64,000 nt of DNA. It comes from an uncultured Pseudomonadales bacterium. GTDB lineage: Bacteria > Patescibacteriota > Microgenomatia > UBA1400 > Chazhemtobacteraceae. A program made the translations under genes and the position numbers. Of the stretch, positions 1-64,000 are shown piece after piece (positions within the stretch are counted from its first letter, which is position 1; each line of letters starts with the position of its first letter). Location: contig CAZUBK010000002.1 in NCBI GenBank assembly GCA_964618725.1, positions 209,543 through 273,542 of the forward strand, given 5' to 3'. The notes beneath the pieces are model-generated. The model saw nothing but the letters and a program-made list of their open reading frames with translations, did not search any database and had not been told where the DNA came from.

Positions 1-52
1 TCTGAGTGGCTTAATCCCCAAGACTAGAACCTCTAACCCGATCTCTAAGATC

Positions 53-589
53 TTGAGACCGTTGTTTGAGAACAGGAACATTAATAAAATCTTGGGAACC
101 AACTTAGCTGTTTTGACGTTAGTAACGGGTGCTTCTAGCATTCCGGTCAGCGCCTTGGGAGTAATCCCGGCACAAGCTGTTTACGCCAACACGATTGAGG
201 TAGAGGTACAGACTAACAAGACTGTCGCCTATCCTCTTGAGAAACCGCTTGGTATGTCTCAGGGCTATAACGTGTTCCACCCAGGAGTGGATATTAGAGC
301 TCCTTTAGGCTCTGAGATTTATCCGATTGCTCCTGGTGAAGTAACGTTGGTGGCCGCTGGCCGTTACGGCTACGGACACTATGTGGAGGTCACCCACGCT
401 GAGAACAAAGTTTCTTTGTATGCTCACATGGGTAAGATCTTCGTCGAAGAGGGTGACACAGTTACCCCAGCGACTGCTTTAGGTGAAGTTGGATTGACCG
501 GTAGAACTACTGGTCCCCACTTACACCTTGAGATTGCTCAAAACGGAAAGAAAATCAATCCGTTAACAGTGATTTCTAAAGCTAATTAA
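53..589 (+). CDS. M23/LytM family metallo-endopeptidase, secreted
   Basis: TTG start. Motifs HPGVDI...GYGHYVEVTH...GxTGPHLHLE are typical of peptidase M23. N-terminal hydrophobic signal-like segment. Confidence 0.85.
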   Translation: MRPLFENRNINKILGTNLAVLTLVTGASSIPVSALGVIPAQAVYANTIEVEVQTNKTVAYPLEKPLGMSQGYNVFHPGVDIRAPLGSEIYPIAPGEVTLVAAGRYGYGHYVEVTHAENKVSLYAHMGKIFVEEGDTVTPATALGEVGLTGRTTGPHLHLEIAQNGKKINPLTVISKAN

Positions 590-608
590 TCCTTAAGGGA
601 TTACGAGA

Positions 609-633
609 CCCCGCCAGAAATGGCGGGGTTTTC
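609..633 (+). terminator. Rho-independent terminator downstream of M23 peptidase gene
   Basis: Hairpin ccccgcc-agaaat-ggcgggg followed by TTTT. Confidence 0.6.
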
Positions 634-780
634 GTATCTTAGGATCCCCTACTTTGGAGTTGTCCAAGATTTGTTAGAAAATTAGATTGAAATAGCAAAC
701 AAAAGTAGGATGTGGAAAAGTAAGCTTTAGTGTGGAGAACTTATTGAGGCTGGAAGATAATCCCCTATTAGACAAGGAAA

Positions 781-800
781 AACCGCCGGTTAAGGCGGTT
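781..800 (-). terminator. Rho-independent terminator for minus-strand gene 813..1280
   Basis: Hairpin aaccgcc-ggttaa-ggcggtt. On the minus strand it is followed by a T-run. Confidence 0.5.
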
Positions 801-812
801 GTAATACTAAAC

Positions 813-1280
813 TTATTGTCCGTGGAGCTTGTCATAAGATTGGCCGAAGTTAGGCTTTTTTTGCGAGCACTTCTTCTCAAGACGTTCTAAGAGGTAGGTA
901 AGATCCACGTCCGAGATCAGCTCGTCGGAGTGGAGCTGTCTTAGCTTCTTTTCGTGATCCGGTGCAGGACCTACTTCTAAGAGTTCGATCAAAAGTGCAA
1001 ATAGATTGAGGGTGCTGGATGGAAGCTGACGTCGAAAGGTGGCAACAAAGAGATCTGACGTAACAGATCGTTCTGATACTAGCTCCCAATTAAGAGCGTC
1101 AAGAATCGAAAGAACTTCTAGATAGTCTCTCTCAAACCAGATCTGCTCTTCTGATTGAGATGGATCAAAAAAGAGGGCGACTCTAACTTCGTGGGGTAAA
1201 TCAAGGAAGGTATTGTTAACTGACGATACAACATCAGGATCTGCTTCTACTGTGAGTTGAAGATATCTCCACTTTGACAT
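813..1280 (-). CDS. hypothetical protein
   Basis: 155-aa ORF with ATG start and terminator hairpin downstream. No recognisable motif. Confidence 0.4.
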   Translation of the reverse strand: MSKWRYLQLTVEADPDVVSSVNNTFLDLPHEVRVALFFDPSQSEEQIWFERDYLEVLSILDALNWELVSERSVTSDLFVATFRRQLPSSTLNLFALLIELLEVGPAPDHEKKLRQLHSDELISDVDLTYLLERLEKKCSQKKPNFGQSYDKLHGQ

Positions 1281-1338
1281 TGAGTCTCCTTGGGATTATA
1301 TGTGTGCCCTATAATTCTAACATCTGAAAGGGGTTGGG

Positions 1339-1938
1339 TCAAGCATTATCAAGCGAGGCCCAGAGGAAGCGGCAGGCAAAACTGCGATATGGGGCCCAGG
1401 GTTGTGAGATCGCTAGGATTTTGTTCTTGTCTTCACGATCGATTCCATAGATTCTACTGATGGCTGTGCGGACACCAAGGTCACCAATTGAGAAGACGTC
1501 GGAGCGCCTAAGACTAAAGATGAGAAACATCTCGGCGGACCAAGGACCAAGACCTTTTATTGAAGTCAGTGTCTTGACTATTTCTTGGTCAGACAAATCC
1601 CTTATCTTTTCGAGGTTGAGATTCCCCTCTTCAATGGAGGTGGCGATGTTTTTGACATAATTGGCTTTGGAGTTACTAAGACCAACGGTCCGTAGGTGTT
1701 CGTGTGGAATATCAAGAACCTGTTTGGAAGTAGGACTGACCTCAAAGAGATCGAGGAAACGATGGTATATGGTATTAGCAGCGTGGAGGGAGAGTTGCTG
1801 ACCAGTAACGATCGCGATCAGGTCTAAAAAGAGGTTTGTCTGTCCACCCCAGTATTCTTTTAGTTCGTGGCTTTGGATGATTGGCTTTAGACTCAGATCT
1901 TTCTTGAGATGGAGTTTGGCTTTTTCTAAGTCAGACAT
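1339..1938 (-). CDS. HhH-GPD superfamily DNA glycosylase (AlkA / 3-methyladenine DNA glycosylase II-like)
   Basis: Helix-hairpin-helix region LTSIKGLGPWSAEMFLIFSLRRSDVFSIGDLGVRTA with catalytic Asp. Length ~200 aa. Confidence 0.75.
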   Translation of the reverse strand: MSDLEKAKLHLKKDLSLKPIIQSHELKEYWGGQTNLFLDLIAIVTGQQLSLHAANTIYHRFLDLFEVSPTSKQVLDIPHEHLRTVGLSNSKANYVKNIATSIEEGNLNLEKIRDLSDQEIVKTLTSIKGLGPWSAEMFLIFSLRRSDVFSIGDLGVRTAISRIYGIDREDKNKILAISQPWAPYRSFACRFLWASLDNA

Positions 1939-2027
1939 AAAAGAGATTATATCCTACTCCAAAGAAAAGACGAAACACACCAGAGAACAAAAACAGCCAC
2001 GATTGTGGCTGTTAAATGGTAAGGGAT

Positions 2028-2924
2028 CTAGTCTGTATCCCGTTGACAGACGACGGTCATGATTAGATTGCGTAGGCGTGGAAGGATGCCTTTGAAGCTA
2101 AAAACATACAGTGTGTTGTTCTCACGGATTCCGAACATGATCCAATTTTGGTCATCGGAAAGAGATAAAGAAACCGGATCGGCTTCAAGTTTGACCTCTC
2201 CTAATGGAGTCGAGTATGTGTAGATCCCACCTGGAATTAATGTGCCAGCGAGGCTGTCTTGCAGAATGCGACACAGCTCATCTATCCTGCCCCGGAGCAC
2301 ATATATCTGATCATCATTTCTTTGCCGGGCGTGTTCAAGGATCTCTCGATCTAAATAGAGATTCTCCTCAACACTTGAGTTTTCAGATAGTTCATCAAAA
2401 CCAGACTTTGGTTCTGGATAGATGGTTAGAGTTACATTACGTTCGAGAAGTTGTCCAAAGGGATTATCTGTGTCCTGGACACGATCATGCCAGGACTCGA
2501 TGGTAACCCAAACAAGAAAACGGACACTGTCGGCAATGTTGTCTGAATACCAATCCCCCTTCTTCGTCTTCCATAAAATTGACCAAACAAAAGTTGGAGA
2601 GGAGCCAGGAGATAGGTAGATCGGCCATTCCAGATGTCGAATTACTCGATCTCTTGGGTCAATGGCAAATAGATGTTCTCCCTTGCGTTTTACCTGGCCG
2701 GAACGATTTTCGGCGAGACTAAACATGAAGCCCTTGTCACCATAGATTCCGATATTGTCGGCACGACGGTACATTAGATCACCGTCGGCCTCTTCCACCT
2801 TGATTATAAGAGTGTCTTTATATTCACCAGACGGTGTTAACTTGGGTTCCATTGGAGTATTGAGGATGGTTGTAACGAAGGGATACTGATTGATCAATGA
2901 TTGGTTACTAGACGAATCTGTCAT
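2028..2924 (-). CDS. hypothetical protein
   Basis: 298-aa ORF. No recognisable motif. Confidence 0.45.
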   Translation of the reverse strand: MTDSSSNQSLINQYPFVTTILNTPMEPKLTPSGEYKDTLIIKVEEADGDLMYRRADNIGIYGDKGFMFSLAENRSGQVKRKGEHLFAIDPRDRVIRHLEWPIYLSPGSSPTFVWSILWKTKKGDWYSDNIADSVRFLVWVTIESWHDRVQDTDNPFGQLLERNVTLTIYPEPKSGFDELSENSSVEENLYLDREILEHARQRNDDQIYVLRGRIDELCRILQDSLAGTLIPGGIYTYSTPLGEVKLEADPVSLSLSDDQNWIMFGIRENNTLYVFSFKGILPRLRNLIMTVVCQRDTD

Positions 2925-3074
2925 TTTTCTCCTCGAGTGTTAAAGATCTTATATTTCGACGTTGTGTCTCTTAGTATTATATACCCAAGTAATTTGAGTT
3001 TGCATCCTGATATGTTGGGTATATACTCAAATTTTTTTGGGTGCAAATTAGAGTTATTTGGGTATAAGACTTGT

Positions 3075-4121
3075 CTATTTGTAAATCAAGCTTCCATTGA
3101 AGTAGGTACGACGAATGTTGAGGGCAAAACCCCAATACCAAGGAATAAGAATTATCTTTCCTTTTTGTTGTTTCACCCAGATCCAACAGATATTACTAGG
3201 CTTACTTGGCCCGTCAACACGAGCGCCGAGGGAAGAAAAGGTCTGGGCAATACCATCCTCTAGACCAGTAGAACAGGAAGCTAAAGAGATACTTGGTTCT
3301 TCGACAAAGAATTTACCAATGGTCTTGAAACCAGGGCGTTTAATGTCACGAACGCGAAGTTGACGCCAAATTGGCTTGCCGGATGAGTTCTTGATGAGAC
3401 TTAGATAAATGGCATCCTTAGAGGCATGGCCTTCTACTACGGCAGCAGAGATGGGTCCATAGAGATTATGGAGTGTGTTGAGATGTTTGACAGCCTCACC
3501 GAAGGTTTCAGACTCGATGACTTTGATAGTGAAACGGTTTCTTGATTGAAGCCAGAGACTTAGACCGGCAAAATGGCCAAACCAGTAAGCGGCGCCATTA
3601 TGGTCACTACGTTGAAGCGACATAAGAAGAACGACGGGAAGTGTCCCCTTCTTTTCGTGATGGCATTGATTTAAGAGAATGGGGAGTGGATAGCGAGCAA
3701 AGATATTGATGCCAAAGTTGTTGGCAAGATATTTGGCGTTTCCCGGATTAGCTTCCTCGAGATGGCGAAGCCAGAGGAGGTTAGCATAGGTAGAAAGACG
3801 CCAGAAGCGAGGGTAGTGGTAAAAGCTATCAAACCAGGAGCGAAGGAGAAAGCGGCCATCGAGTCCGGGGTAACGATCATTGATATATTCACCGAAAGCA
3901 TGAGAAACGGCAACCTTGACGGGAGTGGTGCCATTTTTAATGAGATAGGTCAGTTCTTTGGCGAGTTGCCAGTCATTTAAAGTTGGCCACAGGGCAAGAG
4001 CTTTTTTTGAGTCGAAGACGGTAATACTAGGAGTAGGCAGTGTGCCGCGGAACCGAGAATGAAGCTTGTCTTTGTTTGTCTTGGCAAATTGAGAAAAAGA
4101 TGTGATCGTTTTGGTAACCAT
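3075..4121 (-). CDS. hypothetical protein
   Basis: 348-aa ORF, W/Y-rich. No recognisable motif. Confidence 0.45.
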   Translation of the reverse strand: MVTKTITSFSQFAKTNKDKLHSRFRGTLPTPSITVFDSKKALALWPTLNDWQLAKELTYLIKNGTTPVKVAVSHAFGEYINDRYPGLDGRFLLRSWFDSFYHYPRFWRLSTYANLLWLRHLEEANPGNAKYLANNFGINIFARYPLPILLNQCHHEKKGTLPVVLLMSLQRSDHNGAAYWFGHFAGLSLWLQSRNRFTIKVIESETFGEAVKHLNTLHNLYGPISAAVVEGHASKDAIYLSLIKNSSGKPIWRQLRVRDIKRPGFKTIGKFFVEEPSISLASCSTGLEDGIAQTFSSLGARVDGPSKPSNICWIWVKQQKGKIILIPWYWGFALNIRRTYFNGSLIYK

Positions 4122-4173
4122 GATACCTCACTTATGTTAAAGAACGTGTGGTTGGGATTATATATCAAGAGAA

Positions 4174-4191
4174 ACCGCCCGTGAGGGCGGT
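4174..4191 (-). terminator. Rho-independent terminator
   Basis: Hairpin accgccc-gtga-gggcggt. T-rich on the minus strand after the hairpin. Same hairpin family as 4631..4650. Confidence 0.5.
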
Positions 4192-4196
4192 GTAGA

Positions 4197-4586
4197 TTAG
4201 ATGAGCTTACTAATTAACTCGTCGGGGGTAGTGGCACTTTGTTTGAGGAGAACTCGACGAGCACGGTCAGGGTCATTGAGAGAATAAGAATAGATGGGTT
4301 TGCCTAAAGCGACGGCAAAACCTAGTTCAAGAGTGGTGCTAGTACCGATATAGTCATTCTGGTTGTAGATATAGACAATGTCGGCGAGGCGGATCTTATA
4401 GAAGTGATCATGAGTGAGACCAAGGAGAACGAAGTTCTTGTAGTAATCGCTCATATGAGACCACTCTTCCCCACCGGAGTGAAGATATGGCTCGTAGACA
4501 ACAATTCCTTTATCTTTCAACTCATTGGCAAAGGCACGGATTTGCTCTGTAAAGCGACGACTGCCACAGATGACGACAGATTTCAT
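4197..4586 (-). CDS. small Rossmann-like protein, possibly nucleoside 2-deoxyribosyltransferase-like
   Basis: Start at internal ATG (MKSVVICGSRRF...) preceded by a GGGAG RBS. The longer ORF would overlap groEL. Functional call is tentative. Confidence 0.45.
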   Translation of the reverse strand: MKSVVICGSRRFTEQIRAFANELKDKGIVVYEPYLHSGGEEWSHMSDYYKNFVLLGLTHDHFYKIRLADIVYIYNQNDYIGTSTTLELGFAVALGKPIYSYSLNDPDRARRVLLKQSATTPDELISKLI

Positions 4587-4630
4587 AAGACTCCCTTTCA
4601 AGGTGCGTGATGGAAAGATTGTACAAGAAA

Positions 4631-4650
4631 ACCGCCCTGTGAGGGGCGGT
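4631..4650 (-). terminator. Rho-independent terminator of groEL
   Basis: Hairpin accgccc-tgtgag-gggcggt followed by a T-run on the minus strand, immediately after the groEL stop. Confidence 0.55.
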
Positions 4651-4672
4651 GCTTCTGTATAGGCGAGGTTTT

Positions 4673-6337
<1,665 letters not shown>

Positions 6338-6372
6338 TTAACATCCCTCGCTTGCTCGAGATGACCTGAAGG

Positions 6373-6771
6373 TCATTTCACGATGGCGAGGATATCATCA
6401 AACTTGAGGAATTGGTATTCCGTGTCCCCAATCTTGACTTCGTTACCGCCCCATTTCTTGTAGATGACTCGTTGACCCATCTTAGCGGGGGCAGTGATCT
6501 CCTTACCGTCCTGATAGATGGCATCCCCTATCGCCAAGACGGTGCCATATTGGGGCTTGTCGTCGTGAGAGTCGGGAAGGTAAATACCAGAAACGGTTTG
6601 TTTTTGAGACTCGGCGGGTTCTACGAGTAGATAGCCGGGGGTGGGTTGAAGATTGGTAACACTAAGCTCAGTGGATTTCACATTATTTTTGGTTTTGTTT
6701 GTGTTCAACCCCATTTCACGGGATTTCACATTATTTTTGGTTTTGTTTGTGTTCAACATATTTTTTGACAA
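6373..6771 (-). CDS. groES: co-chaperonin GroES (Cpn10) with N-terminal extension
   Basis: Core LQPTPGYLLVEP...GIYLPDS...AIGDA...KFDDILAIV matches Cpn10. Lies upstream of groEL. Alternative starts: TTG 6771, ATG 6759, ATG 6714. Confidence 0.85.
   Translation of the reverse strand: MSKNMLNTNKTKNNVKSREMGLNTNKTKNNVKSTELSVTNLQPTPGYLLVEPAESQKQTVSGIYLPDSHDDKPQYGTVLAIGDAIYQDGKEITAPAKMGQRVIYKKWGGNEVKIGDTEYQFLKFDDILAIVK
6673..6757. repeat. 48-bp period tandem duplication (2 copies) at 5' end of groES
   Basis: ggatttcacattatttttggttttgtttgtgttcaac occurs at 6673-6709 and again at 6721-6757. In frame, giving the duplicated peptide LNTNKTKNNVKS. Confidence 0.8.
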
Positions 6772-6894
6772 AAAAGTAATTTGTAATTAATTTACAGACA
6801 GATTTTGGGTGGGACAGGAATAGTTTAGCAGTTCTGGCAAGAGAATGCTACGACTGCTATTTTGTAGAAAAAGTTTTCTGGTGTCAAGAGGGAC

Positions 6895-7605
6895 TTAGTC
6901 GAGATTGGGCTTGCGTTTTTTGTCCAGACAGTCAGATTGGAGATTGGAGTTACACGGAGATGATGTGGGGACGACTTGGTCTGGGGACTTGGAAGCTGGT
7001 TGGGTAAGATGAATCCAGTCAACTCGAGCACTGCCTTTGTCTGAGGGGCCAGAGAGGTACAAAGTAAGACCAGTGAGTTTCTTCTCAATCAAACTATCTG
7101 GGAGGGTGACTTCGTAATCGGAAAACTGGTTATTCATCGTGCCCTGAAAAGAAAGGAGAGCCTGGGGTTCCCTTTGACCTTCGTAGCGGACCTCAAAGCT
7201 ACCCGTGAAGGGGAGAAAGTTAGGGGTGCTGGTAGGGCGAGGATTATTAATATCAAAGACTGGTTCGTTGACGGAAAGGTAGATTTTAATTTTGGTATCT
7301 TTTTTGATAGTTAAGAAAGCCTTGGTGTTGTAAGTGAGGGGGAGATATTGATTGGTTAGAAGCAAATATCCTCTACTAACAGGTGGTTTAAGTGGAGAAG
7401 AAGGATCATTGCCACCAAGCCAGCCTTCAGAATTAGAACCATTAAACTCCCAGGCACGGACGGTGGCCTCATTTGTTGTACCAGCTTTGCTGCGGAGTTC
7501 AAAGAGATCAACTCCAGAACTGGTGAGGATGACAGTAATAGACAAAATAAAAAGAAGAGCGACTATTAGGGAGAGGGTGGACTTGGTTATGTTTTTAGTA
7601 CTCAT
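6895..7605 (-). CDS. secreted/membrane-anchored hypothetical protein
   Basis: N-terminal hydrophobic segment LSLIVALLFILSITVILT. 236 aa. Confidence 0.5.
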   Translation of the reverse strand: MSTKNITKSTLSLIVALLFILSITVILTSSGVDLFELRSKAGTTNEATVRAWEFNGSNSEGWLGGNDPSSPLKPPVSRGYLLLTNQYLPLTYNTKAFLTIKKDTKIKIYLSVNEPVFDINNPRPTSTPNFLPFTGSFEVRYEGQREPQALLSFQGTMNNQFSDYEVTLPDSLIEKKLTGLTLYLSGPSDKGSARVDWIHLTQPASKSPDQVVPTSSPCNSNLQSDCLDKKRKPNLD

Positions 7606-7685
7606 GGATTGAGAATAGCATAAAAAAGAAAGTGGGGGTCAAGTACCAATTTGTGGAGGGAAGCGGACCAAACGGATCCGCCTTT

Positions 7686-10600
7686 TTATTCTTCATTTTC
7701 GATTTCGTAGTCTAGGACAGAACTGGCCTTAGGAGGAAGTGGTTTAGGTGGAGGGGCGGTGTGTGGGGACGAGCCATTAAGAAGATTGGCTTGCTTCAAT
7801 TGTTCGAGGGCATTAAGAGTAATCCTCAATTTGCCGCCGGTAGTGCCTGACTTAAGTGTCTTGACTGCTTGGTCAAAGTTAAACCATAAAAGGTCATCGT
7901 ATTCGGGGGTGGGAGCTTGAAGCTTCGCGGGGTCACAAGGAGTGGTGAGGAAGTAGTAGTGTTTGCCCTTCATTGTTAGTTTTTCACCGGAATCGGTAGC
8001 CAGCTGATCTCCTCCTTGTTTGTCGGGTGGAAACTCAATCTTGTCTTGGCTGATAAGGGTAAGAGTGGGGGTAAAAGAGTCTAAGAAAGCGGCACTGAGT
8101 TCCTGCGACATCTTTTGGGTAAAGGCGCTTGGAAGAGTATGCTTATTCTCTACTCCGCCTTGGGGTAGTTGCCAGAGGTTGTGTTTCTTGTGGTGGACGA
8201 GGAGAATTTGTTGGTTGTGAAGGAAACAACCGACAACGGTGGGGCGAAAACCGGTGAGCCGAATCGAGTCGAGATCAGAAAGAGTGGGTAGACTCTGAAA
8301 AGATCGCTTGACAGGAGAGGCTGTTGGCTGAGAAGGATGAGAAACTGGCAGGGGGGGCAGTTTGGGAAGTGGAGGGTGGATGGAAGGTTGAGAAGCTGAT
8401 GGAGTTTTTGTTTGCGGCGCTTCCTCGACTTTCATAGTGAGATTAATGCGGTTCTCGGCGTCGATCTCCATGACTTTGACTTTGACTTCTTCGCCCTCTT
8501 TGAGGACTTCAGTGGGATTCTTGACAAACTTTTTACCCATTTGAGAAACGTGGACTAGGCCCTCAAGGCCGGGAATTATCTCGACAAAGGCACCGTAATC
8601 TTTGAGACTAGTAACTTTGCCGGCATAGATGTCGCCGGCTTTGATTTGAGTGATTAATTCTGCCTTTTTGGCTTCGCGGTCAACTTTGCTTATGGGAAGC
8701 GGTTTCGGCGGAGCAGGAGGAATGAGTTCGCGAAGGCTTTGAACGTGAATGTCGCCTTTTTGACGAGTGAATTGTAAACGAGAACGGTCAATAACTTTTT
8801 GACGATTGTTGGTGCGTAATTCTGGCTCTGGAGGGATGGTATAAGCCGGGAAAGGGCTACTAATGCGGTTCTCGATGGCGACTTTGTTAATGATCTGGTG
8901 TTTGCCTAAGTTGACTAAGTCGTCCTGGGTATATAGTGCCCCATACTCCCCGATGAGACGAGTGGCATCATCAGCACCGACGACAAAGCTAACGATGGTA
9001 CCGACATTACCAAAGACGGCTTTCTGAATCGGTTCTTCGAGTTGAGCAGTATATTGGTTGGCAAGAACCAGACCGAGACGATATTTTCTGGCTTCGGAGA
9101 GGATCTTGATGAAGGAAGTAGTGGCAAAATTCTGGAACTCATCGACATAGAGAAAGAAGTCGATGCGCTGCTCTTCGGGAACATTGATACGGTTCATGGC
9201 GGCAAGTTGGAACTGGGTAATGAACATGGCACCAAGGAGAGCGGCATTCTCTTCCCCCACTTTACCCTGAGAGAGGTTGACGAGGACGATCTTTTTGGTG
9301 TTCATGAGCTCCTCGATGTTGACGGTGGACTTGGGGTAGCCGACGATAGAGCGGATTTTAGGACTGGCGATGAACTGGCCGACTTTGTTCAAGATCGGGG
9401 CAATGGCTTCGTTTCTGAATTTGTCGTTGTAGGCGTTATATTCAGTGTTCCAGAAGTCGTGAATGACACGGTTCTCTTCTTGATCGACTTTTTCCAAGAT
9501 GGCGGCACGGAAGGCGTCGTCGGTAAGAAGGCGAGGCAAGTCAAGGAAGGTACTGCCGGGGACTTCTACCAGAGTGGCAAGGGTGTTTCGTAGAATGTAC
9601 TCCATACGAGCTGACCAGACGTTGGCCCAGAGTTTGGTAAAGATGCTCATAATGTTACTAACAGTGAGATCCTTGTATTCTGGTTTTAGAACCTCAAGAG
9701 GATTGATGTGAAAGGGGTGATCGGTAATGGAAGGATCCAGGTAGACAACGTCTTGTATGCGATGATCGGGGATGTAATCGAGAAGAATACCTTCGACAAG
9801 GTCACCGTGGGGATCAATGACGGCTAACCCCTGACCTTTATAAATGTCATCGATAGCCATTTTAGCGATGAGAGTAGACTTACCAGTACCAGACTTCCCA
9901 ATGGAGTAAAAGTGGCGGCGACGGTCACCGAGTTTAAGGCCGTAGACCATCATTCTGTTTTTATACTCTGTCTTGGCATAGAAAGTGATCTCTTCCCGCT
10001 CGGCTTGAGTCAAATTATCATCAACGGGAAGATTGTCGGGCGGCTCCCCTTTCATGGTTTTACCCCAAGTAAGGTTACGAAGACCAGTATTTAGTTCGCC
10101 GGGGAAATGGTAGAGACTGGCGAGTTCTTGAATGTTGAGGTATTGGTTACGGGGAAGAAACAGGGGGGAACGATCAATCATCGACTGGACGAAGAGGGCT
10201 TTGTTTCTGACTTTAGTGAATTTAAGAGCATTACTGTCGGCTTGAGCGTAGGCGCCGAAAGAACTGGCTATCTGGAGAAGGATGTCTTCGGCGTGATTAG
10301 GAGTTTTGGCAATGCCAAGGAGGCGAATAGATACATGAAAGGCCTTGTTTTTAAGTTTCTCTTCAATGACGGCTTGTTGAGGATGAGCCTTAAAGACGGT
10401 TGGATCGAGACTGACTCCGCGTTTGATGACATTGCGGCCAATCCGACTCCAGTTGTTTGGCGCTTTGGTAAGGAGAATCTGGATAATAGCGGCGGTACCA
10501 TAGGGAAGACGACCCATGACGCCTAAATACCCTGAAATAGGGTCAGTGGTGGCAAACTTATCATATGTTTTGAGAGGGAAATAGTGAGGTGAGGCAAGAG

Positions 10601-10919
10601 ACATCTGACCGACGGCTTGATAACCAAACTGACCCCAGGGGCGAAGGTAGTCTTCCATTTCAGTAATAATAGCGGTGGGATATTGGGCAGCAACTTGGCT
10701 TTTAACGAGAGGGGCAATGGCAGTATCACAGGTGACGACAAAATAGACGAGTTGATTGAGGCTAGTGAGCTCGAGGGTAATAGTAGATTGCTTCTTGAGA
10801 AGGTTTTGAATCAGGCTACCTTTTAGAACATTGCTGATGCTGGCCAAAAAGGCAGCCGTGGCTTCTGGTGTTTGTTTACTGTCTTTAGCCGAACGGATCT
10901 CGAGGATAGTACGGGTCAT
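7686..10919 (-). CDS. multidomain P-loop ATPase (TraG/VirD4-coupling-protein / HerA-FtsK-like) fused to S1 RNA-binding domain and Nudix-like C-terminal region
   Basis: Walker A GKSGTGKST, Walker B FFLYVDEFQ, ARKYRLGLVLANQ motif. S1-like GDIYAGKVTSLKDYGAFVEI...GLVHVSQM. C-terminal LPQGGVE Nudix-like signature. Confidence 0.7.
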   Translation of the reverse strand: MTRTILEIRSAKDSKQTPEATAAFLASISNVLKGSLIQNLLKKQSTITLELTSLNQLVYFVVTCDTAIAPLVKSQVAAQYPTAIITEMEDYLRPWGQFGYQAVGQMSLASPHYFPLKTYDKFATTDPISGYLGVMGRLPYGTAAIIQILLTKAPNNWSRIGRNVIKRGVSLDPTVFKAHPQQAVIEEKLKNKAFHVSIRLLGIAKTPNHAEDILLQIASSFGAYAQADSNALKFTKVRNKALFVQSMIDRSPLFLPRNQYLNIQELASLYHFPGELNTGLRNLTWGKTMKGEPPDNLPVDDNLTQAEREEITFYAKTEYKNRMMVYGLKLGDRRRHFYSIGKSGTGKSTLIAKMAIDDIYKGQGLAVIDPHGDLVEGILLDYIPDHRIQDVVYLDPSITDHPFHINPLEVLKPEYKDLTVSNIMSIFTKLWANVWSARMEYILRNTLATLVEVPGSTFLDLPRLLTDDAFRAAILEKVDQEENRVIHDFWNTEYNAYNDKFRNEAIAPILNKVGQFIASPKIRSIVGYPKSTVNIEELMNTKKIVLVNLSQGKVGEENAALLGAMFITQFQLAAMNRINVPEEQRIDFFLYVDEFQNFATTSFIKILSEARKYRLGLVLANQYTAQLEEPIQKAVFGNVGTIVSFVVGADDATRLIGEYGALYTQDDLVNLGKHQIINKVAIENRISSPFPAYTIPPEPELRTNNRQKVIDRSRLQFTRQKGDIHVQSLRELIPPAPPKPLPISKVDREAKKAELITQIKAGDIYAGKVTSLKDYGAFVEIIPGLEGLVHVSQMGKKFVKNPTEVLKEGEEVKVKVMEIDAENRINLTMKVEEAPQTKTPSASQPSIHPPLPKLPPLPVSHPSQPTASPVKRSFQSLPTLSDLDSIRLTGFRPTVVGCFLHNQQILLVHHKKHNLWQLPQGGVENKHTLPSAFTQKMSQELSAAFLDSFTPTLTLISQDKIEFPPDKQGGDQLATDSGEKLTMKGKHYYFLTTPCDPAKLQAPTPEYDDLLWFNFDQAVKTLKSGTTGGKLRITLNALEQLKQANLLNGSSPHTAPPPKPLPPKASSVLDYEIENEE

Positions 10920-10961
10920 GAATTGATTGTAAACGATTGGCTGGTGGGATCTCCAATGAGA

Positions 10962-11558
10962 CTAGGCCTTTGGCTCAAAGATGATGTGGTTGCGATCTTC
11001 ACTGCTGACTTTGACTTCGGAGAGGAGAACACCTTCAACAACTAGTCCTTTATCTTTAAAGAGATCATTTAGTTCAAGCTTGAGAGCTTCCTCGATTTGG
11101 GTACGACTGTTCTTTATTTCTGCCAGGGTAACTTGGGTGAAGATATTGGCGAGACGGGAACGGGAGAAAGGACGAATCACCTTGCTGACAAAGTTATCTC
11201 CAATATTCTCCCAAAGCTGCGGCGCACTGCGTTTGTCTATCTTAAAAAGGAGGGAGCCTTCGATAGTGATGCTGTGACCGTCTTGGGTGGAGGTATTGAT
11301 AGGCTCATCCCCCAGGGCTTCTTTCTGATTAATGTCAAAGCCTTTCCTGATGGTGTACTCAAGAATCTGAGCGTTAAAGAGTTTAGCGACTTGCCAAAAG
11401 GGAATCTTGAGATGGAGGCCTGGTCCCCAGACGCTAGGGAGGACTCCCCTGCCGCGGTCGTAGATACAGGCAACGTGTCCGGGGGGGACGGAGACAAAAA
11501 AACCGCCGACGACTTCATCGACGAGGAAACCAACTACAAGTTTGTCAAAATCGGCCAT
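10962..11558 (-). CDS. SPFH/Band 7 (prohibitin/stomatin-like) domain protein
   Basis: VPPGHVACIYDRGRGV...GLHLKIPFWQVAKLFNAQILEY region resembles an SPFH domain. Confidence 0.6.
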   Translation of the reverse strand: MADFDKLVVGFLVDEVVGGFFVSVPPGHVACIYDRGRGVLPSVWGPGLHLKIPFWQVAKLFNAQILEYTIRKGFDINQKEALGDEPINTSTQDGHSITIEGSLLFKIDKRSAPQLWENIGDNFVSKVIRPFSRSRLANIFTQVTLAEIKNSRTQIEEALKLELNDLFKDKGLVVEGVLLSEVKVSSEDRNHIIFEPKA

Positions 11559-11607
11559 ATTTGAGAAATGCTACTTAAGGAGTCTTAGGTGGGTGTTTGA
11601 TTTATAT

Positions 11608-12342
11608 TTAGCTTTGTTTTGGACTAGGGGCTAGATAAGTATGATACCAGAAAAGGAGTTGTTTGACTAAGAGTTCGACTAGTGAGAAGGTTAGAGTGGT
11701 GATGATGAAGAGCTTTTTCCCGGCGGGCAGGAGGGAGAAGATGACAAAGGAGGCAATGGGCATAAAGATGGTTAGAGAGAGAAATTCGTGACGACTGATG
11801 GGTTGCACAGAAAAAAATAAAGAAAAGGCTTCGAGGACAAAGATGGCGAACGATTGAAAGAGATTGAGGACAAGGTTGGGCTGACTAAGATCGAATTGAC
11901 CCAAGAAGAGGAGATTAATAGGAAGAGGAACATTGGGCATGAAGCTATATAGTAGATGGATGTCTGCTCCCTCGAGACCGGTTTTGAAGATGCGATAGAG
12001 CATTAGGATGATAACTAGCTGGACGATGATAATAAAGGTTTCGGAGATAATGGCACCGGGACTGCTCTTGAGGATCTTTTTTTGTTCGAGCTTGAGGCGA
12101 ACAGGGTCATGGGCGAATTCCTTTTTTGCTTGAGCGATTTTTTCACTAAGACCCGCCTTCTCAGCAGCTGAACGATCAGAAGTGATACTTAAGGGAAGCA
12201 TGATTATCCGAACAATGAGGGCAAAGATGATGACGGCAATACCCATATCGGGAGTCTCCATGACTTGGCTTAGGAGCCAGTAAATACCGACGAGAATGTT
12301 GAAGAAGGGTTGGTAAATGTAGATGGTAAAAATCTCAAGCAT
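11608..12342 (-). CDS. polytopic membrane protein, hypothetical
   Basis: Multiple hydrophobic helices. 244 aa. Confidence 0.5.
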   Translation of the reverse strand: MLEIFTIYIYQPFFNILVGIYWLLSQVMETPDMGIAVIIFALIVRIIMLPLSITSDRSAAEKAGLSEKIAQAKKEFAHDPVRLKLEQKKILKSSPGAIISETFIIIVQLVIILMLYRIFKTGLEGADIHLLYSFMPNVPLPINLLFLGQFDLSQPNLVLNLFQSFAIFVLEAFSLFFSVQPISRHEFLSLTIFMPIASFVIFSLLPAGKKLFIITTLTFSLVELLVKQLLFWYHTYLAPSPKQS

Positions 12343-12404
12343 AGATACAAGAAGTGTATGCCAAGAGAAATAAGAAGGGAAGCCGTGAGACTTCCCTGTT
12401 GAAA

Positions 12405-12647
12405 CTAACGCATCTCGGTATAACGCTTGTCCAAAAGAACACGGTTGAGTTCAATGACATCGCGGTTTTGATCAATGATGCTGTCTGCTTTGCGGCGAAG
12501 CAGGAAAAGCTTGCTATCGCTTTTGCAGCGTTTGATGTCAGTGGCGGCGATGAATTTAGGGTCCTTGAAGGTGTCCTGGTAAATGAGCCAGCCTCCCAGG
12601 ATCAGATTGGCGACAAGTAAAATAGCGAGAATGATAAGAACGGTCAT
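12405..12647 (-). CDS. small single-pass membrane protein, hypothetical
   Basis: N-terminal TM segment ILAILLVANLILGGWLI. Overlapping plus-strand ORF judged spurious. Confidence 0.35.
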   Translation of the reverse strand: MTVLIILAILLVANLILGGWLIYQDTFKDPKFIAATDIKRCKSDSKLFLLRRKADSIIDQNRDVIELNRVLLDKRYTEMR

Positions 12648-12696
12648 TTTTCACTCCTTTTTTAGAGTCGATGTGTTGTGTTGTTATTATGCCAAA

Positions 12697-13560
12697 TTAT
12701 AGGGCTTTTGTCAATTCTTTTGAGAGGTCGCGGGGGTGGAAATAGGCTGAGTGGGGAGTGACATATTCAGAGGTGAGCTTGCGCTTCATATAGAGATATT
12801 GGAGATGAAAGGCTAGGCGATTGAGAAGAGGAATGGACCCCCTACCTTGTTTTGATATATTTGATTTTTGACTTGACGAAAATGAGGTAGTGATTCCTTT
12901 ATATGCATTGGCAAGGTATTTTTTGACCCAGGAGTTTTGAGTAATGAAGCTTTGGTAGGTGGCTCCCCTATTAAGGATAGGTTTGACTTGGAGAACTTCG
13001 TGGGCGGTGTAGAGACTACGTTTGACTATTGGGACTTTGAGGGCGGACTGATCGAGCCAGAGATTATCACAGATCTTGTTGTTGACTTGGTGGGTTTGGG
13101 TGGCAGTAATGGGGCGACGAAGCCGAAGAGCTTTGAGGAGGAGGAAAACGAGAGGTCGGGTCAACCAGAGGGTGTTAGTTGAGGTAACAATCATAATGTC
13201 GATATCATCATTTGGTTTGGCATTGTCCATGGCAAGCGAGCCAGTCAGGGCGATGAATTTGATGGTGGGAAGGAGAGACAAGTACGGGAGGACACTATGG
13301 AGATGTGTGAGCTTTTTCTGTGTAAGTGAAAGGCTACGGAGGCGTCTTTGGGTCATTGTGGGATGAACTTTGGCCTTGAGAAAGGAATTGGTAGAAAGAC
13401 ATTTTTTGAGAGCGGCAGAAGAATGCTGTTTAGAGGAACAGAGCCAAAGATGGAGCTCTGTGGGAGTCAGATCATAATCAAAGAACTTGGCATATTTGAG
13501 GGAAGATTGAATGGCTGATTTGAGAGGAGACATAGAACAAGGATACATGGATCCACCCAA
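12697..13560 (-). CDS. nucleotidyltransferase (Pol-beta superfamily)-like protein
   Basis: GS...DDIDIMIV motif (GS-x9-DxD). Confidence 0.5.
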   Translation of the reverse strand: MGGSMYPCSMSPLKSAIQSSLKYAKFFDYDLTPTELHLWLCSSKQHSSAALKKCLSTNSFLKAKVHPTMTQRRLRSLSLTQKKLTHLHSVLPYLSLLPTIKFIALTGSLAMDNAKPNDDIDIMIVTSTNTLWLTRPLVFLLLKALRLRRPITATQTHQVNNKICDNLWLDQSALKVPIVKRSLYTAHEVLQVKPILNRGATYQSFITQNSWVKKYLANAYKGITTSFSSSQKSNISKQGRGSIPLLNRLAFHLQYLYMKRKLTSEYVTPHSAYFHPRDLSKELTKAL

Positions 13561-13568
13561 GGAGTAGA

Positions 13569-15179
13569 TTATCGAGTGGTTGCGGCAGGAACTATATTGT
13601 ATTGAGAAAGAACTTGTTGGAAGCCTTGTTGGAGAGGAGTAAGGACCTGACTTATTTGTCTTCCCTGGTTTAGACCGCTAATAGCATCTTCGAGGTACTT
13701 AATGAGCCGGGTGTTAATGCCAGTCGGGCCATCATGGGTAAGACTGGTGGTAAAGAAGGTCTTTGCAGAAGAGGCCTGTTGAAGATAGGCACCGATGATG
13801 GGGTTACTAGCAAGAGTAGTGGCGAGAGCTTTATTGGCAGGTGATTGGGCATAACCCCGCTCTTTAGTAGCGGAGTCATAGAGGATCTGTTGGGCCTGAG
13901 AGGAGGCGAGGAACTTGACGAGTTTCCAGGCTTGCTCGGGATGGGGAGCATTCTTAGGGACGCCTTCGACCCAGAAATTGGCCCAGGTAACAGCAGTGGT
14001 TTCGGGGAGTTGGGGAACAGGATAGATCTTCCAAGATAAAGAGGGATTAAGAGCTTTGATGTCGAGTGCACGCCAGGAAGGAGCAAAGATCATGGCGACC
14101 TTGCTTGCAGCAAAGGCTTGGACCGATGAAGGAAGAGTGGCGTTCCAGGAATAGTAAATGGAGTCAGGCTTGCTATATAAGGAGTAGTAATTGAGGACTT
14201 CCCCAGCCGAGTCAGGCATAGTGCGCATATTGACGCCAGCCTGGAGAAGCATTAGGGAGACGATATCGGGCCAGTGATCGACATTATTAGCAGTACCCAG
14301 GGCGACACCAGCTTGAGTGATAGTGCCAGTAACAGGGTCTTTTTGTGTCAGGACCTTGGCGGCGCTATGGAGGTCTTCCCAAGTTTGGGGTGGTTGAAGG
14401 GAGGCAGTGTCAAACATGGATTGATTGACAAAGAGTGCAAGACCTTCAAAGGTAGTGGGGACGGCGTAAATCTGGTCTCCAACGATAACAGCGTCAGAAA
14501 CGGCTTGGTAGAAGTTACTTTGGATTTCGGCAGGAGTAAGGACCGTAGTGGGAGCAGGAGAAAGACCTTGAATAAGCATGGGTAACCAGGTGCTGTGAAA
14601 ACGGACTACGTCAGGGGGAGTTGGTTGATTGAGAATAGTAGATAGTCGTTCCCGGTAGTCAACGTGCGATTGCATAGAGTAGTTAACTTTGATATCAGGA
14701 TTTTGCTTCTCAAACTCGTCGAGAACGGGTTGCATGACCTGGGAGGATTCCCAAAGACCGTGATAGATGAGAGTGGTTTGTTTGGCTTGGCTACCCCTAG
14801 AAGAGGAAAGAACCGGGAGGAGAAAACGAGTGACGAGAAAAATGATAAGTCCTAAGATCCCGAGACCCAAAACAACAAAAGGTAGGAAGCGCAAAGGAGA
14901 ACCTTGCGTGGGTAGGGTAGCGGGAACGGGAGCCGTTGGAGTTGGCTCTGGAGAAGGAGTGGGTGGAGGAAGATATTCGGGAAGAGGTGGTATCGATTCA
15001 CCCGAAGGGAGAGCGGGCTGGGATTCGGATGGTAACGAAGAAGGAGGGAGAGAGTTGGCATCAAAGATGGGAGTAATTGGTGGAGGAGAGGATGGAGCGG
15101 TGACGGGTCCCCCACTCCCGGGAAGGAGGTCGGAACTGGCGGGAGTGTCGGAACTGGGAGGTAGTGGAAAACTGGCCAT
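13569..15179 (-). CDS. extracellular solute-binding protein (ABC transporter, sugar-type) with ~100-aa Pro-rich N-terminal linker
   Basis: TM anchor, then family-1 SBP-like body (KQTTLIYHGLWE...). Pro/Ser-rich N-terminus. Confidence 0.6.
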   Translation of the reverse strand: MASFPLPPSSDTPASSDLLPGSGGPVTAPSSPPPITPIFDANSLPPSSLPSESQPALPSGESIPPLPEYLPPPTPSPEPTPTAPVPATLPTQGSPLRFLPFVVLGLGILGLIIFLVTRFLLPVLSSSRGSQAKQTTLIYHGLWESSQVMQPVLDEFEKQNPDIKVNYSMQSHVDYRERLSTILNQPTPPDVVRFHSTWLPMLIQGLSPAPTTVLTPAEIQSNFYQAVSDAVIVGDQIYAVPTTFEGLALFVNQSMFDTASLQPPQTWEDLHSAAKVLTQKDPVTGTITQAGVALGTANNVDHWPDIVSLMLLQAGVNMRTMPDSAGEVLNYYSLYSKPDSIYYSWNATLPSSVQAFAASKVAMIFAPSWRALDIKALNPSLSWKIYPVPQLPETTAVTWANFWVEGVPKNAPHPEQAWKLVKFLASSQAQQILYDSATKERGYAQSPANKALATTLASNPIIGAYLQQASSAKTFFTTSLTHDGPTGINTRLIKYLEDAISGLNQGRQISQVLTPLQQGFQQVLSQYNIVPAATTR

Positions 15180-15289
15180 AAAGCAGAAAAAATAATGATA
15201 AGAATTCTGTCGTTAGTGGTCCGCGTGCTAGTTTCACTAGTAGCTGTGTTTCCACTACTTTCCGGAATATAACAAAATGATAGCAAAGA

Positions 15290-17125
15290 TTGGTGGCGAT
15301 TTGGGTTAGAATAAAAACTGTAATGGAAGTAAGCGGAATCAATAAAATAAAGACCTTCAGGCTGACACATAAACATTTGTGGCAAGTTTTACATCGGGGA
15401 ATGTCAATGATAGGGATATTAATATCCCTGGTATTAGTAGTAGGACTGGCGTATGTTTTGGCATATCGAGGCAGGATTTTGCCGGGAGTGGCTGTGGCTG
15501 GAATAGAGGTGGGCAACATGACCGGAGAAGAGGCAGCCAGTCTTTTGAGGAAGGAAATAGGAACAGAGATGAAGAAGATAAAGGTTGTCTCGAATCAAGA
15601 GAGCTGGGAGATGGTACCGTCAGAAATAGGATTAGAAGTAGACTTGCCAGCAACGATTAATCAGGTTTGGTTGGTGGGGAGAAGAGGGGGATTACTGGAG
15701 AGATTGGGTCAGGCTCAAGGTAGTTTTTTTGAAGGCGTGAATTTGGGTTTGGTAATTAGGACTGACAAAGATAAATTTGAAAAGAGGTTGGCGGAGATAG
15801 AAAATGAACTGAACCAGGAAGCGGTTGAGCCGTCGGTAACACTAAAACAAGAGGGAGAGGAAAAGATGGTGGAGGTGAGTAGAGGAAAAGATGGCTGGTT
15901 GGTGGACACGGACAATTTAAGAAACTTATTGCTGGCTAAATGGAGTGTACTTCAGTCCAATGATCAGGAAGTACCAATGAAATTAATCCCCGTAGAGATA
16001 TCAGAGGAAGCGGTGGAGAAGATAAAGCAGGTGGCGGAAAAGTTGGTAGACAAGGAACTGGTGATGCGACTAGATGAAGAGAGCTGGGACTTCGCTGGTG
16101 AAGAATTGCTTGGTCTGTTGAGACCGGCAGAAACGGTAGTCTTTGATCAGAAGAAGGTAGAAAAGGCAGTGGCGGAGTTTGCAGAGGGAGTAAACAGACA
16201 ACCTAGGAATGCAACTTTTAAGTTTGAGGGTGGTAAAGTAAGAGAGTTTACTGCGAGTAGAGAGGGGCTAAGGGTCATTGAGGAAGACTTAGTAGTGAAG
16301 ATAAAGTCTGCTTACTTTTCCCTACTCGAGCAAGAAAGAGTAGAGATCTTAGTGACAGCGATAAGAACAGAGCCAAAGATAACAACGTCAGAAGTTAACA
16401 ATCTAGGGATTAAGGAACTACTCGGCAAAGGAGAGTCTACTTATTTTCATTCTATTCCCAACCGGGTACACAACGTTGGATTGGCGGCAAGTCGAATCGC
16501 TGGAGTATTGGTGGCACCAGGAGAGGAGTTCTCATTTAATGACGCTGTAGGTGAGATTTCGGGGAAGACTGGCTATAAGACAGCTTACGTCATATCAGGG
16601 GGGAGGACGGTATTGGGCGATGGAGGTGGAGTGTGTCAAGTATCAACGACTTTGTTTAGAGCGGCCTTGGCGGCAGGACTGCCAATCTTGGAGAGAAAGG
16701 CACATGCCTACAGAGTGGGATACTACGAGCAAGACTATCCGGCGGGGATAGATGCGACGGTGTATTCAGGTTCAGCAGATCTTAAGTTCAGAAATGATAC
16801 TCCAGCACACATTTTGATTCAACCAGTGATTGATACTGATAACTATTATCTAGCTTTTGAGATATATGGTACGAGTGACGGGAGAAAGGCAGAGATAAGT
16901 ACACCCAAGTTGTGGGGGCAGTCTCCCCCGCCTCCGACGCTTTACCAAGATGACCCAACACTGCCGGTGGGAACAATGAAACAAATAGACTGGGCAGCCT
17001 GGGGAGCAAAAACATCGTTTGATTACAAGGTGACAAGAAATGGCGAGACTGTTTTTGAGAAAACATTTGTGAGCACATATAGACCGTGGCAGGCGATTTA
17101 TTTGAGGGGGACGAGAGTGGATTAA
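15290..17125 (+). CDS. VanW family protein, membrane-anchored
   Basis: GGGVCQVSTTLFRAALAAGLPILERKAHAYRVGYY VanW signature. N-terminal TM segment. True start may be the downstream ATG. Confidence 0.75.
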   Translation: MVAIWVRIKTVMEVSGINKIKTFRLTHKHLWQVLHRGMSMIGILISLVLVVGLAYVLAYRGRILPGVAVAGIEVGNMTGEEAASLLRKEIGTEMKKIKVVSNQESWEMVPSEIGLEVDLPATINQVWLVGRRGGLLERLGQAQGSFFEGVNLGLVIRTDKDKFEKRLAEIENELNQEAVEPSVTLKQEGEEKMVEVSRGKDGWLVDTDNLRNLLLAKWSVLQSNDQEVPMKLIPVEISEEAVEKIKQVAEKLVDKELVMRLDEESWDFAGEELLGLLRPAETVVFDQKKVEKAVAEFAEGVNRQPRNATFKFEGGKVREFTASREGLRVIEEDLVVKIKSAYFSLLEQERVEILVTAIRTEPKITTSEVNNLGIKELLGKGESTYFHSIPNRVHNVGLAASRIAGVLVAPGEEFSFNDAVGEISGKTGYKTAYVISGGRTVLGDGGGVCQVSTTLFRAALAAGLPILERKAHAYRVGYYEQDYPAGIDATVYSGSADLKFRNDTPAHILIQPVIDTDNYYLAFEIYGTSDGRKAEISTPKLWGQSPPPPTLYQDDPTLPVGTMKQIDWAAWGAKTSFDYKVTRNGETVFEKTFVSTYRPWQAIYLRGTRVD

Positions 17126-17381
17126 AGGGAAACCGCCTTTTTAATAGGAGCAGGTCCGGGTGTGTATTTATCGAAGGGTTTGTTCTTTGCCGCTTCAACA
17201 GTCATTTTTTTTCTTTCCAATTCTGACTGAGTTGGGCCTAATATGGAATATTTCGGCGTAGCGGGGAGTGGTCTTGATAAAAGAGCTAGTGCTCTTTCTT
17301 TAGTGGTACCAATGTTTGGTTTTACTGTTCCTAGTTCTTCCATGGGTCAAATCTATCATAGTTTAGATGTAAAATGTCAAC

Positions 17382-18452
17382 ATGGTAATTCTTGCTATCG
17401 AAAGTACATGTGACGAGACGGGGACCGCCGTGGTAAGGAGATCTGGTGATGGTATAGAAGTCTTGAGCAATGTAGTGGCTTCATCGTCTGGGATGCATGA
17501 GAAGTATGGCGGGATAGTGCCAGAGGTGGCGGCGAGAGAACAGATAAAGGTGATTATTCCAACAATTAAGGAGGCTTTGGAGAAGGCAGGGGTGGAACCG
17601 AAGGACATTGGGGCGGTGGCGGTGTCTTGTGGACCTGGGCTGGTGGGGAGTCTGTTGATTGGAGTGGAGACAGCCAAAGCGCTGGCGCTGGCGTGGAACA
17701 AGCCATTATTGGCAGTGAATCATATGGAGGGACACGTGTTGGCGAATTGGATAATAAATGGCAGTGATCCCTCGACAGGTCTTCTCGGGAAGACGCACTC
17801 TGTGCCTCAGGTGCCGGAACTACCGGCGGTAGGACTGGTGGTGTCGGGAGGCCATACAGATCTAATCTACATGAAGAGTCTGGAGGATTGGCAGTGGCTA
17901 GGAGGAACACGGGACGATTCGGTGGGAGAGTGCTTGGACAAGGGAGCGCGGGTGCTGGGGTTATCATACCCGGGAGGGCCGGCGATTGAGAAAGCGGCCG
18001 AAAAAGTAAAAGAGGAAACACAAGTATACAGCCTCCCCCGCCCCCTGCTACATGAGGATACTTTTGAGATGAGTTTTTCAGGCCTTAAGTCTGCGGTGAT
18101 ACGAGAAGTAGAGAGAAGCGGAAAGGGAATGGACGAGAAGAAAACGAATCTGTTGGCAAAGGAGCTATTGGACTCTGCTGTGGAGATACTGGTGAACAGG
18201 ACGATGAAGGCGGTCGAGAATTTCAAACCAAAGACGGTATTGATGGCGGGTGGAGTGGCGGCAAGCAAGCGCTTGCGCGAAGATTTAAGATTTAAAATTC
18301 AAGATTTAGGACTTAAGTTTTTTGTGCCGGAGTTTATGTATTGTACCGACAATGCGGCGATGATTGGGGCGGCAGCGATACTTCGACCCGAGATGTTAGA
18401 TGGAAAAGCGATGTTGGAACTGAGGCCAGAACCGGGGTTGGAGGTGGTATAA
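17382..18452 (+). CDS. tsaD: tRNA N6-adenosine threonylcarbamoyltransferase TsaD (Kae1/YgjD)
   Basis: N-terminal ILAIESTCDETGTAVV, HMEGH metal site, GGVAASKRLRE. Confidence 0.9.
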   Translation: MVILAIESTCDETGTAVVRRSGDGIEVLSNVVASSSGMHEKYGGIVPEVAAREQIKVIIPTIKEALEKAGVEPKDIGAVAVSCGPGLVGSLLIGVETAKALALAWNKPLLAVNHMEGHVLANWIINGSDPSTGLLGKTHSVPQVPELPAVGLVVSGGHTDLIYMKSLEDWQWLGGTRDDSVGECLDKGARVLGLSYPGGPAIEKAAEKVKEETQVYSLPRPLLHEDTFEMSFSGLKSAVIREVERSGKGMDEKKTNLLAKELLDSAVEILVNRTMKAVENFKPKTVLMAGGVAASKRLREDLRFKIQDLGLKFFVPEFMYCTDNAAMIGAAAILRPEMLDGKAMLELRPEPGLEVV

Positions 18453-18502
18453 TTAGCAGTAACGCACAAGATCGCTTGGCTCGATGAAAAAAGGAGAGTT
18501 AG

Positions 18503-18745
18503 ATGAGTAGAGGGAACTTCATTAGTAAACCGCGTGCAGAAATGATCTTTGACTTGGTAAATGGTCTTGATATGGTCAATGAACAGATCAAGATGTATCA
18601 AGAACTTCAAACAAGGGTTGCGACATTGCTGAAAGCGGCAATAGCGGAGCAATGCCTGGAACTGGCTATCCCTGAAGACGTTGCGTTGATTCTGGATATC
18701 GAAGGAGATTCGGTAGTAGTCAACACTATTGACGCTGAGTCGTAG
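18503..18745 (+). CDS. hypothetical small protein
   Basis: 80-aa ORF. No motif. Confidence 0.35.
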   Translation: MSRGNFISKPRAEMIFDLVNGLDMVNEQIKMYQELQTRVATLLKAAIAEQCLELAIPEDVALILDIEGDSVVVNTIDAES

Positions 18746-18825
18746 GTTTAGATTCTTAGATGGCACTCGAAAGGGTGCCATTTTCATTGACAAAGGTATT
18801 GGAGATGTTATAACATGTTATTACT

Positions 18826-19071
18826 ATGTTAATGACAACACAAAAACCTACAAAAATTGGAAATTCTTGGGGGACGATAATACCCTCTTCTATCTGGAAA
18901 GAAATTGATGCAAAGCCTGATGGAGAACTGATTCTTCAGGTTATTGACAGAAGACTAGTAATTTCTGGTGAAGAAAGACCAATGAATTCAATAACTCCTG
19001 AATTTGTAGAAATGATGGAAGAAGTACACAAAAGATACGGCCCTGCTTTGGCGAAGTTAGCAAAGAAATAA
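18826..19071 (+). CDS. AbrB/MazE (SpoVT-AbrB) type antitoxin, Phd-like partner of Doc
   Basis: KIGNSWGTIIPSSI swapped-hairpin motif. Stop abuts the Doc start. Confidence 0.6.
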   Translation: MLMTTQKPTKIGNSWGTIIPSSIWKEIDAKPDGELILQVIDRRLVISGEERPMNSITPEFVEMMEEVHKRYGPALAKLAKK

Positions 19072-19072
19072 A

Positions 19073-19468
19073 ATGATAAGAGTAAGATATCTGACGCTGG
19101 AGCAGGTACTACTGATTCATGACAGTCAGATTCAGAGGTACGGCGGAAGACACGGAATAAGGGATCTCGCTTTATTAGAGTCAGCGGTGTTCCGACCACA
19201 GACTAGCTTTGCTGGAAGTGATTTATATCCATCTCTTTTTGATAAAGCGGCGGCGGTCATGCATTCGATTGTATTGAATCATGCCTTTCTGGATGGGAAC
19301 AAAAGATCGGGCGTTTTTTCCGCAGTGATGCTCTTAAAAATAAATGGTTATGATATTTTGACCAGCAGGAAAGGTTTTGAAGAGGCGACGATGAACGTAG
19401 AAAACAAAATGTGGGAGCTTGAAGATATTAGTGACTGGTTAAGGAGGAATAGTAAGAAAAGGACATGA
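19073..19468 (+). CDS. doc: Doc (death-on-curing) / Fic family toxin
   Basis: Fic motif HAFLDGNKRSG. 131 aa. Directly follows the antitoxin. Confidence 0.8.
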   Translation: MIRVRYLTLEQVLLIHDSQIQRYGGRHGIRDLALLESAVFRPQTSFAGSDLYPSLFDKAAAVMHSIVLNHAFLDGNKRSGVFSAVMLLKINGYDILTSRKGFEEATMNVENKMWELEDISDWLRRNSKKRT

Positions 19469-19472
19469 AAAT

Positions 19473-19490
19473 GGCCGGCAAATGCCGGCC
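19473..19490. terminator. GC-rich perfect hairpin (ggccggca-aa-tgccggcc), likely bidirectional terminator
   Basis: Between the convergent Doc gene and the minus gene 19496..19918. Related to the hairpin at 19968..19991. Confidence 0.5.
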
Positions 19491-19495
19491 AGAGG

Positions 19496-19918
19496 TTACT
19501 TATACGCGTGAGCGTTAACATGCAGATCGTGTAAGACATGGGAGAAGTGGTTGTCGGCAATTTCGTTGTGTTGGGAGTTAAGAAGGAGGATGAAGGTAAA
19601 GATACCATCTATCCCGCCAGGCTCAATAAGCCACTGTACAACATTGAGTGGATATTGCTCAGGCAAGAGTGGATTAACAGAGTTCCAGAAGTTACTGACT
19701 GCTTCTTGATTATCGGGAATGCCTGATTGAACTATACCCACTTCGTGATAGGCGGTACTATCGCCGAGAATGAAGGCGTTGGCGATATCATCGCCGAGGT
19801 TTAAGGCTTTGGAAATATAGAGCTTACCTATTTGGTCTTTGGTCTCTACTGAGACTATTTCTGCGAATTTTTTCTTCCATTCCTGGCGAAACACCTGAGC
19901 ACGGAGGTTGTCATCCAC
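19496..19918 (-). CDS. hypothetical protein
   Basis: 140-aa ORF flanked on both sides by related GC hairpins. Confidence 0.5.
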   Translation of the reverse strand: MDDNLRAQVFRQEWKKKFAEIVSVETKDQIGKLYISKALNLGDDIANAFILGDSTAYHEVGIVQSGIPDNQEAVSNFWNSVNPLLPEQYPLNVVQWLIEPGGIDGIFTFILLLNSQHNEIADNHFSHVLHDLHVNAHAYK

Positions 19919-19967
19919 TAAGGTTTTCCTTTGCTAAAAAAAGAGCGATTGCTTATTTTAGCACGAC

Positions 19968-19991
19968 TTTGGCCGGCGGGTGCCGGCCAAA
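19968..19991. terminator. GC-rich hairpin (tttggccggc-gggt-gccggccaaa)
   Basis: Shares the ggccggc core with the hairpin at 19473. Confidence 0.45.
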
Positions 19992-20006
19992 GTCTGAATT
20001 ATTTGA

Positions 20007-20513
20007 TTATAGCTCTTCGATGATTTTCTTTCTTTGAGTCTCAAGCTCAATAAAGCGAGCAGCAACTTGATGCATTCGATCATAATCTGAAAGGAGTTTT
20101 GCAAAAAGTGGAGCAAATTCAGGTCCTGTTTGCGTCAGACTGAGACCACTTAGGTAACTACCATCATAGTCAGAAGTCCAATGCGGATCCCAGCCACGTT
20201 TGGTCATTTTCTCTCGGACTGAATACTCCTCTGCCATGTCAATGAGTGAATCTTTTGAGGAGAGGACGAGGGTGGCGGTAAAGTTTTGGTCCACGTCAGG
20301 GGTAACGGACATTTTTATCCGGAGATGGTCATCGCCACGGCTGAGTTGCAGCAAAATTGTCTGTTTACTGTAATCACGATTAGTGAGCTGCCAGTCCGTA
20401 TCATTGAGAACTTTTTTGATATCTTCCAAGCGTTGAGGAATCAAATCGAGGGCGTCAGGCTGATTCATGAAGATTTCCTTTTTCTTTAAAAGAACGAGAC
20501 TTGTATTATACAT
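20007..20513 (-). CDS. hypothetical protein
   Basis: 168-aa ORF. The likely start is the internal ATG. Confidence 0.45.
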   Translation of the reverse strand: MYNTSLVLLKKKEIFMNQPDALDLIPQRLEDIKKVLNDTDWQLTNRDYSKQTILLQLSRGDDHLRIKMSVTPDVDQNFTATLVLSSKDSLIDMAEEYSVREKMTKRGWDPHWTSDYDGSYLSGLSLTQTGPEFAPLFAKLLSDYDRMHQVAARFIELETQRKKIIEEL

Positions 20514-20566
20514 AGACTGGCAAGCTTAGAGAGAAAAAAGAGTTAAATCAGAGTTATAATACAAGA

Positions 20567-22624
20567 GTGGAAAAAGCATACGACCACAAACAAGAAGAAA
20601 AGATTTATGAAGCCTGGGAGAGGTCGGGGGCATTTGTGGCTCCAACTCGGGATGAGGCAGAAAAGAAGGGATTGGCGCCGTTTACAATCATCATGCCACC
20701 ACCGAACGCGAGTGACCCGATGCATGTAGGGCATGCGATGTTTGTGAGCACTGAAGACATTATGATCCGATATCGCCGAATGAAGGGAGATGCGACGTTG
20801 TGGCTTCCCGGGACGGATCATGCGGGGATAGAGACGCAATTTGTGTTTGAGAAGAAGTTGGCCAAGGAGGGTAAAAGCAGATTTGATTTTGATCGGGAGA
20901 CGCTTTATAAAATGATTTGGGAACACGTTAAAGAAAATTCCGGGGTGGCAATAGGGCAGATGAAGAGGCTGGGGGCGAGTGCCGATTGGAGTAGGTTTAA
21001 GTTCACTTTGGATGATGATGTGGTGGACATGGTATTAGACACGTTTCTTAAACTTAATGAGGATGGCTTGATTTACCGTGGCGAGAGACTGGTCAACTAC
21101 TGCACCAAGTGTGGGACGGGGTATTCAGAACTTGAAGTGGAATATGAAGAGAGAAACTCCCCTCTTTATTACATGAAGTACGGGCCCTTTGTTTTGGCAA
21201 CGGTCAGGCCGGAAACGAAATTTGGTGACAGTGCGGTAGCAGTTAATCCTAAAGACAGGAGATACAAGAAGTGGGTTGGAAAAGAAATCGAAGTAGAAGG
21301 TTTGTTGGGTAAATTCAAAATTAAAGTAATCGCGGACGAACTAGTAGATCCTAAGTTTGGAACAGGAGTGGTTAAAGTAACCCCAGCCCATGATCCAAAT
21401 GACTTTGAGATGGGCCAACGTCACAACCTTCCGATGAAGCAGGTAATTGGTTTTGATGGGAAATTAACTAAAATTGCCGGCAAATATGCTGGAATGAAAG
21501 TGGAAGAAGCGAGAAAGGTAGTAGTGGAAGACCTGGAAGAGAGGGGGTTGATCGAGAAGATTGATGAGAAGTATGTCAATCGGGTGGCAACGTGCTATCG
21601 ATGTCATAGGACAATCGAGCCTTTACCAATGAAACAGTTCTTTGTCAGAGTGGAGTCGTTGGCTAAGAAGGCATTGGCGGCTTTAGATTCGAAGGAGACG
21701 ATTCTTTTGGGGGCGGGAAGAGAGAAGATACTTAGGCATTGGCTTAGGAATCTGAAGGACTGGAATATATCACGCCAAATTGTTTGGGGAATTAGGATAC
21801 CGGTGTGGTACAAGAATGGAAACAAAGATGAGTGGATAGCGAGCAAGACTTCTCCAGGAGAGGAATATGTACAGGAGACGGACACTTTTGATACTTGGTT
21901 TAGTTCGGGCCAGTGGCCAGTGGTGACACTGAAAACAAATAAACCAGGCGACTTTGAATACTATTACCCCACTTCGGTACTGGAGACGGCCTATGAAATT
22001 TTGCCATTTTGGGTGATGAGGATGATGATGCTGGGAATATACCTAACGGGTAAGTCACCTTTTAAGTATGTGTATCTTCACGGACTGATCCGGGATGAAC
22101 ACGGGCGGAAGATGAGTAAGAGTATAGGGAATGTGATTAACCCGCTTGAGTCAATCGGAAAGTATGGAGCAGATGCGTTGAGGATGGCCTTGGTGATGAA
22201 CAGTAGTCCGGGGGTGGATAAAAACGCAAGTGAGGCGCAGATCAGAGGGATGAGAAACTTTGCCAACAAGATCTGGAATGCGAGTCGATTTGTATTGATG
22301 ATGGAGGAAAAGAACAAGAAGGGAGAAAGAGATGGAGAGTTTAAGACACACATGAAGGAGACAGTGAAACTGGTGACTAAACAAATGGAAGAACTGAAAG
22401 TGGGGTTGGCAGCAGAGACGGTTTACAATGAGTTTTGGCATTGGTTCTGTGATGAATCTATTGAGGAAACTAAGGCGGGAAGCATATCGTATGAGGCATT
22501 GTATGGCGGCTTACTGACTTTTTTGAGACTATTACACCCATTTGTACCTTTTGTAACGGAGGCCGTATGGAAAGAGCTGGGAGAGAAAGGAATGTTGATA
22601 TCAAAAAATTGGCCAGACAGGTAG
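20567..22624 (+). CDS. valS: valyl-tRNA synthetase (short form, 685 aa)
   Basis: HIGH region PPPNASDPMHVGHA, GTDHAGIETQ, KMSKSIGNVINP. C-terminal coiled-coil region appears absent. Confidence 0.85.
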   Translation: MEKAYDHKQEEKIYEAWERSGAFVAPTRDEAEKKGLAPFTIIMPPPNASDPMHVGHAMFVSTEDIMIRYRRMKGDATLWLPGTDHAGIETQFVFEKKLAKEGKSRFDFDRETLYKMIWEHVKENSGVAIGQMKRLGASADWSRFKFTLDDDVVDMVLDTFLKLNEDGLIYRGERLVNYCTKCGTGYSELEVEYEERNSPLYYMKYGPFVLATVRPETKFGDSAVAVNPKDRRYKKWVGKEIEVEGLLGKFKIKVIADELVDPKFGTGVVKVTPAHDPNDFEMGQRHNLPMKQVIGFDGKLTKIAGKYAGMKVEEARKVVVEDLEERGLIEKIDEKYVNRVATCYRCHRTIEPLPMKQFFVRVESLAKKALAALDSKETILLGAGREKILRHWLRNLKDWNISRQIVWGIRIPVWYKNGNKDEWIASKTSPGEEYVQETDTFDTWFSSGQWPVVTLKTNKPGDFEYYYPTSVLETAYEILPFWVMRMMMLGIYLTGKSPFKYVYLHGLIRDEHGRKMSKSIGNVINPLESIGKYGADALRMALVMNSSPGVDKNASEAQIRGMRNFANKIWNASRFVLMMEEKNKKGERDGEFKTHMKETVKLVTKQMEELKVGLAAETVYNEFWHWFCDESIEETKAGSISYEALYGGLLTFLRLLHPFVPFVTEAVWKELGEKGMLISKNWPDR

Positions 22625-22657
22625 TCTTCAAGAAATGGGCGGGTTGTATGCAGAGAT

Positions 22658-23224
22658 TTGCTTTCGTATTATGACTATGTGAGGACTGCCCAAGTACACC
22701 ATACAGTTAAGGAGAAAAAGAAAAAACAGAAGAGAGATGGATTCTTTCGCTCCCCCGCCTTTCAGGGAATGGTGGCAGTATTGCCGGTGGTGGTGGCCTT
22801 GATAATTTTAGGATTGCAATTCGAATCTGGAATGAGGGAAAGGGATGTTTTTCTTAGGCTGGGGGAGGGGGGAGACTCCCCTGCTTTGTGGTATGAAGCC
22901 GTGAAGAAAGCGGCTGAAGAAGGAGACGTTGCTTCTGGAAGGAAATTCTATACAAAAGCAGTTGGAGGTGACACCGAGTCCCCTGTTTTGGGTGCCAGCA
23001 GTGATTTGGAAGATCGATTGTGGCCAGAGAGGCGACTTGAACGTGAGTGGAGGAAAATAGAGGGATTAGTGAATGAAGGCAGGTCTGCGCAAGTTTTATT
23101 AAGGGGAGTTGAAATAAAGTGGTTGCTTGGAGAAAAGAATGAGGCAAGGGAACTGTGGGTGAGGGCGTGGGCAATTGATCCGAACGGAGAGGTACAGAAG
23201 ATTAAGGAAAGACTAGGGATATGA
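22658..23224 (+). CDS. hypothetical membrane-anchored protein
   Basis: TM segment MVAVLPVVVALIILGL. 188 aa. Confidence 0.4.
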   Translation: MLSYYDYVRTAQVHHTVKEKKKKQKRDGFFRSPAFQGMVAVLPVVVALIILGLQFESGMRERDVFLRLGEGGDSPALWYEAVKKAAEEGDVASGRKFYTKAVGGDTESPVLGASSDLEDRLWPERRLEREWRKIEGLVNEGRSAQVLLRGVEIKWLLGEKNEARELWVRAWAIDPNGEVQKIKERLGI

Positions 23225-23890
23225 TTACTTAGCTTCTTCTGATTCCGTTTCGGGTTGTGCTTGTTCTGTCTTACCTTCTTCAGTGGAAGTTTCTCCTTCA
23301 GGTGCAGGGGTAGGCTCTTCCTCTATTTGAGGCTCTTGAGCTTGAACAATCTGTTCGTCTGGTTCCGCTTGGATCTTAATTTTGGAGGTATCGATTTTTA
23401 GATCTTCAACAGAAAGAGAGTCTCCGATTTCTTTAAGACTGGAGATATCGAGAGTTAGCTCGTGAGGAATTTCTGTCGGGAGAGCTTCGACATCAAGTTC
23501 ATTTATCATCTGGATGAGGACGGCACCTTTATCTTCAACCGCTGGGGCGGTACCAGTAAGGACGAGAGGAACAGTGGCGGTGACCTTTTGGGTGAGGTCA
23601 ACTTGATGGAAGTCGACGTGAATGGGAAGGTCGGTAATGGGATTGACTTGGAGTGCACTAACTAGGAGGGGGCGGACTTCTTTTTCAGAGTTGACAGTAG
23701 CATAGATGATGGAGGTCTCACCGGCTTTCTCATAAATCTTCTGAAAGTCTTTAAGGCTGATCTGAACCGGAATTGAGGAGATCTTTTTGCCAAAGATGTT
23801 GGCGGGGATAATGTGTTGTCGACGTAATTGTTTTACCTTACGTCCAGAGAGGGTCCGCTTATTAAGATCAAGAGTTAGTTTTTCTGTCAT
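23225..23890 (-). CDS. rplY: 50S ribosomal protein L25 / general stress protein Ctc
   Basis: N-terminal LSGRKVKQLRRQHIIPANIFG and overall L25/Ctc organisation, with an acidic C-terminal tail. Confidence 0.85.
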   Translation of the reverse strand: MTEKLTLDLNKRTLSGRKVKQLRRQHIIPANIFGKKISSIPVQISLKDFQKIYEKAGETSIIYATVNSEKEVRPLLVSALQVNPITDLPIHVDFHQVDLTQKVTATVPLVLTGTAPAVEDKGAVLIQMINELDVEALPTEIPHELTLDISSLKEIGDSLSVEDLKIDTSKIKIQAEPDEQIVQAQEPQIEEEPTPAPEGETSTEEGKTEQAQPETESEEAK

Positions 23891-23957
23891 GGTGGAATTT
23901 TAACACGAGTGACGGGTTATGGGCAAATTTGTTAGTTTTTCGATGAATATGTTTAGG

Positions 23958-26735
23958 TCATTGACGGGTAAATTTGACGGAGAAGTTTGTGTCATTGGTG
24001 AACGGAGAGTTAAATATCAGTTGATTTTCTTGGGAGGAGGCGGGGGTGCTGAGGAGAACTGGTTTAAGAAAGGGTGGATAAGCGATCTTTAACAAAAATG
24101 AGGTCGATCCGAAACCTGGTTGCCTTTCCCAGTTAATGCTTAGGGAGGAGGTTGGGGTGAGAGTGGAGAGAATACTACTGCTTTCGAGACTGAGGGTGAG
24201 AGTGCTAGTGGTACTGGATTGGATTTCGTAATAGAAACCAATCTCGGTGAGATTGGGATTAGTGGCGAAAGAGGCTGTATCAAAGGTAAGGGGTTGATTG
24301 TCTTGTTCAAGACCGAGTACCCTTGTATTGAGAGGGAGATAAAAACGAGTGTAGGTTTTATATTTACCGCCTGGCCAGCCGTTATCTGGAGAGGTATTTT
24401 GATAAAGGAGGGTAATCTTGTGAGTAAGTTGGCCTGCGGGACCAATGTCTATTTGGTGGGTAACTTGGCGATTGAGATAGAAATTACTTCGGTTGATACC
24501 CAAGTTGGCTTCGACCAAGGCAAAGGTCTGGTTGGTACAGGCAATGTCAGAAAAGAGGGGTGGACAGGAGGGATATCTTAGAGAGCCGGACCAGTTTCGA
24601 GTTTCAAGAAGTTGTTGGAGCTTGTCGTCATTGAGGGAGAGAAGGAGAGAGCCGTGTTGCAAAGAGAGGTTAAGGGAGCGGGCAAGAGAAATCAAGGGAG
24701 GAGGGGTATCTTTGAGATTGGTTAAAAGGATCTTTAAAAGACTGGTCAAGAAATCTTGGCCGGTATTGTTGGGAGAGGTAAAATCAATTTGGCTTTTTTG
24801 ATTGATGATTTGATAGAGATTATCCTTGTTAATGATTTGACCTGTGGAATCGGTAACAGGACCGGTATTTCTTAGTAGTTCTTTTATGGCTTCGAGGTCA
24901 AGAGCAATAACACCATCAAAGGTTTGATTGAGTTCTTTTTGGAAAAACCACTGGACTTGTTTGGCGCTAACAGAGAAGTCGGGATACCAGTTGGCATCGC
25001 GGGCAAACCAGTTTGGATCTAAATGAGCTTTGAGGGGGGCGGGTGGTTCAACCTGACCCGAGAGTTGACTATCGGCGGTGTAGATATCTGAGACAGAAAA
25101 GTCAGCGAGTCGTCCTTTGTGGAAGTTAAGGATGGCGAAAGAGTTGATGAAACCACCGGTGGGGCGAAGTTCGGTATTATTCTGGAGGAGAAGGAGATAA
25201 GAAGAGCTCTCCTTGGCAATAGTAACCGGGATGAGATCGAGAACTGTTAAGCCGAACTGGATTCTCTTGCGAATATCAGGCAGCTTTTCCTTGGTAGACT
25301 TGAGTGTTTCTAAATAGGGGAGACGAGAGGTAAAGGAGAGATTTTGTAGACTGATTTCAACCAAGGAGAGGTCGGTGTACAGTTTCTCAAGGTTTGATTT
25401 AAGGCTTGGAAGAAGAGAGCTGAGATCAGCTTGATTTGAACCAAGAATATAGGAATAGACGTCTTGTGCTTGGGTGACGGTACTGACTGAAGTGAGAATA
25501 ATAGTACTGAGACGTTGACCAGTATCTAGAAGCCGAGCGTGTTTGTTAAGTTTCTCCTCCAGAGGGAGGAAAAAGTAAAGTTTCTGATTTAGTTCGAGGA
25601 GCTGTCTGCTTCGAGAGAACTCCCTGAAAGACGTATTGCTTAATCTGGCGGCAGTAGTGGTGTCTGAGCCCTCTAGAGCAACAAGAGCAGAGGACAGATG
25701 TTTGGCACCAAGATATGCTTGAGAAACAAGAAGAAGAGGGGGAGATAAAAGCAAAGAAAGGAGAAGGATGAATCCAAAAAAGAGGGGACCCTTTGAGCGG
25801 TTCCTGAAAATAATCTCTTTTAAATGCGTAGTCTTTTTTTGGGTGACGGTTTTGAAATCGGAGAAGGATTTAAGAACTGTTTCTGTTGGCTGTATTGGAG
25901 TAGTGGGGGGAGGAGTAGGTATCTCTTTAGGAGGTAGGGATAGATTGACAAAAAGAGAGGTAAGACTTTTTTCTAGATCACTGGTGGGGTTCCAGTCAAG
26001 TACGGCTTGAGTGTGAGCGATTGAGGAACGATTGGGAACAAATGAGGGAAGTGGCTTGATGACGAAATCGAGACTAGATTGTTTGTTTAAACGCTCTTGC
26101 GCTTGTTTCTTGGCAAGGGTGACAAAGTCGAGTTCGGTAATCTGATCTAGACTGGAGAGCCAATAGATGGGATGGGAGAATCCAGAGGAAAAGAGGATCC
26201 GAAGAAGGGGATCACTAATGTCAGAGACGTGGGTAGGAAAAAGCAAGTTTTGGCCTTGATTGGCGAGTTCTAGCTTGGTACCTTTAGAGATCGCTCGAAG
26301 AAATGCTTGGGCATTGAGGGAGGAGGAGAAACGAAGATCTCCGTAAATATCGGTGAGCAAGACGCGACGAATGTTGGCACTATTTGATTCGGGAAATACC
26401 TCAAACTTTTGATTGGGATAACTTTCAACGACCACTGATTTGCTACCGGTTTTCTCCAAATGGTCACGGAGATGATGGAGCTGTTCAGTGGTACCAAGAG
26501 AGGGGAAAAAGATACAAAGGTAGTCAGGATTATTGACCTGGTGCAAGAGATCTAGATTTTGAGTTTGATTAACTTCGGAGGGAAGAGGAAGGGAATAATT
26601 CTCAGAGGAGAGATTTGCCAAGTGAACAAATATACCTTGCTCAAGGAGGGTGTTGACAAAGGTGTAGCTGAGTAAAGGCGAGTAGCTGATTACTACAGCA
26701 ATTGGTTGATTGGCTTTTTTTTGTGTTTCAAACAT
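23958..26735 (-). CDS. large membrane-associated hypothetical protein (925 aa)
   Basis: Internal TM segment LFFGFILLLSLLLSPPLLL. No catalytic motif recognised. Confidence 0.55.
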   Translation of the reverse strand: MFETQKKANQPIAVVISYSPLLSYTFVNTLLEQGIFVHLANLSSENYSLPLPSEVNQTQNLDLLHQVNNPDYLCIFFPSLGTTEQLHHLRDHLEKTGSKSVVVESYPNQKFEVFPESNSANIRRVLLTDIYGDLRFSSSLNAQAFLRAISKGTKLELANQGQNLLFPTHVSDISDPLLRILFSSGFSHPIYWLSSLDQITELDFVTLAKKQAQERLNKQSSLDFVIKPLPSFVPNRSSIAHTQAVLDWNPTSDLEKSLTSLFVNLSLPPKEIPTPPPTTPIQPTETVLKSFSDFKTVTQKKTTHLKEIIFRNRSKGPLFFGFILLLSLLLSPPLLLVSQAYLGAKHLSSALVALEGSDTTTAARLSNTSFREFSRSRQLLELNQKLYFFLPLEEKLNKHARLLDTGQRLSTIILTSVSTVTQAQDVYSYILGSNQADLSSLLPSLKSNLEKLYTDLSLVEISLQNLSFTSRLPYLETLKSTKEKLPDIRKRIQFGLTVLDLIPVTIAKESSSYLLLLQNNTELRPTGGFINSFAILNFHKGRLADFSVSDIYTADSQLSGQVEPPAPLKAHLDPNWFARDANWYPDFSVSAKQVQWFFQKELNQTFDGVIALDLEAIKELLRNTGPVTDSTGQIINKDNLYQIINQKSQIDFTSPNNTGQDFLTSLLKILLTNLKDTPPPLISLARSLNLSLQHGSLLLSLNDDKLQQLLETRNWSGSLRYPSCPPLFSDIACTNQTFALVEANLGINRSNFYLNRQVTHQIDIGPAGQLTHKITLLYQNTSPDNGWPGGKYKTYTRFYLPLNTRVLGLEQDNQPLTFDTASFATNPNLTEIGFYYEIQSSTTSTLTLSLESSSILSTLTPTSSLSINWERQPGFGSTSFLLKIAYPPFLKPVLLSTPASSQENQLIFNSPFTNDTNFSVKFTRQ

Positions 26736-26922
26736 AATTTGGGATTGTTTTTAGTTTAGCGATTTTCGGAGTTCTCAGAAACAGGTAGTAATGGCGAGAA
26801 AACAGATTAAGCGTTATTACATTTCCTTTTACTTTATTTTATGGCTATTTTTGTTTTTTGCCAGGCATATCTTCCGTACTTACACCGGTCACATGAAAAT
26901 CTGGGCACAAGGTTTACATGGT

Positions 26923-26931
26923 TTATCCACA
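26923..26931. promoter_or_regulatory. perfect consensus DnaA box TTATCCACA in intergenic region
   Basis: Exact 9-mer in the 26736-27059 intergenic region. Confidence 0.3.
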
Positions 26932-27059
26932 TAAAGTGATGCACTAGATGGTACAGACGTTGGGGAAAACTTTTTTGGAGAGAAAATATTTTGAGAGTTG
27001 TATCGGCCTACGTGAAATTGGGCTTTGTGGAGAATACTTTAAGGTAAATTGGAGTCAGG

Positions 27060-27491
27060 TTATGTTTGTTGGTCAAGCTCCTGATTGACCAGTAGATCTG
27101 CATCAGAGTTTTGAGCCCGAGGAACATGAGTGAAAGTAACCTTAAAGGGAAGTTGTTCCAAAAGAGAAAATATCTTAAGAGAGAGGGGTCGAATATCAGG
27201 GTGTTTAATTTTGTAGAGGCCATTGAGTTGGTGAACAATTAGCTCGGAGTCGAGATAAGCGCGGAGTTCGGAAATGGGGGGAAAATTGGAAAGATTTTCA
27301 TTAAGATATTCAAGGGCGTGAATGAGGGCCTGGTATTCGGCTTGGTTGTTGGTGGTGATACCAAGAAAGTAAGAAAATGATTTCAGGACTTGACCGTGAT
27401 CATCATGAAAAATGATACCAGCAGCAGCTAGGCCCGGATTGCCACGGGAGCCGCCGTCAGTGTGAAGAATGAGGGGAGCTGGAATAGACAT
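27060..27491 (-). CDS. rnhA: ribonuclease HI
   Basis: TDGGSRGNPG...NNQAEYQALI...D..LVN catalytic DEDD-type motifs of RNase H. Confidence 0.8.
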   Translation of the reverse strand: MSIPAPLILHTDGGSRGNPGLAAAGIIFHDDHGQVLKSFSYFLGITTNNQAEYQALIHALEYLNENLSNFPPISELRAYLDSELIVHQLNGLYKIKHPDIRPLSLKIFSLLEQLPFKVTFTHVPRAQNSDADLLVNQELDQQT

Positions 27492-27508
27492 GAGGCAGAT
27501 TATACGTC

Positions 27509-28798
27509 TTAGTTGAAAAGAAGTCGAAAAATAGTTTTAGGGTGAAGATAGAAGAGGATGTTGGTAATACTTAGACGACCAGTGGACTTGAGTAGGAGCC
27601 TAGTATTTAGAATCAGAACGAAGACCTCGGTAACACCAGTAATAGCAGCGGAAGCGAGAATAGAGAAATGAGGAATGAGAAGAAGGTTGAGGGAGGCATT
27701 AAGGAACAGGGCGAGGATGGCAGTAATGGCGGCTTTGTGTTGCTTGTTGAGAGCGAGAAGGGGATAACCAATGGCGTGGTTTAGATAGCTTGGAATGATG
27801 CTGAGGGAAAGAAGTCGTAGGGTAAGAATAGAAGGGGAGAAAGTACTACCGGCGAGAAAGCTAATAATAAAAGGACTGAGGAAGAAGGCAGGTATGGCAA
27901 CAATGAAGGAAAGCAGCAGTAAAGCGGCAAGGTTTTTTTCTAAAGCGGCACGAAACTGAGCCGTTTGTTTAGCCCGGGCGGCGAGGATGGGAAAGGTGGC
28001 GTTGGCGAGGAAGCCAGCGCCGACAACAAGGCTTTCGTAGACTTTGTAGCTTAAGCCATAGTAGGCGACTGCCTCACTGCCTTGGAGGCGCTCGAGGATG
28101 AGGATATCTAGACGATTGTAGATGGAGAAGACAGTGAGAAGAGTACCCATAGGGAGACTCTGAAGAAGAATAGATTTGGCGATGCCTAATTCAAGATGAA
28201 GAGGGAGAGAAGTAAGACGAAGAGAGGAATAGAGACCAGCAAAAACGCTAATTAAGGTAGAGAGGACGAGGAGACCAAAGACATTGGTAGCGTCGAAGGA
28301 AGAAGGATGAAGGAGGAAGAGAAAGACAGGGAAGGTGAGGCTGCTGATGGTATCGACAAGGGAGAGACGCCAGAGTTGTAGTTTGGTTTGAAAGATAACC
28401 TGGAAGGAGGTCTTGAGAGACATAAGAGGGAGAAGAAGAGAGGCAACCAAAACTAAGGGACGAAGGGAAATGAGGGTAGGATAGAGGAAGGAGGTAGAGA
28501 CAAAGGCAAGGGTAATTAGAAATGAGACAGCGAGACGAAAAAGAATGGTGGTGGAGTAAATGTGAGATTGCCTTTGGGGCTCGGCGGCGGCGAGGCGAGT
28601 TGAGACAAAAGTCGAGCCCCAATCGGCGAGAGAGAAAAAAAGGAGGGTGAGAGAAAAGACGTAAACATAATGACCATAACCTTGCACCCCTAACCTGGAA
28701 GTAAGTAGAGAGGTAACAATGATAGAAGCCATAATACTAAGAGCTTTACCAAGATACTGGGCGAGGGTGTTTAAGGCGAGGAGACGGGTAAGAGTCAT
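27509..28798 (-). CDS. polysaccharide/oligosaccharide flippase (MOP/Wzx family) membrane protein
   Basis: ~12 predicted TM helices. The start ATG overlaps the upstream stop as ATGA. Confidence 0.6.
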   Translation of the reverse strand: MTLTRLLALNTLAQYLGKALSIMASIIVTSLLTSRLGVQGYGHYVYVFSLTLLFFSLADWGSTFVSTRLAAAEPQRQSHIYSTTILFRLAVSFLITLAFVSTSFLYPTLISLRPLVLVASLLLPLMSLKTSFQVIFQTKLQLWRLSLVDTISSLTFPVFLFLLHPSSFDATNVFGLLVLSTLISVFAGLYSSLRLTSLPLHLELGIAKSILLQSLPMGTLLTVFSIYNRLDILILERLQGSEAVAYYGLSYKVYESLVVGAGFLANATFPILAARAKQTAQFRAALEKNLAALLLLSFIVAIPAFFLSPFIISFLAGSTFSPSILTLRLLSLSIIPSYLNHAIGYPLLALNKQHKAAITAILALFLNASLNLLLIPHFSILASAAITGVTEVFVLILNTRLLLKSTGRLSITNILFYLHPKTIFRLLFN

Positions 28799-30009
28799 GG
28801 GCTGATTTTGGATTCTTTGGTGGTTTCTTTCAAGGAGGGATTTAGAATTAAGCCGATGAGAATGGCGAATAGAAGGCGGTTCTGGGGGAGTGTAAGCCAA
28901 TAATGGTCAAAGAGGCTAGTGAGAAGGATGACTAGAAGGGAGAGGAAGAGGGTACTTTTGCCGGTAAAGTCGAGTTTGGCGAATTGGCGAAAAAGAAATA
29001 CTGATGGGATGATGCCGAGTTCGGCTACAAGGAGAAGGTACATATTGTGAACGGGTTGATGAAGTAAGAGGAAATCATTGAGAGAGAGATTGCTTATAAG
29101 TTCCGTTTGAGCAAGGAGATAGTTACCTAAGCCTGCTCCGAGGAAGGGAAGGCTGAGAATGACTTGGAGGCTTAATTTGTTGAGAAGAAGGCGCTCAGAG
29201 ATGGTCTGAGGAAGCGTGGTGGGAAGTAGGACAGAGAAAATGAGGGTGATAAGGGTAAGTAAGGGAAAGAAGTAGAGGACGCGGTTAAATATAAAACGGA
29301 ACTTGGGCCCAAAAAGAAAAAGGAGGGTGAGACCAAAAGAGAGAAGGGTGGTGCGGGAGTAAGTAAGGATTAAACCAAGGAAGAGAAAGGGGAGAAGTAG
29401 ACGACGAAGAGTGGGAGCAATCAGAGAGTGAAAGTGAAGAAGTAGATAGTAAGAGACGAGGAGAAAGCCAGCAAGAGAGTTGGGGTGACTGAAGGTGGCA
29501 TATGATCGGAGAAGGACTTGATGAAAGAGAGTCGTTTTAGCTATATTTGGGGTCAGAAGATTAAAGGTGCGTTCTCCGAGAAGATAGAAGGGTTGTCCGA
29601 GACTGCTACTAAGGAGAAATTGGAGGAGAGAAAGAATGGCGGAGAAGTAAAAGGCAATGAGAAGACCAGCGAGGAGGTACTTGATGGGCTTGAGCGGAGA
29701 AGAAGCAAGGACAAGAGAGAGATTAGTCAGAAGGAGGAGGCGAAGCCAGTGATAGAGGGAAAGGAGTGGAGAAAGGGAAAAGAGAATATTAATCAAAGGG
29801 AGCAAAAGCAAGTAGGGGAAACGACGAAGGAGGAAGAGGACTTTTTTGTAGCCGAACGGAAGAAAAAAGAGGAGAAGGATGTCGGTGAAATAGATCGTTA
29901 GAGAGAGATAGTCGACGGGTATACCTAAGGGATGGCTCCAGGAAGGCCAGAAGTGAAGGCCAAGTTGTGAGATAGAGAAGAAGCCGATGAGGAAGAGTAT
30001 TAATTGCAC
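28795..30009 (-). CDS. O-antigen ligase / Wzy-like polytopic membrane protein
   Basis: Polytopic membrane protein translationally coupled to the flippase. Assignment from topology and context only. Confidence 0.5.
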   Translation of the reverse strand: MQLILFLIGFFSISQLGLHFWPSWSHPLGIPVDYLSLTIYFTDILLLFFLPFGYKKVLFLLRRFPYLLLLPLINILFSLSPLLSLYHWLRLLLLTNLSLVLASSPLKPIKYLLAGLLIAFYFSAILSLLQFLLSSSLGQPFYLLGERTFNLLTPNIAKTTLFHQVLLRSYATFSHPNSLAGFLLVSYYLLLHFHSLIAPTLRRLLLPFLFLGLILTYSRTTLLSFGLTLLFLFGPKFRFIFNRVLYFFPLLTLITLIFSVLLPTTLPQTISERLLLNKLSLQVILSLPFLGAGLGNYLLAQTELISNLSLNDFLLLHQPVHNMYLLLVAELGIIPSVFLFRQFAKLDFTGKSTLFLSLLVILLTSLFDHYWLTLPQNRLLFAILIGLILNPSLKETTKESKISP

Positions 30010-30018
30010 AATTACAGT

Positions 30019-30489
30019 CTACTGGGTAAGACGGGGGATGAGGAAGAGCTGTCGGTAGGGTTTCTCTCCGCGGGATTCGGTGAGAACATCGGGACTATCG
30101 GTGAGATAGCTATGGACGATTTGGCGCTCATAAGCATTGAGTCCGGGAATGATGATTTCTTGGCCGGTGGAGATAGCTTTCTCGACAGCCTGATCGGCTT
30201 TGATAAGGAGGGCATCACGACGACGCTCCTGATAGTCACCAATATTGACGAAAACCCTATGCCAGTCGCCTAGACGCTCTGAAATGACTAAGGATAAAAG
30301 AAGTTGGAGGGAAGAGACTGTTTCGCCGCGGTGGCCAATAAAAATGCCTGATTCATCGTCTGGGAGTGAGATTTGGACTTTGATTGAGGCATCTTCTAAG
30401 GCAACACCAAATTGATCTTCATTGAGACCGAGAAGGCTTAATATATTGCTGACAACTTCAGCAACTTTGGTTTGGTCTTGACTATTCAT
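30019..30489 (-). CDS. jag: Jag/KhpB RNA-binding protein (KH + R3H domains)
   Basis: IGHRGETV KH-like motif, R3H-like C-terminus. Lies downstream of yidC. Confidence 0.8.
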   Translation of the reverse strand: MNSQDQTKVAEVVSNILSLLGLNEDQFGVALEDASIKVQISLPDDESGIFIGHRGETVSSLQLLLSLVISERLGDWHRVFVNIGDYQERRRDALLIKADQAVEKAISTGQEIIIPGLNAYERQIVHSYLTDSPDVLTESRGEKPYRQLFLIPRLTQ

Positions 30490-30525
30490 GTGTGGGAAAT
30501 ATTTGATAATTCTTTAATAAGAGCC

Positions 30526-31284
30526 CTAAAGGATCTGCGACTTGCTCGCTACAAAAGAATAGGCTTTTTTGAAGTAGAGACCTAAGCCTCCTGGACCGGC
30601 GATAAAATATTGTTGAATGGCAGAAAAGAGGGTGGTGATGACCCAATAGAGGGCGAGGCCGGAAGGAAAGCGAAGGGCTATTATGCCAGTCATGACAGGC
30701 ATAAGAAAAAGCATTTGAGATTGCATAGCGCCCGCCATATCGAGAGCGTCACCTTCCTTTTCTTTTGTCTTCTTGGTGGCTTGCTTGGCAGGTTTGTGGT
30801 GCTCGAGACCGGAACGCATCATGAGAGAAAAGGCGAATTGGGTGAGGCCGGCAAGAAGAGGAAGGATATAGAGGGGATCGGGTTTACCAAGATCGAGCCA
30901 GAGGAAGTGAGTATTGATAGAGGTACCATTAGTACCGTCACCACTGAGGAAACGAATAAAGACTTGATAGAGGGCTATAAGGAGGATGAGTTGGACGACT
31001 TGAGGGAGGCAGCCAGCGGCGGGGTTAATGCCATGTTGTTTGTAAAGTTCTAGCTGAGCTTGTTGAAGTTTGACTTTGTCAGAGTGTTTCTTCTTGAGCT
31101 TGTCGAGGTGGGGCTTGAGATCCTGCATTTTTTTGGCCGAACGGATAGAGGAGATACTGATGGGGACGAGGGCACTACGAAAGACAAGGGTGAGGGCGAT
31201 GATGGCAAGACCTAAATTACCACCAAGGAGGTTATAGAGAAAAAAGAGAAATTGAATGGTGGGATTAATGATGAAATTTAGCAT
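30526..31284 (-). CDS. yidC: membrane protein insertase YidC/Oxa1 (short form)
   Basis: HGINPAAGCLPQVVQLILLIALY conserved core. Standard operon context. Confidence 0.9.
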   Translation of the reverse strand: MLNFIINPTIQFLFFLYNLLGGNLGLAIIALTLVFRSALVPISISSIRSAKKMQDLKPHLDKLKKKHSDKVKLQQAQLELYKQHGINPAAGCLPQVVQLILLIALYQVFIRFLSGDGTNGTSINTHFLWLDLGKPDPLYILPLLAGLTQFAFSLMMRSGLEHHKPAKQATKKTKEKEGDALDMAGAMQSQMLFLMPVMTGIIALRFPSGLALYWVITTLFSAIQQYFIAGPGGLGLYFKKAYSFVASKSQIL

Positions 31285-31313
31285 GGGTTTGTTTATATTT
31301 GAGGCTTATGACG

Positions 31314-31538
31314 CTATCGAAGAGGGTCAAAACCACCCTTAAAGAGGGGGTTACACCTGAGAAAGCGCTTGATGCCAAGTAGACTGCCGTGAATTATACC
31401 GTAGGTAGTGACCGCTTGGCGAGTGTAATCCGAACAAGTGGGGGTGAAACGACAGGCAAACATAGATCCAGTGAGGGGGGACAGGAAGGAATGAAGAGCG
31501 GGAGAGAGATCTTTCTTGTAGAGATAAAGGAGATTCAT
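31314..31538 (-). CDS. yidD: membrane protein insertion efficiency factor YidD
   Basis: CRFTPTCSDY...RFLRCNP motif. Confidence 0.85.
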   Translation of the reverse strand: MNLLYLYKKDLSPALHSFLSPLTGSMFACRFTPTCSDYTRQAVTTYGIIHGSLLGIKRFLRCNPLFKGGFDPLR

Positions 31539-31543
31539 AAGAA

Positions 31544-31891
31544 TTATTTAACGATTAAGAATCGTCTTAACGAAGTAAGGAGAACGCCGCTAATATCGCT
31601 AACCTTAGCTTCAAGAAGTGGTTTTTTGGCGTAGATAATGATATCAAAACCAGGCTTAAGACTTGATAGAAAGGGGAGAAGCGAGGCAGTAAGGCGGCGG
31701 CGTACACTATTACGATCAACGGCACGACCAGATATCTTCTTACTGACGATGAAGGCAAAACGGGTTTCGGAATCTGAACCTGGAGAAGATGAACTAACAA
31801 GAGTGAAGAGGGGAGTATGGAGAGAATGCCCGGTGGATTCAGCTTGGTTCCGGGAGAAACGGAGAGGAAGGCGATGTTTTTTGGGGAGCAT
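31544..31891 (-). CDS. rnpA: ribonuclease P protein component
   Basis: FAFIVSKKISGRAVDRNSVRRRL RnpA motif. Between rpmH and yidD. Confidence 0.85.
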   Translation of the reverse strand: MLPKKHRLPLRFSRNQAESTGHSLHTPLFTLVSSSSPGSDSETRFAFIVSKKISGRAVDRNSVRRRLTASLLPFLSSLKPGFDIIIYAKKPLLEAKVSDISGVLLTSLRRFLIVK

Positions 31892-31916
31892 GGTTTGAGT
31901 TTACACCCGAGATTGA

Positions 31917-32060
31917 TTACACAGTGAGCTTGTGACGGCCTTTGGCGCGTCGACGCTTGAGAACGGCTTGACCGGCTTTGCGGAACATACGAGCGAGAAA
32001 TCCATGAACTCGAACGCGTTTCTTTTTCTTGGGCTGGTAAGTTCGTTTAGTTTTTGCCAT
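31917..32060 (-). CDS. rpmH: 50S ribosomal protein L34
   Basis: Manual translation gives [47 protein letters not shown]. Absent from the ORF track because it is under 60 aa. Confidence 0.9.
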
Positions 32061-32286
32061 GGAGAATTGTGATTAATTATCTTGATTAAGACAAGGGAAT
32101 TTTACCAAAAAGCGAGTACAAGCACAAGATGTGTTCAGGAGAATAAACTTGGCCACAAGAAGAGGAAATTGTGGATTACTTTTTTAATATTCAGCTTAGT
32201 TGGCTTATAGGAGGCTGATCGGAGAAAAGGCTCGTTTTGTTTGGGTCAACTGGGGGTTGGAATAGTGTGGAAAACTTCTTAGAGTA

Positions 32287-33654
32287 GTGCCCATGTGGGA
32301 CAAAGATCAGTTATGGCAGACAGTATCAGGAGAATTGGAAGTGGGGTTCTCGGGAGCGACTTTTAGTAGTTGGATTAAACCTTGTTTTATTATCTCATTG
32401 GCCGAGATGGATAGTGAGCGAATTTTGGTGGAGTTGGCTTGTTCGACGCCATATCATGTGCAGACTATAGACGAGAAATACTACACCCAGATAAAGAGGG
32501 CAATAGAATCTCAAACAGGAAGAAAATGTGAGTTGGCACTAGTAGTAAAACAGAAAGAGAGCGAGGGGAAGAAAAAGGAGGAGGTGGGAACGCTATTTGC
32601 TCAAGAAGAGAAGATAGATGACAGAGATCTTTTGATTGGTTGTGGACTTAATCCCAAGTTCACCTTTGATAACTTTGTGGTAGGGAGCTCGAATAATCTG
32701 GCTTACTCGGCGGCAAAGGCGGTGGTAGAGATGCCAGGAGGGAGACATAATCCACTATTTATCTACGGTGGGGTGGGGGTAGGAAAAACTCATTTAATGC
32801 ATGCTGTGGGAAGAGCAATGATGGAGAGGGGATATCCAAAAGTTAAGGCAGTTACCTCAGAGCAGTTTACAAATGAGTTTGTGGCTACACTTAGGAGTAA
32901 AATGGCGGATAGCTTTAAACAAAGATATCGAGGTGTTGATACTTTATTAATTGATGATATTCAGTTCATTGCGGGAAAGGAGCAGACCCAAGAGGAGTTT
33001 TTCCATACCTTCAATCATCTTTATGCCCAGAGTAAGCAGATAATCTTGACATCGGACAAGAAGCCACAAGAGATTACTGGATTGGAAGAGAGATTGTCGA
33101 GTCGGATGATGGGGGGACTGATGGTGGATATTGGATTACCTAACTTTGAAATGAGATTGGCGATTCTAAAACAAAAATGTAGTGAGATTAATATAGAGCC
33201 GGAGGAGGGGGCACTCGACTTAATCGCGACAAACGTGAACACCAACTCGAGAGAACTAGAAGGACTACTGATGAGACTGGTCAGCTTGGCCTCGATGGAA
33301 GGGAGTCGATTGAATCAGCGGATTGTAGAAAAAGAACTGGGAGTAAGGGGAACCAGGTTAGACAAGAGACTTAGACCACAAGAAGTGATCTCGTTGATTG
33401 CTAAACAATTTGAGTTTAAGAACAAGGATCTGGTGGGAGCAAGCAGGAAGGCAGAACTGGTCAGGGCGAGACACGTGGCAATGTATATCTTGCGAGTAGA
33501 AATGGGGCTGACACTACAACAGGTGGCATCGTTGATGGGGAGGAGTGACCATACGACGGTGCTTCATGCGGTAGACAAGGTAGAAAAGGAATTTATGATT
33601 AATTTGGAAACGAGAGAACAGGTGATGAGGGTAAAGCAGCAACTGTATCATTGA
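32287..33654 (+). CDS. dnaA: chromosomal replication initiator DnaA
   Basis: AAA+ P-loop GGVGVGKTHLMHAVG. C-terminal DNA-binding helix-turn-helix region. Confidence 0.95.
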   Translation: MPMWDKDQLWQTVSGELEVGFSGATFSSWIKPCFIISLAEMDSERILVELACSTPYHVQTIDEKYYTQIKRAIESQTGRKCELALVVKQKESEGKKKEEVGTLFAQEEKIDDRDLLIGCGLNPKFTFDNFVVGSSNNLAYSAAKAVVEMPGGRHNPLFIYGGVGVGKTHLMHAVGRAMMERGYPKVKAVTSEQFTNEFVATLRSKMADSFKQRYRGVDTLLIDDIQFIAGKEQTQEEFFHTFNHLYAQSKQIILTSDKKPQEITGLEERLSSRMMGGLMVDIGLPNFEMRLAILKQKCSEINIEPEEGALDLIATNVNTNSRELEGLLMRLVSLASMEGSRLNQRIVEKELGVRGTRLDKRLRPQEVISLIAKQFEFKNKDLVGASRKAELVRARHVAMYILRVEMGLTLQQVASLMGRSDHTTVLHAVDKVEKEFMINLETREQVMRVKQQLYH

Positions 33655-33977
33655 GAGAAGAAGTTAGGATATGGATATGGATGTGGATGAAATGGGGAGG
33701 GTGGTGGAAATGTGGGGAAACCAGAGAAATATGCACATTTAAGAGTCTTTTATACACGAGATAATCCACAGGAACTGCGGATTGTGCGGGAAGAGAAACC
33801 CGAAGAGACAAGCAGGGAAAAACTAGAATGGTTTAGCAGTAAGATGGATATATCTATTATAAATTGATTTTTAGCAAATCCATCAGGCAAGAGTTAGCTT
33901 GACTTTCAACAAATCCACAGCGACTATTATTAGGACAACAAGATTTTTTAAAAAATATAAATTTACAGAACAAAAGA
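33655..33977. promoter_or_regulatory. candidate oriC (DnaA-box cluster + AT-rich unwinding region) between dnaA and dnaN
   Basis: DnaA-box-like 9-mers TGTGGATGA (33683), TAATCCACA (33762), AAATCCATC (33875), AAATCCACA (33910). AT-rich tract at 33941-33975. Confidence 0.5.
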
Positions 33978-35075
33978 TTGAAAGTAAATGTTTTGGCGGA
34001 GAATCTAAACAGGGCAATGAGTATTACATCTCGCGTGGTGGCTAGTCGAGCTCAGTTGCCGATTTTGAGCAATGTTTTACTTAGAGCTACAAAGGAGGGA
34101 CTTCAGGTCTTGGCAACTGATTTGGAGATTGGAGTGAGGCTTTGGGTTGGTGCGAAGGTAGAAGAGGAAGGGGAAATATGTATCTCGGCTCGAGTTTTGG
34201 CGGAGTTTGTAGGGACATTGTCTTCGGGGGTGATTGAGATGGCGATTGAAAAAGAGAACTTGGTTCTGAAGGTAGAAGGATCGACGGCAAGGCTTCCGGG
34301 AGTAGACGGAGGGGAGTTTCCGGCGATACCGAGTTCTAAAAGTAAGGTGGATTTGGAACTGCCAATAGAGAGACTTGTGGAGATTGTGAACACGGTTTCT
34401 TTTGCGGCGGCGAGGGATGACAGTCGGCCAATATTCACTGGAATATTGTGGAAGTTAGAGGCAGGTAAGTTGACCTTGGCAGCGACTGATGGGTACAGGT
34501 TGAGCGTGGATGAGCTCAAGGTGGAGACGGATAAAACTGAAGCATTTGTGTTACCGGTTAGAGCATTGCAAGAGGTGGTCAAGGGAGTGGAGAAGGGAGA
34601 GAAAAAAGTGGGTTTGTATGTAGATTTAGAGAAACAACAGGTGATCTTTAAGGCAGGGGGGACAGAATGGGTGAGTCGGCTCTTGTCGGGAGAGTTCCCT
34701 CCATACAATCAGATTCTGCCGAGTGGGTTTGTAACAAAGATGACAGTGGGTAGGCTGGAATTGGGTGAAGCAGTGAAGCGGGCACTCATTTTTGCTAAGG
34801 AGAGTGCCAATATTGTGAAACTTAGTATTGGGGAAGGTAAATTGGTGGTGAGTGCAAATGGAGCAGCTGGTGGAGGAGAGACGACGATGGAGGTGGAGAT
34901 GGAGGGAGAATCAGAGACAGTGGCGTTTAATGGACGGTATGTCGTGGACTATCTGAACGTAGCAGAATCAGAAGATGTTGTCTTTGAGAGCGCAGGCCCG
35001 CTTAAGGCTGGGCTGTTTAAGATGCCAGGGAAGAAATTATTGCATGTAATCATGCCGGTTAGGGTGCAGGGTTAG
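33978..35075 (+). CDS. dnaN: DNA polymerase III beta sliding clamp
   Basis: 365 aa. N-terminal MKVNVLAENLNRAMSITSRVV...PILSNVLL is typical of DnaN. Follows dnaA. Confidence 0.92.
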   Translation: MKVNVLAENLNRAMSITSRVVASRAQLPILSNVLLRATKEGLQVLATDLEIGVRLWVGAKVEEEGEICISARVLAEFVGTLSSGVIEMAIEKENLVLKVEGSTARLPGVDGGEFPAIPSSKSKVDLELPIERLVEIVNTVSFAAARDDSRPIFTGILWKLEAGKLTLAATDGYRLSVDELKVETDKTEAFVLPVRALQEVVKGVEKGEKKVGLYVDLEKQQVIFKAGGTEWVSRLLSGEFPPYNQILPSGFVTKMTVGRLELGEAVKRALIFAKESANIVKLSIGEGKLVVSANGAAGGGETTMEVEMEGESETVAFNGRYVVDYLNVAESEDVVFESAGPLKAGLFKMPGKKLLHVIMPVRVQG

Positions 35076-35076
35076 C

Positions 35077-35634
35077 CTAATCGATTCCGGGAGGGGTGGT
35101 AGTGAGTAGGTAGGGAGATAGGGTTTGAAATTCTTGGAGGGTAGTGGGAGTAAAGTACCAGATCTCGACGACTTTGCCAGAGACTTGATGTGTGCCCAGG
35201 GCAATGCCGTGACTTGGGAAGATGTAAACAGGATAATAGGGACCAAGGTAGTCGGTGTAAAGAGTCGCGGCTGGTCGACCTAGCTTGGGGGTAAGATCCC
35301 GAATATTGGTATCTTCTGTGAGTTTGGTTTTTTGGATAAGGAGAGTAACTTCGTTGTCGTCGACGATAGCAACATGGGGATCCTGGACATAATCTGAGGT
35401 GAACTGAAGGGAGGTTTTGCCATTGATTGTGTCTTGGGAAATGGGGTTGCCAAGAACGGCAATGAGATCGGCGGGAGTAGAGATATTGGGGCGGATGTTT
35501 TGATAGGTGAGAGTGGGTTGAGGAAGTGGGGTAAGGAGACGGAACATAATACCAATGACGATGAGAGTAATAAAAATGAGGGGAGTGTAGAATCTGGGGG
35601 AACGGGGATTGAGTTTGGATAAATTAAGTTTCAT
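35077..35634 (-). CDS. bitopic membrane protein, hypothetical (VirB8-like topology; speculative)
   Basis: One N-terminal TM, then ~150-aa extracytoplasmic domain. Start abuts the stop of the 978-aa gene. Confidence 0.45.
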   Translation of the reverse strand: MKLNLSKLNPRSPRFYTPLIFITLIVIGIMFRLLTPLPQPTLTYQNIRPNISTPADLIAVLGNPISQDTINGKTSLQFTSDYVQDPHVAIVDDNEVTLLIQKTKLTEDTNIRDLTPKLGRPAATLYTDYLGPYYPVYIFPSHGIALGTHQVSGKVVEIWYFTPTTLQEFQTLSPYLLTTTPPGID

Positions 35635-38571
35635 TTAGTTTCCTATTGTATATTTTCTAGCAAAACGCATGTGATTTGGATAAGAGGCAGAGACGTTGCA
35701 ATAACTGCCATAGTTGTCGCAGGCGACGAAGACACCAAAAGATTCAGCAAGGTCTTCGGCAATTGGGACGGCGGTAGGATTTTCGTCCCAAGGATAAGTG
35801 TTGAGTAAGCCTTCGCTGCCGATAATGAAAAGAAAGTCTTGGCGGAGCGGAGTGGAGCGATCGGCAAAGTGACCAAGCTCGTGAGCGAGGGTATAGCCGA
35901 CTTTCCAAGGGTCTAGACCAGAAAAGCAGTCATTGAAGTTGTTAAACCAGATGGCATTACCGGTGGCAATTCCGCAAAAATCGACATTGACAGGGTCGTA
36001 TCTTAGATTGATGGTGCCAGTTTTGCAGGCATTGTTCATGAGGATAGGATATCGGGAAGCGATAATAGTAGCAGCATCAGCGATAGCTTTTTGGTGTTCG
36101 GGGACTGGACCCCAGGTATTATCAAACTTAAGACAAGAGATGGTTGGTGGAGCAATGCCTCCACCTCCGGGATAGATACCAGTGCCCCCTGGGCCAACAC
36201 CGGACTCAAGTTGGACGAGGGTGGAAAGGAGGGGGGCAATGTTGATGGTGGGGATGTAGACGAAGAGATAGCCGGCGATGATAGCGGCAAAGATGATGGG
36301 AGCGAGGAAGACGATGGAGATGGAAGACATGATAACAAGAGGGAAGGAGGTAACGGCAACTAAAACAGCACCAGCCCCACCTGCGAGCATTTTCCAGTCG
36401 AAGTCCCAACCAAAGATATTGCGCCAGACGGACTTAAAGCTTTTCCAGAGAAAACCGATGGTTTTTTCAACAACGAAGCCAAGGACGGCACCGACAATGA
36501 TTCCGATAGGACCAGCAAGTGCACCAAGAGTTCCTCCGGCAGCGGCAGCGGCGGTGGTGGTAGCAGCTGTCGTGGCACCTTTGGCGACGAGTTGAGCGGC
36601 AACGGTTTTGAGGCCTTGTTTGATACCTTCTTTGGTGATAGTTTTGGTCGCTTGGCCAAGGAGTTTGACACTGACCTGTTTACTTAGAGATATACCTTGA
36701 ACAAAACCCTTAATGAAACCTCGACCTTCGGCTTGGCCGACTTGTTTCATGACCCAGTTGCCGACAGATTGAGTGGGATGGGAGACAAATCGAAAGGTGG
36801 ATCTTATTGGTTGAGGTAGGGATGAGGCAACCTTTGAGGTGGCAACTTGATATGAAGATGGTTTTTTGGGACGACTGATGTCATGATCGAGACTGGGGAC
36901 TCGGCCCTCGTTTTGGCGGATTTGAGATTGTTTGAGGACTGTTCTGTACAGGTGAAACTGTCGATTCTTGCCGTGTTGTTTTTTTAGCGAGGTAGAGGCT
37001 TTGGCTACATGTCTTGGGGTAATGCCAAGATTACTGAAGCCTATACTACCTGCTAGATGGGGTTCTCTAATGGTTCTAAAAAAAGCTTCTGCTTCAGTGG
37101 CCTTAGCAGTAGGAATGGAGTGAACTTCCGTAGGATTCTGTTTAATTGTGATTTCACGAGTTTCTTTTTGAAGAGAGGCAACGTCTTTGTTTATGTCGTC
37201 GATTACTCTGTTGGCTTCACCTGACTCGATAAGGCGAACAATGGCTTGTTGGTTTCCAGTATTGGTTTTCTCGATGTGTTCTTGGAGAGCGGATTGTTCT
37301 GGATAGGCCTTGTCGGCCTCATTGAGGAGAATACTGTTCTGAAATTTGGCCACTTCTTCGGTGGCTTTCTTAGTAGCTTTAGCAAAACTAATTATTTGTA
37401 GATCTTGATATTGAACAAGAGTGGCAGATTCTGGTTCGAGAAAACTTGTTTTACGAAAGGTGTCAATATCATCGATGGCGTTGATAACTCTGGGATCTGT
37501 GGGAAGAACTTGGGGAAGGTGAGATTGTATTTGTTGATCGAGCGTATATATTTCAGATTCAGGATCGAGACTGGCGGCTATAATGGCGGCATCTTCAGTG
37601 GATTCTATAATGTCGAGAGATGAAAGAAGGGAGAGCGTTTGGATGTTGGCGGTTGAATCAAGTCCTAGGGGGGTGAGGATTTCTTTGGCGAGTTCTGTAT
37701 TGAGAAACTCAGGATCAGTTCCAGGTTTGGTACTGCTGACAACGACCATGGCGAGTTCTTGTTGATGCTGGTCCAGTTCGGCACGTTTTTGTTTGAGAAG
37801 ATTTAGGGCAATTCTTTTTTGGACAAGTTTAAGAATTAATTTTTTTTGGCCATCAGTCTCAAACTTGATGCGGGTTTCTATTTCCTCATTGAGGGCTTGT
37901 GCTTCACTTAAAGCAGAGAGTTGTTGGGCCATTAGAGCTTGATCGACGGTGCCAGAGGTGGTTAGATCTTCATGGTCTTGTTCTCCTGTAGGTGTTTTCT
38001 CACCTCCTTGGGTTTCTTCTTCAAATGTTTCACCTACTTTCTCTTCTTCTTGCTTTGGGGGTTCTTCTTCGGTTTCTGTTTCATCAATACGGGCGACTAC
38101 GGTGTCAGATGGAGTAATGATCTTAGTGTCGTCGTAATAATCGATGCCAGTCTTAAGATTGCTAACTTTTATTGAGTCGCCTACCTGTTTTAGATTGGAG
38201 ACATCTCCGTTTACTAATGTGGGGAGTAATTGAGGATAGCCTTCAAGGGTTAGTTTTTCGAGATGTTGAATTACATCTTTGGAAGAGTCTTGACCAGATA
38301 GGTGAATGGGAATATTGGCCTTAATTTTTTCAAACGACATTTTGTAAAGGCGTCGGGCGAAGGATTTGACTGTATCATCACTCCATCCCTGTCCATGGGG
38401 ATCTTCACTTTTGGACAGTTCCATAACATAACTAAGGGCTTGATTGAATTTACTTTCACTTGGCCTTAAGTTGCTGATAGGAGCTTGGATATAGGAAGCA
38501 ATAACCTGAAGTGCACCCTGAATTCTTTGATCATATTCAGTAATACCTCTCTTTTTGGGATCGTAGGGCAT
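35635..38571 (-). CDS. large coiled-coil/membrane protein with C-terminal HExxH zinc-metallopeptidase-like domain
   Basis: Acidic coiled-coil N-terminal region. Two long hydrophobic segments (aa ~650-760). C-terminal GYTLAHELGHF motif. Lies 42 nt downstream of VirB4. Confidence 0.65.
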   Translation of the reverse strand: MPYDPKKRGITEYDQRIQGALQVIASYIQAPISNLRPSESKFNQALSYVMELSKSEDPHGQGWSDDTVKSFARRLYKMSFEKIKANIPIHLSGQDSSKDVIQHLEKLTLEGYPQLLPTLVNGDVSNLKQVGDSIKVSNLKTGIDYYDDTKIITPSDTVVARIDETETEEEPPKQEEEKVGETFEEETQGGEKTPTGEQDHEDLTTSGTVDQALMAQQLSALSEAQALNEEIETRIKFETDGQKKLILKLVQKRIALNLLKQKRAELDQHQQELAMVVVSSTKPGTDPEFLNTELAKEILTPLGLDSTANIQTLSLLSSLDIIESTEDAAIIAASLDPESEIYTLDQQIQSHLPQVLPTDPRVINAIDDIDTFRKTSFLEPESATLVQYQDLQIISFAKATKKATEEVAKFQNSILLNEADKAYPEQSALQEHIEKTNTGNQQAIVRLIESGEANRVIDDINKDVASLQKETREITIKQNPTEVHSIPTAKATEAEAFFRTIREPHLAGSIGFSNLGITPRHVAKASTSLKKQHGKNRQFHLYRTVLKQSQIRQNEGRVPSLDHDISRPKKPSSYQVATSKVASSLPQPIRSTFRFVSHPTQSVGNWVMKQVGQAEGRGFIKGFVQGISLSKQVSVKLLGQATKTITKEGIKQGLKTVAAQLVAKGATTAATTTAAAAAGGTLGALAGPIGIIVGAVLGFVVEKTIGFLWKSFKSVWRNIFGWDFDWKMLAGGAGAVLVAVTSFPLVIMSSISIVFLAPIIFAAIIAGYLFVYIPTINIAPLLSTLVQLESGVGPGGTGIYPGGGGIAPPTISCLKFDNTWGPVPEHQKAIADAATIIASRYPILMNNACKTGTINLRYDPVNVDFCGIATGNAIWFNNFNDCFSGLDPWKVGYTLAHELGHFADRSTPLRQDFLFIIGSEGLLNTYPWDENPTAVPIAEDLAESFGVFVACDNYGSYCNVSASYPNHMRFARKYTIGN

Positions 38572-38613
38572 GGCTATATTTTACAAGCTTGTGAGGAGAA
38601 AAACAGTTCATGA

Positions 38614-40476
38614 TTAAACTTGGCTTTGTTCGAGCTGTCTTTGTGCTTGCTGTTCTTCTTGGCGGGCGAGAATTTCGGAGGGTTTGGTAGTGACGAGGGC
38701 GTGTTCGTCGGGCGAGGCGACAACACGCAGAGCGACGTGGTTTTGGCCGGCAAAGAAGATGCCTTCACCAACATTGGCAGCGAGAAGGAGGTGGCGTTCA
38801 CCTTGGGAGAGATAGAAGGTTTCACCAACGGAGTCGATACCGGCAGGAGACTGTTTCATGAGGAACTGAAGGGCAGAGTTGGTGACGATAGCTTTGCCGT
38901 ATTGGGAATTTAAAAAGTCTTCGGCATTTTGAGAGATGATAGTAACGCCGAGGTAGTATTTGCGGGCGCGTTTGACGAAGCCCTGGAGGACTTTGGCAGA
39001 GTCTTCGTGGCGCATAAGGTACCAAGCTTCATCGACGACGAGGAGACGTTTTTTGAGTTGTTTACGGATCTTGGTCCAGATGAAGTCGAGAATCAGGAAC
39101 ATGACGATGGGGCGGATTTCGTCAGCGAGTTCGCGGAGGGTGAAGACGGTCATGGCGGAGTCGATCTCGACATTACTTTGTTGGTCGAAAATGCCTTTGA
39201 GGGCGCCCTTGACATATTTTTCGAGGCGGGCGGCGATGCCGGAGGCTTCAGGCTCTTCCATGCCAATGAGGGCTTTGTAGAGGTCTTCCATTCGGGGGGG
39301 TTCGAGGTGGTGAGTAGAGGGATCTTGGGTAATACCTTTTTGTTGGTAAGTGAGGACGAGGGCGCGATTTAGGATGGCGTCTTCATTGGGAGAGAGGGCA
39401 CCAAGCATGATCTTGAGAAGGGATTGGAGAAAGAGATATTTGTAGCTCATTTCATCGGCGGTGGAAGTCTTGGGATCAGGTAACTGAAAGGGGTTGATTT
39501 TGTGCTCTGAGGTGACGGAGAAGGCGATATAGTTGCCGCCGACGGCGCGACACATCATTTCGTATTCGTTTTCCGGGTCGATGATGATGGCTTCGGTGCC
39601 GAACATGACGGAGCGCATGAGTTCTAATTTAACGCTGTAACTTTTACCGCTACCGCTAGTAGCGAGGACGAGCATGTTGGCGTTCTCTAATGAAAAACGG
39701 TCAAAAATGACCAAAGATTCGTTATGCTCATTGATACCATATAGGATACCTTGGTTGTCGGTGAGTTCGGAAGAAGTGAAGGGGAAGGTCGTGGAGAGGG
39801 CGGTAGTATCCATATTTCTAATAATGAGGAGACGATCTTTACAGTAAGGAAGGGTACTTTTGAAGGCGTCTTCTTGAGAGAGAGAGGCGACTTTGCTGAC
39901 GATGATGAGGGAGGCAAGAAGACTTTGAACTTGGTTGGTGATGGTTTCAAGTTCTTTAGTGGTATCGGCGGAGATGGTGATGTAGAGGGAGAACTGAAAG
40001 AAGCGCTCAATCCCTTTAACGAGTTGCTCTTGGAGGACTTTGGCGTCTTCGAGCTGGGCTTGGGTGGCGGCTTGGGGGATGCGGCCGCGTTCGATATCGG
40101 CGCCAATTTCGGCTTCCATTTCGGCGATGCGACGACGGAGCTGTTCGAGTGTGCCTTTGACCTCGACGGGGTAGACGAACATGGAGATATCTATACTGTG
40201 GTCGAAGTTGATGAGAGGGGAGAGCCAATTGGCGGAGACGTAACGGGGGTAACCGGCGACAAAGAGGGTGCGGATATATGTATTACCGATCTTGAGGAAG
40301 CTGAAGTCGACTTCAATACTAGGTGGGGCGAGGATATCCTGGATGTTGACTTCACCGGTAATATTGAGGGTAAGATCGGAAGGGGAAGTGGAGAGAGTTT
40401 GGCCTTTAGGAGGATTGTTCAGGGGGGCTGAGGGAGTGGTGTTTGTTGATGGAGTTTTTTTGAGAAAGGGCAGCAT
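38614..40476 (-). CDS. VirB4/TrbE/PrgJ-family type IV secretion ATPase (ATPase portion)
   Basis: Walker A LATSGSGKS, Walker B LLVVDEAW. N-terminal YIRTLFVAGYPRYVSANWLSPLI block typical of VirB4. Confidence 0.8.
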   Translation of the reverse strand: MLPFLKKTPSTNTTPSAPLNNPPKGQTLSTSPSDLTLNITGEVNIQDILAPPSIEVDFSFLKIGNTYIRTLFVAGYPRYVSANWLSPLINFDHSIDISMFVYPVEVKGTLEQLRRRIAEMEAEIGADIERGRIPQAATQAQLEDAKVLQEQLVKGIERFFQFSLYITISADTTKELETITNQVQSLLASLIIVSKVASLSQEDAFKSTLPYCKDRLLIIRNMDTTALSTTFPFTSSELTDNQGILYGINEHNESLVIFDRFSLENANMLVLATSGSGKSYSVKLELMRSVMFGTEAIIIDPENEYEMMCRAVGGNYIAFSVTSEHKINPFQLPDPKTSTADEMSYKYLFLQSLLKIMLGALSPNEDAILNRALVLTYQQKGITQDPSTHHLEPPRMEDLYKALIGMEEPEASGIAARLEKYVKGALKGIFDQQSNVEIDSAMTVFTLRELADEIRPIVMFLILDFIWTKIRKQLKKRLLVVDEAWYLMRHEDSAKVLQGFVKRARKYYLGVTIISQNAEDFLNSQYGKAIVTNSALQFLMKQSPAGIDSVGETFYLSQGERHLLLAANVGEGIFFAGQNHVALRVVASPDEHALVTTKPSEILARQEEQQAQRQLEQSQV

Positions 40477-41352
40477 TTAGATTTGGTTAACACTAATTGG
40501 TTGTGTCGTTGTCGCCGAGGCCAAAGGTGGGGAAGTAGGAGTAGGCGATATCGTTTTCTGGGTGGAAGTCGTTTCGTCAGGGCTGCCTGGAGCCTTAAAG
40601 ACAATATTGGTAGGTTGAGGAGGGGGAGTGGATTCTCCTGGGAGGATTTTGGAGCTGATTTGAATTGGAGTAACGACTGGAGCGACTTGGACGGCAGTAG
40701 TTTCGAATTCTTTGGGATTGACCAGGAAGGGTGGAGTAACAACATCTGGGTTGTAGATACGATAGAAGAGAGTGAGGAGCTCTTGGGTAGTTAGTTGGCG
40801 GGTTTGGAGACCCAGACGGGCAAACTGACGAATGAGGTGGTCACGGCGGGGGTAGAGGGAGATCTTGGCTTTCTCGAGGATGTAGTTGTCTTCGAAAGTA
40901 GGCTTTTGGGGAGCAGGGGCGAGGGGGTTAAAGGATTTGACAGAGAGACCAAGTTCGATAGCAGTAAAGGGGACAATGACGTAGAACTTTTTTTCCATGA
41001 CTTTGTTTTCTTTGACGAGGCTTTTGATGTAGGTGCGATATTTGATGATCTGCTCTTTGATTTTTTGAGAGCGGATGGTTTCGAGTTGGGTGTCGAGGCG
41101 TTCGACGTAGTCACTTATATCTTTTCTGGTGGAGCGAAGAAGAACCTGGACGGTGAAGGAGAGTGAGTTGAGCAGGGCGGCGTAGCCGTAGATGGTGGCG
41201 TCTTGTTCTTCCTCGGAGAGGAGGCCGAAGTTGATAGCGGAGGTCTGGAGGACGATGGCGACGGAGCCGTCTTTGAGAATGACAAGATGATCTTTAATGG
41301 TATGGATGTCGAGATGGCTTTGGGTGGTTGCCTTGATGGCTTTATCGGACAT
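40477..41352 (-). CDS. VirB4 N-terminal domain-like protein (separated from ATPase ORF by one in-frame TAA)
   Basis: LKDGSVAIVLQTSAINFGLLSEEEQDATIYGYAALLNSLSFTVQVLLRSTR resembles the VirB4 N-terminus. Pro/Thr-rich C-terminal tail. Stop at 40477-40479 is immediately followed by the ATG of the next ORF. Confidence 0.6.
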   Translation of the reverse strand: MSDKAIKATTQSHLDIHTIKDHLVILKDGSVAIVLQTSAINFGLLSEEEQDATIYGYAALLNSLSFTVQVLLRSTRKDISDYVERLDTQLETIRSQKIKEQIIKYRTYIKSLVKENKVMEKKFYVIVPFTAIELGLSVKSFNPLAPAPQKPTFEDNYILEKAKISLYPRRDHLIRQFARLGLQTRQLTTQELLTLFYRIYNPDVVTPPFLVNPKEFETTAVQVAPVVTPIQISSKILPGESTPPPQPTNIVFKAPGSPDETTSTQKTISPTPTSPPLASATTTQPISVNQI

Positions 41353-41375
41353 GCTCTCAGTATACCTAAACAGGA

Positions 41376-41528
41376 TCAGGCTTGATGACCAAACTTGATT
41401 TTGTTTCTAGCAACTTTTTCTTTAATCGCTGTTAGTAGGTATTCCGTTTGAGTAATGTTAAGTTTTTCTATGATTCCGGGAATTTCTTTAGCTGTTTTAT
41501 TTGGTATGGAGAAATATATTTTAGGCAT
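41376..41528 (-). CDS. small (50 aa) putative ribbon-helix-helix-like protein
   Basis: Manual translation gives MPKIYFSIPNKTAKEIPGIIEKLNITQTEYLLTAIKEKVARNKIKFGHQA. No clear RBS. Confidence 0.3.
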   Translation of the reverse strand: MPKIYFSIPNKTAKEIPGIIEKLNITQTEYLLTAIKEKVARNKIKFGHQA

Positions 41529-41534
41529 TTTTTG

Positions 41535-42494
41535 TTATGTAGTGGCTTTGATTTGGAGTGGGGGGAGGACTTGGCCTTCAAGTTTGAGATCAAAAGTGGG
41601 GAAAGTGTGACCTTCTTTGTCGGCGGCGATTTGGTAACTACCGTCGTCAAGGGGTTTGGCAAAAAGGAATTGACCGAGTTTGTTGCTCTTGGTGGCGCGT
41701 AGTGTCAGGCCATTTTGGAGGATCTCGACGATGGTGGAATCGAGAATCTTGTTGTCAATGGTTAAGGTCATCCCGATTATGGTATTGGGTGTGGTGGGTG
41801 GGTGAGGAATAGGGAGGTTGCTACTAAAGGTAGCGGAAGTTGAGAGTGGAAGAGGAGAAGTCGAGTGTTCTGTAGGAAGGGAGAAGACCGGTATGGGGGC
41901 AGGACGAGGAGAGGGAGGAAGTCGGGGGGGTTCCTGCTCGATATAGAGTGGGGTGGAGACGGGAGTGGCAACTTCTTTAGGGGCTGTGTGGAAAGAGGGA
42001 GATGGTGGGACGGTTTCTGGAATGATGGGAGTAGAGAGGGAGGAGAGAGGCGAAGGAACTAGAGGAGGAGAAACTAGGGTGACAGTAGAAGGCGGGGTGA
42101 CTGGTTTTGGTTCTGGAGCGACGACGGTAATCTGAGATGGGAGAGGGGTGACTAGAGAAGGGGGAGGTAGTGGTGGAGAAGAGAGTTTTGCGAATGGGGA
42201 AGTAGTTTTCTGCCAAGTGTAGACGGTGGGGGAATAGATGGAACGAAAAAAGGCAACGATCCATTGATCAAGAGGGCGGCCTTCGATGGGGAGAAAGGCA
42301 ATTGAGGCGCCGATGGTGACAGAGATGGCAATGGCAGGCCACTTGAGGAAGAAGGGGAGGCCGGAGGCGTAGAAGAGGAGACCAACGATGATACCACCGG
42401 CGAGTTGGAGGAATTGTTTGAGGGTCATGTCACCGACGAGACGGAATTGGTACTGGGTGACGTTTTGGGGGATGGGGTGTTGTTGAACGGGCAT
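41535..42494 (-). CDS. PrgI/VirB3-like membrane protein with Pro-rich extracellular extension
   Basis: N-terminal LKQFLQLAGGIIVGLLFYASGLPFF...AISVTIGASIAFLPIEGRPLDQW (two TM). Sits upstream of VirB4, as PrgI/VirB3 does in Gram-positive T4SS. Long P/S/T-rich C-terminus. Confidence 0.45.
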   Translation of the reverse strand: MPVQQHPIPQNVTQYQFRLVGDMTLKQFLQLAGGIIVGLLFYASGLPFFLKWPAIAISVTIGASIAFLPIEGRPLDQWIVAFFRSIYSPTVYTWQKTTSPFAKLSSPPLPPPSLVTPLPSQITVVAPEPKPVTPPSTVTLVSPPLVPSPLSSLSTPIIPETVPPSPSFHTAPKEVATPVSTPLYIEQEPPRLPPSPRPAPIPVFSLPTEHSTSPLPLSTSATFSSNLPIPHPPTTPNTIIGMTLTIDNKILDSTIVEILQNGLTLRATKSNKLGQFLFAKPLDDGSYQIAADKEGHTFPTFDLKLEGQVLPPLQIKATT

Positions 42495-42556
42495 GTTTAG
42501 AAGAATAGGGACAATTAAAAAGCTAACTTAAAGTATACCAAGGATGAGAGTCTGAC

Positions 42557-43009
42557 TTAGTCGGTGAAGGATTTAAGAGAAGTATTTTTGAAGACGAGTT
42601 CAAAATCGGAGTCAAAGGTGACGAAATGTTTGATCTTGTGATGGCGGATGGTGAGGAGGTGATAGGCGTCACGGGGTGAGAGCTTGAATTTGTCCATAAG
42701 GAGGGGTATTTGGAGTTGGGATTTGATAGAGAAAGGGGGATTAACTATTTCGAGATATGGCAAAGAAAGGATCTTTTTTAGGTAGTTGTAAATACTTTTG
42801 TTTTGGATGTTTGTTTTTGTTTTGTGATAGTGGATTTTTCGAAGGGAATGCAAGAATTCATCAAGGCATAATGGTGATATACATAAAATCAAGTTTTGTG
42901 AAGCAAGTTTTGTAATGAGGGAAATGCTTTTTTGGTGGTTGAGAGAGTCTTCCTGAAGAAAGCTAACGAGAACGTTTGTATCAAGATAGCAGCTATTGAT
43001 AGATTTCAT
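42557..43009 (-). CDS. vapC: PIN-domain toxin VapC
   Basis: YLDTNVLV N-terminal acidic motif and FVTFDSDF C-terminal motif. Start ATG overlaps vapB by 17 nt. Confidence 0.7.
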   Translation of the reverse strand: MKSINSCYLDTNVLVSFLQEDSLNHQKSISLITKLASQNLILCISPLCLDEFLHSLRKIHYHKTKTNIQNKSIYNYLKKILSLPYLEIVNPPFSIKSQLQIPLLMDKFKLSPRDAYHLLTIRHHKIKHFVTFDSDFELVFKNTSLKSFTD

Positions 43010-43256
43010 ATGATTTATCAATAATCTGGTTAATTTCTTCTGGAGTGAAGTCTCTTCCACCTTTGAAGCCACCGGCGAGGCGTTTGACTAGTTCTTCAGG
43101 AGTTTCTTTGGATATCTTAGGTTCCTGAACGTGAAGAATTATTTGAGACCGTTTTGGTTCGAAGGTAAGTTTACTACCTAGGGGAATATTGAGATCCTTG
43201 GGGAGAATGGTGGCAGTACTTTTGTTTAGTTGGAAGACGGTTGAGGCAAAAGACAT
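42993..43256 (-). CDS. vapB: AbrB/MazE-type antitoxin VapB
   Basis: FQLNKSTATILPKDL SpoVT/AbrB-like N-terminus. 87 aa. Immediately upstream of the PIN toxin. Confidence 0.65.
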   Translation of the reverse strand: MSFASTVFQLNKSTATILPKDLNIPLGSKLTFEPKRSQIILHVQEPKISKETPEELVKRLAGGFKGGRDFTPEEINQIIDKSYEIYQ

Positions 43257-43479
43257 ATCTGTTTTTTGATTGGTATATACATTATGTTATCACTGGTATA
43301 TACAAGATGTCAAGTTGGTGGGGAAATTGATTTTGTCTAGCCTGGAGGGGTATGGGGTGTTAAAATGGAGGGATTAAATATACCAACCTAAGGAGAAATG
43401 ATGCTTGAGATGGCTGGTATATGTTTAACTTTGATTTTTGATATAAATTTGAATTAGTTAAATATAGTAAGCTTGCCCT

Positions 43480-46065
43480 ATGGATGAATCAATGAAAGAA
43501 AGAGCTGAGAGAATGGCTGAAAAACCGGAGGACAAAAAGTTTGAGCCCGATTTTGATAGGGCAGGAAAGATTTTGAAAGAAGATGTTGAGAAAGTTCATA
43601 GATTTGTAAGGAAAGCTGGCGATCATATAGTGTATGACGCTGATGGCAATGTGGTTCTTGATGAAAGGAAAGTTAAGGACTTGAGTAAATTGCAGGAACA
43701 AATTGATAAGTTGGTCAAAGTTATGGGAAAGGATCCTGTAACTGATGATGATCAGTTCGAGATTGACTCTAATGCACGAATTGACCAGATAGAGATGAAC
43801 GTTTTGAGACACCTACTTCCTAGAACAAGGTTGATAAAAGTTGCTAATTTGCAGAATAATCCTACTGGTGCAGAAGGAGAACAGGAAGAACTGAGGAGAT
43901 TGAGGGGAGAAGCTCATGTTTTGTTTTTGGAATTTGTGAGAGAGCAGGTGGAAAGAGATAAATATTATCAAGATTTGGTTGCTGGGGATTGGGTTAAGGG
44001 GATTAATGTACCAGAATATAATCAGACAGGAGAGGCTGTTGTGGAACCTGCAACCGCATCGATGTACGCCGCCGCCAGAGGTACCAGAGATTATGTTGGT
44101 CGTCAGGAACCGCCTGCTGGAGGGGGGGGTGGGGAACCACCGAGAGGAGGAGAGGAACCACCAGAGCCGCCACGAGGGAGGGGGGGGCCGCCGCGGGATG
44201 GAGGAACACCAACACCTGAAGAAGGCGAACGGAAGAAAGATCTTGTTTGGGGAGAGAGGGAATGTCCGAATTGTGGAAATGTTGTGACTGCTTTTTCTTC
44301 GAGGTGTTTCTTTTGTAATCGAGATGTAGAAGATGATATAGAAGAAATGAAGAAGGTTAAAAGCCCAAAAGATGCATTTACCTTTAAACAAATTTTTGGC
44401 AGAACAAGGATGGGCAGATATTCGAATGATATTGTAGAAATTGATGGAGAACTCTGTTCTATGTCTTCTTTGGCGATGGAGGTGGAGAATCTTTTGAATT
44501 ATGGATCTAACCCAACTTTTGTGGAAGACAGGATGAGAGATATTTACAAAAAGGCAGATCGTCTGAGAATATTAAATCCTTTGGACAAAAAGGACTATCT
44601 ACTAACTATTAGTAAGATTTGGGAAGCTTCGAAATTAATGAAGTTGGATGAGCAAGGAAAAGCTTCTAGGAGTGAGGCCAGACCTGAAACAGAAGAGGGA
44701 GAGAAAAAAGACAAGAAGTCAGAAGTGACAGAGCTGTCTTCAAATAAAGAGGAGTTGTTCTTGAGAGTGAGAGAAATAGTAAGGGAAGAGTTAAAGAAGA
44801 GGCCCGGTAATGTTGTGGATGTGGCTACCCTACTCAGTCCGTTCGGATTGGCGCTTGGATTACAGCAATATCGGATACCAGAAGGGATGACCGGCTATGT
44901 GGAAGTGAAAGATGCGATAGAAAGGGAAATTGAACTTAGAGTAAGACTTCATAATGCGATGTTGGCAAAAAGTGGTGCTGGTTTGTCGGGAAGGGCTGAT
45001 TCATGGAAAGCAATGAGAGATACGGAGAGATGGAAGAAGACTACCCTGAGAGCTGATGAAACAGGAGATGACTATTTGACAATAGCGACTTTGGAGTCAG
45101 CGGGAGGATTTTCGGTTGGGCTTATGGATAGATCAATACAGTGGTTATATTCGCAGATGGGTGAAGGTAGTCCTTACATAAAATTAGGTGAAAAGGGGGA
45201 GAGGGAAGTACAGATGAAGGAAATAAAAAGAGCAATGCTTTCTGCTTTGGGAGGCGATGAAGTGAAAAATGATGCTTTGGAGTTGGCTTGGCAATTCTGG
45301 GAGATTCATGAAGGATTTTCTCGAGCGGATACTAATAACCCACTTAATCCGCTGGTTCAATTTAAAGAGAGATCTAGATATATGATATTACCCCGTTTCT
45401 TGAAAGATAAAGGGCGCATGGGTTTTGTGACTAATCCTAAGGGTGATGATATTCAAGCGCTTGGGAAAGATGGCTTTGCAATGATTTCTACTGGAGGTGT
45501 GCCGACTCACACCTTGTTGGAAAGTGGTCAATTGTTTGCATCGATTGCTAACTATGGAGTGAATGGTTCGTCTTATGAAAAGATGGTTTCTGGTGTGATT
45601 GCTGGCAGAGAGGTCTATGATTTGTTCAACAAGATGCCGGCGGTAGCTGCTGGTGAACTAATGAAAGAAAGTTTTTGGATTGATGTTAATCCTAAATTTG
45701 GGGCGTTGTTAAAGGCAGGAATAATGAGTAAAGAAGAGCTTGAGACAACAAAGCGGTTGTATTTTAAGTCTTTGTTATGGATGCGTTCCCCAAGAAATGA
45801 AGTGGCAAAACAAGGAAGGGATTACCATTCCCCAGAAGAGATTAGGAGAGCATATCATGCGGCTATTCGGTTGGGTTATCTGAGTCAGGAAAGTGATATC
45901 AGAGAACTTAGGGACTTTGCGAAATCAATCTGGGAGATGATAATCCCGGTGTACGGCGTATCTGAGAGTGAAGCTCAACGGACTATTGCTAGTAGAGAAG
46001 GAGGGCTATCTTGGAGATTGTTTGGGAAAAGAGGTTTTGATTACGAGGGGCCAAGTGCCCAGTAG
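43480..46065 (+). CDS. large cytoplasmic hypothetical protein with zinc-ribbon (CPNCG...CFFCN) and Gly/Pro-rich segment
   Basis: 861 aa, no TM. Cys4 ribbon. Two G8 homopolymer tracts lie in the coding region. Confidence 0.6.
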   Translation: MDESMKERAERMAEKPEDKKFEPDFDRAGKILKEDVEKVHRFVRKAGDHIVYDADGNVVLDERKVKDLSKLQEQIDKLVKVMGKDPVTDDDQFEIDSNARIDQIEMNVLRHLLPRTRLIKVANLQNNPTGAEGEQEELRRLRGEAHVLFLEFVREQVERDKYYQDLVAGDWVKGINVPEYNQTGEAVVEPATASMYAAARGTRDYVGRQEPPAGGGGGEPPRGGEEPPEPPRGRGGPPRDGGTPTPEEGERKKDLVWGERECPNCGNVVTAFSSRCFFCNRDVEDDIEEMKKVKSPKDAFTFKQIFGRTRMGRYSNDIVEIDGELCSMSSLAMEVENLLNYGSNPTFVEDRMRDIYKKADRLRILNPLDKKDYLLTISKIWEASKLMKLDEQGKASRSEARPETEEGEKKDKKSEVTELSSNKEELFLRVREIVREELKKRPGNVVDVATLLSPFGLALGLQQYRIPEGMTGYVEVKDAIEREIELRVRLHNAMLAKSGAGLSGRADSWKAMRDTERWKKTTLRADETGDDYLTIATLESAGGFSVGLMDRSIQWLYSQMGEGSPYIKLGEKGEREVQMKEIKRAMLSALGGDEVKNDALELAWQFWEIHEGFSRADTNNPLNPLVQFKERSRYMILPRFLKDKGRMGFVTNPKGDDIQALGKDGFAMISTGGVPTHTLLESGQLFASIANYGVNGSSYEKMVSGVIAGREVYDLFNKMPAVAAGELMKESFWIDVNPKFGALLKAGIMSKEELETTKRLYFKSLLWMRSPRNEVAKQGRDYHSPEEIRRAYHAAIRLGYLSQESDIRELRDFAKSIWEMIIPVYGVSESEAQRTIASREGGLSWRLFGKRGFDYEGPSAQ
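44122..44129. repeat. G8 homopolymer tract inside 861-aa gene
   Basis: gggggggg directly visible. A second G8 at 44180-44187. Confidence 0.8.
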
Positions 46066-46103
46066 GGGAATCTGGTCTGTGTAATTATCTACTTTGTTTT
46101 GTA

Positions 46104-47807
46104 TTATTTTTTCCCTAAAAGACCAGCAGCAGCATCAACCGCTTTTTGTCCCGCGGCGCCATACTTTTGTGCTCCAGAGACAAAGCCGCCTAAGGGACCA
46201 CCAGCACTATCGCGAACAGCTCTTCGGCCGAGAGGTTCAGCAATATGCGTGGATGCCCATCTTTCACCACGGTAGCCTTGATTAAGGGCTTCTCCAATCG
46301 CACTACCATATTTGAAGGCAGGGACCTTTAGGGCGTCTCTGATCATATCTGCGACCTTGGGGGTAAGGAAAATAAGAGCGTAAGCCAGAAGGGAACCGAC
46401 GCCGACGGCAGAGTTGCTACCAAGTGGCCAACCTTCGGTTGAACCAGCGAAATAGGGGGGAACCCACATGTCTTCGTTGTTAATCGGAGAAGAAATGCCC
46501 ATGAAGGAGATGGCAAGCATAAACATTATGGTGATACTGGGAAAAACAGAAATATGGGCAGCAAGGTTTCTGATCCAACCAGAAAAAGATTGACTGCCAG
46601 GAAGGACATTGCCAAGAAGAATTATTGGGGAAAAGATAATACTGATGACAACAGCAGCGTAGGCTTGGATGGCCATGAAGGCAATTTTCAAAAGAACAAA
46701 GAAAAAGGCAATAATAAGAATGAGCTTAATGATGGCACCAATCGGAGTGACGGTAAACATAGCGCCATAGAGGATTGTGGGGAGACCTGTGAGAAGTGAC
46801 GCAATTGAGGAGACTCCGGCGGTAAAAAGAATCTCATAAAGGATTTGAAAACCAAGAAAGGCTCCGCCGAAAGGGGTTTGTCCGGTGATGACCTTAACTG
46901 CATAATCAGTTCCTGACTGGGTACTTAGATCTAGGGGGATATTGAGTCGGGAGAGAACTGGTTGAATTGAATCAGCGAAGGGAATCTGCATGCTAATGTC
47001 AATAATTTGGGCGCCTTGAAGAATACTGACGATGAAAGCGGGGAGGAGGAGAGAGAGGTCGATAATGAACCCAGCGATAGCATAAGAGAAAGTGATGGCG
47101 AGGAGAGTGACAACAAGTTTGGGAATGGCTAACTCAAAGTTAATAACAGTTTGGGCGTTGATTTTGGTACGAAACATTAACATAAAACCGTACAAGACGA
47201 AAATGAGAATGAACATTGTGTAGGCGATGTTACGCATGCCACTCCACGCAGGCAGAATAGGGAGAAGCTTATTAAAACCAAGACCGGCACCCGTGGCTTG
47301 AGCATAGGCGGGTTTAACTAAACGATGTTTCTCTAGGTTGTTGTTGATATGGGCAAGATAGCTGACTCCTGAGGCGGGGGGAGAAGTGATGACGGAAGTG
47401 AGCATTCGTGTTAAAGAAGGGATGGCTGAGGCATCGGCAACTCCGAGCGAAAAGGTGTCAGCAGGATTTTCGGGGATAAATTTGGTCATGAAGTCTAAAA
47501 GAACAATATCTGAAAAACCACGGAAGGCTCCTCGTTGGGTCAGACCATCTGATTGAGAGAAAGTATCAAGGGTGAAGGTATCGAAAATTGCTTGTAAGAC
47601 TGTCTTGTCTGGACATTTTCCTGAATACCAGGTTTCAAGATTCATAACATCCCCAGAACGGGAGTTGCAATAATCTTGGATATCACTAAAGGTATTAACA
47701 ACATCGGCAGCAGCTCCGGCTGGGCCTATGGCTGCAAAAGTGGGCTTGGAGGAAGAGATGAAAAGAAAAGTAGTAAAGACGAGAGTATAGAAAAGACGGC
47801 GGAGCAT
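46104..47807 (-). CDS. VirB6/TrbL-like polytopic membrane protein (candidate T4SS channel component)
   Basis: Signal peptide, ~170-aa extracytoplasmic N-domain, then 6 or more TM helices. Context next to other T4SS-like genes. Homology not verified. Confidence 0.5.
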   Translation of the reverse strand: MLRRLFYTLVFTTFLFISSSKPTFAAIGPAGAAADVVNTFSDIQDYCNSRSGDVMNLETWYSGKCPDKTVLQAIFDTFTLDTFSQSDGLTQRGAFRGFSDIVLLDFMTKFIPENPADTFSLGVADASAIPSLTRMLTSVITSPPASGVSYLAHINNNLEKHRLVKPAYAQATGAGLGFNKLLPILPAWSGMRNIAYTMFILIFVLYGFMLMFRTKINAQTVINFELAIPKLVVTLLAITFSYAIAGFIIDLSLLLPAFIVSILQGAQIIDISMQIPFADSIQPVLSRLNIPLDLSTQSGTDYAVKVITGQTPFGGAFLGFQILYEILFTAGVSSIASLLTGLPTILYGAMFTVTPIGAIIKLILIIAFFFVLLKIAFMAIQAYAAVVISIIFSPIILLGNVLPGSQSFSGWIRNLAAHISVFPSITIMFMLAISFMGISSPINNEDMWVPPYFAGSTEGWPLGSNSAVGVGSLLAYALIFLTPKVADMIRDALKVPAFKYGSAIGEALNQGYRGERWASTHIAEPLGRRAVRDSAGGPLGGFVSGAQKYGAAGQKAVDAAAGLLGKK

Positions 47808-47844
47808 GGTTTGATTATATCAAGATATTGGGGACATGAAGAGT

Positions 47845-50800
47845 TTAATTGCTCCAATCTATGGAGGGAAGTATTTTGGAGTAGTCGAGACCTTCATTGT
47901 TTACCTGGGTTGCCTTGTAGGCAGCATTGATTTGAGCAGGCCAATTGAAGGTGCCGGGTTGACTGTCGGTATAGGTACAGGAAAAGTCGTATTGAGGTGG
48001 CTCTCGGCGACAGGCGGCGTCGCCACAAGCAAAAATCTGAAAAAATTCGAGGATGCTGGCGCGGTCAGTGGGGGAATCGAGAGCACGACAATCGAGGTGG
48101 TTACTTTGGGTGGAGTAGGCGTATTGAAGAGAAGTAAAGCATTCAAGTTGAGCGGTTAGATTATTGTTGATTCCGCCGCCACAACCGAGGTCGTCAACGG
48201 GGTTGAACTTGGCATAGTTACTGGCCCCTGACTCTTCAATCCAGGTAGCCATGGTCATAGCCGGATCCATCCCTTTGACTTTGGCGATGCTGATGACGTA
48301 GTTGTAGCAACGACGGATGTTTTCCTCACTGGTAATGGCATTGGGAGCTTTGGGGTTCCAGACGGTTCCCCCAAGGGCAGTAATAAGGGCATCTACTGGT
48401 TTGACATTATGACCGGAAGGTTCGGGGACGCCGTCACAGAAAGCAAGAGAGGTGTTGGTAGCTGAGTCGCTTGCTTCTGGTGGAATGGAGAAGTCAGGGG
48501 GTATATATGAGGCGGAGACAAAAGAACCGAGATCTTCACAGTCTTCTGACTTGCCAGTTTGAAGGCCAGTGGGAATGAGCCAGAAGTTTCTGAGACGACA
48601 GAGGTCGGATTCGGCACGGCCGCCGAGACGTCTAACGGGAGCAGTGCTTTTATCGGTGATGCCCGCGGTGGCACGGTGTTTGAGATATTCGTCGCCGGTA
48701 ATTTCGGCGGAGAAGTAGGCGGAGGCTTGACCGAGCATGTAGGGGGTGTCGGGTTGGTCCATTGGTTCATAAGTAGCACCGGGGATGAGGCGAGAGGGAT
48801 ACTCAGGGTCTACACTTAATTTGCTGGGGAGCATTTGCGAATACAACGAAAGATTGGTACCGTCTTCGAGGGGTTCGGAGATGAGGCGATTAAGATCAGT
48901 TATTTTGGGATTATTAAAGACGGCGATAGTACGGCCGAAATTGCGGAAAAGTAGACCGCTACTGGCTTCGCCGACGGACTCGGCTTGCATGGTAGTTTTA
49001 TATCCCGAAGTATAGTAGAGGACTGCTCCGGTGAGGGGATTTTTGACGGGGCAACTTTGATCTTCTTTGATTTCTTCGGTTTTGACGGGGACGAGGAGAG
49101 ATTGATCGAGGACGTCGGGGAATTCGTCACCGGGGAGTTTGTCATATTTACGGGTGGGGAGCTTGAGAGGAAAAGTTGGAGGAGAGGAGAGGCTCATGTT
49201 TTTCTCGTCATCTAGATCGCGGCAGAGGTTGTCATAGGCCCAAATATCGACAGTTCGATCAGCGAGGGGGACAAAGACCTGGTCGGATTCAGTATTGAAG
49301 TCAAGGGTGCCATCTTGTTTGTAGGTGATACTGTAGTTATCGGCGGTGTAGAGCTTTTTCTCTCTTTCAGCCAGAAGCCAACTGGGAGAAATGGTATTTA
49401 AGATGCCGCCGACGGGATCACCAATGATGTCACGAAGGGCTTGGATGTATGGCAGGTTTTCGTTGAGGATGCCGACGGTGGTGGCAAAAGTGGTGGGATC
49501 AACGTAACGCAGGGCTAAGTAGCCGCGGACGTTGTCGAAGACAAAAGGCTGAAAGGCATCATACATAGCGCGAGTTTCTGGGTTGAGTTTGGCATATCTT
49601 TCGGCAGCGCTATTACAGACAGGGAATTTAGTTAGACACTTAGGGAGGGAATTGATTAGTTCACTGATGGTAAAGGTGGAGACGACAGGAGGGATGAGGC
49701 TTTCGTCGGTGGAGGTTACAGAACAATCGGGATTGACGATGGCGCCAGTAGAGTCAAGGATATTGACACCGTCGTAGATGAGCCATTCACCGGTGGCAGT
49801 GGGGCAGGCATTTCTAATAAGGGGGGTAATGGCGAGAGGGTGTGACGGACCGGAGGTAATAAAGGCAAGGACGGCATTGAGATCTAGGTCGCCAGTTTTT
49901 GGCTCGAGTCCGTATTCGGTGAAGACGTGAGGTTTACCAGTGGTACCAGTGATCTGTTGTTCCCAGAGCCAGGATTCGGTACCACAACGGATAGATGCAA
50001 AAGCACAGGAAGAAAGAGAATAGACGTTGTGGGCAGTGTAGTCAGCGGCTTGGTAGGCCTCCTTAGCGGTGGCGAGAAAGATGCCGGCGTCACGCTCAGG
50101 ATGAGAGGTATTCATGGGAGCGGCGGCTATTTTGAGGCCACTGAGCCCAGATTTGAAGAAGAGGAGCTGTTCTTTGTAGGTAGTACCACATTGAGCTAGG
50201 TCGCTACAGTTGTATTCTCTGAGATCATTTAGTTCATTGCCGAAGATGACAATATCGGTATTGCGAGTAAAGACGGCAGAGAGGCGAGTGGCAAAGTCTT
50301 TGAGTTGGGTGAGGTAGCCAATTTCGGTGTTTGGTTGTAGGCCGGTGATACGGATAAGGCGGACAGTAGCTTGACTGTAGAGTTGGTTGTAGCGTTGCAG
50401 GGTTCCATCATCTGAGTTGATGGCAAGTAGAAAAGTGACGGGTTTGTTGGCGGCGGCGGTGCCAAAGAAGTCAGCTGTATGACCGTAGCCAATGTTGGTG
50501 CCAGTATTGGAGGGAAGAGGCGGATTGTTGGAGTCTGTCGGGGTAGGGGTGACGCTTGGTGTGGTACCGGGTTCTGGTATATCAGCTGGATCGACAAAGG
50601 GGAAGGGAGAGTCAAAGATGGGTTCGGTGAAGGTGCGTTTGGTTTCTATGTCAACCGGACTTAAGCGATTGAAGATCTCGAGGGCACGATGGAGGAGGTT
50701 ACTGATGTCACCGGTGAGTCCACTACCGACTTTGTAGCGGTGAAACATCCAGGCTTTAGCATTCATTTGTTGTTCTTGAGTAAGGAGCCGCCAGAAAGTG

Positions 50801-51858
50801 CGAAAAGATTCTTTGGGGGTGCCATCTGTAACGAAAAGAGGTTTGTCGGCGAGACCGCTGTAGGGATAGACACGGGCAAGTTTGTCAGGTGTAATAGAGG
50901 ACTCTGCGGCGAGATCGGGACCTAGGCCGCCGAGTTGGAGGCCATTAAAATTAACGAGAAGACGGATATCGATGAACTCTTTACAGTTTGGATCATCGGG
51001 GCCGGAGGGGGTGCAATACCAACCAGTGTTGTCTCGATACGTAGAGGGTGGGGGTCCACCATTGCCGGGGGGGGCGTCGGAGGCTGCCTCTTCGGCACAA
51101 GTGTATCTTTCTAATTGGGCTTGAGGAGTAACGGCGCAAGTGAGTTGATAGTCTTCTAATTGGCTATGGACAAAAGGAACACGTTCTTTGCAGGTGCCGT
51201 TGGGTCGAGAGAGATTGCCGTCATAGGTACAACCATCTTCGGTGCCACCCGAAGCAACAGCACAGAAAGGTATGGGAGGAGGGGGATTGTCAGAAGGAGG
51301 AGGAGTGCCAGGATTATCATTGATGTCGTGACAAGAAGATGGGTCAGCGGGATTATCACAGACTTGGGCACCTCGACAGTCGACGACGTCAGGATTGGCA
51401 CAACAGGAGGCGATGGAGTTACAAACATAGTAACTTTGTCCAGGGTCGACACCTTGGCCGTTGTATTGAAAGGGTCCATTGGTGACGGTGATGACGGCAT
51501 TGTCGACTCCGTCAAAGTCGGGGGAGGTTGTACCGGTCCGAAACTCATTACCAAAACAAAAACGGTTAACCAGATTCCCACTAGCATCAAAACCTTCGGC
51601 ACAGGTGGGAATTATTTCAGTAGAGGTGCCACAAATGGGAGACTTGAGAGCGAACGCAGAAGTATAGAGACTAGGGTTACCACAGCAGATATCAAAACCT
51701 TCATAAGGAACAGAGTCGGTACAGGAGGGGCCGGTGGTGACACATTGGTTGCCTTGGGCATCGGGTCCACTACACCAACAATAGTTGGCACCTTGAGCCG
51801 AGGCTGAAGAAGGGAGGGAAAGAAAGAGAAAGAGGCTGATTAAGAAAGAGAGAAGCAT
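47845..51858 (-). CDS. giant secreted Cys-rich surface protein (1337 aa), candidate adhesin/cell-wall-active protein
   Basis: Signal peptide MLLSFLISLFLFLSLPSSASA, dense Cys clusters, P/S/T-rich linkers. Sits between the VirB6-like gene and the pilin-like array. Confidence 0.65.
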   Translation of the reverse strand: MLLSFLISLFLFLSLPSSASAQGANYCWCSGPDAQGNQCVTTGPSCTDSVPYEGFDICCGNPSLYTSAFALKSPICGTSTEIIPTCAEGFDASGNLVNRFCFGNEFRTGTTSPDFDGVDNAVITVTNGPFQYNGQGVDPGQSYYVCNSIASCCANPDVVDCRGAQVCDNPADPSSCHDINDNPGTPPPSDNPPPPIPFCAVASGGTEDGCTYDGNLSRPNGTCKERVPFVHSQLEDYQLTCAVTPQAQLERYTCAEEAASDAPPGNGGPPPSTYRDNTGWYCTPSGPDDPNCKEFIDIRLLVNFNGLQLGGLGPDLAAESSITPDKLARVYPYSGLADKPLFVTDGTPKESFRTFWRLLTQEQQMNAKAWMFHRYKVGSGLTGDISNLLHRALEIFNRLSPVDIETKRTFTEPIFDSPFPFVDPADIPEPGTTPSVTPTPTDSNNPPLPSNTGTNIGYGHTADFFGTAAANKPVTFLLAINSDDGTLQRYNQLYSQATVRLIRITGLQPNTEIGYLTQLKDFATRLSAVFTRNTDIVIFGNELNDLREYNCSDLAQCGTTYKEQLLFFKSGLSGLKIAAAPMNTSHPERDAGIFLATAKEAYQAADYTAHNVYSLSSCAFASIRCGTESWLWEQQITGTTGKPHVFTEYGLEPKTGDLDLNAVLAFITSGPSHPLAITPLIRNACPTATGEWLIYDGVNILDSTGAIVNPDCSVTSTDESLIPPVVSTFTISELINSLPKCLTKFPVCNSAAERYAKLNPETRAMYDAFQPFVFDNVRGYLALRYVDPTTFATTVGILNENLPYIQALRDIIGDPVGGILNTISPSWLLAEREKKLYTADNYSITYKQDGTLDFNTESDQVFVPLADRTVDIWAYDNLCRDLDDEKNMSLSSPPTFPLKLPTRKYDKLPGDEFPDVLDQSLLVPVKTEEIKEDQSCPVKNPLTGAVLYYTSGYKTTMQAESVGEASSGLLFRNFGRTIAVFNNPKITDLNRLISEPLEDGTNLSLYSQMLPSKLSVDPEYPSRLIPGATYEPMDQPDTPYMLGQASAYFSAEITGDEYLKHRATAGITDKSTAPVRRLGGRAESDLCRLRNFWLIPTGLQTGKSEDCEDLGSFVSASYIPPDFSIPPEASDSATNTSLAFCDGVPEPSGHNVKPVDALITALGGTVWNPKAPNAITSEENIRRCYNYVISIAKVKGMDPAMTMATWIEESGASNYAKFNPVDDLGCGGGINNNLTAQLECFTSLQYAYSTQSNHLDCRALDSPTDRASILEFFQIFACGDAACRREPPQYDFSCTYTDSQPGTFNWPAQINAAYKATQVNNEGLDYSKILPSIDWSN

Positions 51859-51902
51859 ACTTTCTAAGTATAGCTTGTGAGCGTGGTTGATGGGATGGCG
51901 AT

Positions 51903-52229
51903 TTAGGGAATCTGAAATTGAAGTTCGGTAACAGGGGCGCCGGTGAAGGTTTGAATGAGGAGGAGGATGAGCCAGGCGAGACCGAGGCCAATAACGCCGA
52001 CGATGGCAAAGAGCAGAGTCTGCATGCCGGCTTGATATTCTTTGGGGTTATCGGCGCCCATGACAATTTTGGCACCGGCGAAGATGATCATGCCGATGGC
52101 GGCAATGATGATGACGGGGGTAATAATGCCAAGGAGATTGGCAATGACGCATTTAATGCCGCCAAGGGTGGCGACTTCGATACCGGCTTGGACGGTGGCA
52201 CATTGTGGGTCAGCTAGCCAATCAAACAT
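51903..52229 (-). CDS. VirB2/TrbC-pilin-like small membrane protein, paralog 1 (no signal peptide)
   Basis: Two hydrophobic helices separated by a short polar loop (GADNPKEYQAGMQT). Confidence 0.55.
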   Translation of the reverse strand: MFDWLADPQCATVQAGIEVATLGGIKCVIANLLGIITPVIIIAAIGMIIFAGAKIVMGADNPKEYQAGMQTLLFAIVGVIGLGLAWLILLLIQTFTGAPVTELQFQIP

Positions 52230-52245
52230 AGATTTTAGTCAGAAA

Positions 52246-52629
52246 CTAGAAAGGTCTTAGCTCTTGAATGGACTTAGTTGCGTCAAAGATATCGACACCG
52301 AAGAAGGCACCGATAATTCTGATGAGAGCCCAAGAAGCAGCGACAATGGCGAGACCGATGACGGCGCTAGTGATTCTCTGCTGAGCCTTTTCAGTTTTGG
52401 TTTTGTCACCACCGGAGGTTATCCACTCGACACCCCCCCAGACGAGGTAGAGAAAGACGAGGATACCGGAGATGATAAGGGCGACAGAGGCGAGAGAAGA
52501 GACTAATTTACCAAGATCGGTAATCTGGATTTGTTCTGGTTGCTCGATGCCAATGGTTTGAGCAAAGGCGGGAGTCGCGAGAGCAAGAGAAGATAAAAGA
52601 GTTGAAGTAACAGTGAGCGCTTTTTTCAT
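52246..52629 (-). CDS. VirB2/TrbC-pilin-like small membrane protein, paralog 2
   Basis: Signal peptide ending AFA-Q. Family motif WGGVEWITSGGDKTKTEKAQQRITSAVIGLAIV. Confidence 0.6.
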   Translation of the reverse strand: MKKALTVTSTLLSSLALATPAFAQTIGIEQPEQIQITDLGKLVSSLASVALIISGILVFLYLVWGGVEWITSGGDKTKTEKAQQRITSAVIGLAIVAASWALIRIIGAFFGVDIFDATKSIQELRPF

Positions 52630-52704
52630 GTTTGGTTTAGATTGCTAATTAATATGATTATTCCCTAAATGCTAATACTATGTCAATGGGGTCAGACAAG
52701 CGTG

Positions 52705-53028
52705 TTAACTAATGGGGAGAGCTTCTTCTAGGCCGAAGTAAGTGCGGACGATTAACCAGATTGCCCAGGAGGCGGCAACAATAGCGAGACCGATGACGGA
52801 GGCAGTAATGCGCTTCTGGGCGTTTTCGACGTGGGCCTTTTCTCCGCCTGAGGTAATCCACTCAATCCCCCCCCAGACGAGGTAGAGGAAGACGAGGATA
52901 CCGGAGATGACGAGGGCCACATCGACGAGACTTTTGACGAGGGGGCCAATTTCGGTAAAGCCAAAGAAGCTTTCGGCTTCGGATCTAATGTCTGTTTGCA
53001 TAAAAGTTATTATGGCGTAAATGTCCAA
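52705..53028 (-). CDS. VirB2/TrbC-pilin-like small membrane protein, paralog 3
   Basis: WGGIEWITSGGEKAHVENAQKRITASVIGLAIV. Alternative start at 53001. C8 tract at 52867-52874. Confidence 0.55.
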   Translation of the reverse strand: MDIYAIITFMQTDIRSEAESFFGFTEIGPLVKSLVDVALVISGILVFLYLVWGGIEWITSGGEKAHVENAQKRITASVIGLAIVAASWAIWLIVRTYFGLEEALPIS

Positions 53029-53348
53029 TCAATATTAAGGATATCTATCTTGAGGACTTCGGAAATAAAGGCAATGATGGCGTAGGAAGCGACGAGGACG
53101 GTGAGGCCAATGAGGGCATTGCTGATTTTTTTCTGGGAGGCTTCGACTTTGGTTTTGTCACCGCCACCAGTAATCCATTCAATGCCGCCCCAAATGAGGT
53201 AGAGGAGGAAGGTAAGGGCGCCGACGACGACGAGAGTTTTCCAAAGCTGGGCGATATAGAAGGCAAGGCCGGAACCGGCTTCACCGGGAGTAGTGAATTG
53301 AGAAAGGGCAGGATTGGTGATTTGGGCGTAGACGGGCTTGATAAACAT
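53010..53348 (-). CDS. VirB2/TrbC-pilin-like small membrane protein, paralog 4
   Basis: Start at internal ATG (MFIKPVYAQ...), 5 nt after the upstream stop. WGGIEWITGGGDKTKVEASQKKISNALIGLTVL. Confidence 0.55.
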   Translation of the reverse strand: MFIKPVYAQITNPALSQFTTPGEAGSGLAFYIAQLWKTLVVVGALTFLLYLIWGGIEWITGGGDKTKVEASQKKISNALIGLTVLVASYAIIAFISEVLKIDILNIDWTFTP

Positions 53349-53353
53349 GAGTT

Positions 53354-53704
53354 TTAGAGAAAATCGGCAGGACTTAGTAAAGGAACGTCGAGAATGGTGG
53401 CAACAATACCGGCAATGAAATAGGAGACGATGACGGCGATGAGGCCAATGGCGGCATTGGTCATTTGTTTTTGGGCGGTTTCGACTTTGCCTTTTTCTCC
53501 TCCGGAAGTAATCCAAGTGAGGGCACCGGTAAGAAAATAGAAGAGGAAGGCAATTCCGGCGGCGGCGGTGATGGCACCAACAATGACGCTAGCAAAGAGT
53601 TGGAAGTCGGTAACGGGAGTTGCGGAAACTATTTGGAATTTACCCACCCCACCAATGGGGCCAAGGGGGATAGTAGCGGCGTAAGCAGAAGGAATGATGG
53701 ACAT
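53354..53704 (-). CDS. VirB2/TrbC-pilin-like small membrane protein, paralog 5
   Basis: LTWITSGGEKGKVETAQKQMTNAAIGLIAV. Confidence 0.55.
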   Translation of the reverse strand: MSIIPSAYAATIPLGPIGGVGKFQIVSATPVTDFQLFASVIVGAITAAAGIAFLFYFLTGALTWITSGGEKGKVETAQKQMTNAAIGLIAVIVSYFIAGIVATILDVPLLSPADFL

Positions 53705-53716
53705 ATTTATATTGTA

Positions 53717-54115
53717 CTATAGCGTTTCGATGTTGGGACTCAAAATAAAAGTGGCGTCGCCAAAGAAAAGATAACCGATGATGCCGGCAATAATGAAGGA
53801 GACAGTGATGATGCCAAGACCGATGACTGTGTGCATGAATTTCTGGTTAGCCTCAGCAATTTTTTTGGCGTCACCGGCGGCGGTGATGTAGCCAAGACCG
53901 CCAAAGAGGAACTGAAAAAGAGACCAGACGCCGGCGATGGCAATGAGAAGGCGGATGACGTTGGTGAAGAACTTAGAACCGATATCAGCGGTATTAACAA
54001 TTACATTGGTAGGTGGATTGAGGACGCCGATTGGGTTGGGGGCAGCTAAGGCAGTTAGGGGCAAGAAAAAAAGAAGGAATAATAAAGAGGTGGAGATAAA
54101 GGTTGTTTTTTTCAT
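53717..54115 (-). CDS. VirB2/TrbC-pilin-like small membrane protein, paralog 6
   Basis: Start at MKKTTF (ATG 54113-54115) with Sec signal peptide. GGLGYITAAGDAKKIAEANQKFMHTVIGLGII. Confidence 0.55.
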   Translation of the reverse strand: MKKTTFISTSLLFLLFFLPLTALAAPNPIGVLNPPTNVIVNTADIGSKFFTNVIRLLIAIAGVWSLFQFLFGGLGYITAAGDAKKIAEANQKFMHTVIGLGIITVSFIIAGIIGYLFFGDATFILSPNIETL

Positions 54116-54119
54116 TTGA

Positions 54120-54476
54120 TTAGAATAGCCCACCACCGCCTACCTGGAAAAGGATACGGGTAATCCAGAAGGCAAGGACGGAAAGACCTAAGCCTATTAA
54201 AGCATAGTTTAGTGTATTAGCAGCATTTTGGGTCTCTTTGGCGTTGCCAGCAGAAGCAACAAAGCGGAAACCAGCTAGGAGGGCAACAAAAAAAGCAGCG
54301 ATGCCAGTGAAGACGGGGATGTTACTGATGATGGGTTGGAGGAAACCGGCCAAAGTGATAGTTGATCCAAGGAGACTGGCGGGGGTGAAGTATTGATTAA
54401 GATTCTGAGCATAAGCGGGAGAGATGAGAAAGAGTAAGGAGATAAAAGTAAAGATAATAGAGAGAAGTAGCTTCAT
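54120..54476 (-). CDS. VirB2/TrbC-pilin-like small membrane protein, paralog 7
   Basis: Start at MKLLLS (ATG 54474-54476), signal peptide ending AYA-Q. FVASAGNAKETQNAANTLNYALIGLGL. Confidence 0.55.
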   Translation of the reverse strand: MKLLLSIIFTFISLLFLISPAYAQNLNQYFTPASLLGSTITLAGFLQPIISNIPVFTGIAAFFVALLAGFRFVASAGNAKETQNAANTLNYALIGLGLSVLAFWITRILFQVGGGGLF

Positions 54477-54483
54477 AAGTATT

Positions 54484-54807
54484 TTAGAAAGGGGCGGTAG
54501 CGCCGAGGCCAATAATTGTTAGAACGAGGCGAATGATGACGAAGCTAGTGAAAGTGATGACTAGGCCAATAAGGCTGGTGATGATGCGGGAAGTGATTTT
54601 GCTGATTTTGTCGGGGCTACCCTCGGCGAAGACGTAGCCGATGGCGGCGAGGCTCAAATTGGCAAAGAAGGCAAGACCAACAAAAAAGAAGGCAAGGTTG
54701 ACAATGCTGAATGGGCCACGAGTTAGAAGGTCAGAGATATTGGAGCCAACGGGAAAGCTTGAGTTGGCGGGATTGGTGATATTCTGGATGACTTCTGATG
54801 CTTTCAT
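54484..54807 (-). CDS. VirB2/TrbC-pilin-like small membrane protein, paralog 8 (no signal peptide)
   Basis: YVFAEGSPDKISKITSRIITSLIGLVI. Two hydrophobic helices. Confidence 0.5.
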   Translation of the reverse strand: MKASEVIQNITNPANSSFPVGSNISDLLTRGPFSIVNLAFFFVGLAFFANLSLAAIGYVFAEGSPDKISKITSRIITSLIGLVITFTSFVIIRLVLTIIGLGATAPF

Positions 54808-54813
54808 TTGTGT

Positions 54814-55212
54814 TTAGAATCCGGGGATGTTGAGAATCTGGACGCCGAGGAGGTTAAGGAGGACGACGGACATGATTATAAATAATAGACCAGAAATAGC
54901 GGCAGTAATAGTCTGTTGAGCAGCTTTGATCTTGTCGGGCATGCCAGCGGAGGTAGTGAGGACATAAAAGCCATAGAGAATAAGGAGGAGGGCGATGCCG
55001 CCACCAATGCCCAGACTAAGGGTGAGGACATTACTGACAAAGTCTTGTCCACCATTGTCGACACTAATACAGCCAAGGGCAGTATTGATAGTATTAGTGT
55101 TGCCATTACAGACTATTTCTGTAGTTTCACCAACGGCATGCACAAAAGAAGCTTGTGAAAGGAAAGCTATAGAGGAGAGAAAAAAGGTGGTGGGTCGGAT
55201 GATACGCGGCAT
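54814..55212 (-). CDS. VirB2/TrbC-pilin-like small membrane protein, paralog 9
   Basis: Signal peptide ending VHA-V. Two Cys in the mature N-terminus. TTSAGMPDKIKAAQQTITAAISGLLFI. Confidence 0.55.
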   Translation of the reverse strand: MPRIIRPTTFFLSSIAFLSQASFVHAVGETTEIVCNGNTNTINTALGCISVDNGGQDFVSNVLTLSLGIGGGIALLLILYGFYVLTTSAGMPDKIKAAQQTITAAISGLLFIIMSVVLLNLLGVQILNIPGF

Positions 55213-55257
55213 AAGTTAATTATACCTTGAATATAGACGTGGAGGTAATTAGGTAGA

Positions 55258-57006
55258 ATGGGCAGTGATATGAAGAAATGCTTGTTGGTGTTACTATCTG
55301 TTTTGGTGATCGGCTTGAGTTTGCCGGTTGCGGCAGCAGAGGACTGTATGGCTGATCCAAATGACTGGCCGCTGGACAAATTAGAGAGGTGTACTAAAGA
55401 GTTGGAGCACTTAAATGCGCTGTCAAAAGCGGCAACGGCACCCTTGGAGGCTGAGGTGAAGAGATTGGATGCTCAGATCAAGTCAATTCAAAGTCAGATA
55501 AAGCGAGCAGAAGTAAGAGAAAAAGATTTGGAGAAATCAATTGAGGAGAGGGAAAGTGAGTTGGCTGACCAATATGTTTTGTTGGCGAGAAAGATGAGGG
55601 AACACTATAAAAAGGTAAGATCTGGATCAACTTTGGCGTTGATATTATCGAAGACTGGGACAGGGGAGATATCGAGGGAACTTCAGTATCAAGAGGAAGC
55701 GGCGGAGCAAGACAGAACACTGATTTTGGGTTTGGCGGAGGAAATAGTGGGGTTGGAGAAAGATAAAAAGACTTCGGAGGAAAATAGGGTACGGTTGGCT
55801 ACTTTACAAATAAGTATTGATAAGCAGGCAGAGTTCTTTGAGAAAGAGATAGCCAATGCAAAGAATTATCAGTCAAGTTTGACTGGAAAGATCGCTGTTT
55901 TATCAGCAATACAGGAGAGCATTTTGTCGGGCAAGGGGGAGACTTTCCAGACGACGGTGGGTGATGTGCCACTGGTTGGAGATCCGAATTCATTGCCTAA
56001 TTACAATCCAGGATTCTCGCCGGCATTTGCGGCCTTTTCTTTTGGGGCACCACACTTTAAGGGGATGAGTCAATATGGCGCGTTTGGGAGGGCAAAGGCG
56101 GGGCAGGGTGTGGAAGATATTTTGCGAGCATATTACGGAGGAGGGATCGAGATCAAAAAGGACTATTCAACGGGAATAAACATAACCGTTCGGGGGTATG
56201 GGACAGTAGACATTGAAACATATACAAAGCGGATTTATGAGATGCCGGGTGAATGGGGAGACCAAGGAGGGATGGAGGCATTGAAGGCGCAGGCGGTGGC
56301 GGCGAGGTCATATGCCTTGGCGTATACAGATAATGGATCAGGTTCCATTTGTGCGACGGAGGCGTGTCAGGTGTATAAAGGAAATAACAAGGGAGGTAAG
56401 TGGGAAGAGGCGGTGAATGCGACGAGGGGGTGGGTGATGATAGCCAACGGGAAGCCATTGAGCGCTTGGTACGCATCAACATCGGGTGGGTATCAAGAAT
56501 CGTATACGAGTAACGGATATGCAACACCGGGATTTTGGGATGCAGACGGAGGTAGAGGTGGTTGGACGTCAAACGCCTGGGAAAACAAAGCAGGGAGTCC
56601 TTGGTTCTACAAGGGATGGTACAAGGATCGAAGTGGGGTGAGCTGTGGACGGAGTCATCCTTGGCTGACGAGTGAAGAGATGGCTGATGTCTTAAATGCC
56701 TATGTAGTATTGTTTCAGGGGGGTGGGGATAGTAGTCGAGTGGTACCGGTTGATTTATCGTCTTGTTGGGGAAAGGGTGGAAATCCATATTCATTATCGG
56801 AGTTACGTGAGATTGGGGGGTATACGAGTGTGAGTGGAATAAAACAGGTTGATTACAGTAGTAATGGGTTTACGGAGCGGGTGATATTACAGACGAACAA
56901 AGGAGAGGTCTCGATTTCAGGGGATCAATTTAAAAAGTCGTTTAATTTACGGGCGCCGGGAAGAATTGCTTTGAAGTCGGGATTGTTCAATATAGAGAGG
57001 AAGTGA
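55258..57006 (+). CDS. SpoIID/LytB-domain peptidoglycan hydrolase with N-terminal coiled-coil (EnvC-like) region
   Basis: Signal peptide. ~200-aa coiled coil. C-terminal GMSQYGAFGRAKAG...LSAWYASTSGGY SpoIID/LytB-like block. Transcribed divergently from the pilin-like array. Confidence 0.7.
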   Translation: MGSDMKKCLLVLLSVLVIGLSLPVAAAEDCMADPNDWPLDKLERCTKELEHLNALSKAATAPLEAEVKRLDAQIKSIQSQIKRAEVREKDLEKSIEERESELADQYVLLARKMREHYKKVRSGSTLALILSKTGTGEISRELQYQEEAAEQDRTLILGLAEEIVGLEKDKKTSEENRVRLATLQISIDKQAEFFEKEIANAKNYQSSLTGKIAVLSAIQESILSGKGETFQTTVGDVPLVGDPNSLPNYNPGFSPAFAAFSFGAPHFKGMSQYGAFGRAKAGQGVEDILRAYYGGGIEIKKDYSTGINITVRGYGTVDIETYTKRIYEMPGEWGDQGGMEALKAQAVAARSYALAYTDNGSGSICATEACQVYKGNNKGGKWEEAVNATRGWVMIANGKPLSAWYASTSGGYQESYTSNGYATPGFWDADGGRGGWTSNAWENKAGSPWFYKGWYKDRSGVSCGRSHPWLTSEEMADVLNAYVVLFQGGGDSSRVVPVDLSSCWGKGGNPYSLSELREIGGYTSVSGIKQVDYSSNGFTERVILQTNKGEVSISGDQFKKSFNLRAPGRIALKSGLFNIERK

Positions 57007-57021
57007 TGGTAGAATTGAGCC

Positions 57022-57684
57022 ATGTCAGAGGTATTTGATAAGAGAGAGAGTCGTATAAGGGGAAGTGGGAAGAATCATCCAGTATCGTTGACGAGTGGGA
57101 TGCACGTGAGGCTCAAGCCTGAGGGGGAGGGTTTCTTTTCATCTTTTATGGTTTGGCCAAAGAAACTATCATTTCAGACACAGGAGGAGGGGGAGAGGAT
57201 TGTCTTGATGTTGCGACAACATCCGGTCGTGAATGTGGGTTGGATGGTGGTGTTTTCTTTGATGTTGTTGATGCCAACATTGGTTGAATTTGTTCCTGGT
57301 TTTGAGATTTTGCCAATGCGGTTTCAGGCAATGACTATCGTATTGTGGTATTTACTAACATTGGCATATGCTTTGGAGAATTTTTTGAGTTGGTACTTTA
57401 ATGTATACATTGTGACCGATGAACGAGTAGTGGATATTGATTTTTATAGTCTGATTTATAGCCACGTATCGGTGACAAAGACGGCAAATATTCAGGACGT
57501 GAACTTTAGAAGAATGGGGGTATTCTCAGCGATGTTTGATTACGGCAACGTATATATTCAGACGGCAGGTGAGAGTCGAGAATTTGATTTTGCGAATGTG
57601 CCACATCCATCGAGGGTGGTGGAAATAATTTATCAATTGTTGGAGGAGGAGGAGCAAGAAGCTCTGGAAGGGAGAGTAAGATGA
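57022..57684 (+). CDS. membrane protein with bacterial PH (YdbS/YdbT-like, DUF304) domain
   Basis: Two TM helices followed by the VIVTDERVVDIDFYSLIYSHVSV beta-rich domain. Confidence 0.5.
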   Translation: MSEVFDKRESRIRGSGKNHPVSLTSGMHVRLKPEGEGFFSSFMVWPKKLSFQTQEEGERIVLMLRQHPVVNVGWMVVFSLMLLMPTLVEFVPGFEILPMRFQAMTIVLWYLLTLAYALENFLSWYFNVYIVTDERVVDIDFYSLIYSHVSVTKTANIQDVNFRRMGVFSAMFDYGNVYIQTAGESREFDFANVPHPSRVVEIIYQLLEEEEQEALEGRVR

Positions 57685-57911
57685 TTGATTATACGCAAGT
57701 AATTGGAGGATTTGACATTTGGCAGATAGTTAAATGGATATATGTCTTGGCTTTTTTTGTATATTTCCTTTTCTCGGTTATTGTTTGGAGACAGATTGAC
57801 TTGATGGTAAAGACACTAAATGGATCATTACAGTTACCCATGCGGGTATTGGGGGTAGTTTTAGTGTTACTTTCGGGAGCTGTTTTGGGGGTGGGACTAA
57901 TGGTACTCTGA
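57681..57911 (+). CDS. small two-TM membrane protein, hypothetical
   Basis: 76 aa. Overlaps the upstream stop (ATGA). Confidence 0.35.
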   Translation: MIDYTQVIGGFDIWQIVKWIYVLAFFVYFLFSVIVWRQIDLMVKTLNGSLQLPMRVLGVVLVLLSGAVLGVGLMVL

Positions 57912-57927
57912 AGGTGAGGTAATATTC

Positions 57928-59775
57928 ATGAAGGAATTAGGATTCGAAATACACCAGATAGTTGGAGTTGCCGATGGGAAGCATTGGTCACAAGTGCGGG
58001 TATTTTTGCCGGTAGATGATCAGGAGATTTCGACTGGGGGGGGGTTGATTCTGGTGATGAATCTTTTGGATGGGGGAGAACGGCAAGGGAATGAGTGGTT
58101 AGAGGAGGCGGTGGAACGATTTCAGACTTCGGAAGAAGGAAGAAAAGAGTGGTTACATAAGGAAGTGACTTTTTTTGAAGACAAGATTGGAGGTCAAGGA
58201 GAAATTCTCTTGGTGGTGGTAAAGAAGGAAGGAGAGGAAACAAGATTACATATTTATGGGGACGGTGAAGAAATGATGGTAGGAATCAGACGAGACAGAA
58301 GAAAGGGAAGATTGTGGCCCTTACAGGACCTTCGGCCAATAGATGGAGGCGGGGTAGTAACGGGTAAGTTAATCAACGGAGATGAATTAATAGTGGGAAC
58401 AAAGAGATTCGTGGAAGAAATATGGGAACAACTGAGAGGGGGTGGGGTTGAGGAAAGAACTGATCAGGCGAGACTGATGACGATTAACTCACCTTTAAGT
58501 GGTGACTTGGCGGGGGCTGTTGTGGTAGTAAAAGAAGTGGATAAATTTTCCAAGGATCATCGAAGAGAAGAACTGGTGGAACAAGAGGTAGAGGTGGAAG
58601 ATCGGACGACTAAGGAGCGTGAGCGACGGGAAAAATGGAGGGGATTTGTAGAGAAGCTGAGGGTGGGGGGGAGGCTACCAAAGATAGGAGCGGGTAGATG
58701 GCGAGGAGGAATACTTTTTATAGTGGTGTTGGCTTTGATAGTGAGCATTGGTTTGGGTTGGTGGCAAAAGCAACTGAAAGCTTACACTCAGAGCTACAAG
58801 ATGGTAGCGGATCCAATTGAACAGGCGATTGTGGAAGCGAGGGAATTGAGGGATCTTAATTTTCAGAGATCGAGAGGATTGGTTCTGCAGGCAAGAGATG
58901 ATTGGCAGAAGAGAGGGGATGAGTTCACTAATGGTCGTTTTGCTGATCAATGGAAACGCTTAGGAGAGGAAATTGAAACAGTTTGGAAGGAGGTATCAGG
59001 TGAGAAAAAAGTAGTGGGGGAAACTTGGTTTGATCTGGGGGTTGTAAGAGACGGAACAGAGATCATGGAAATGACAAAAGTGGGGAAAAAACTGGTGGTG
59101 TTAGATGAGAAGGCGGGAGTGGTAGTGGAAGTGGCTATAGAGGATAAAAGTGTAAGAGTGGTTGGAGGAGGAGATTTTGTGTCAACCGGGAGAAGGTTGG
59201 GAGGGGGAGAGGGGAGATTGGTGGTGTTGACTGAGAGTGGAGTGACTTCGGCTGAGATGAAGAAATGGCAGTTTGAGCGAGTGCTAAGTGAAGGAGAAGA
59301 TTGGAGAAGTAAGGTGGATGTGGACGCATATGGAAGCAATGTGTATGTTTTAGACAGAGAAGATCTGTGGAAGTATGCAGGAGACATTGATGGACTTGGG
59401 GTAAAGAGACGCTATTTTGGAGTAGGAGTTGAACCTGATTTGGGTCAGGCAGTGGACCTGGAGATTGACGGGGAAGTGTGGATATTGTTGAACTCGGGAA
59501 AGATTCTACGATTTGATCGGGGGGTAAGTGTTGCTTATGAAATGAAGGGGGTAAATGACTTTGGCAGTGTAGATGAAATGGTGGTAGGGGAAAAAGAGAT
59601 TTATGTTTTAGACAAGGGGAAGGGGAGGGTAGTAAGAATAGAACGGGAAACGGGGGAGTACAAAGGTGAGTTGTTGTGGGAAGGATTTAAGGAAGGGAGG
59701 GGATTGGTGGTTGATGAAGAGGGAGGAAGAGTTTTAGTCGGCAATGAAGGGAAAATCATGGAAGTAAGATGGTAG
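57928..59775 (+). CDS. hypothetical protein with central TM segment, Gly/Glu-rich
   Basis: 615-aa ORF. TM at GGILFIVVLALIVSIGLGWW. Confidence 0.5.
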   Translation: MKELGFEIHQIVGVADGKHWSQVRVFLPVDDQEISTGGGLILVMNLLDGGERQGNEWLEEAVERFQTSEEGRKEWLHKEVTFFEDKIGGQGEILLVVVKKEGEETRLHIYGDGEEMMVGIRRDRRKGRLWPLQDLRPIDGGGVVTGKLINGDELIVGTKRFVEEIWEQLRGGGVEERTDQARLMTINSPLSGDLAGAVVVVKEVDKFSKDHRREELVEQEVEVEDRTTKERERREKWRGFVEKLRVGGRLPKIGAGRWRGGILFIVVLALIVSIGLGWWQKQLKAYTQSYKMVADPIEQAIVEARELRDLNFQRSRGLVLQARDDWQKRGDEFTNGRFADQWKRLGEEIETVWKEVSGEKKVVGETWFDLGVVRDGTEIMEMTKVGKKLVVLDEKAGVVVEVAIEDKSVRVVGGGDFVSTGRRLGGGEGRLVVLTESGVTSAEMKKWQFERVLSEGEDWRSKVDVDAYGSNVYVLDREDLWKYAGDIDGLGVKRRYFGVGVEPDLGQAVDLEIDGEVWILLNSGKILRFDRGVSVAYEMKGVNDFGSVDEMVVGEKEIYVLDKGKGRVVRIERETGEYKGELLWEGFKEGRGLVVDEEGGRVLVGNEGKIMEVRW

Positions 59776-59804
59776 TAGGGTGGCTAATGGAGTAAAATGG
59801 TGCC

Positions 59805-60263
59805 ATGAAGGTAGTGAACAAGAGGGCATTACGAGATTTTGAAGTGCTTGAGACGTTTGAGGCGGGAATTGTTTTAAATGGAGGAGAAGTCAAGAGTGTG
59901 AAGCAGGGGTCGGTGAATTTTGCTGCATCTAGAGTAGTAATTGGATCAATGGAAGAAGGTAGGGAGGGGATCTGGTTGGTGGGCATGCTAATTAGTCCAT
60001 ATAAAAATGCACCGCAAGCAGACTATGACTCAACCAGATCACGAAAGTTGTTGTTGAAAAGAGAACAAATAGAGTATTTAGCGACAAAAATGAAGATAAA
60101 GGGTTTGACTGCAGTGCCTTTATCGTGCTATACTACGCGAGATCTGATAAAGATTGAGATAGCCTTGGTGAGAGGAAAAAAGCAATTTGAGAAGCGGGAA
60201 GAGGAAAAGAAACGAGAGGTGGAAAAGAATATTAGGCAAGTAGTTAAAAATCAGGGCAAATAA
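59805..60263 (+). CDS. smpB: SsrA-binding protein SmpB
   Basis: 152 aa. N-terminal NKRALRDFEVLETFEAGIVLNGGEVKS...NFAASRVVIG resembles SmpB. Basic C-terminal tail. Immediately upstream of the tmRNA. Confidence 0.9.
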   Translation: MKVVNKRALRDFEVLETFEAGIVLNGGEVKSVKQGSVNFAASRVVIGSMEEGREGIWLVGMLISPYKNAPQADYDSTRSRKLLLKREQIEYLATKMKIKGLTAVPLSCYTTRDLIKIEIALVRGKKQFEKREEEKKREVEKNIRQVVKNQGK

Positions 60264-60266
60264 AAG

Positions 60267-60515
60267 ATGGATAAATTTTGGAGTCAAGTAATGCCTGCCT
60301 GCGTAGCCGATTTCAATTGGGGAGGAGGTTTTTTGACTTTAGGGACAGAAGAGGCATGGGGGAAGTCTTCATTAAAGGATGTTTTGGTGGGACTAGATGA
60401 TGATGAATTCAATTTGTTTTTGGCTAGAGTAGTGATTAAGGCTTCAGGAATGGGCGTTGTAGGAGTGGACTTGACAGAAAAGGTGGCGTGGTTAAAGGAA
60501 CTAAGGAGTAGATAG
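60267..60515 (+). CDS. hypothetical small protein
   Basis: 82-aa ORF between smpB and the tmRNA. No motif. Confidence 0.3.
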   Translation: MDKFWSQVMPACVADFNWGGGFLTLGTEEAWGKSSLKDVLVGLDDDEFNLFLARVVIKASGMGVVGVDLTEKVAWLKELRSR

Positions 60516-60542
60516 TTGCAGTTGAGTTATCTTGTTATGGGA

Positions 60543-60571
60543 TTGATTTTCTTTTAAGGGTATGTTATATT
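60543..60571 (+). promoter_or_regulatory. candidate sigma70-like promoter for tmRNA precursor
   Basis: TTGATT (60543-60548), 17-nt spacer, TATATT (60566-60571). Confidence 0.3.
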
Positions 60572-60604
60572 GGTGGAGTCAACAAGGTTGACGAACATTG
60601 ACAT

Positions 60605-61004
60605 GGGGACGACAGGCTTTCGATGGAAAGCGGTTCAACAACGCCGGGTCGCCCTGCTGGTACAGGGCTAAAAGAGACCAGAAAAAAAGCTGAAGACAAA
60701 ATTTTATCAGCCGGTGACTTCTCTCCTCTTTATGAGGAAGAGGTTGCTCCTTCTTACGCTTACGCCTACGCGGCTTAATCAAGAGAGGCTTGTTTGAGAA
60801 GTGCATCTTAGGGCTAACTTAAACGAGGACATCAACTTAGGATTGCAGTCGTTAGAAACGATCGATCTAACGACCAAGAAACTGGATCAGTTCTGAAGGA
60901 GGTTTGCTTGTTTAGACTTCTTCAGAAAATAAAAACAGGCTAGGATCCGTAACAGTTGTATGAATATGTTTTTTCAGACGTGGGTTCGATTCCCACCGTC
61001 TCCA
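60605..61004 (+). ncRNA. ssrA: tmRNA (SsrA)
   Basis: 5' GGGGACG pairs with 3' CGTCTCC, including a G3:U wobble (Ala identity). Canonical T-arm GGGTTCGATTCCCAC, discriminator A. Internal tag frame ends ...YAYAYAA-TAA (stop 60776-60778). Adjacent to smpB. Confidence 0.85.
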
Positions 61005-61013
61005 CAAGTAAAA

Positions 61014-61040
61014 GAAGAAGGTTAACCCCTTCTTTTTTTG
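61014..61040 (+). terminator. Rho-independent terminator after tmRNA
   Basis: Hairpin gaagaagg-ttaacc-ccttcttt followed by a T-run. Confidence 0.55.
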
Positions 61041-61054
61041 GGTTAAGCTTGATT

Positions 61055-61678
61055 ATGGACTGGTTTTTGGATTTGTTGTTTCCTCGAACATGTTTGCTTT
61101 GTACTAAGGCGGGAAGGTTTGTTTGCGAGGCATGTAGACGAGGATTGTCTTTGGTGAGAGGAAAGAGGAAGTTGTGTGCGGAGCTGGAAAAATTGTTTGT
61201 GGTGTTTGATTATCGTCAGCCAGAGGTAAAAAAGCTAATTAAGGCGGTGAAGTATAGATTTTATAGAGGGGTGATTGGGGAGCTGATGCAAGAGATTGTT
61301 TGGGATGAAAGATTAAGGGAAGTTGAGCTAATTGTACCAATACCATTGCATCAAAGGCGAGAAAACTGGAGAGGGTTTAATCAGGCAAGAATAATTGGAG
61401 AAGTGTTGGCTGGGAGAATTGAAGTTTCGGTTTTAGACATATTGATGAGAACAAAAAATACGAGACCTTTAGCAGAGATGAAGAATCGGGAGCAACGAGA
61501 GAGGGAGATATCAGGGGTCTTTGAGGTAAGAAAAGGGGGAATGTCGAAGGGGATAAAAGGAAAAAGAATCTTGTTGGTGGATGATGTATGTACAAGTGGG
61601 GCGACAATGAGGGAAGCCGCAAGGATTTTGAAGGAGAGCGGAGTAGCTGAGGTGTGGGGGTTTGCCTTGGCGGGTTAA
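61055..61678 (+). CDS. comFC: ComF family protein (ComFC-like phosphoribosyltransferase domain)
   Basis: N-terminal Cys4 motif (CLLC...CEAC). C-terminal PRTase motif LLVDDVCTSGATM. Start at the ATG downstream of the tmRNA. Confidence 0.8.
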   Translation: MDWFLDLLFPRTCLLCTKAGRFVCEACRRGLSLVRGKRKLCAELEKLFVVFDYRQPEVKKLIKAVKYRFYRGVIGELMQEIVWDERLREVELIVPIPLHQRRENWRGFNQARIIGEVLAGRIEVSVLDILMRTKNTRPLAEMKNREQREREISGVFEVRKGGMSKGIKGKRILLVDDVCTSGATMREAARILKESGVAEVWGFALAG

Positions 61679-61754
61679 GGCGTGTGTTTAACATAGAAAT
61701 GATTTTGCTCCCATAGTAGCTTCGTACTATGGTTTTGATATAAAATATGGTAAA

Positions 61755-61838
61755 GGAGGGTTGGCCGAGTGGTTTATGGCGATAGTCTTGAAAACTATTG
61801 GGCGCAAGTCCGCACAGGTTCGAATCCTGTACCCTCCG
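61755..61838 (+). tRNA. tRNA-Ser (anticodon UGA), type II with long variable arm
   Basis: Acceptor GGAGGGT/ACCCTCC, D-arm TGGCCGAGTGG, anticodon loop CTTGAAA, variable arm gggcgcaagtccgca, T-arm GGTTCGAATCC, discriminator G. Confidence 0.9.
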
Positions 61839-61913
61839 CCCATTCGACTACGCTCAGGACGTCGCAGTTTAGCTCCGCCCATTCGACTGCTCTCAGGACG
61901 TCGCGATTCAAGT
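61836..61913. repeat. two degenerate 39-bp direct repeats beginning in the tRNA-Ser 3' end
   Basis: ccgcccattcgactacgctcaggacgtcgcag / ccgcccattcgactgctctcaggacgtcgcga. The second copy re-creates ctccgccc from the tRNA 3' end. Confidence 0.7.
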
Positions 61914-61966
61914 CCTTAATGCTTCGCCAAGAAACAAGGCAGATGTGGGACATCTGCCTTGAGTGT

Positions 61967-63460
61967 TTATAGTGTCTTTTGGACGGTTCCCGGGAAGCTT
62001 AGTGTTTGATGGACTTTCTTGGTGCGTTCATAAGATTTAATGACGCTAAGAACATCTTCAGTGGAGACGAGATCGGGATCTCGACCGAGACTTTGTTCGA
62101 GGACTTTTTCTTCCAAGACGCGGCGGACGATTTCGGCAATATCGGCGCCACTTAAGCCTTCTGTGGGTGAGGCGATCCTAAGAGGATCGTAATCTTTGCC
62201 AAGAAGAGTTCTGTTGGCAACTTTCTCCGCATTATGGAAGTGGATGCCAAAGATATGCATTATTCCTTCTTTATCTGGGAGGGGAACGTCGATGATGCAG
62301 TTGAAGCGTCCAGCTCGTTGAATGGCGGGGTCGATACTTTCTGGACGATTGGTAGCGGCAACAACCATAATGTTAGGGGAGGAGCTAATCTCGTTGAGAT
62401 TGATGAGTAGGGTGCTGATCACTCTTTGAGTGGCTTCGTGAGCCGTGCCACGATTAGGAGCAAAGGCATCGAGTTCGTCAAAGAAGAGGATGCATGGCCC
62501 TGCTTCTTCACGAACCATATCAAAGACAGCCTGCATGATTTTTTCTGACTGGCTGTACCACATAGAGAGGATATCGGCGATCTTGACTTGAAAGAGGCGG
62601 GCTTTGGTTTCTGAGGCCAAGGCCTTGGCAAGAAGCGTTTTACCGGTGCCTGGAGGGCCAACTAAGAGAACTCCTTGAGGAGGGGTCGTGCCCCAGGATT
62701 GATAGAGATCTAGATGGGTGAGAGCAGAGCTAATTTTAAACATCTCCTGCTTGGCTTCGATTTGGCCGCCAACGTCTTCGAAAGAGATACATGGATTTTC
62801 AATTTCGAGAACTTTCTTGAGAGCATCTTTGGAGATACCGCCATTAAGTTTGGAAAACAAGTCCTCGGCTTCAGTCTGAATGAGTTGGGGACGAAGATAG
62901 AGAGTGATGTCGGGAACTTGACTGGGAGAGATGTAAATTGAATTGACAACAGTTTCCAGGAGAGAGGCAAAACGGTTCAAGTCGGCGGTGAAGGCGTCAA
63001 GATCAGTGATGATTTTGGGGGGAAGACTATAGCTATTATAATCAGACTTGCCGGCCTCGACATAGAGCCAGTTGAAGGATCTTTCAGACCGAATGGTAAA
63101 TTCTTCTCTGTTTTGATTGTCGAGAACGATGATGGTGTCACCGACTTGTTTGATCAAGAAGGATCTTGAGATTTGAGGAGCAGAAATGGGAATTTCCTGG
63201 TGACGTAGATGGTCGTCAGACCGCCTGGCAGAGAAGATGGTGGCTTTCAGAGTATATGACTTGCCGTTACTTTGGCCAGCGACGGTAACTTTTTCAGCCG
63301 GTTGATTGAGGGGACAGCTACCGACCTCGTATGAAGTATGATAACTGTCGCCTTGCATGCTGTGGCGAATCTCGTTGGCGTGTTGAAATTGTTTAAAGAG
63401 TTTATCAATATCTTCTATGACGACGCGGAATTTGTTTTGAGGGGAAGCCCTTTCTTCCAT
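61967..63460 (-). CDS. AAA+ ATPase (CDC48/FtsH-type AAA module) with N-terminal substrate-binding-like domain
   Basis: Walker A GPPGTGKTLLAKA, Walker B ILFFDELDA, second region of homology ATNRPESIDPAIQRAGRF. Confidence 0.8.
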   Translation of the reverse strand: MEERASPQNKFRVVIEDIDKLFKQFQHANEIRHSMQGDSYHTSYEVGSCPLNQPAEKVTVAGQSNGKSYTLKATIFSARRSDDHLRHQEIPISAPQISRSFLIKQVGDTIIVLDNQNREEFTIRSERSFNWLYVEAGKSDYNSYSLPPKIITDLDAFTADLNRFASLLETVVNSIYISPSQVPDITLYLRPQLIQTEAEDLFSKLNGGISKDALKKVLEIENPCISFEDVGGQIEAKQEMFKISSALTHLDLYQSWGTTPPQGVLLVGPPGTGKTLLAKALASETKARLFQVKIADILSMWYSQSEKIMQAVFDMVREEAGPCILFFDELDAFAPNRGTAHEATQRVISTLLINLNEISSSPNIMVVAATNRPESIDPAIQRAGRFNCIIDVPLPDKEGIMHIFGIHFHNAEKVANRTLLGKDYDPLRIASPTEGLSGADIAEIVRRVLEEKVLEQSLGRDPDLVSTEDVLSVIKSYERTKKVHQTLSFPGTVQKTL

Positions 63461-63540
63461 TTAGAGTCCTTTCTGAAAATGTGCGAACTTATATATTTTC
63501 TTATTATACTTGATTTAAAAGGATCTGCACAGGAACCAAT

Positions 63541-63996
63541 ATGTGCTATGGTGAGAAGATGAAGACGACACAGAAGATATCATTGTTTTTGATGAGGGTA
63601 CTGCTTGGATGGATGTATTTGTATGCTGGTGTAACTAAAGTGATGAAGGCTGATTGGACGGCAGGGGGATACATTAAAGGGGTATTGTTGTATCAATGGA
63701 TGTTACAGCCAGAAGTTCTGTCGATAGTTAATTTTATGAATAAGTGGGGACTGACGTTACTGGGTATTTCCTTGATCTTGGGGGTGGGGATGAGGATAAG
63801 TGTGAGATTGGGAGTACTGTTGATGATTTTGTATTACATTCCGGTGATGAAGATGCCGTATGTAGACCAACACGTAGTTTATTCTTTAAGTCTTGTTTTG
63901 TTACTGGTATTTGGGGCGGATAAAGTGTGGGGGATGAGGGGGTGGTTGGAGGAAAAGAGATGGGTGAAGAAAAGCTTTCTTAAGTGGTTGGTTTGA
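63541..63996 (+). CDS. DoxX-like small polytopic membrane protein
   Basis: 4 TM helices. LGWMYLYAGVTKV motif resembles DoxX. The start may be the ATG 18 nt downstream. Confidence 0.5.
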   Translation: MCYGEKMKTTQKISLFLMRVLLGWMYLYAGVTKVMKADWTAGGYIKGVLLYQWMLQPEVLSIVNFMNKWGLTLLGISLILGVGMRISVRLGVLLMILYYIPVMKMPYVDQHVVYSLSLVLLLVFGADKVWGMRGWLEEKRWVKKSFLKWLV

Positions 63997-64000
63997 ATTC

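Follow-up and report, generated by a model that had tools for sequence, protein, structure and literature searches.

A modular, cysteine-rich candidate glycan hydrolase encoded between the pilin array and a VirB6-like gene of a Patescibacteria T4SS cluster

The window analysed here, a stretch of 64,000 nucleotides, belongs to a bacterium of the 'candidate phyla radiation', whose cells are ultrasmall, and holds a T4SS cluster in which one very large gene separates the pilin genes from the gene for a channel-like protein. An epibiotic, parasitic lifestyle is established for the Patescibacteria (PMC12102498, PMC10633639), in one species tested the T4SS is essential for epibiotic growth, and the Patescibacteria T4SS is the only monoderm one with VirB2-like pilins (PMC10633639, PMC12857230, PMC12102498). 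A survey of these systems detected no PrgB-like adhesins, found VirB1 homologues to be rare near virB4, and asked whether other glycosidases fill the VirB1 role (PMC12102498).

Position of the gene in the T4SS cluster

An earlier note on this DNA had described a 1337-aa ORF placed between a pilin-like array and a channel-like gene. The ORF was found at exactly the coordinates given, on the minus strand, and the placement proved to be kept across related loci. The features of the cluster are as follows.

38614..42494, minus strand: rest of the T4SS core (Pfam and related loci)
38614-40476, minus strand: VirB4 ATPase (Pfam)
40477-41352, minus strand: 291-aa protein; a PF26593 TraC-like protein takes its place in each of two related clusters
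41535-42494, minus strand: PrgI/VirB3-like protein (Pfam)
46104..47807, minus strand: downstream 567-aa protein with a signal peptide, an external domain of ~190 aa and then several transmembrane segments
47845..51858, minus strand: the whole giant gene ('post-pilin giant' of the T4SS cluster), ATG start, 1337 codons and stop (ORF list, translation)
51903..55212, minus strand: VirB2-like pilin array of eight genes (pil1 to pil8), upstream in the same operon (PF18895 T4SS_pilin)
55258..57006, plus strand: SpoIID-domain protein of 582 aa, divergently transcribed (PF08486, E 1.5e-16)

The giant gene is separated by 44 nt from the pilin array upstream and by 37 nt from the gene downstream. The pilins matched PF18895 with E values from 1e-9 to 0.011, three of the eight scoring at or above the gathering score. 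The 567-aa downstream protein had no Pfam or NCBIfam match, and is called VirB6-like by topology and position only. PrgI and VirB4 both lie within 10 kb of the giant gene, which locates it within a T4SS cluster.

Synteny was compared in nine loci of the scaffold family described below (L001-L008 and the P0017 locus), all on Patescibacteria/Microgenomates-type contigs, and in all nine the giant gene directly follows a VirB2-like pilin array. The orthologous order of the pilin array is conserved in L001-L008, and six of these eight have the VirB6-like orthologue directly downstream, L003 being rearranged and L007 cut at the contig end; the P0017 locus shows the same order, from pilin array to giant gene to VirB6-like gene, where the contig continues. 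PrgI, the TraC-like gene and VirB4 follow farther along in the syntenic loci, and the L008 orthologues of the PrgI/VirB3-like protein, the 291-aa protein and VirB4 are 39, 67 and 74% identical to those found here. The SpoIID neighbour of the pilin array is kept in L001, L003, L006, L008 and the P0017 locus, and its product is a candidate second muralytic enzyme of the cluster; the clusters of relatives hold M23 or Amidase_2 proteins after VirB4. The SpoIID protein here, and the M23 or Amidase_2 proteins in relatives, could fill the VirB1 role, a point that we count against the interpretation given below.

Export, cysteine content and the conserved scaffold

The product of the ORF is identical to a database protein, P0001, and can be divided as follows.

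51796..51858, minus strand: Sec-type signal peptide, aa 1-21, MLLSFLISLFLFLSLPSSASA then putative cleavage before QG
51259..51792, minus strand: N-terminal module rich in Cys (16 of them), aa 23-200; accessory, outside the family core
51067..51074, plus strand: G8 homopolymer, which reads as C8 in the gene and gives Pro-Pro at aa 262-264
50659..51258, minus strand: modA, aa 201-400, the N-terminal half of the conserved scaffold
50494..50658, minus strand: Pro/Thr-rich linker, aa 401-455 (sequence; pLDDT <50)
49711..50493, minus strand: clan GH-A (β/α)8 glycoside-hydrolase domain, aa 456-716
48469..49692, minus strand: modC, aa 723-1130, the C-terminal half of that scaffold and the larger of the two
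47923..48378, minus strand: helical domain at the C-terminus, aa 1161-1312; contains the invariant pair E1209-S1210 (48229-48234)

The signal peptide claimed earlier is borne out by an N-terminus in which MLLSFLISLFLFLSLPSSASA, with a hydrophobic core and an A-x-A (A-S-A) cleavage motif, precedes QG, and the putative cleavage site lies after MLLSFLISLFLFLSLPSSASA. This is the only hydrophobic segment of the protein, and homologues have equivalent N-termini with K/R in their n-regions; secretion is supported. The clustered cysteines that had been pointed out were likewise present: the protein has 42 Cys in 1337 aa (3.1%), compared with 0.44% across the remaining 37 large ORFs in the window, and 16 of its Cys fall in aa 23-200 (9%), where the quoted motif, CWCSGPDAQGNQCVTTGPSCTDS...CCGNP, was located at aa 27-62. 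Taking those 37 ORFs as reference, the excess has a binomial P of ~3e-22 over the full length and 2.5e-16 within the N-terminal module. The pattern is also conserved in relatives, as 44-51 of 45-52 aligned family members have a Cys at each of C210, C223, C241, C741, C748, C879, C936 and C1107, and 12 of the 16 N-terminal Cys are kept in at least three of the five proteins bearing that module. Because the cysteines are conserved, the disulfide-stabilised, extracellular character proposed in the earlier note is plausible.

Among 93 collected proteins, the N-terminal module occurs in P0001, P0003, P0006, P0065 and P0066 only. Its AlphaFold pLDDT is 30-47 over most of its length and 64 for aa 163-182, values so low that we draw no structural inference from the model; the module is lineage-restricted and possibly has a glycan-binding role.

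The scaffold formed by modA and modC spans ~600 aa, half of the protein, and carries the eight near-invariant Cys. The motifs of modA are C210/C223/C241, LGGLGPD (309-315), VYPYSGLADKPL (330-341) and FWRLLT (355-360), with G310, G313, D325, P340, E350, W356 and R357 invariant in 52 sequences; it is carried by 61 of the 93 collected proteins, and its predicted structure is mostly helical (pLDDT 40-72). In modC the motifs are LPxCLxxxPVC (738-748), PF(D/V)FDNxRGY (771-780), ENLPY (800-804), NNPK (982-985) and LRNFW (1089-1093), and the conserved Cys are C741, C748, C879, C936 and C1107. The scaffold gave no fold match in the PDB and no assignable fold.

Alignments A1 and A4, an HMM search and synteny define a small family, with ~90 cluster representatives among 1.84 billion, recovered from Patescibacteria-type contigs only; the present protein belongs to it, having modA and modC, the near-invariant Cys and the position after a PF18895 pilin array, and no paralogues were found elsewhere in the window. 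Many members consist of the scaffold only (~700 aa), six have the GH-A module, and the domain with the Glu-Ser pair is placed mid-protein or C-terminally, depending on the member. P0006 and P0009 carry Pfam SLT_3, and P0071 exemplifies non-homologous positional equivalents with the same two enzyme-type modules.

The earlier note had also drawn attention to the G8 tract, which is indeed present, in a Pro-rich insertion specific to P0001 (aa ~255-285) that has no counterpart in the homologues. It has no special significance and is predicted by base composition, because four runs of at least eight G were observed in this G-rich window (30.3% G) against ~3.2 expected.

Candidate enzyme modules

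No curated model of Pfam, NCBIfam or PHROGs reached threshold on the 1337-aa protein, and no Pfam or NCBIfam SLT, CHAP, LytM or NlpC/P60 domain was found in it. The domain search for glycoside-hydrolase and lysozyme-like domains that the earlier note had proposed was nevertheless positive, yielding a confident GH-A domain and a C-terminal Glu that aligns with lytic transglycosylases.

Residues 456-716 form a TIM barrel that we assign with confidence to a glycosidase domain of clan GH-A, the retaining hydrolases of which include GH5, GH26, GH39, GH128 and others. The candidate acid/base, E542 (50233-50235), lies in N541-E542 directly after the strand 535-539, and the candidate nucleophile, E648 (49915-49917), in T647-E648 after the strand 644-646. 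In clan GH-A the acid/base Glu follows an Asn where strand 4 ends, and the nucleophile Glu ends strand 7, some 100 residues away. The two candidates are 106 aa apart, a spacing that fits this pair, and N611-x-Y613 lies between them; W692 is a further residue of the domain. The likeness to clan GH-A hydrolases comprises the (β/α)8 fold, an Asn-Glu after a strand, a second Glu ~106 residues on and an N-x-Y between. E648 does not vary among 20 sequences, GNELN occurs in six of six close homologues, and in the alignment to 6uax (GH128) FTEYG falls on LTEF. Pfam gave no match to the protein or to the domain taken by itself, with E values of up to 10 allowed, and no specific CAZy or Pfam GH family threshold (e.g. 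GH128, PF11790) was reached; sub-threshold matches to PF11790 (3.7e-5) and PF03198 were seen in remote relatives only.

The C-terminal domain has the motif (D/N)P..(A/F)...(W/A)(I/L).ES.AS.Y...D(F/L)G, in which E1209-S1210 is invariant in 23 sequences. SLT-type lytic transglycosylases of the GH23 lysozyme-like superfamily have their catalytic Glu(-Ser) where a helix ends, in a motif (D/N)P-x-hydrophobic-...-A-...-ES-G. The pair found here lies at the C-terminal end of the predicted helix 477-487 of the model (aa 1199-1209). In hhalign comparisons, E1209 was placed on the catalytic Glu of EmtA and Slt70, lytic transglycosylases of E. coli, with P 2e-4 against the catalytic helix of these enzymes and 0.085 or worse for controls; the hhalign probability for the domain was 43%, its structural model was of low confidence, and a sequence search of the PDB gave no match. 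We regard the domain as a candidate lysozyme-like muramidase or lytic transglycosylase, an assignment that is moderately supported.

Probable role and alternative explanations

The explanation that we favour, and that we consider probable, is that the protein is a Sec-exported, disulfide-stabilised modular glycan hydrolase that serves specifically as an accessory to the T4SS/VirB2-pilus apparatus of Patescibacteria (Microgenomates-type). The modA and modC scaffold would hold interchangeable enzyme modules and would dock the protein on the apparatus, at the pilins or at the VirB6-like protein through the latter's large external domain; the modules in this case would be a retaining GH-A glycosidase (E542 acid/base, E648 nucleophile), a lysozyme-like or lytic-transglycosylase-like domain (E1209) and the 16-Cys N-terminal module. 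The exported protein would remain at the secretion or pilus site and cut polysaccharide barriers locally for passage of the pilus or channel, the lysozyme-like domain acting on peptidoglycan and the GH-A domain on a non-peptidoglycan β-glycan. Its function would be the VirB1/PrgK/TraG role on a non-homologous scaffold. The analysis itself established the export signal, the conserved cysteines, a GH-A fold whose catalytic residues are conserved, the swapping of modules and a strict synteny with pilin array and VirB6-like gene; the catalytic activity, the T4SS docking and the substrate are what we infer here. Against this reading we count that no curated family model reached threshold, that support for the lysozyme-like assignment is moderate, and that searches assigned no fold or function to the scaffold. 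Because of the GH-A module and the fast turnover of modules, we lean towards a host-surface polymer, rather than the bacterium's own wall, as the target.

Known T4SS cell-wall hydrolases include VirB1 of Agrobacterium and, in monoderm MPF-FATA systems, PrgK (pCF10), TraG (pIP501) and TcpG (pCW3). The present protein resembles these in being exported and multi-domain with muralytic-type modules, in being encoded inside a T4SS cluster, and in its candidate lysozyme-like or lytic-transglycosylase-like domain with Glu-Ser, at the same position as which relatives have SLT_3. It differs from them in having a cleavable N-terminal signal rather than a membrane anchor, in that half of it is a conserved Cys scaffold, and in that its gene follows the pilin array and not VirB4. 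The VirB1 analogy leaves the GH-A module unexplained because, to our knowledge, clan GH-A enzymes do not cleave peptidoglycan, and we know of no GH-A module described in T4SS hydrolases; another glycosidase encoded in the operon of an envelope machine is PslG, which belongs to the Psl exopolysaccharide machinery. Lysozyme-like and peptidase proteins encoded in the T4SS cluster of S. epibionticum are essential (PMC10633639 supplement); SEML1_0006 of strain ML1 has two lysozyme-like domains and a cysteine proteinase, and SEML1_0007 is a DD-peptidase (PMC12102498). Both are, similarly, large exported hydrolase-bearing proteins from a Patescibacteria T4SS cluster that includes a VirB2 array, and essential in Tn-seq, but they are encoded downstream of virB4 and differ in domain content from the 1337-aa protein. 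No modA/modC scaffold member was detected in the Saccharimonadia T4SS cluster, by its description.

VirB5 proteins are helical bundles of ~220 aa, and in many diderm operons their gene lies between those for VirB2 and VirB6. The same gene order is what speaks for the adhesin or tip protein suggested in the earlier note, i.e. a functional VirB5 analogue whose scaffold caps or decorates the VirB2-like pilus and whose Cys-rich and glycosidase-like modules are mainly lectin-like, recognising the host cell surface. A placement on the pilus is conceivable for a secreted, Cys-rich protein encoded beside VirB2 and just before VirB6, which is among the most divergent of its cluster (31-40% identity, where VirB4 has 74%) and has its outer modules swapped as in host-recognition proteins; moreover, Patescibacteria T4SS clusters have yielded no other adhesin (PMC12102498). 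However, the protein is six times larger than VirB5/TraC and has enzyme domains, searches revealed no similarity to VirB5/TraC (PF07996, TraC fold), PrgB or any adhesin family or fold, and the C-terminus, ...LPSIDWSN, lacks LPXTG and a hydrophobic tail, with no repeats and no adhesin Pfam domains elsewhere. The conserved GH-A Glu pair and C-terminal Glu-Ser point to enzymes rather than inactivated lectins, and the scaffold family is not a general pilus component, because the pilin array of S. epibionticum is essential without such a gene. We therefore think an adhesin unlikely, with the qualification that a tip protein with catalytic activity of its own would fall under this explanation and the favoured one alike.

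A secreted antibacterial or host-lytic toxin, with hydrolases delivered or released onto the host to cause lysis or nutrient leakage, appears more doubtful still. A conserved scaffold with variable enzymatic ends (GH-A, lysozyme-like variants, SLT_3) does resemble polymorphic toxins, in which case the scaffold would be a targeting or translocation module like their delivery domains, and the parasitic lifestyle noted above would suit such an effector. The signal peptide is of the Sec type and not a T4SS-type signal, though, and the next gene, 37 nt downstream, is the conserved VirB6-like gene and not a small immunity-like one; each locus has a single copy, always in the same place within the structural operon, and the scaffold-only members would be left unexplained. 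Least credible, and to us very improbable, is a housekeeping enzyme of a general carbohydrate-active or cell-wall kind whose gene lies beside T4SS genes by chance. A generic clan GH-A glycosidase is the only confidently assigned domain, but the gene keeps its position in every related locus examined, distant ones included, with such short intergenic gaps, and the family is tiny, was recovered from Patescibacteria-type contigs only and has no paralogues elsewhere in the window.

The protein contains a ~600-aa scaffold without a known fold, and the scaffold family is a concrete candidate for the missing VirB1-role part in Microgenomates-type clusters. E542, E648 and E1209 offer experimenters testable residues in defined domains, and the substrate of the GH-A domain could help to identify hosts or the barrier that is crossed. 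It is conceivable, albeit rather doubtful, that modA and modC together form a hitherto unrecognised structural subunit capping or riding the VirB2-like pilus of a monoderm T4SS, a VirB5 analogue of new fold presenting interchangeable, host-matched glycan-cutting 'drill heads' (GH-A, lysozyme-like variants); were this true, the scaffold protein would both determine host range and be the device with which the T4SS of epibiotic Patescibacteria breaches envelopes.

The gene, its export signal and its surroundings

The 1337-aa protein studied here, P0001, is encoded on the minus strand by an open reading frame that starts with ATG and runs over exactly the interval, 47845-51858, claimed for it in an earlier note made from the sequence alone. 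The signal peptide and cysteine-richness described there were also confirmed: the protein has no hydrophobic segment besides its N-terminus, MLLSFLISLFLFLSLPSSASA followed by QG, which closes with an A-x-A motif, equivalent signal-like N-termini are present in the aligned homologues, and 42 residues (3.1%) are cysteines, 16 of them within aa 23-200, compared with a mean of 0.44% in the 37 other large open reading frames of the window (P about 3e-22 for the excess). The CWCSG...CCGNP string singled out earlier corresponds to aa 27-62. Eight cysteines of the scaffold described below (C210, C223, C241, C741, C748, C879, C936 and C1107) are kept in 44-51 of the 45-52 sequences aligned per position, and most of those in the N-terminal module are kept among its five carriers; the cysteine pattern, whose absence from orthologues was to have counted against the original description, is thus conserved in the scaffold and mostly so in the N-terminal module.

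The G8 run at 51067-51074, to which attention had also been drawn, exists but has no special significance: the Pro-Pro that it encodes is part of an insertion (aa ~255-285) absent from the homologues, and in a window of 30.3% G four such runs were observed against 3.2 expected. Phase variation at this tract was therefore dropped as unsupported. C runs of 8, in contrast to G runs, are expected only 0.02 times in the window from composition; the pilin gene pil3 contains one (G8 on the coding strand) at 52867-52874, a possible slippage site.

As proposed, the gene lies between the pilin array, 44 nt upstream on the same strand, and a gene for a 567-aa membrane protein, 37 nt downstream. Each of the eight small upstream genes matches PF18895 (T4SS_pilin, VirB2-like); for seven of them E is ≤ 3e-4, and three score no lower than the family's gathering threshold. 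The 567-aa protein has a signal peptide, a ~190-aa external region and several transmembrane segments; it matched no family in Pfam or NCBIfam, and its 'VirB6-like' label therefore rests on topology and position. VirB6 homologues are scarce in Microgenomatia, suggesting extreme sequence divergence (PMC12102498). Farther along the cluster come genes for a PIN-domain protein, a PrgI/VirB3-family protein, a 291-aa protein, the VirB4 ATPase and a membrane protein of 978 aa.

Neighbouring features in the window
35635-38571 (-): 978-aa membrane protein, directly downstream of VirB4; Ribosomal_TL5_C-like beta-barrel match at aa 82-164, weak DUF6861 match
42557-43072 (-): PIN-domain (toxin-like) gene inserted in the T4SS cluster, with the PrgI gene on one side and the 861-aa gene of the opposite strand on the other
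43480-46065 (+): highly charged 861-aa protein on the opposite strand, with a zinc-ribbon motif (CPNC...CFFC); located between the VirB6-like and PrgI genes
55258-57006 (+): SpoIID-domain protein, divergently oriented to the pilin array; its long N-terminal half is coiled-coil-like
57928-59775 (+): 615-aa protein rich in Gly, Glu, Val, Arg and Lys, with one transmembrane segment; lies where GC skew is highest (0.61)
60605-61005 (+): tmRNA gene, tag peptide AEDKILSAGDFSPLYEEEVAPSYAYAYAA, just past the T4SS cluster
61755-61840 (+): tRNA-Ser(TGA) gene, just past the T4SS cluster

The SpoIID-domain gene keeps its position in all related loci that reach that far, and its product is a candidate for another wall-remodelling enzyme of the cluster. 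At the position of the 978-aa protein, related clusters carry Peptidase_M23 or Amidase_2, and S. epibionticum a DD-peptidase domain. The 861-aa protein appears to be cytoplasmic; related loci have a gene of 600-890 aa at the same place and in the same orientation, with no blastp similarity to it. The 615-aa gene contains a G9 run (58036-58044), and a weak homologue of its product adjoins the SpoIID gene in one related locus, L008. Strand asymmetry is extreme over the whole window (GC skew +0.31; G 30.3%, C 16.0%), the third-codon-position skew being +0.15 to +0.76 on the plus strand irrespective of gene orientation, with constant sign over 64 kb. Its magnitude is the same in the related loci L001, L002, L005, L006 and L008, and the asymmetry is therefore a property of the lineage.

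Scaffold and predicted enzyme modules

Local HMM iteration over the family, together with alignments, divided P0001 as follows.

Domains of P0001 and their occurrence
aa 1-21: signal peptide
aa 23-200: N-terminal Cys-rich module, present in five proteins only
aa ~201-400: modA, in 61 of the 93 proteins collected
between modA and the mid domain: Pro/Thr linker
aa 456-716: mid domain, in six close members
aa 723-1130: modC, in 58 of the 93
aa 1161-1312: C-terminal domain, in 18 proteins

Many members of ~700 aa consist of modA followed directly by modC and nothing else; these two modules therefore form the conserved scaffold, to which the others are accessories. Whole-protein and per-domain scans of P0001 against Pfam, NCBIfam and PHROGs gave no match, a PDB sequence search with the whole protein returned only chance matches to antibody light chains, and Foldseek found nothing in the PDB under E 1.4 for aa 723-1337. 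The N-terminal module and modA have pLDDT values of 30-72 in the predicted structure, and we therefore make no statement on the fold of either.

A search for glycoside-hydrolase or lysozyme-like domains, recommended in the earlier note, proved productive, as the mid domain has the fold and catalytic residues of a clan GH-A glycosidase. N541-E542 immediately follows one strand and T647-E648, 106 residues on, another, and N611-x-Y613 is present too; E648 does not vary across 20 sequences, and all six close homologues have GNELN. Relatives gave sub-threshold matches to the same clan, namely PF11790/GH128 (3.7e-5), PF03198/GH72 and PDB 6uax (E 0.044), the last with FTEYG aligned on LTEF. Placement in an existing GH family was impossible, because the Z profile was flat and no curated family matched P0001. 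Clan GH-A enzymes act on beta-glycans and are not known to cleave peptidoglycan.

The C-terminal domain is probably lysozyme-like. Eighteen proteins share it, as a subfamily in which P, W, E-S, S, Y, D, G and Q are invariant, and it is homologous (hhalign 91%, E 1e-6) to a 13-member sister subfamily (ALNE(T/N)GG...HFGCD) whose domain is placed in the middle of some proteins and at the C-terminus of others; P1199, E1209, S1213 and G1225 are invariant in both. Sequence searches and PDB profile searches with the domain family gave no Pfam, PHROG or PDB match, and the predicted model is all-helical and of low confidence, with E1209 at a helix end. Aligned by hhalign to E. coli EmtA and the Slt70 C-domain, the joint profile scored P 2.4e-4 (probability 43%), compared with 0.085 or worse for the controls, a reversed one and nineteen window proteins unrelated to it, and (D/N)P..FA.AIWL.ESGA fell on VDPQLITAIIAIESGG, that is, on the catalytic Glu of EmtA/Slt70. 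The Pfam-recognised SLT_3 tails of the relatives P0006 and P0009 scored lower than the joint profile against the same template, and hhalign detected no homology between these SLT_3-like tails and the P0001-type domain. T4 lysozyme gave nothing in hhalign against the domain family. With c-type lysozyme, Glu35 and Asp52 are paired with the family Glu and Asp but P is only 0.047, and we did not rely on this kinship.

Family, synteny and alternative occupants of the slot

A word-indexed search of 5.8 billion clusters returned only four relatives, and searches with an alignment as query gave almost nothing; the estimate of family size comes from searching 1.84 billion 50%-identity representatives exhaustively with an HMM, which yielded about 90 at E ≤ 1e-3. 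The scaffold family is therefore small. Related contigs bear one of two labels, Patescibacteria group or Candidatus Collierbacteria (Microgenomates group). The source databases give the family no name, we found no paper describing it in the literature searched, and no paralogue of any P0001 module was found elsewhere in the window.

In all nine inspected loci that carry a scaffold-family member (L001-L008 and the contig of the relative P0017), its gene directly follows the pilin array. Directly next in seven comes an orthologue of the 567-aa protein or, in the P0017 locus, a gene of 553 aa in its place, the other two being rearranged (L003) or cut at the contig end (L007), and PrgI, a TraC-like gene and VirB4 also follow in L008 and the P0017 locus. 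Compared with the same genomes, P0001 is 31-40% identical, against 74% for VirB4 and 46-70% for SpoIID, and therefore ranks with the most rapidly evolving proteins of the cluster.

Proteins of a second group, about 1000-1100 aa long, combine a GH-A-related N-terminal region with the Glu-Ser C-terminal domain found in the scaffold family. One of these, P0071 (L009, 3877-7098), occupies the slot after the pilins and before the VirB6-like gene, and another does so in L010, L009 and L010 being further Patescibacteria clusters; in the P0071 locus the order is pilin array, P0071, a 532-aa protein, PrgI, a TraC-like gene, VirB4 and an Amidase_2 protein. Neither modA nor modC was detectable in the group, and the central region of the P0061/P0071-type proteins found in this slot gave no sign of homology to the scaffold; the two kinds of occupant appear to be non-homologous. 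What slot occupants share is therefore the hydrolase cargo.

Proposed function

On the best-supported reading, P0001 is exported by the Sec route and serves the T4SS of Microgenomates-type Patescibacteria as a dedicated hydrolase of glycans or cell wall. The conserved, disulfide-bonded scaffold would be docked to the secretion machine and bear exchangeable enzyme modules, in P0001 a lysozyme-like domain and a GH-A glycosidase, giving the protein a role analogous to that of VirB1/PrgK/TraG; P0001 differs from hydrolases of that type in carrying its modules on a scaffold with no fold match in the PDB, and in its GH-A module, which is not known from T4SS hydrolases. The direct findings behind this reading are the export signal, the conserved cysteines, the GH-A fold with its catalytic residues, the exchange of modules between family members and the synteny; catalysis, attachment to the machine and the substrate are inferred. 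This reading fits a survey of Patescibacteria in which VirB1 homologues were seldom near virB4, substitution by other glycosidases was suggested and no PrgB-like adhesins were found (PMC12102498), and also fits S. epibionticum, whose T4SS cluster includes essential lysozyme-like and peptidase proteins (PMC10633639).

The adhesin or tip protein suggested in the earlier note has the gene order on its side, and a catalytically silent tip adhesin would also accord with the sequence divergence; the catalytic residues are conserved, however, and we found no similarity to any adhesin or VirB5. The polymorphic architecture might instead be that of a secreted host-lytic effector, but P0001 has a Sec signal, a fixed position within the operon and no immunity-like neighbour, and scaffold-only members exist. 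The conserved synteny likewise argues against an unrelated housekeeping enzyme.

The GH-A module and the speed with which modules turn over suggest that the hydrolase we favour may act on something other than the peptidoglycan of its own cell, possibly on a polymer of the host surface.

Follow-up and report, generated by a model that had tools for sequence, protein, structure and literature searches.

Multi-pilin arrays have already been described in the Patescibacteria (CPR). The survey of Quinonero-Coronel et al. (2025; PMC12102498) reports 441 VirB2 arrays of 2 to 11 genes located near virB4, found in 383 of 3,035 assemblies and enriched in the Microgenomatia, one of the two richest classes, with a mean identity of 25% and a maximum of 54% between the paralogues. 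The parts of that survey cited here read the variability of the arrays as a possible adaptation to the host and raise an antigenic role speculatively. In “Ca. Southlakia epibionticum” the pilin series is essential (cluster SEML1_0006-0019; Wang et al. 2023, PMC10633639), and the T4SS cluster has no recognisable coupling protein or relaxase (PMC10633639, PMC12857230). Published views favour a pilus-like structure for these systems, as a possibility only (PMC12857230). VirB2-type filaments have yet to be seen in any Patescibacteria, and those extracellular filaments of a cultured CPR bacterium whose structures have been solved are Pam pili with an Ig fold.

Here, we describe such an array in a 64-kb window (the whole stretch of DNA that was analysed) of a Microgenomatia-like genome. 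Its nine genes, ancient paralogues that belong to the VirB2-like T4SS_pilin family (Pfam ID PF18895), follow a conserved order and form the pilin module of a chromosomal T4SS typical of Patescibacteria. What is new is that nine copies are the norm among relatives and that the pilins keep a fixed rank order. A sequence-only reading of the window had set the array against the single pilin gene normal in T4SS loci, but multi-pilin arrays are not unprecedented, as the published examples and this norm show.

Organisation of the pilin array

The nine consecutive pilin-like ORFs lie on the minus strand and span positions 51903 to 55212, exactly as in the sequence-only reading. We named them w1 to w9 in transcription order and refined the start codons by sequence reading. 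The products are 98 to 132 residues long and each has two strong hydrophobic, transmembrane (TM) helices, bearing out the description as paralogous small membrane proteins. The junctions, described earlier as 0 to 20 nt or overlapping, are indeed short (4 to 16 nt), the sole exception being a previously missed gap of 75 nt ahead of w8. This only long intergenic gap of the array holds, just upstream of w8, the region's best promoter-like site (TTGACA-18-AATAAT; 52657 to 52686, minus strand), a consensus match only, at 11 of 12 positions.

The first paralogue, w1 (54814 to 55212, 132 aa; PF18895 21.8 bits, E 2e-4; own HMM E 7e-18), has a signal peptide ending in SFVHA-VGE, an N-terminal ectodomain that contains Cys, and TM helices at residues 62-80 and 109-127. 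It is followed by w2 (54484 to 54807, 107 aa; PF18895 16.3 bits, E 0.011; own HMM E 2e-17), with TM helices at residues 38-56 and 80-98. Signal peptides precede the two TM helices in w3 (54120 to 54476, ATG at 54476, 118 aa; PF18895 21.3 bits, own HMM E 3e-18), where the cleavage region reads SPAYA-QN, and in w4 (53717 to 54115, ATG at 54115, 132 aa; PF18895 22.6 bits, own HMM E 1e-23), where it reads LTALA-AP.

Only a short remnant of the xAYA-A/Q type, and nothing more of a signal peptide, follows the start codon in w5 (53354 to 53704, 116 aa; PF18895 25.8 bits, own HMM E 2e-24; vestigial SAYA-A, complete loop WITSGGEKGK and two TM helices) and in w6 (53010 to 53348, ATG at 53348, 112 aa; PF18895 22.6 bits, own HMM E 2e-28; vestigial KPVYA-Q), whose start was read from the sequence, a longer TTG ORF overlapping w5. 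The 98-aa form of w7 (52705 to 53001, ATG at 53001; PF18895 36.2 bits, exceeding the cut-off of 26.6) is present in the database as P0115 and shares 57-61% identity with w8. The most conserved paralogue is w8 (52246 to 52629, 127 aa; PF18895 38.8 bits, own HMM E 2e-34), with a signal peptide ending in TPAFA-QT, and the most divergent is the last, w9 (51903 to 52229, 108 aa; PF18895 31.5 bits), which carries two Cys in its N-terminal region that are kept in the rank-9 orthologues (consensus W…C…C).

The claim that most products carry a Sec-type signal peptide was an overstatement, since it is canonical in four of the nine (w1, w3, w4, and w8), vestigial in w5 and w6, and lacking in any form in w2, w7, and w9. 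Similarly, the loop motif W-I-T-S-G-G-D/E-K, attributed before to all nine, is complete only in w5 to w8 and degenerate in w1 to w4 and w9. Only the start Met and a single Gly, in I-G-L, are invariant in the alignment, and most pairs of paralogues share 22-40% identity, whereas w6, w7, and w8 share 39-61% with one another.

Family assignment and predicted fold

T4SS_pilin is the top Pfam match for every one of the nine paralogues, three of them scoring above and six below the gathering score. The TrbC/VirB2 family (Pfam ID PF04956) gives weak sub-threshold matches to four, and its threshold is reached by none of the nine. These results uphold the previously suggested resemblance to T4SS pilins, and no holin, lysin, or bacteriocin family was detected in the Pfam and NCBIfam scans. 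An HMM iterated here retrieves exactly these nine proteins in the 64-kb window, with E values from 2e-34 to 7e-16, which places the family far beyond chance. It has 243 database homologues at E <= 0.001, and PF18895 is present in all 120 of those listed. Three tested paralogues also weakly match the mycoplasma-ICE pilin-like NCBIfam family NF045849 (E 8e-6 to 2.5e-4).

Each product is predicted to be a small hairpin of two TM helices and a short Lys-rich loop. In the AlphaFold2 model of w8, the hairpin is formed by helices 38-71 and 76-110, with a block-mean pLDDT of 87-98 over residues 41-110. In a Foldseek search, nothing in the PDB matched significantly (best E 1.4), the first conjugation pilin appearing at rank 19. 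The helical hairpin is a non-specific fold, and the Pfam scan of the paralogues also yields marginal matches to several unrelated families.

The surrounding T4SS locus

The T4SS locus that holds the array is chromosomal, of the Gram-positive type, and close to dnaA; dnaA and dnaN (32287 to 35075, plus strand), which mark a position near the origin, are recognised by Bac_DnaA (215 bits) and three DNA_pol3_beta domains, a setting described in the literature as typical of Patescibacteria T4SS loci. The presence of a T4SS, proposed from the sequence alone, is confirmed by three minus-strand genes. The VirB4-family ATPase, the signature motor of a T4SS (38614 to 40476, 620 aa), scores 367 bits against the CD1110 family (NF045971, cut-off 325) and has the domains P-loop_TraG, AAA_10, and CagE_TrbE_VirB. 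The adjacent TrsD-like protein (40477 to 41352, 291 aa) resembles the VirB4 N-terminal domain and matches NCBIfam TrsD (E 2.4e-6) as well as VirB4 models over their N-terminal regions (E 4e-8), all below the curated cut-offs. The third is a PrgI/VirB3-like protein (41535 to 42494, 319 aa; Pfam ID PF12666, 34.4 bits, cut-off 27). The 64-kb window yielded no relaxase, and neither VirB5 nor VirB7-11 were detected among the scanned ORFs.

Directly after w9 lies the giant Cys-rich secreted protein noticed before (47845 to 51858, minus strand, 1337 aa, signal peptide, 42 Cys). It has no match in Pfam or NCBIfam, and its C-terminal module, with the conserved motif P-A-x-x-x-x-W-L-N/E-E-S-G/N-A, yields an unusable structure model (pLDDT 42). 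BLASTP finds an orthologue in 36 loci, and in 48 other related loci the pilin genes are likewise followed by a large ORF, mostly with about 20-40 Cys and in a few with 0-6. The sequence-only reading had suggested a possible tip adhesin, a label that is putative; the orthologue in a syntenic relative, L002, whose locus architecture matches that of the window, contains a lysozyme-like SLT_3 domain (27.3 bits) instead.

The next gene encodes a polytopic membrane protein (46104 to 47807, minus strand, 567 aa) with a signal peptide, an ectodomain of about 190 residues, and about seven TM helices, which had been called VirB6-like. Topology and conserved synteny, 59 related loci having an orthologue in the corresponding place, agree with this label and make the protein a candidate for a divergent VirB6/PrgH equivalent; the label itself is unproven, the protein having no significant Pfam or PDB sequence match and one orthologue matching TrbL_4 below threshold (E 7e-4). 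The pilin genes stay linked to those of the Cys-rich and polytopic proteins and of VirB4 wherever the flanks of the related loci extend that far.

Conservation of number and rank

All 45 related loci with full flanks contain 6 to 10 pilin paralogues, with nine as the mode (28 loci). Since the iterated HMM finds an array in every related locus, compared with 383 of 3,035 assemblies in the survey (PMC12102498), arrays may be under-counted. In most relatives two pilin genes are followed by about 2.4 kb of prenyltransferase genes and then by seven more pilin genes, whereas the nine of the window are uninterrupted.

The window paralogues map to their own rank in 22 to 37 of 38 loci, w1 and w9 each having their orthologue in 37. 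For the pilins of 39 nine-gene arrays, the best match in another genome falls at the same array rank in 329 of 351 cases (94%), and pilins of equal rank in different genomes score a median of 97 bits against each other, compared with 40 bits between pilins of unequal rank in a single genome. Signature residues differ from rank to rank and are conserved within each, and the nine orthogroups are collinear across Collierbacteria, Woesebacteria, and other Microgenomatia. Orthologue identities of 36-57%, with a median of 57% for w8, are inside the range of the neighbouring genes, indicating ordinary rates. The array was checked for recombination substrates, and no long identical DNA tracts, inverted repeats, or silent cassettes were found.

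Proposed function and alternatives

We consider it probable, at about 0.72, that the array encodes nine non-redundant VirB2-like subunits, with w8 as the candidate major one, which VirB4 assembles into a pilus, stalk, or conduit. Following canonical VirB2/TraA biology, Sec would take the four hairpins with signal peptides into the membrane, the other paralogues, with short acidic N-tails, might be inserted by a YidC-type route, and the basic loop would be oriented to the cytoplasm. The VirB4 ATPase would then pull the hairpins out of the membrane for polymerisation on a VirB6-type platform, for which the topology and synteny of the polytopic protein make it the candidate, giving a short pilus, stalk, or conduit that would cross the cell wall towards the host bacterium. 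The likely substrate is not conjugative DNA but protein or material derived from the host.

Because the paralogues remain distinct orthologues, each keeping its own position from genome to genome, we infer a distinct, non-redundant role for each of the nine. By analogy with type IV pili and type II pseudopili, which have major and minor pilins, one would be the abundant body subunit, and the others would be minor subunits or serve in initiation, at the tip, or as adaptors. The best candidate for the major subunit would be w8, given its highest conservation and its own promoter-like site, a single consensus match.

It seems rather unlikely that the hairpins instead form a hetero-oligomeric ring or lining of the translocon in the cytoplasmic membrane, acting as a channel or stator without an extracellular filament. 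Such hairpins would have a parallel in the small membrane proteins known from Gram-positive conjugation, and Gram-positive-type (MPF-FATA) systems are generally without pili (PMC12102498, PMC10633639), in line with the lack of observed VirB2-type filaments in CPR bacteria. Five of the nine paralogues have no canonical cleavable signal peptide, a fixed set of nine suits a complex of defined stoichiometry, and there is the weak similarity to the mycoplasma-ICE “pilin-like conjugal transfer protein”; by our own reasoning, a wall-spanning pilus would be unexpected in mycoplasmas, because the cell wall is absent there. However, the family-level homology is to pilins, which, like the tentative published preference for a pilus-like structure, argues for the subunits of a pilus, stalk, or conduit. 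Membrane residence fits either reading, since canonical VirB2 is also membrane-resident before extraction.

Less probable again is an array of interchangeable pilin variants, expressed alternately or jointly for evasion of recognition or matching of host strains. A role in antigenic or host-range variation has been suggested for VirB2 paralogues in Bartonella and Anaplasma, and the paralogues here diverge strongly, most of all towards both termini, the parts that lie on the outside of known conjugative pili, with the loop conserved. The 94% positional orthology, the ordinary rates, and the absence of recombination substrates contradict antigenic diversification, and the rank-specific residues and the essential pilin series of Southlakia also speak against it. 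Of the antigenic or functional diversification put forward in the sequence-only reading, the functional kind is plausible. Finally, the generic nature of small two-TM proteins, the non-specific Foldseek result, and the marginal matches to unrelated families might suggest holins or bacteriocin/immunity peptides that are coincidental T4SS neighbours, but this identity is effectively refuted by the PF18895 assignment and the conserved synteny.

Comparison with known systems

Type IV pili and type II pseudopili offer an analogy only: they too have a fixed, ordered operon of divergent paralogues of a small membrane-anchored subunit, one abundant and the others priming or capping the fibre. They show no homology to the pilins described here and differ in fold, with one N-terminal TM helix plus a globular head, and also in their prepilin peptidase site and ATPase family. 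The Mbov_0395 family of mycoplasma ICEs (NF045849) is alike as a small two-TM protein of a monoderm MPF-FATA-type system, but the three paralogues tested score 20-25 bits, well below the cut-off of 40 bits, and are therefore not members.

The VirB2 clusters of Anaplasma phagocytophilum and Bartonella likewise place a number of divergent virB2 copies in tandem within a T4SS locus and are regarded as lineage-specific amplifications supporting immune evasion (cited in PMC12102498). In contrast, the paralogues here are of ancient origin, keep their order from genome to genome, and show ordinary rates of evolution, and their host is a bacterium and therefore has no adaptive immunity to evade. With the canonical TrbC/VirB2/TraA pilins (Agrobacterium T-pilus, F, and RP4 pili), they share a small propilin in which a long signal peptide is optional, two hydrophobic helices with a short basic loop, and a gene beside the VirB4 ATPase. 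The canonical systems, however, have one pilin gene, diderm hosts, and VirB5 plus VirB7-10, and some of their pilins are cyclised or lipid-binding, whereas the array here has nine genes in a monoderm-type setting, with scores below the PF04956 threshold and a non-specific structural match.

The closest likeness is to the Patescibacteria VirB2 arrays (PMC12102498, PMC10633639). Nine positional orthogroups are shown here, a statement that the cited parts of the survey do not contain. Both share the PF18895 family, a setting near virB4, trsD, prgI, and dnaA with no relaxase found nearby, a gene number inside the range of 2 to 11, and the low identity between paralogues, 22-61% in the window.

Genes and proteins of the pilin array

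The region at 51903-55212 contains nine consecutive ORFs, all on the minus strand, as the sequence-only reading had described; their products are named w1 to w9 in transcription order, rank being the place in the array. On reading the reverse strand, the starts of four genes were moved to in-frame ATGs (w3 at 54476, w4 at 54115, w6 at 53348, and w7 at 53001), and the 98-aa form of w7 is the one held in the protein database (P0115). The products have 98 to 132 aa, a slight shift from the roughly 105 to 135 aa first read. The junctions, described as 0 to 20 nt or overlapping, are 4 to 16 nt long with a single exception, a 75-nt gap before w8 (52630-52704, minus strand). This gap carries a TTGACA-18-AATAAT site at 52686-52657 with 11/12 consensus positions, the best sigma-70-like match of the region, which may be a candidate internal promoter for w8, the most conserved paralogue.

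Each of the nine has two hydrophobic 19-aa segments, both strong in the hydrophobicity analysis, in line with the two helices proposed at first. A Sec-type signal peptide had been read in most of the products, and a canonical one, with a basic n-region, an h-region, and AxA, is found in four of the nine (w1, w3, w4, and w8); w5 and w6 have a short "AYA-A/Q" remnant immediately past the start codon and no more, and w2, w7, and w9 begin with short, acidic N-tails without a leader. The loop motif thought to be shared by all is complete in w5 to w8 and degenerate in the other five. In the alignment of the nine, one Gly is the only invariant residue besides the start Met, and the identity between paralogues is mostly 22 to 40%, rising to 39 to 61% among w6, w7, and w8. 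The AlphaFold2 model for w8, made from a 60-sequence alignment, folds into a hairpin of two helices (residues 38 to 71 and 76 to 110) with block-mean pLDDT values of 87 to 98 over residues 41 to 110; this predicted fold is generic.

Membership in the T4SS pilin family

The T4SS_pilin family (Pfam ID PF18895) is the best Pfam match for every one of the nine proteins. Its gathering score of 26.6 bits is exceeded by three of them (w8 with 38.8 bits, w7 with 36.2, and w9 with 31.5), and w1 to w6 score 16.3 to 25.8 bits (E values of 1e-5 to 1e-2), under the cut-off. An HMM built from the nine proteins and then iterated on related loci matches these nine alone in the 64-kb window, with E values of 2e-34 to 7e-16. 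The database search with w8 yields 243 homologues at E <= 0.001, and PF18895 is present in all 120 homologues listed. For the TrbC/VirB2 family (Pfam ID PF04956; gathering score, 27.9 bits), four of the nine match below the threshold with E values of 0.0036 to 0.1, the best being w8 with 17.9 bits, and the other five do not match. The similarity to the mycoplasma-ICE "pilin-like conjugal transfer protein" (NCBIfam NF045849) is weak and also sub-threshold.

The Foldseek search of the w8 model against the PDB gives nothing at E <= 0.001 and returns generic helical hairpins only, among many of which the conjugation pilus of Aeropyrum pernix (PDB ID 8dfu) appears at rank 19 (E value, 3.4; TM scores, 0.47/0.67). 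A profile search of PDB sequences with the pilin profile finds nothing relevant. As to the likeness to T4SS pilins in the sequence-only reading, membership in PF18895 is therefore supported, the family match, the two-TM hairpin with a short polar loop, and the virB4-bearing T4SS locus all being present, whereas membership in canonical TrbC/VirB2 is not demonstrated.

Comparison of the array across related loci

Relatives were sought in a genome scan with w8 orthologues as the query, the alignment of the nine paralogues being too divergent for searching, and the pilins in the 84 fetched loci were called with the iterated HMM. The relatives, taken from a genome collection, bear labels such as Collierbacteria, Woesebacteria, and Microgenomates, the many "uncultured Pseudomonadales" titles looking like placeholders, and on this basis the window is assigned to a Microgenomatia-like Patescibacteria chromosome. 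Of the related loci, 45 have full flanks, and every one of these carries 6 to 10 pilin paralogues, the mode being nine (28/45). Depending on the paralogue, the window proteins find their best match at their own array position in 22 to 37 of 38 nine-gene loci; those of w7 fall partly at rank 7 and partly at rank 8, as its similarity to w8 would lead one to expect. When 39 nine-gene arrays are compared all against all, the best hit in another genome has the same rank for 329 of 351 pilins (94%). Scores between pilins of equal rank from different genomes have a median of 97 bits, and those between pilins of unequal rank within a genome a median of 40 bits. The ranks also have conserved signatures of their own, such as a pair of conserved Cys residues in rank 9 and the sequence "TAlGCI" in rank 1, and conservation is highest in rank 8.

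Complete orthologous arrays share no more than about 65% protein identity, even in the closest cases. Synonymous sites are therefore saturated, and identity relative to the neighbouring genes served as the rate measure. The pilins, with an orthologue identity of 36 to 57%, fall between the housekeeping neighbours and the surface proteins (SmpB, 47%; SpoIID, 56%; VirB4, 70%; a 567-aa polytopic membrane protein and a giant Cys-rich protein encoded downstream of the array, 32% and 28%). The DNA identity between the pilin copies is only 64 to 75%, and the DNA comparison within the array reveals neither long identical tracts nor inverted repeats. The same-rank best hits, the score gap, the signatures, the orthologue identities, and the low DNA similarity together favour nine old, non-redundant subunits, and the comparison argues against recent amplification, gene conversion, and antigenic variation. 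The antigenic diversification suggested at first is thus not borne out, given the 94% same-rank best hits, copies this divergent in DNA, and no recombination substrates between them. What is new here is modest: in the Microgenomatia array, nine orthogroups keep a fixed, collinear arrangement, accompanied by a conserved Cys-rich partner and by a protein that is a candidate for a divergent VirB6.

In most of the nine-gene relatives, the array is split after gene two by an insert, and the stop-to-stop distance at this point has a median of about 2.4 kb. In the syntenic relative L002 (5338-10834) and in a further locus, L003, this insert carries undecaprenyl/polyprenyl synthase genes; the window array is uninterrupted.

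For the same sequence in a Logan assembly (L001, 6600-10300), the public gene calls place just one of the nine pilin genes on its correct strand and have spurious opposite-strand ORFs in place of the others. Taken with the sub-threshold Pfam scores, these miscalls suggest that array counts are under-estimated in published HMM- and annotation-based surveys.

The giant Cys-rich protein and the polytopic protein

The giant secreted protein that had been noted next to the array is found at 47845-51858 (minus strand), directly downstream of it, with 1337 aa and 42 Cys residues. A large ORF follows the last pilin gene in 48 other loci, most of the products having about 20 to 40 Cys residues and a few having 0 to 6, and BLASTP identifies an orthologue of the giant protein in 36 loci. 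The orthologue in L002 has a lysozyme-like SLT_3 domain (27.3 bits, cut-off 27). The window protein ends in a different module of about 90 to 120 aa (47845-48390) with the conserved motif "C-Y…P-A-x-x-x-x-W-L-N/E-E-S-G/N-A…F-G". This module is C-terminal in some giant-protein orthologues and internal in others, and it is also seen in five of the related loci (L009, L016, L029, L011, and L012) and in two database proteins (P0124 and P0125); because its position varies among the orthologues, it seems to behave as a mobile module. The motif resembles the catalytic motif of transglycosylases, and a lysozyme-like reading of it would be a guess. The C-terminal domain has no Pfam match even at E <= 10 and no match among PDB sequences, and iterative HMM searches and hhalign show no link between the module and the SLT_3 domain of the L002 orthologue. 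The AlphaFold2 model for this domain, made from a 3-sequence alignment, is unusable, with a pLDDT of 42.

The polytopic protein (46104-47807, minus strand; 567 aa) has a signal peptide and about seven TM helices, and an orthologue is located at the same position in 59 related loci. It has no significant match in Pfam, NCBIfam, or the PDB, as judged from the protein itself, from 39 orthologues searched against Pfam, and from a PDB profile search; one of the 39 orthologues matches TrbL_4 with an E value of 7e-4. A 2025 survey (Quinonero-Coronel et al. 2025, PMC12102498) finds few VirB6 proteins in Microgenomatia, "suggesting extreme sequence divergence". As a candidate for this divergent VirB6, the polytopic protein is reasonable.

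Within the polytopic protein, at about residues 150 to 250 (47100-47400), "KPAYAQ" precedes the first TM hairpin, a motif that is also found where the signal peptides of the pilins are cleaved, and the sequence after it can be aligned in register with their hairpin. Weak TrbC/VirB2 matches occur in three of the 39 orthologues (best E value, 0.0013), and hhalign gives the pilin-like hairpin a P value of 0.0076 and a probability of 5%, which is not significant. The hairpin may represent a pilin-like module within the protein, or its TM segments may resemble those of the pilins by chance.

The T4SS locus and its neighbourhood

The virB4 gene lies on the same strand as the array and 11.4 kb downstream of it, with the genes for the PrgI, TrsD-like, and polytopic proteins in between, and this linkage recurs in L002. 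The VirB4 ATPase (38614-40476, minus strand) belongs to the CD1110 family (NF045971, 367 bits with a cut-off of 325) and matches the Pfam domains P-loop_TraG, AAA_10, and CagE_TrbE_VirB. It is abutted by the gene for a 291-aa TrsD-like protein (40477-41352, minus strand), which matches TrsD (E value, 2.4e-6) and VirB4 N-terminal regions (E value, 4e-8) under the NCBIfam cut-offs, and a PrgI/VirB3-like protein is encoded at 41535-42494 (minus strand; Pfam ID PF12666, 34.4 bits with a cut-off of 27). These features are consistent with a VirB4 of the monoderm type that has TrsD and PrgI/VirB3 homologues nearby, as in the Patescibacteria-clade T4SS. VirB4 is split over the two abutting genes, the TrsD-like protein corresponding to the N-terminal part of the VirB4 models and the 620-aa ATPase matching their C-terminal two-thirds only.

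The dnaN and dnaA genes (32287-35075) lie 3.5 kb from virB4, yidC is located at 30526-31284, and SpoIID and smpB are encoded on the opposite side of the array. The Pfam search of 30 of the window ORFs of at least 150 aa finds no relaxase family, which points away from conjugative DNA as the T4SS substrate.

Several further features of the neighbourhood are described here as observations. Directly downstream of virB4, a gene at 35635-38571 (minus strand) encodes a 978-aa protein with two TM helices near residues 675 to 771, a ribosomal L25/TL5 C-terminal-like domain at residues 82 to 164 (34.8 bits, cut-off 27), a weak DUF6861 match, and no homologue among the related loci fetched. Between the PrgI and polytopic genes lies a variable insert (42557-46065) composed of a PIN-domain gene (42557-43072, minus strand) and, on the opposite strand, a gene for an 861-aa cytoplasmic protein (43480-46065), which has no Pfam match and no homologue in the 84 related loci. 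In L002, the one relative inspected, the matching slot holds an opposite-strand gene for a 753-aa protein. The insert may carry cargo specific to the lineage, or an effector. A 1077-aa protein at 7686-10919 (minus strand), 28 kb from virB4, combines a HerA/DUF87 P-loop and T4SS coupling-protein domains (TrwB_AAD_bind, 21.2 bits with a cut-off of 20.5, and TraG-D_C) with S1 RNA-binding and NUDIX domains; it is a T4CP-like ATPase to which modules for nucleic-acid binding and nucleotide hydrolysis are fused. The whole window is extremely asymmetric between the strands, the plus strand having 19400 G and 10215 C (GC skew, +0.31). With the plus strand as reference, the skew at third codon positions is +0.43 to +0.76 in nearly every gene of either orientation, a few going down to +0.14; there is no sign change at dnaA, and the C-rich strand carries most genes. 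The related Microgenomatia loci share this bias (median of -0.21 with the pilin-coding strand as plus).

Possible function of the array and relation to known systems

Our analysis demonstrates the pilin family, the topology, the T4SS linkage, and the fixed orthogroups. For the steps beyond these, canonical VirB2/TraA provides the analogy, under which the hairpins would insert into the membrane via Sec or YidC with the Lys-rich loop cytoplasmic, would be extracted from it by VirB4, and would polymerise on a platform of the VirB6 type, giving a short pilus, stalk, or conduit that passes through the wall in the direction of the host cell. Conservation would suggest one major subunit and several specialised minor ones, and w8 is the candidate major subunit, since it is the most conserved, has the sole long gap in front of it, and is preceded in that gap by the sigma-70-like site.

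A bolder reading, which we hold tentatively with a probability of about 0.3, is that the nine orthogroups would form an obligately heteromeric T4SS filament or stalk of ordered assembly, with w8 as the major VirB2-like subunit and the eight others as specialised minor ones. The Cys-containing first and last members, w1 and w9, would provide tip, base, or adaptor elements that serve the giant Cys-rich protein and the polytopic platform, and the 567-aa protein would be the "missing" divergent VirB6. If true, this would be the first case of a T4SS pilus that follows a major/minor-pilin logic, and Microgenomatia would use it to tap the bacteria that host them.

It is rather improbable that the pilins instead stay as a purely membrane-embedded hetero-oligomer without a filament, a reading in whose favour it speaks that CPR bacteria (Patescibacteria) have so far shown no filament of the VirB2 type; the filaments solved in Ca. 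Mycosynbacter are unrelated, being Pam pili with an Ig fold. Antigenic or host-range variation, as a reason for carrying divergent copies, is weakened by the fidelity of rank between genomes (94% same-rank best hits, 97 versus 40 bits) and by copies 64 to 75% identical in DNA without long identical tracts or inverted repeats. With nine orthogroups that are fixed, conserved, and collinear in Microgenomatia, an assembly of several defined subunits is a better hypothesis than such variation. That the nine are unrelated small membrane proteins is effectively excluded.

The sequence-only reading contrasted the array with the single pilin gene normal in T4SS loci, but multi-pilin arrays have already been described in Patescibacteria, and the window is another instance. 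The 2025 survey covered 3,035 Patescibacteria genomes with PF18895 and PF04956 among other models, and it gives a within-array identity of 25% on average and 54% at most (PMC12102498). In Ca. Southlakia epibionticum, Tn-seq of the T4SS cluster showed the pilin series to be essential, with the coupling protein and relaxase not recognisable (Wang et al. 2023, PMC10633639), and a 2025 review counts six divergent VirB2-like pilins there and calls a pilus an "intriguing possibility" (PMC12857230). Among Patescibacteria, the T4SS has been tested in a single species and is essential there; the arrays of pilin genes are what is most unusual about this system. The window adds no new kind of system; it sharpens the question of what the pilin arrays do and offers concrete candidates, with w8 as the major subunit, a conserved Cys-rich partner, and a divergent VirB6.

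The antigenically varying virB2 clusters of Anaplasma and Bartonella are regarded as lineage-specific amplifications, in which paralogues closer to each other than to orthologues elsewhere, or recombination substrates, would be expected; the window array shows neither. The locus is like the MPF-FATA-derived Patescibacteria-clade T4SS, whose genes the survey places close to dnaA and dnaN, in most cases without a relaxase (PMC12102498): it is chromosomal and dnaA-proximal, with no relaxase found in the ORFs scanned, and the prevalence of TrsD published for the Patescibacteria T4SS agrees with its split VirB4.
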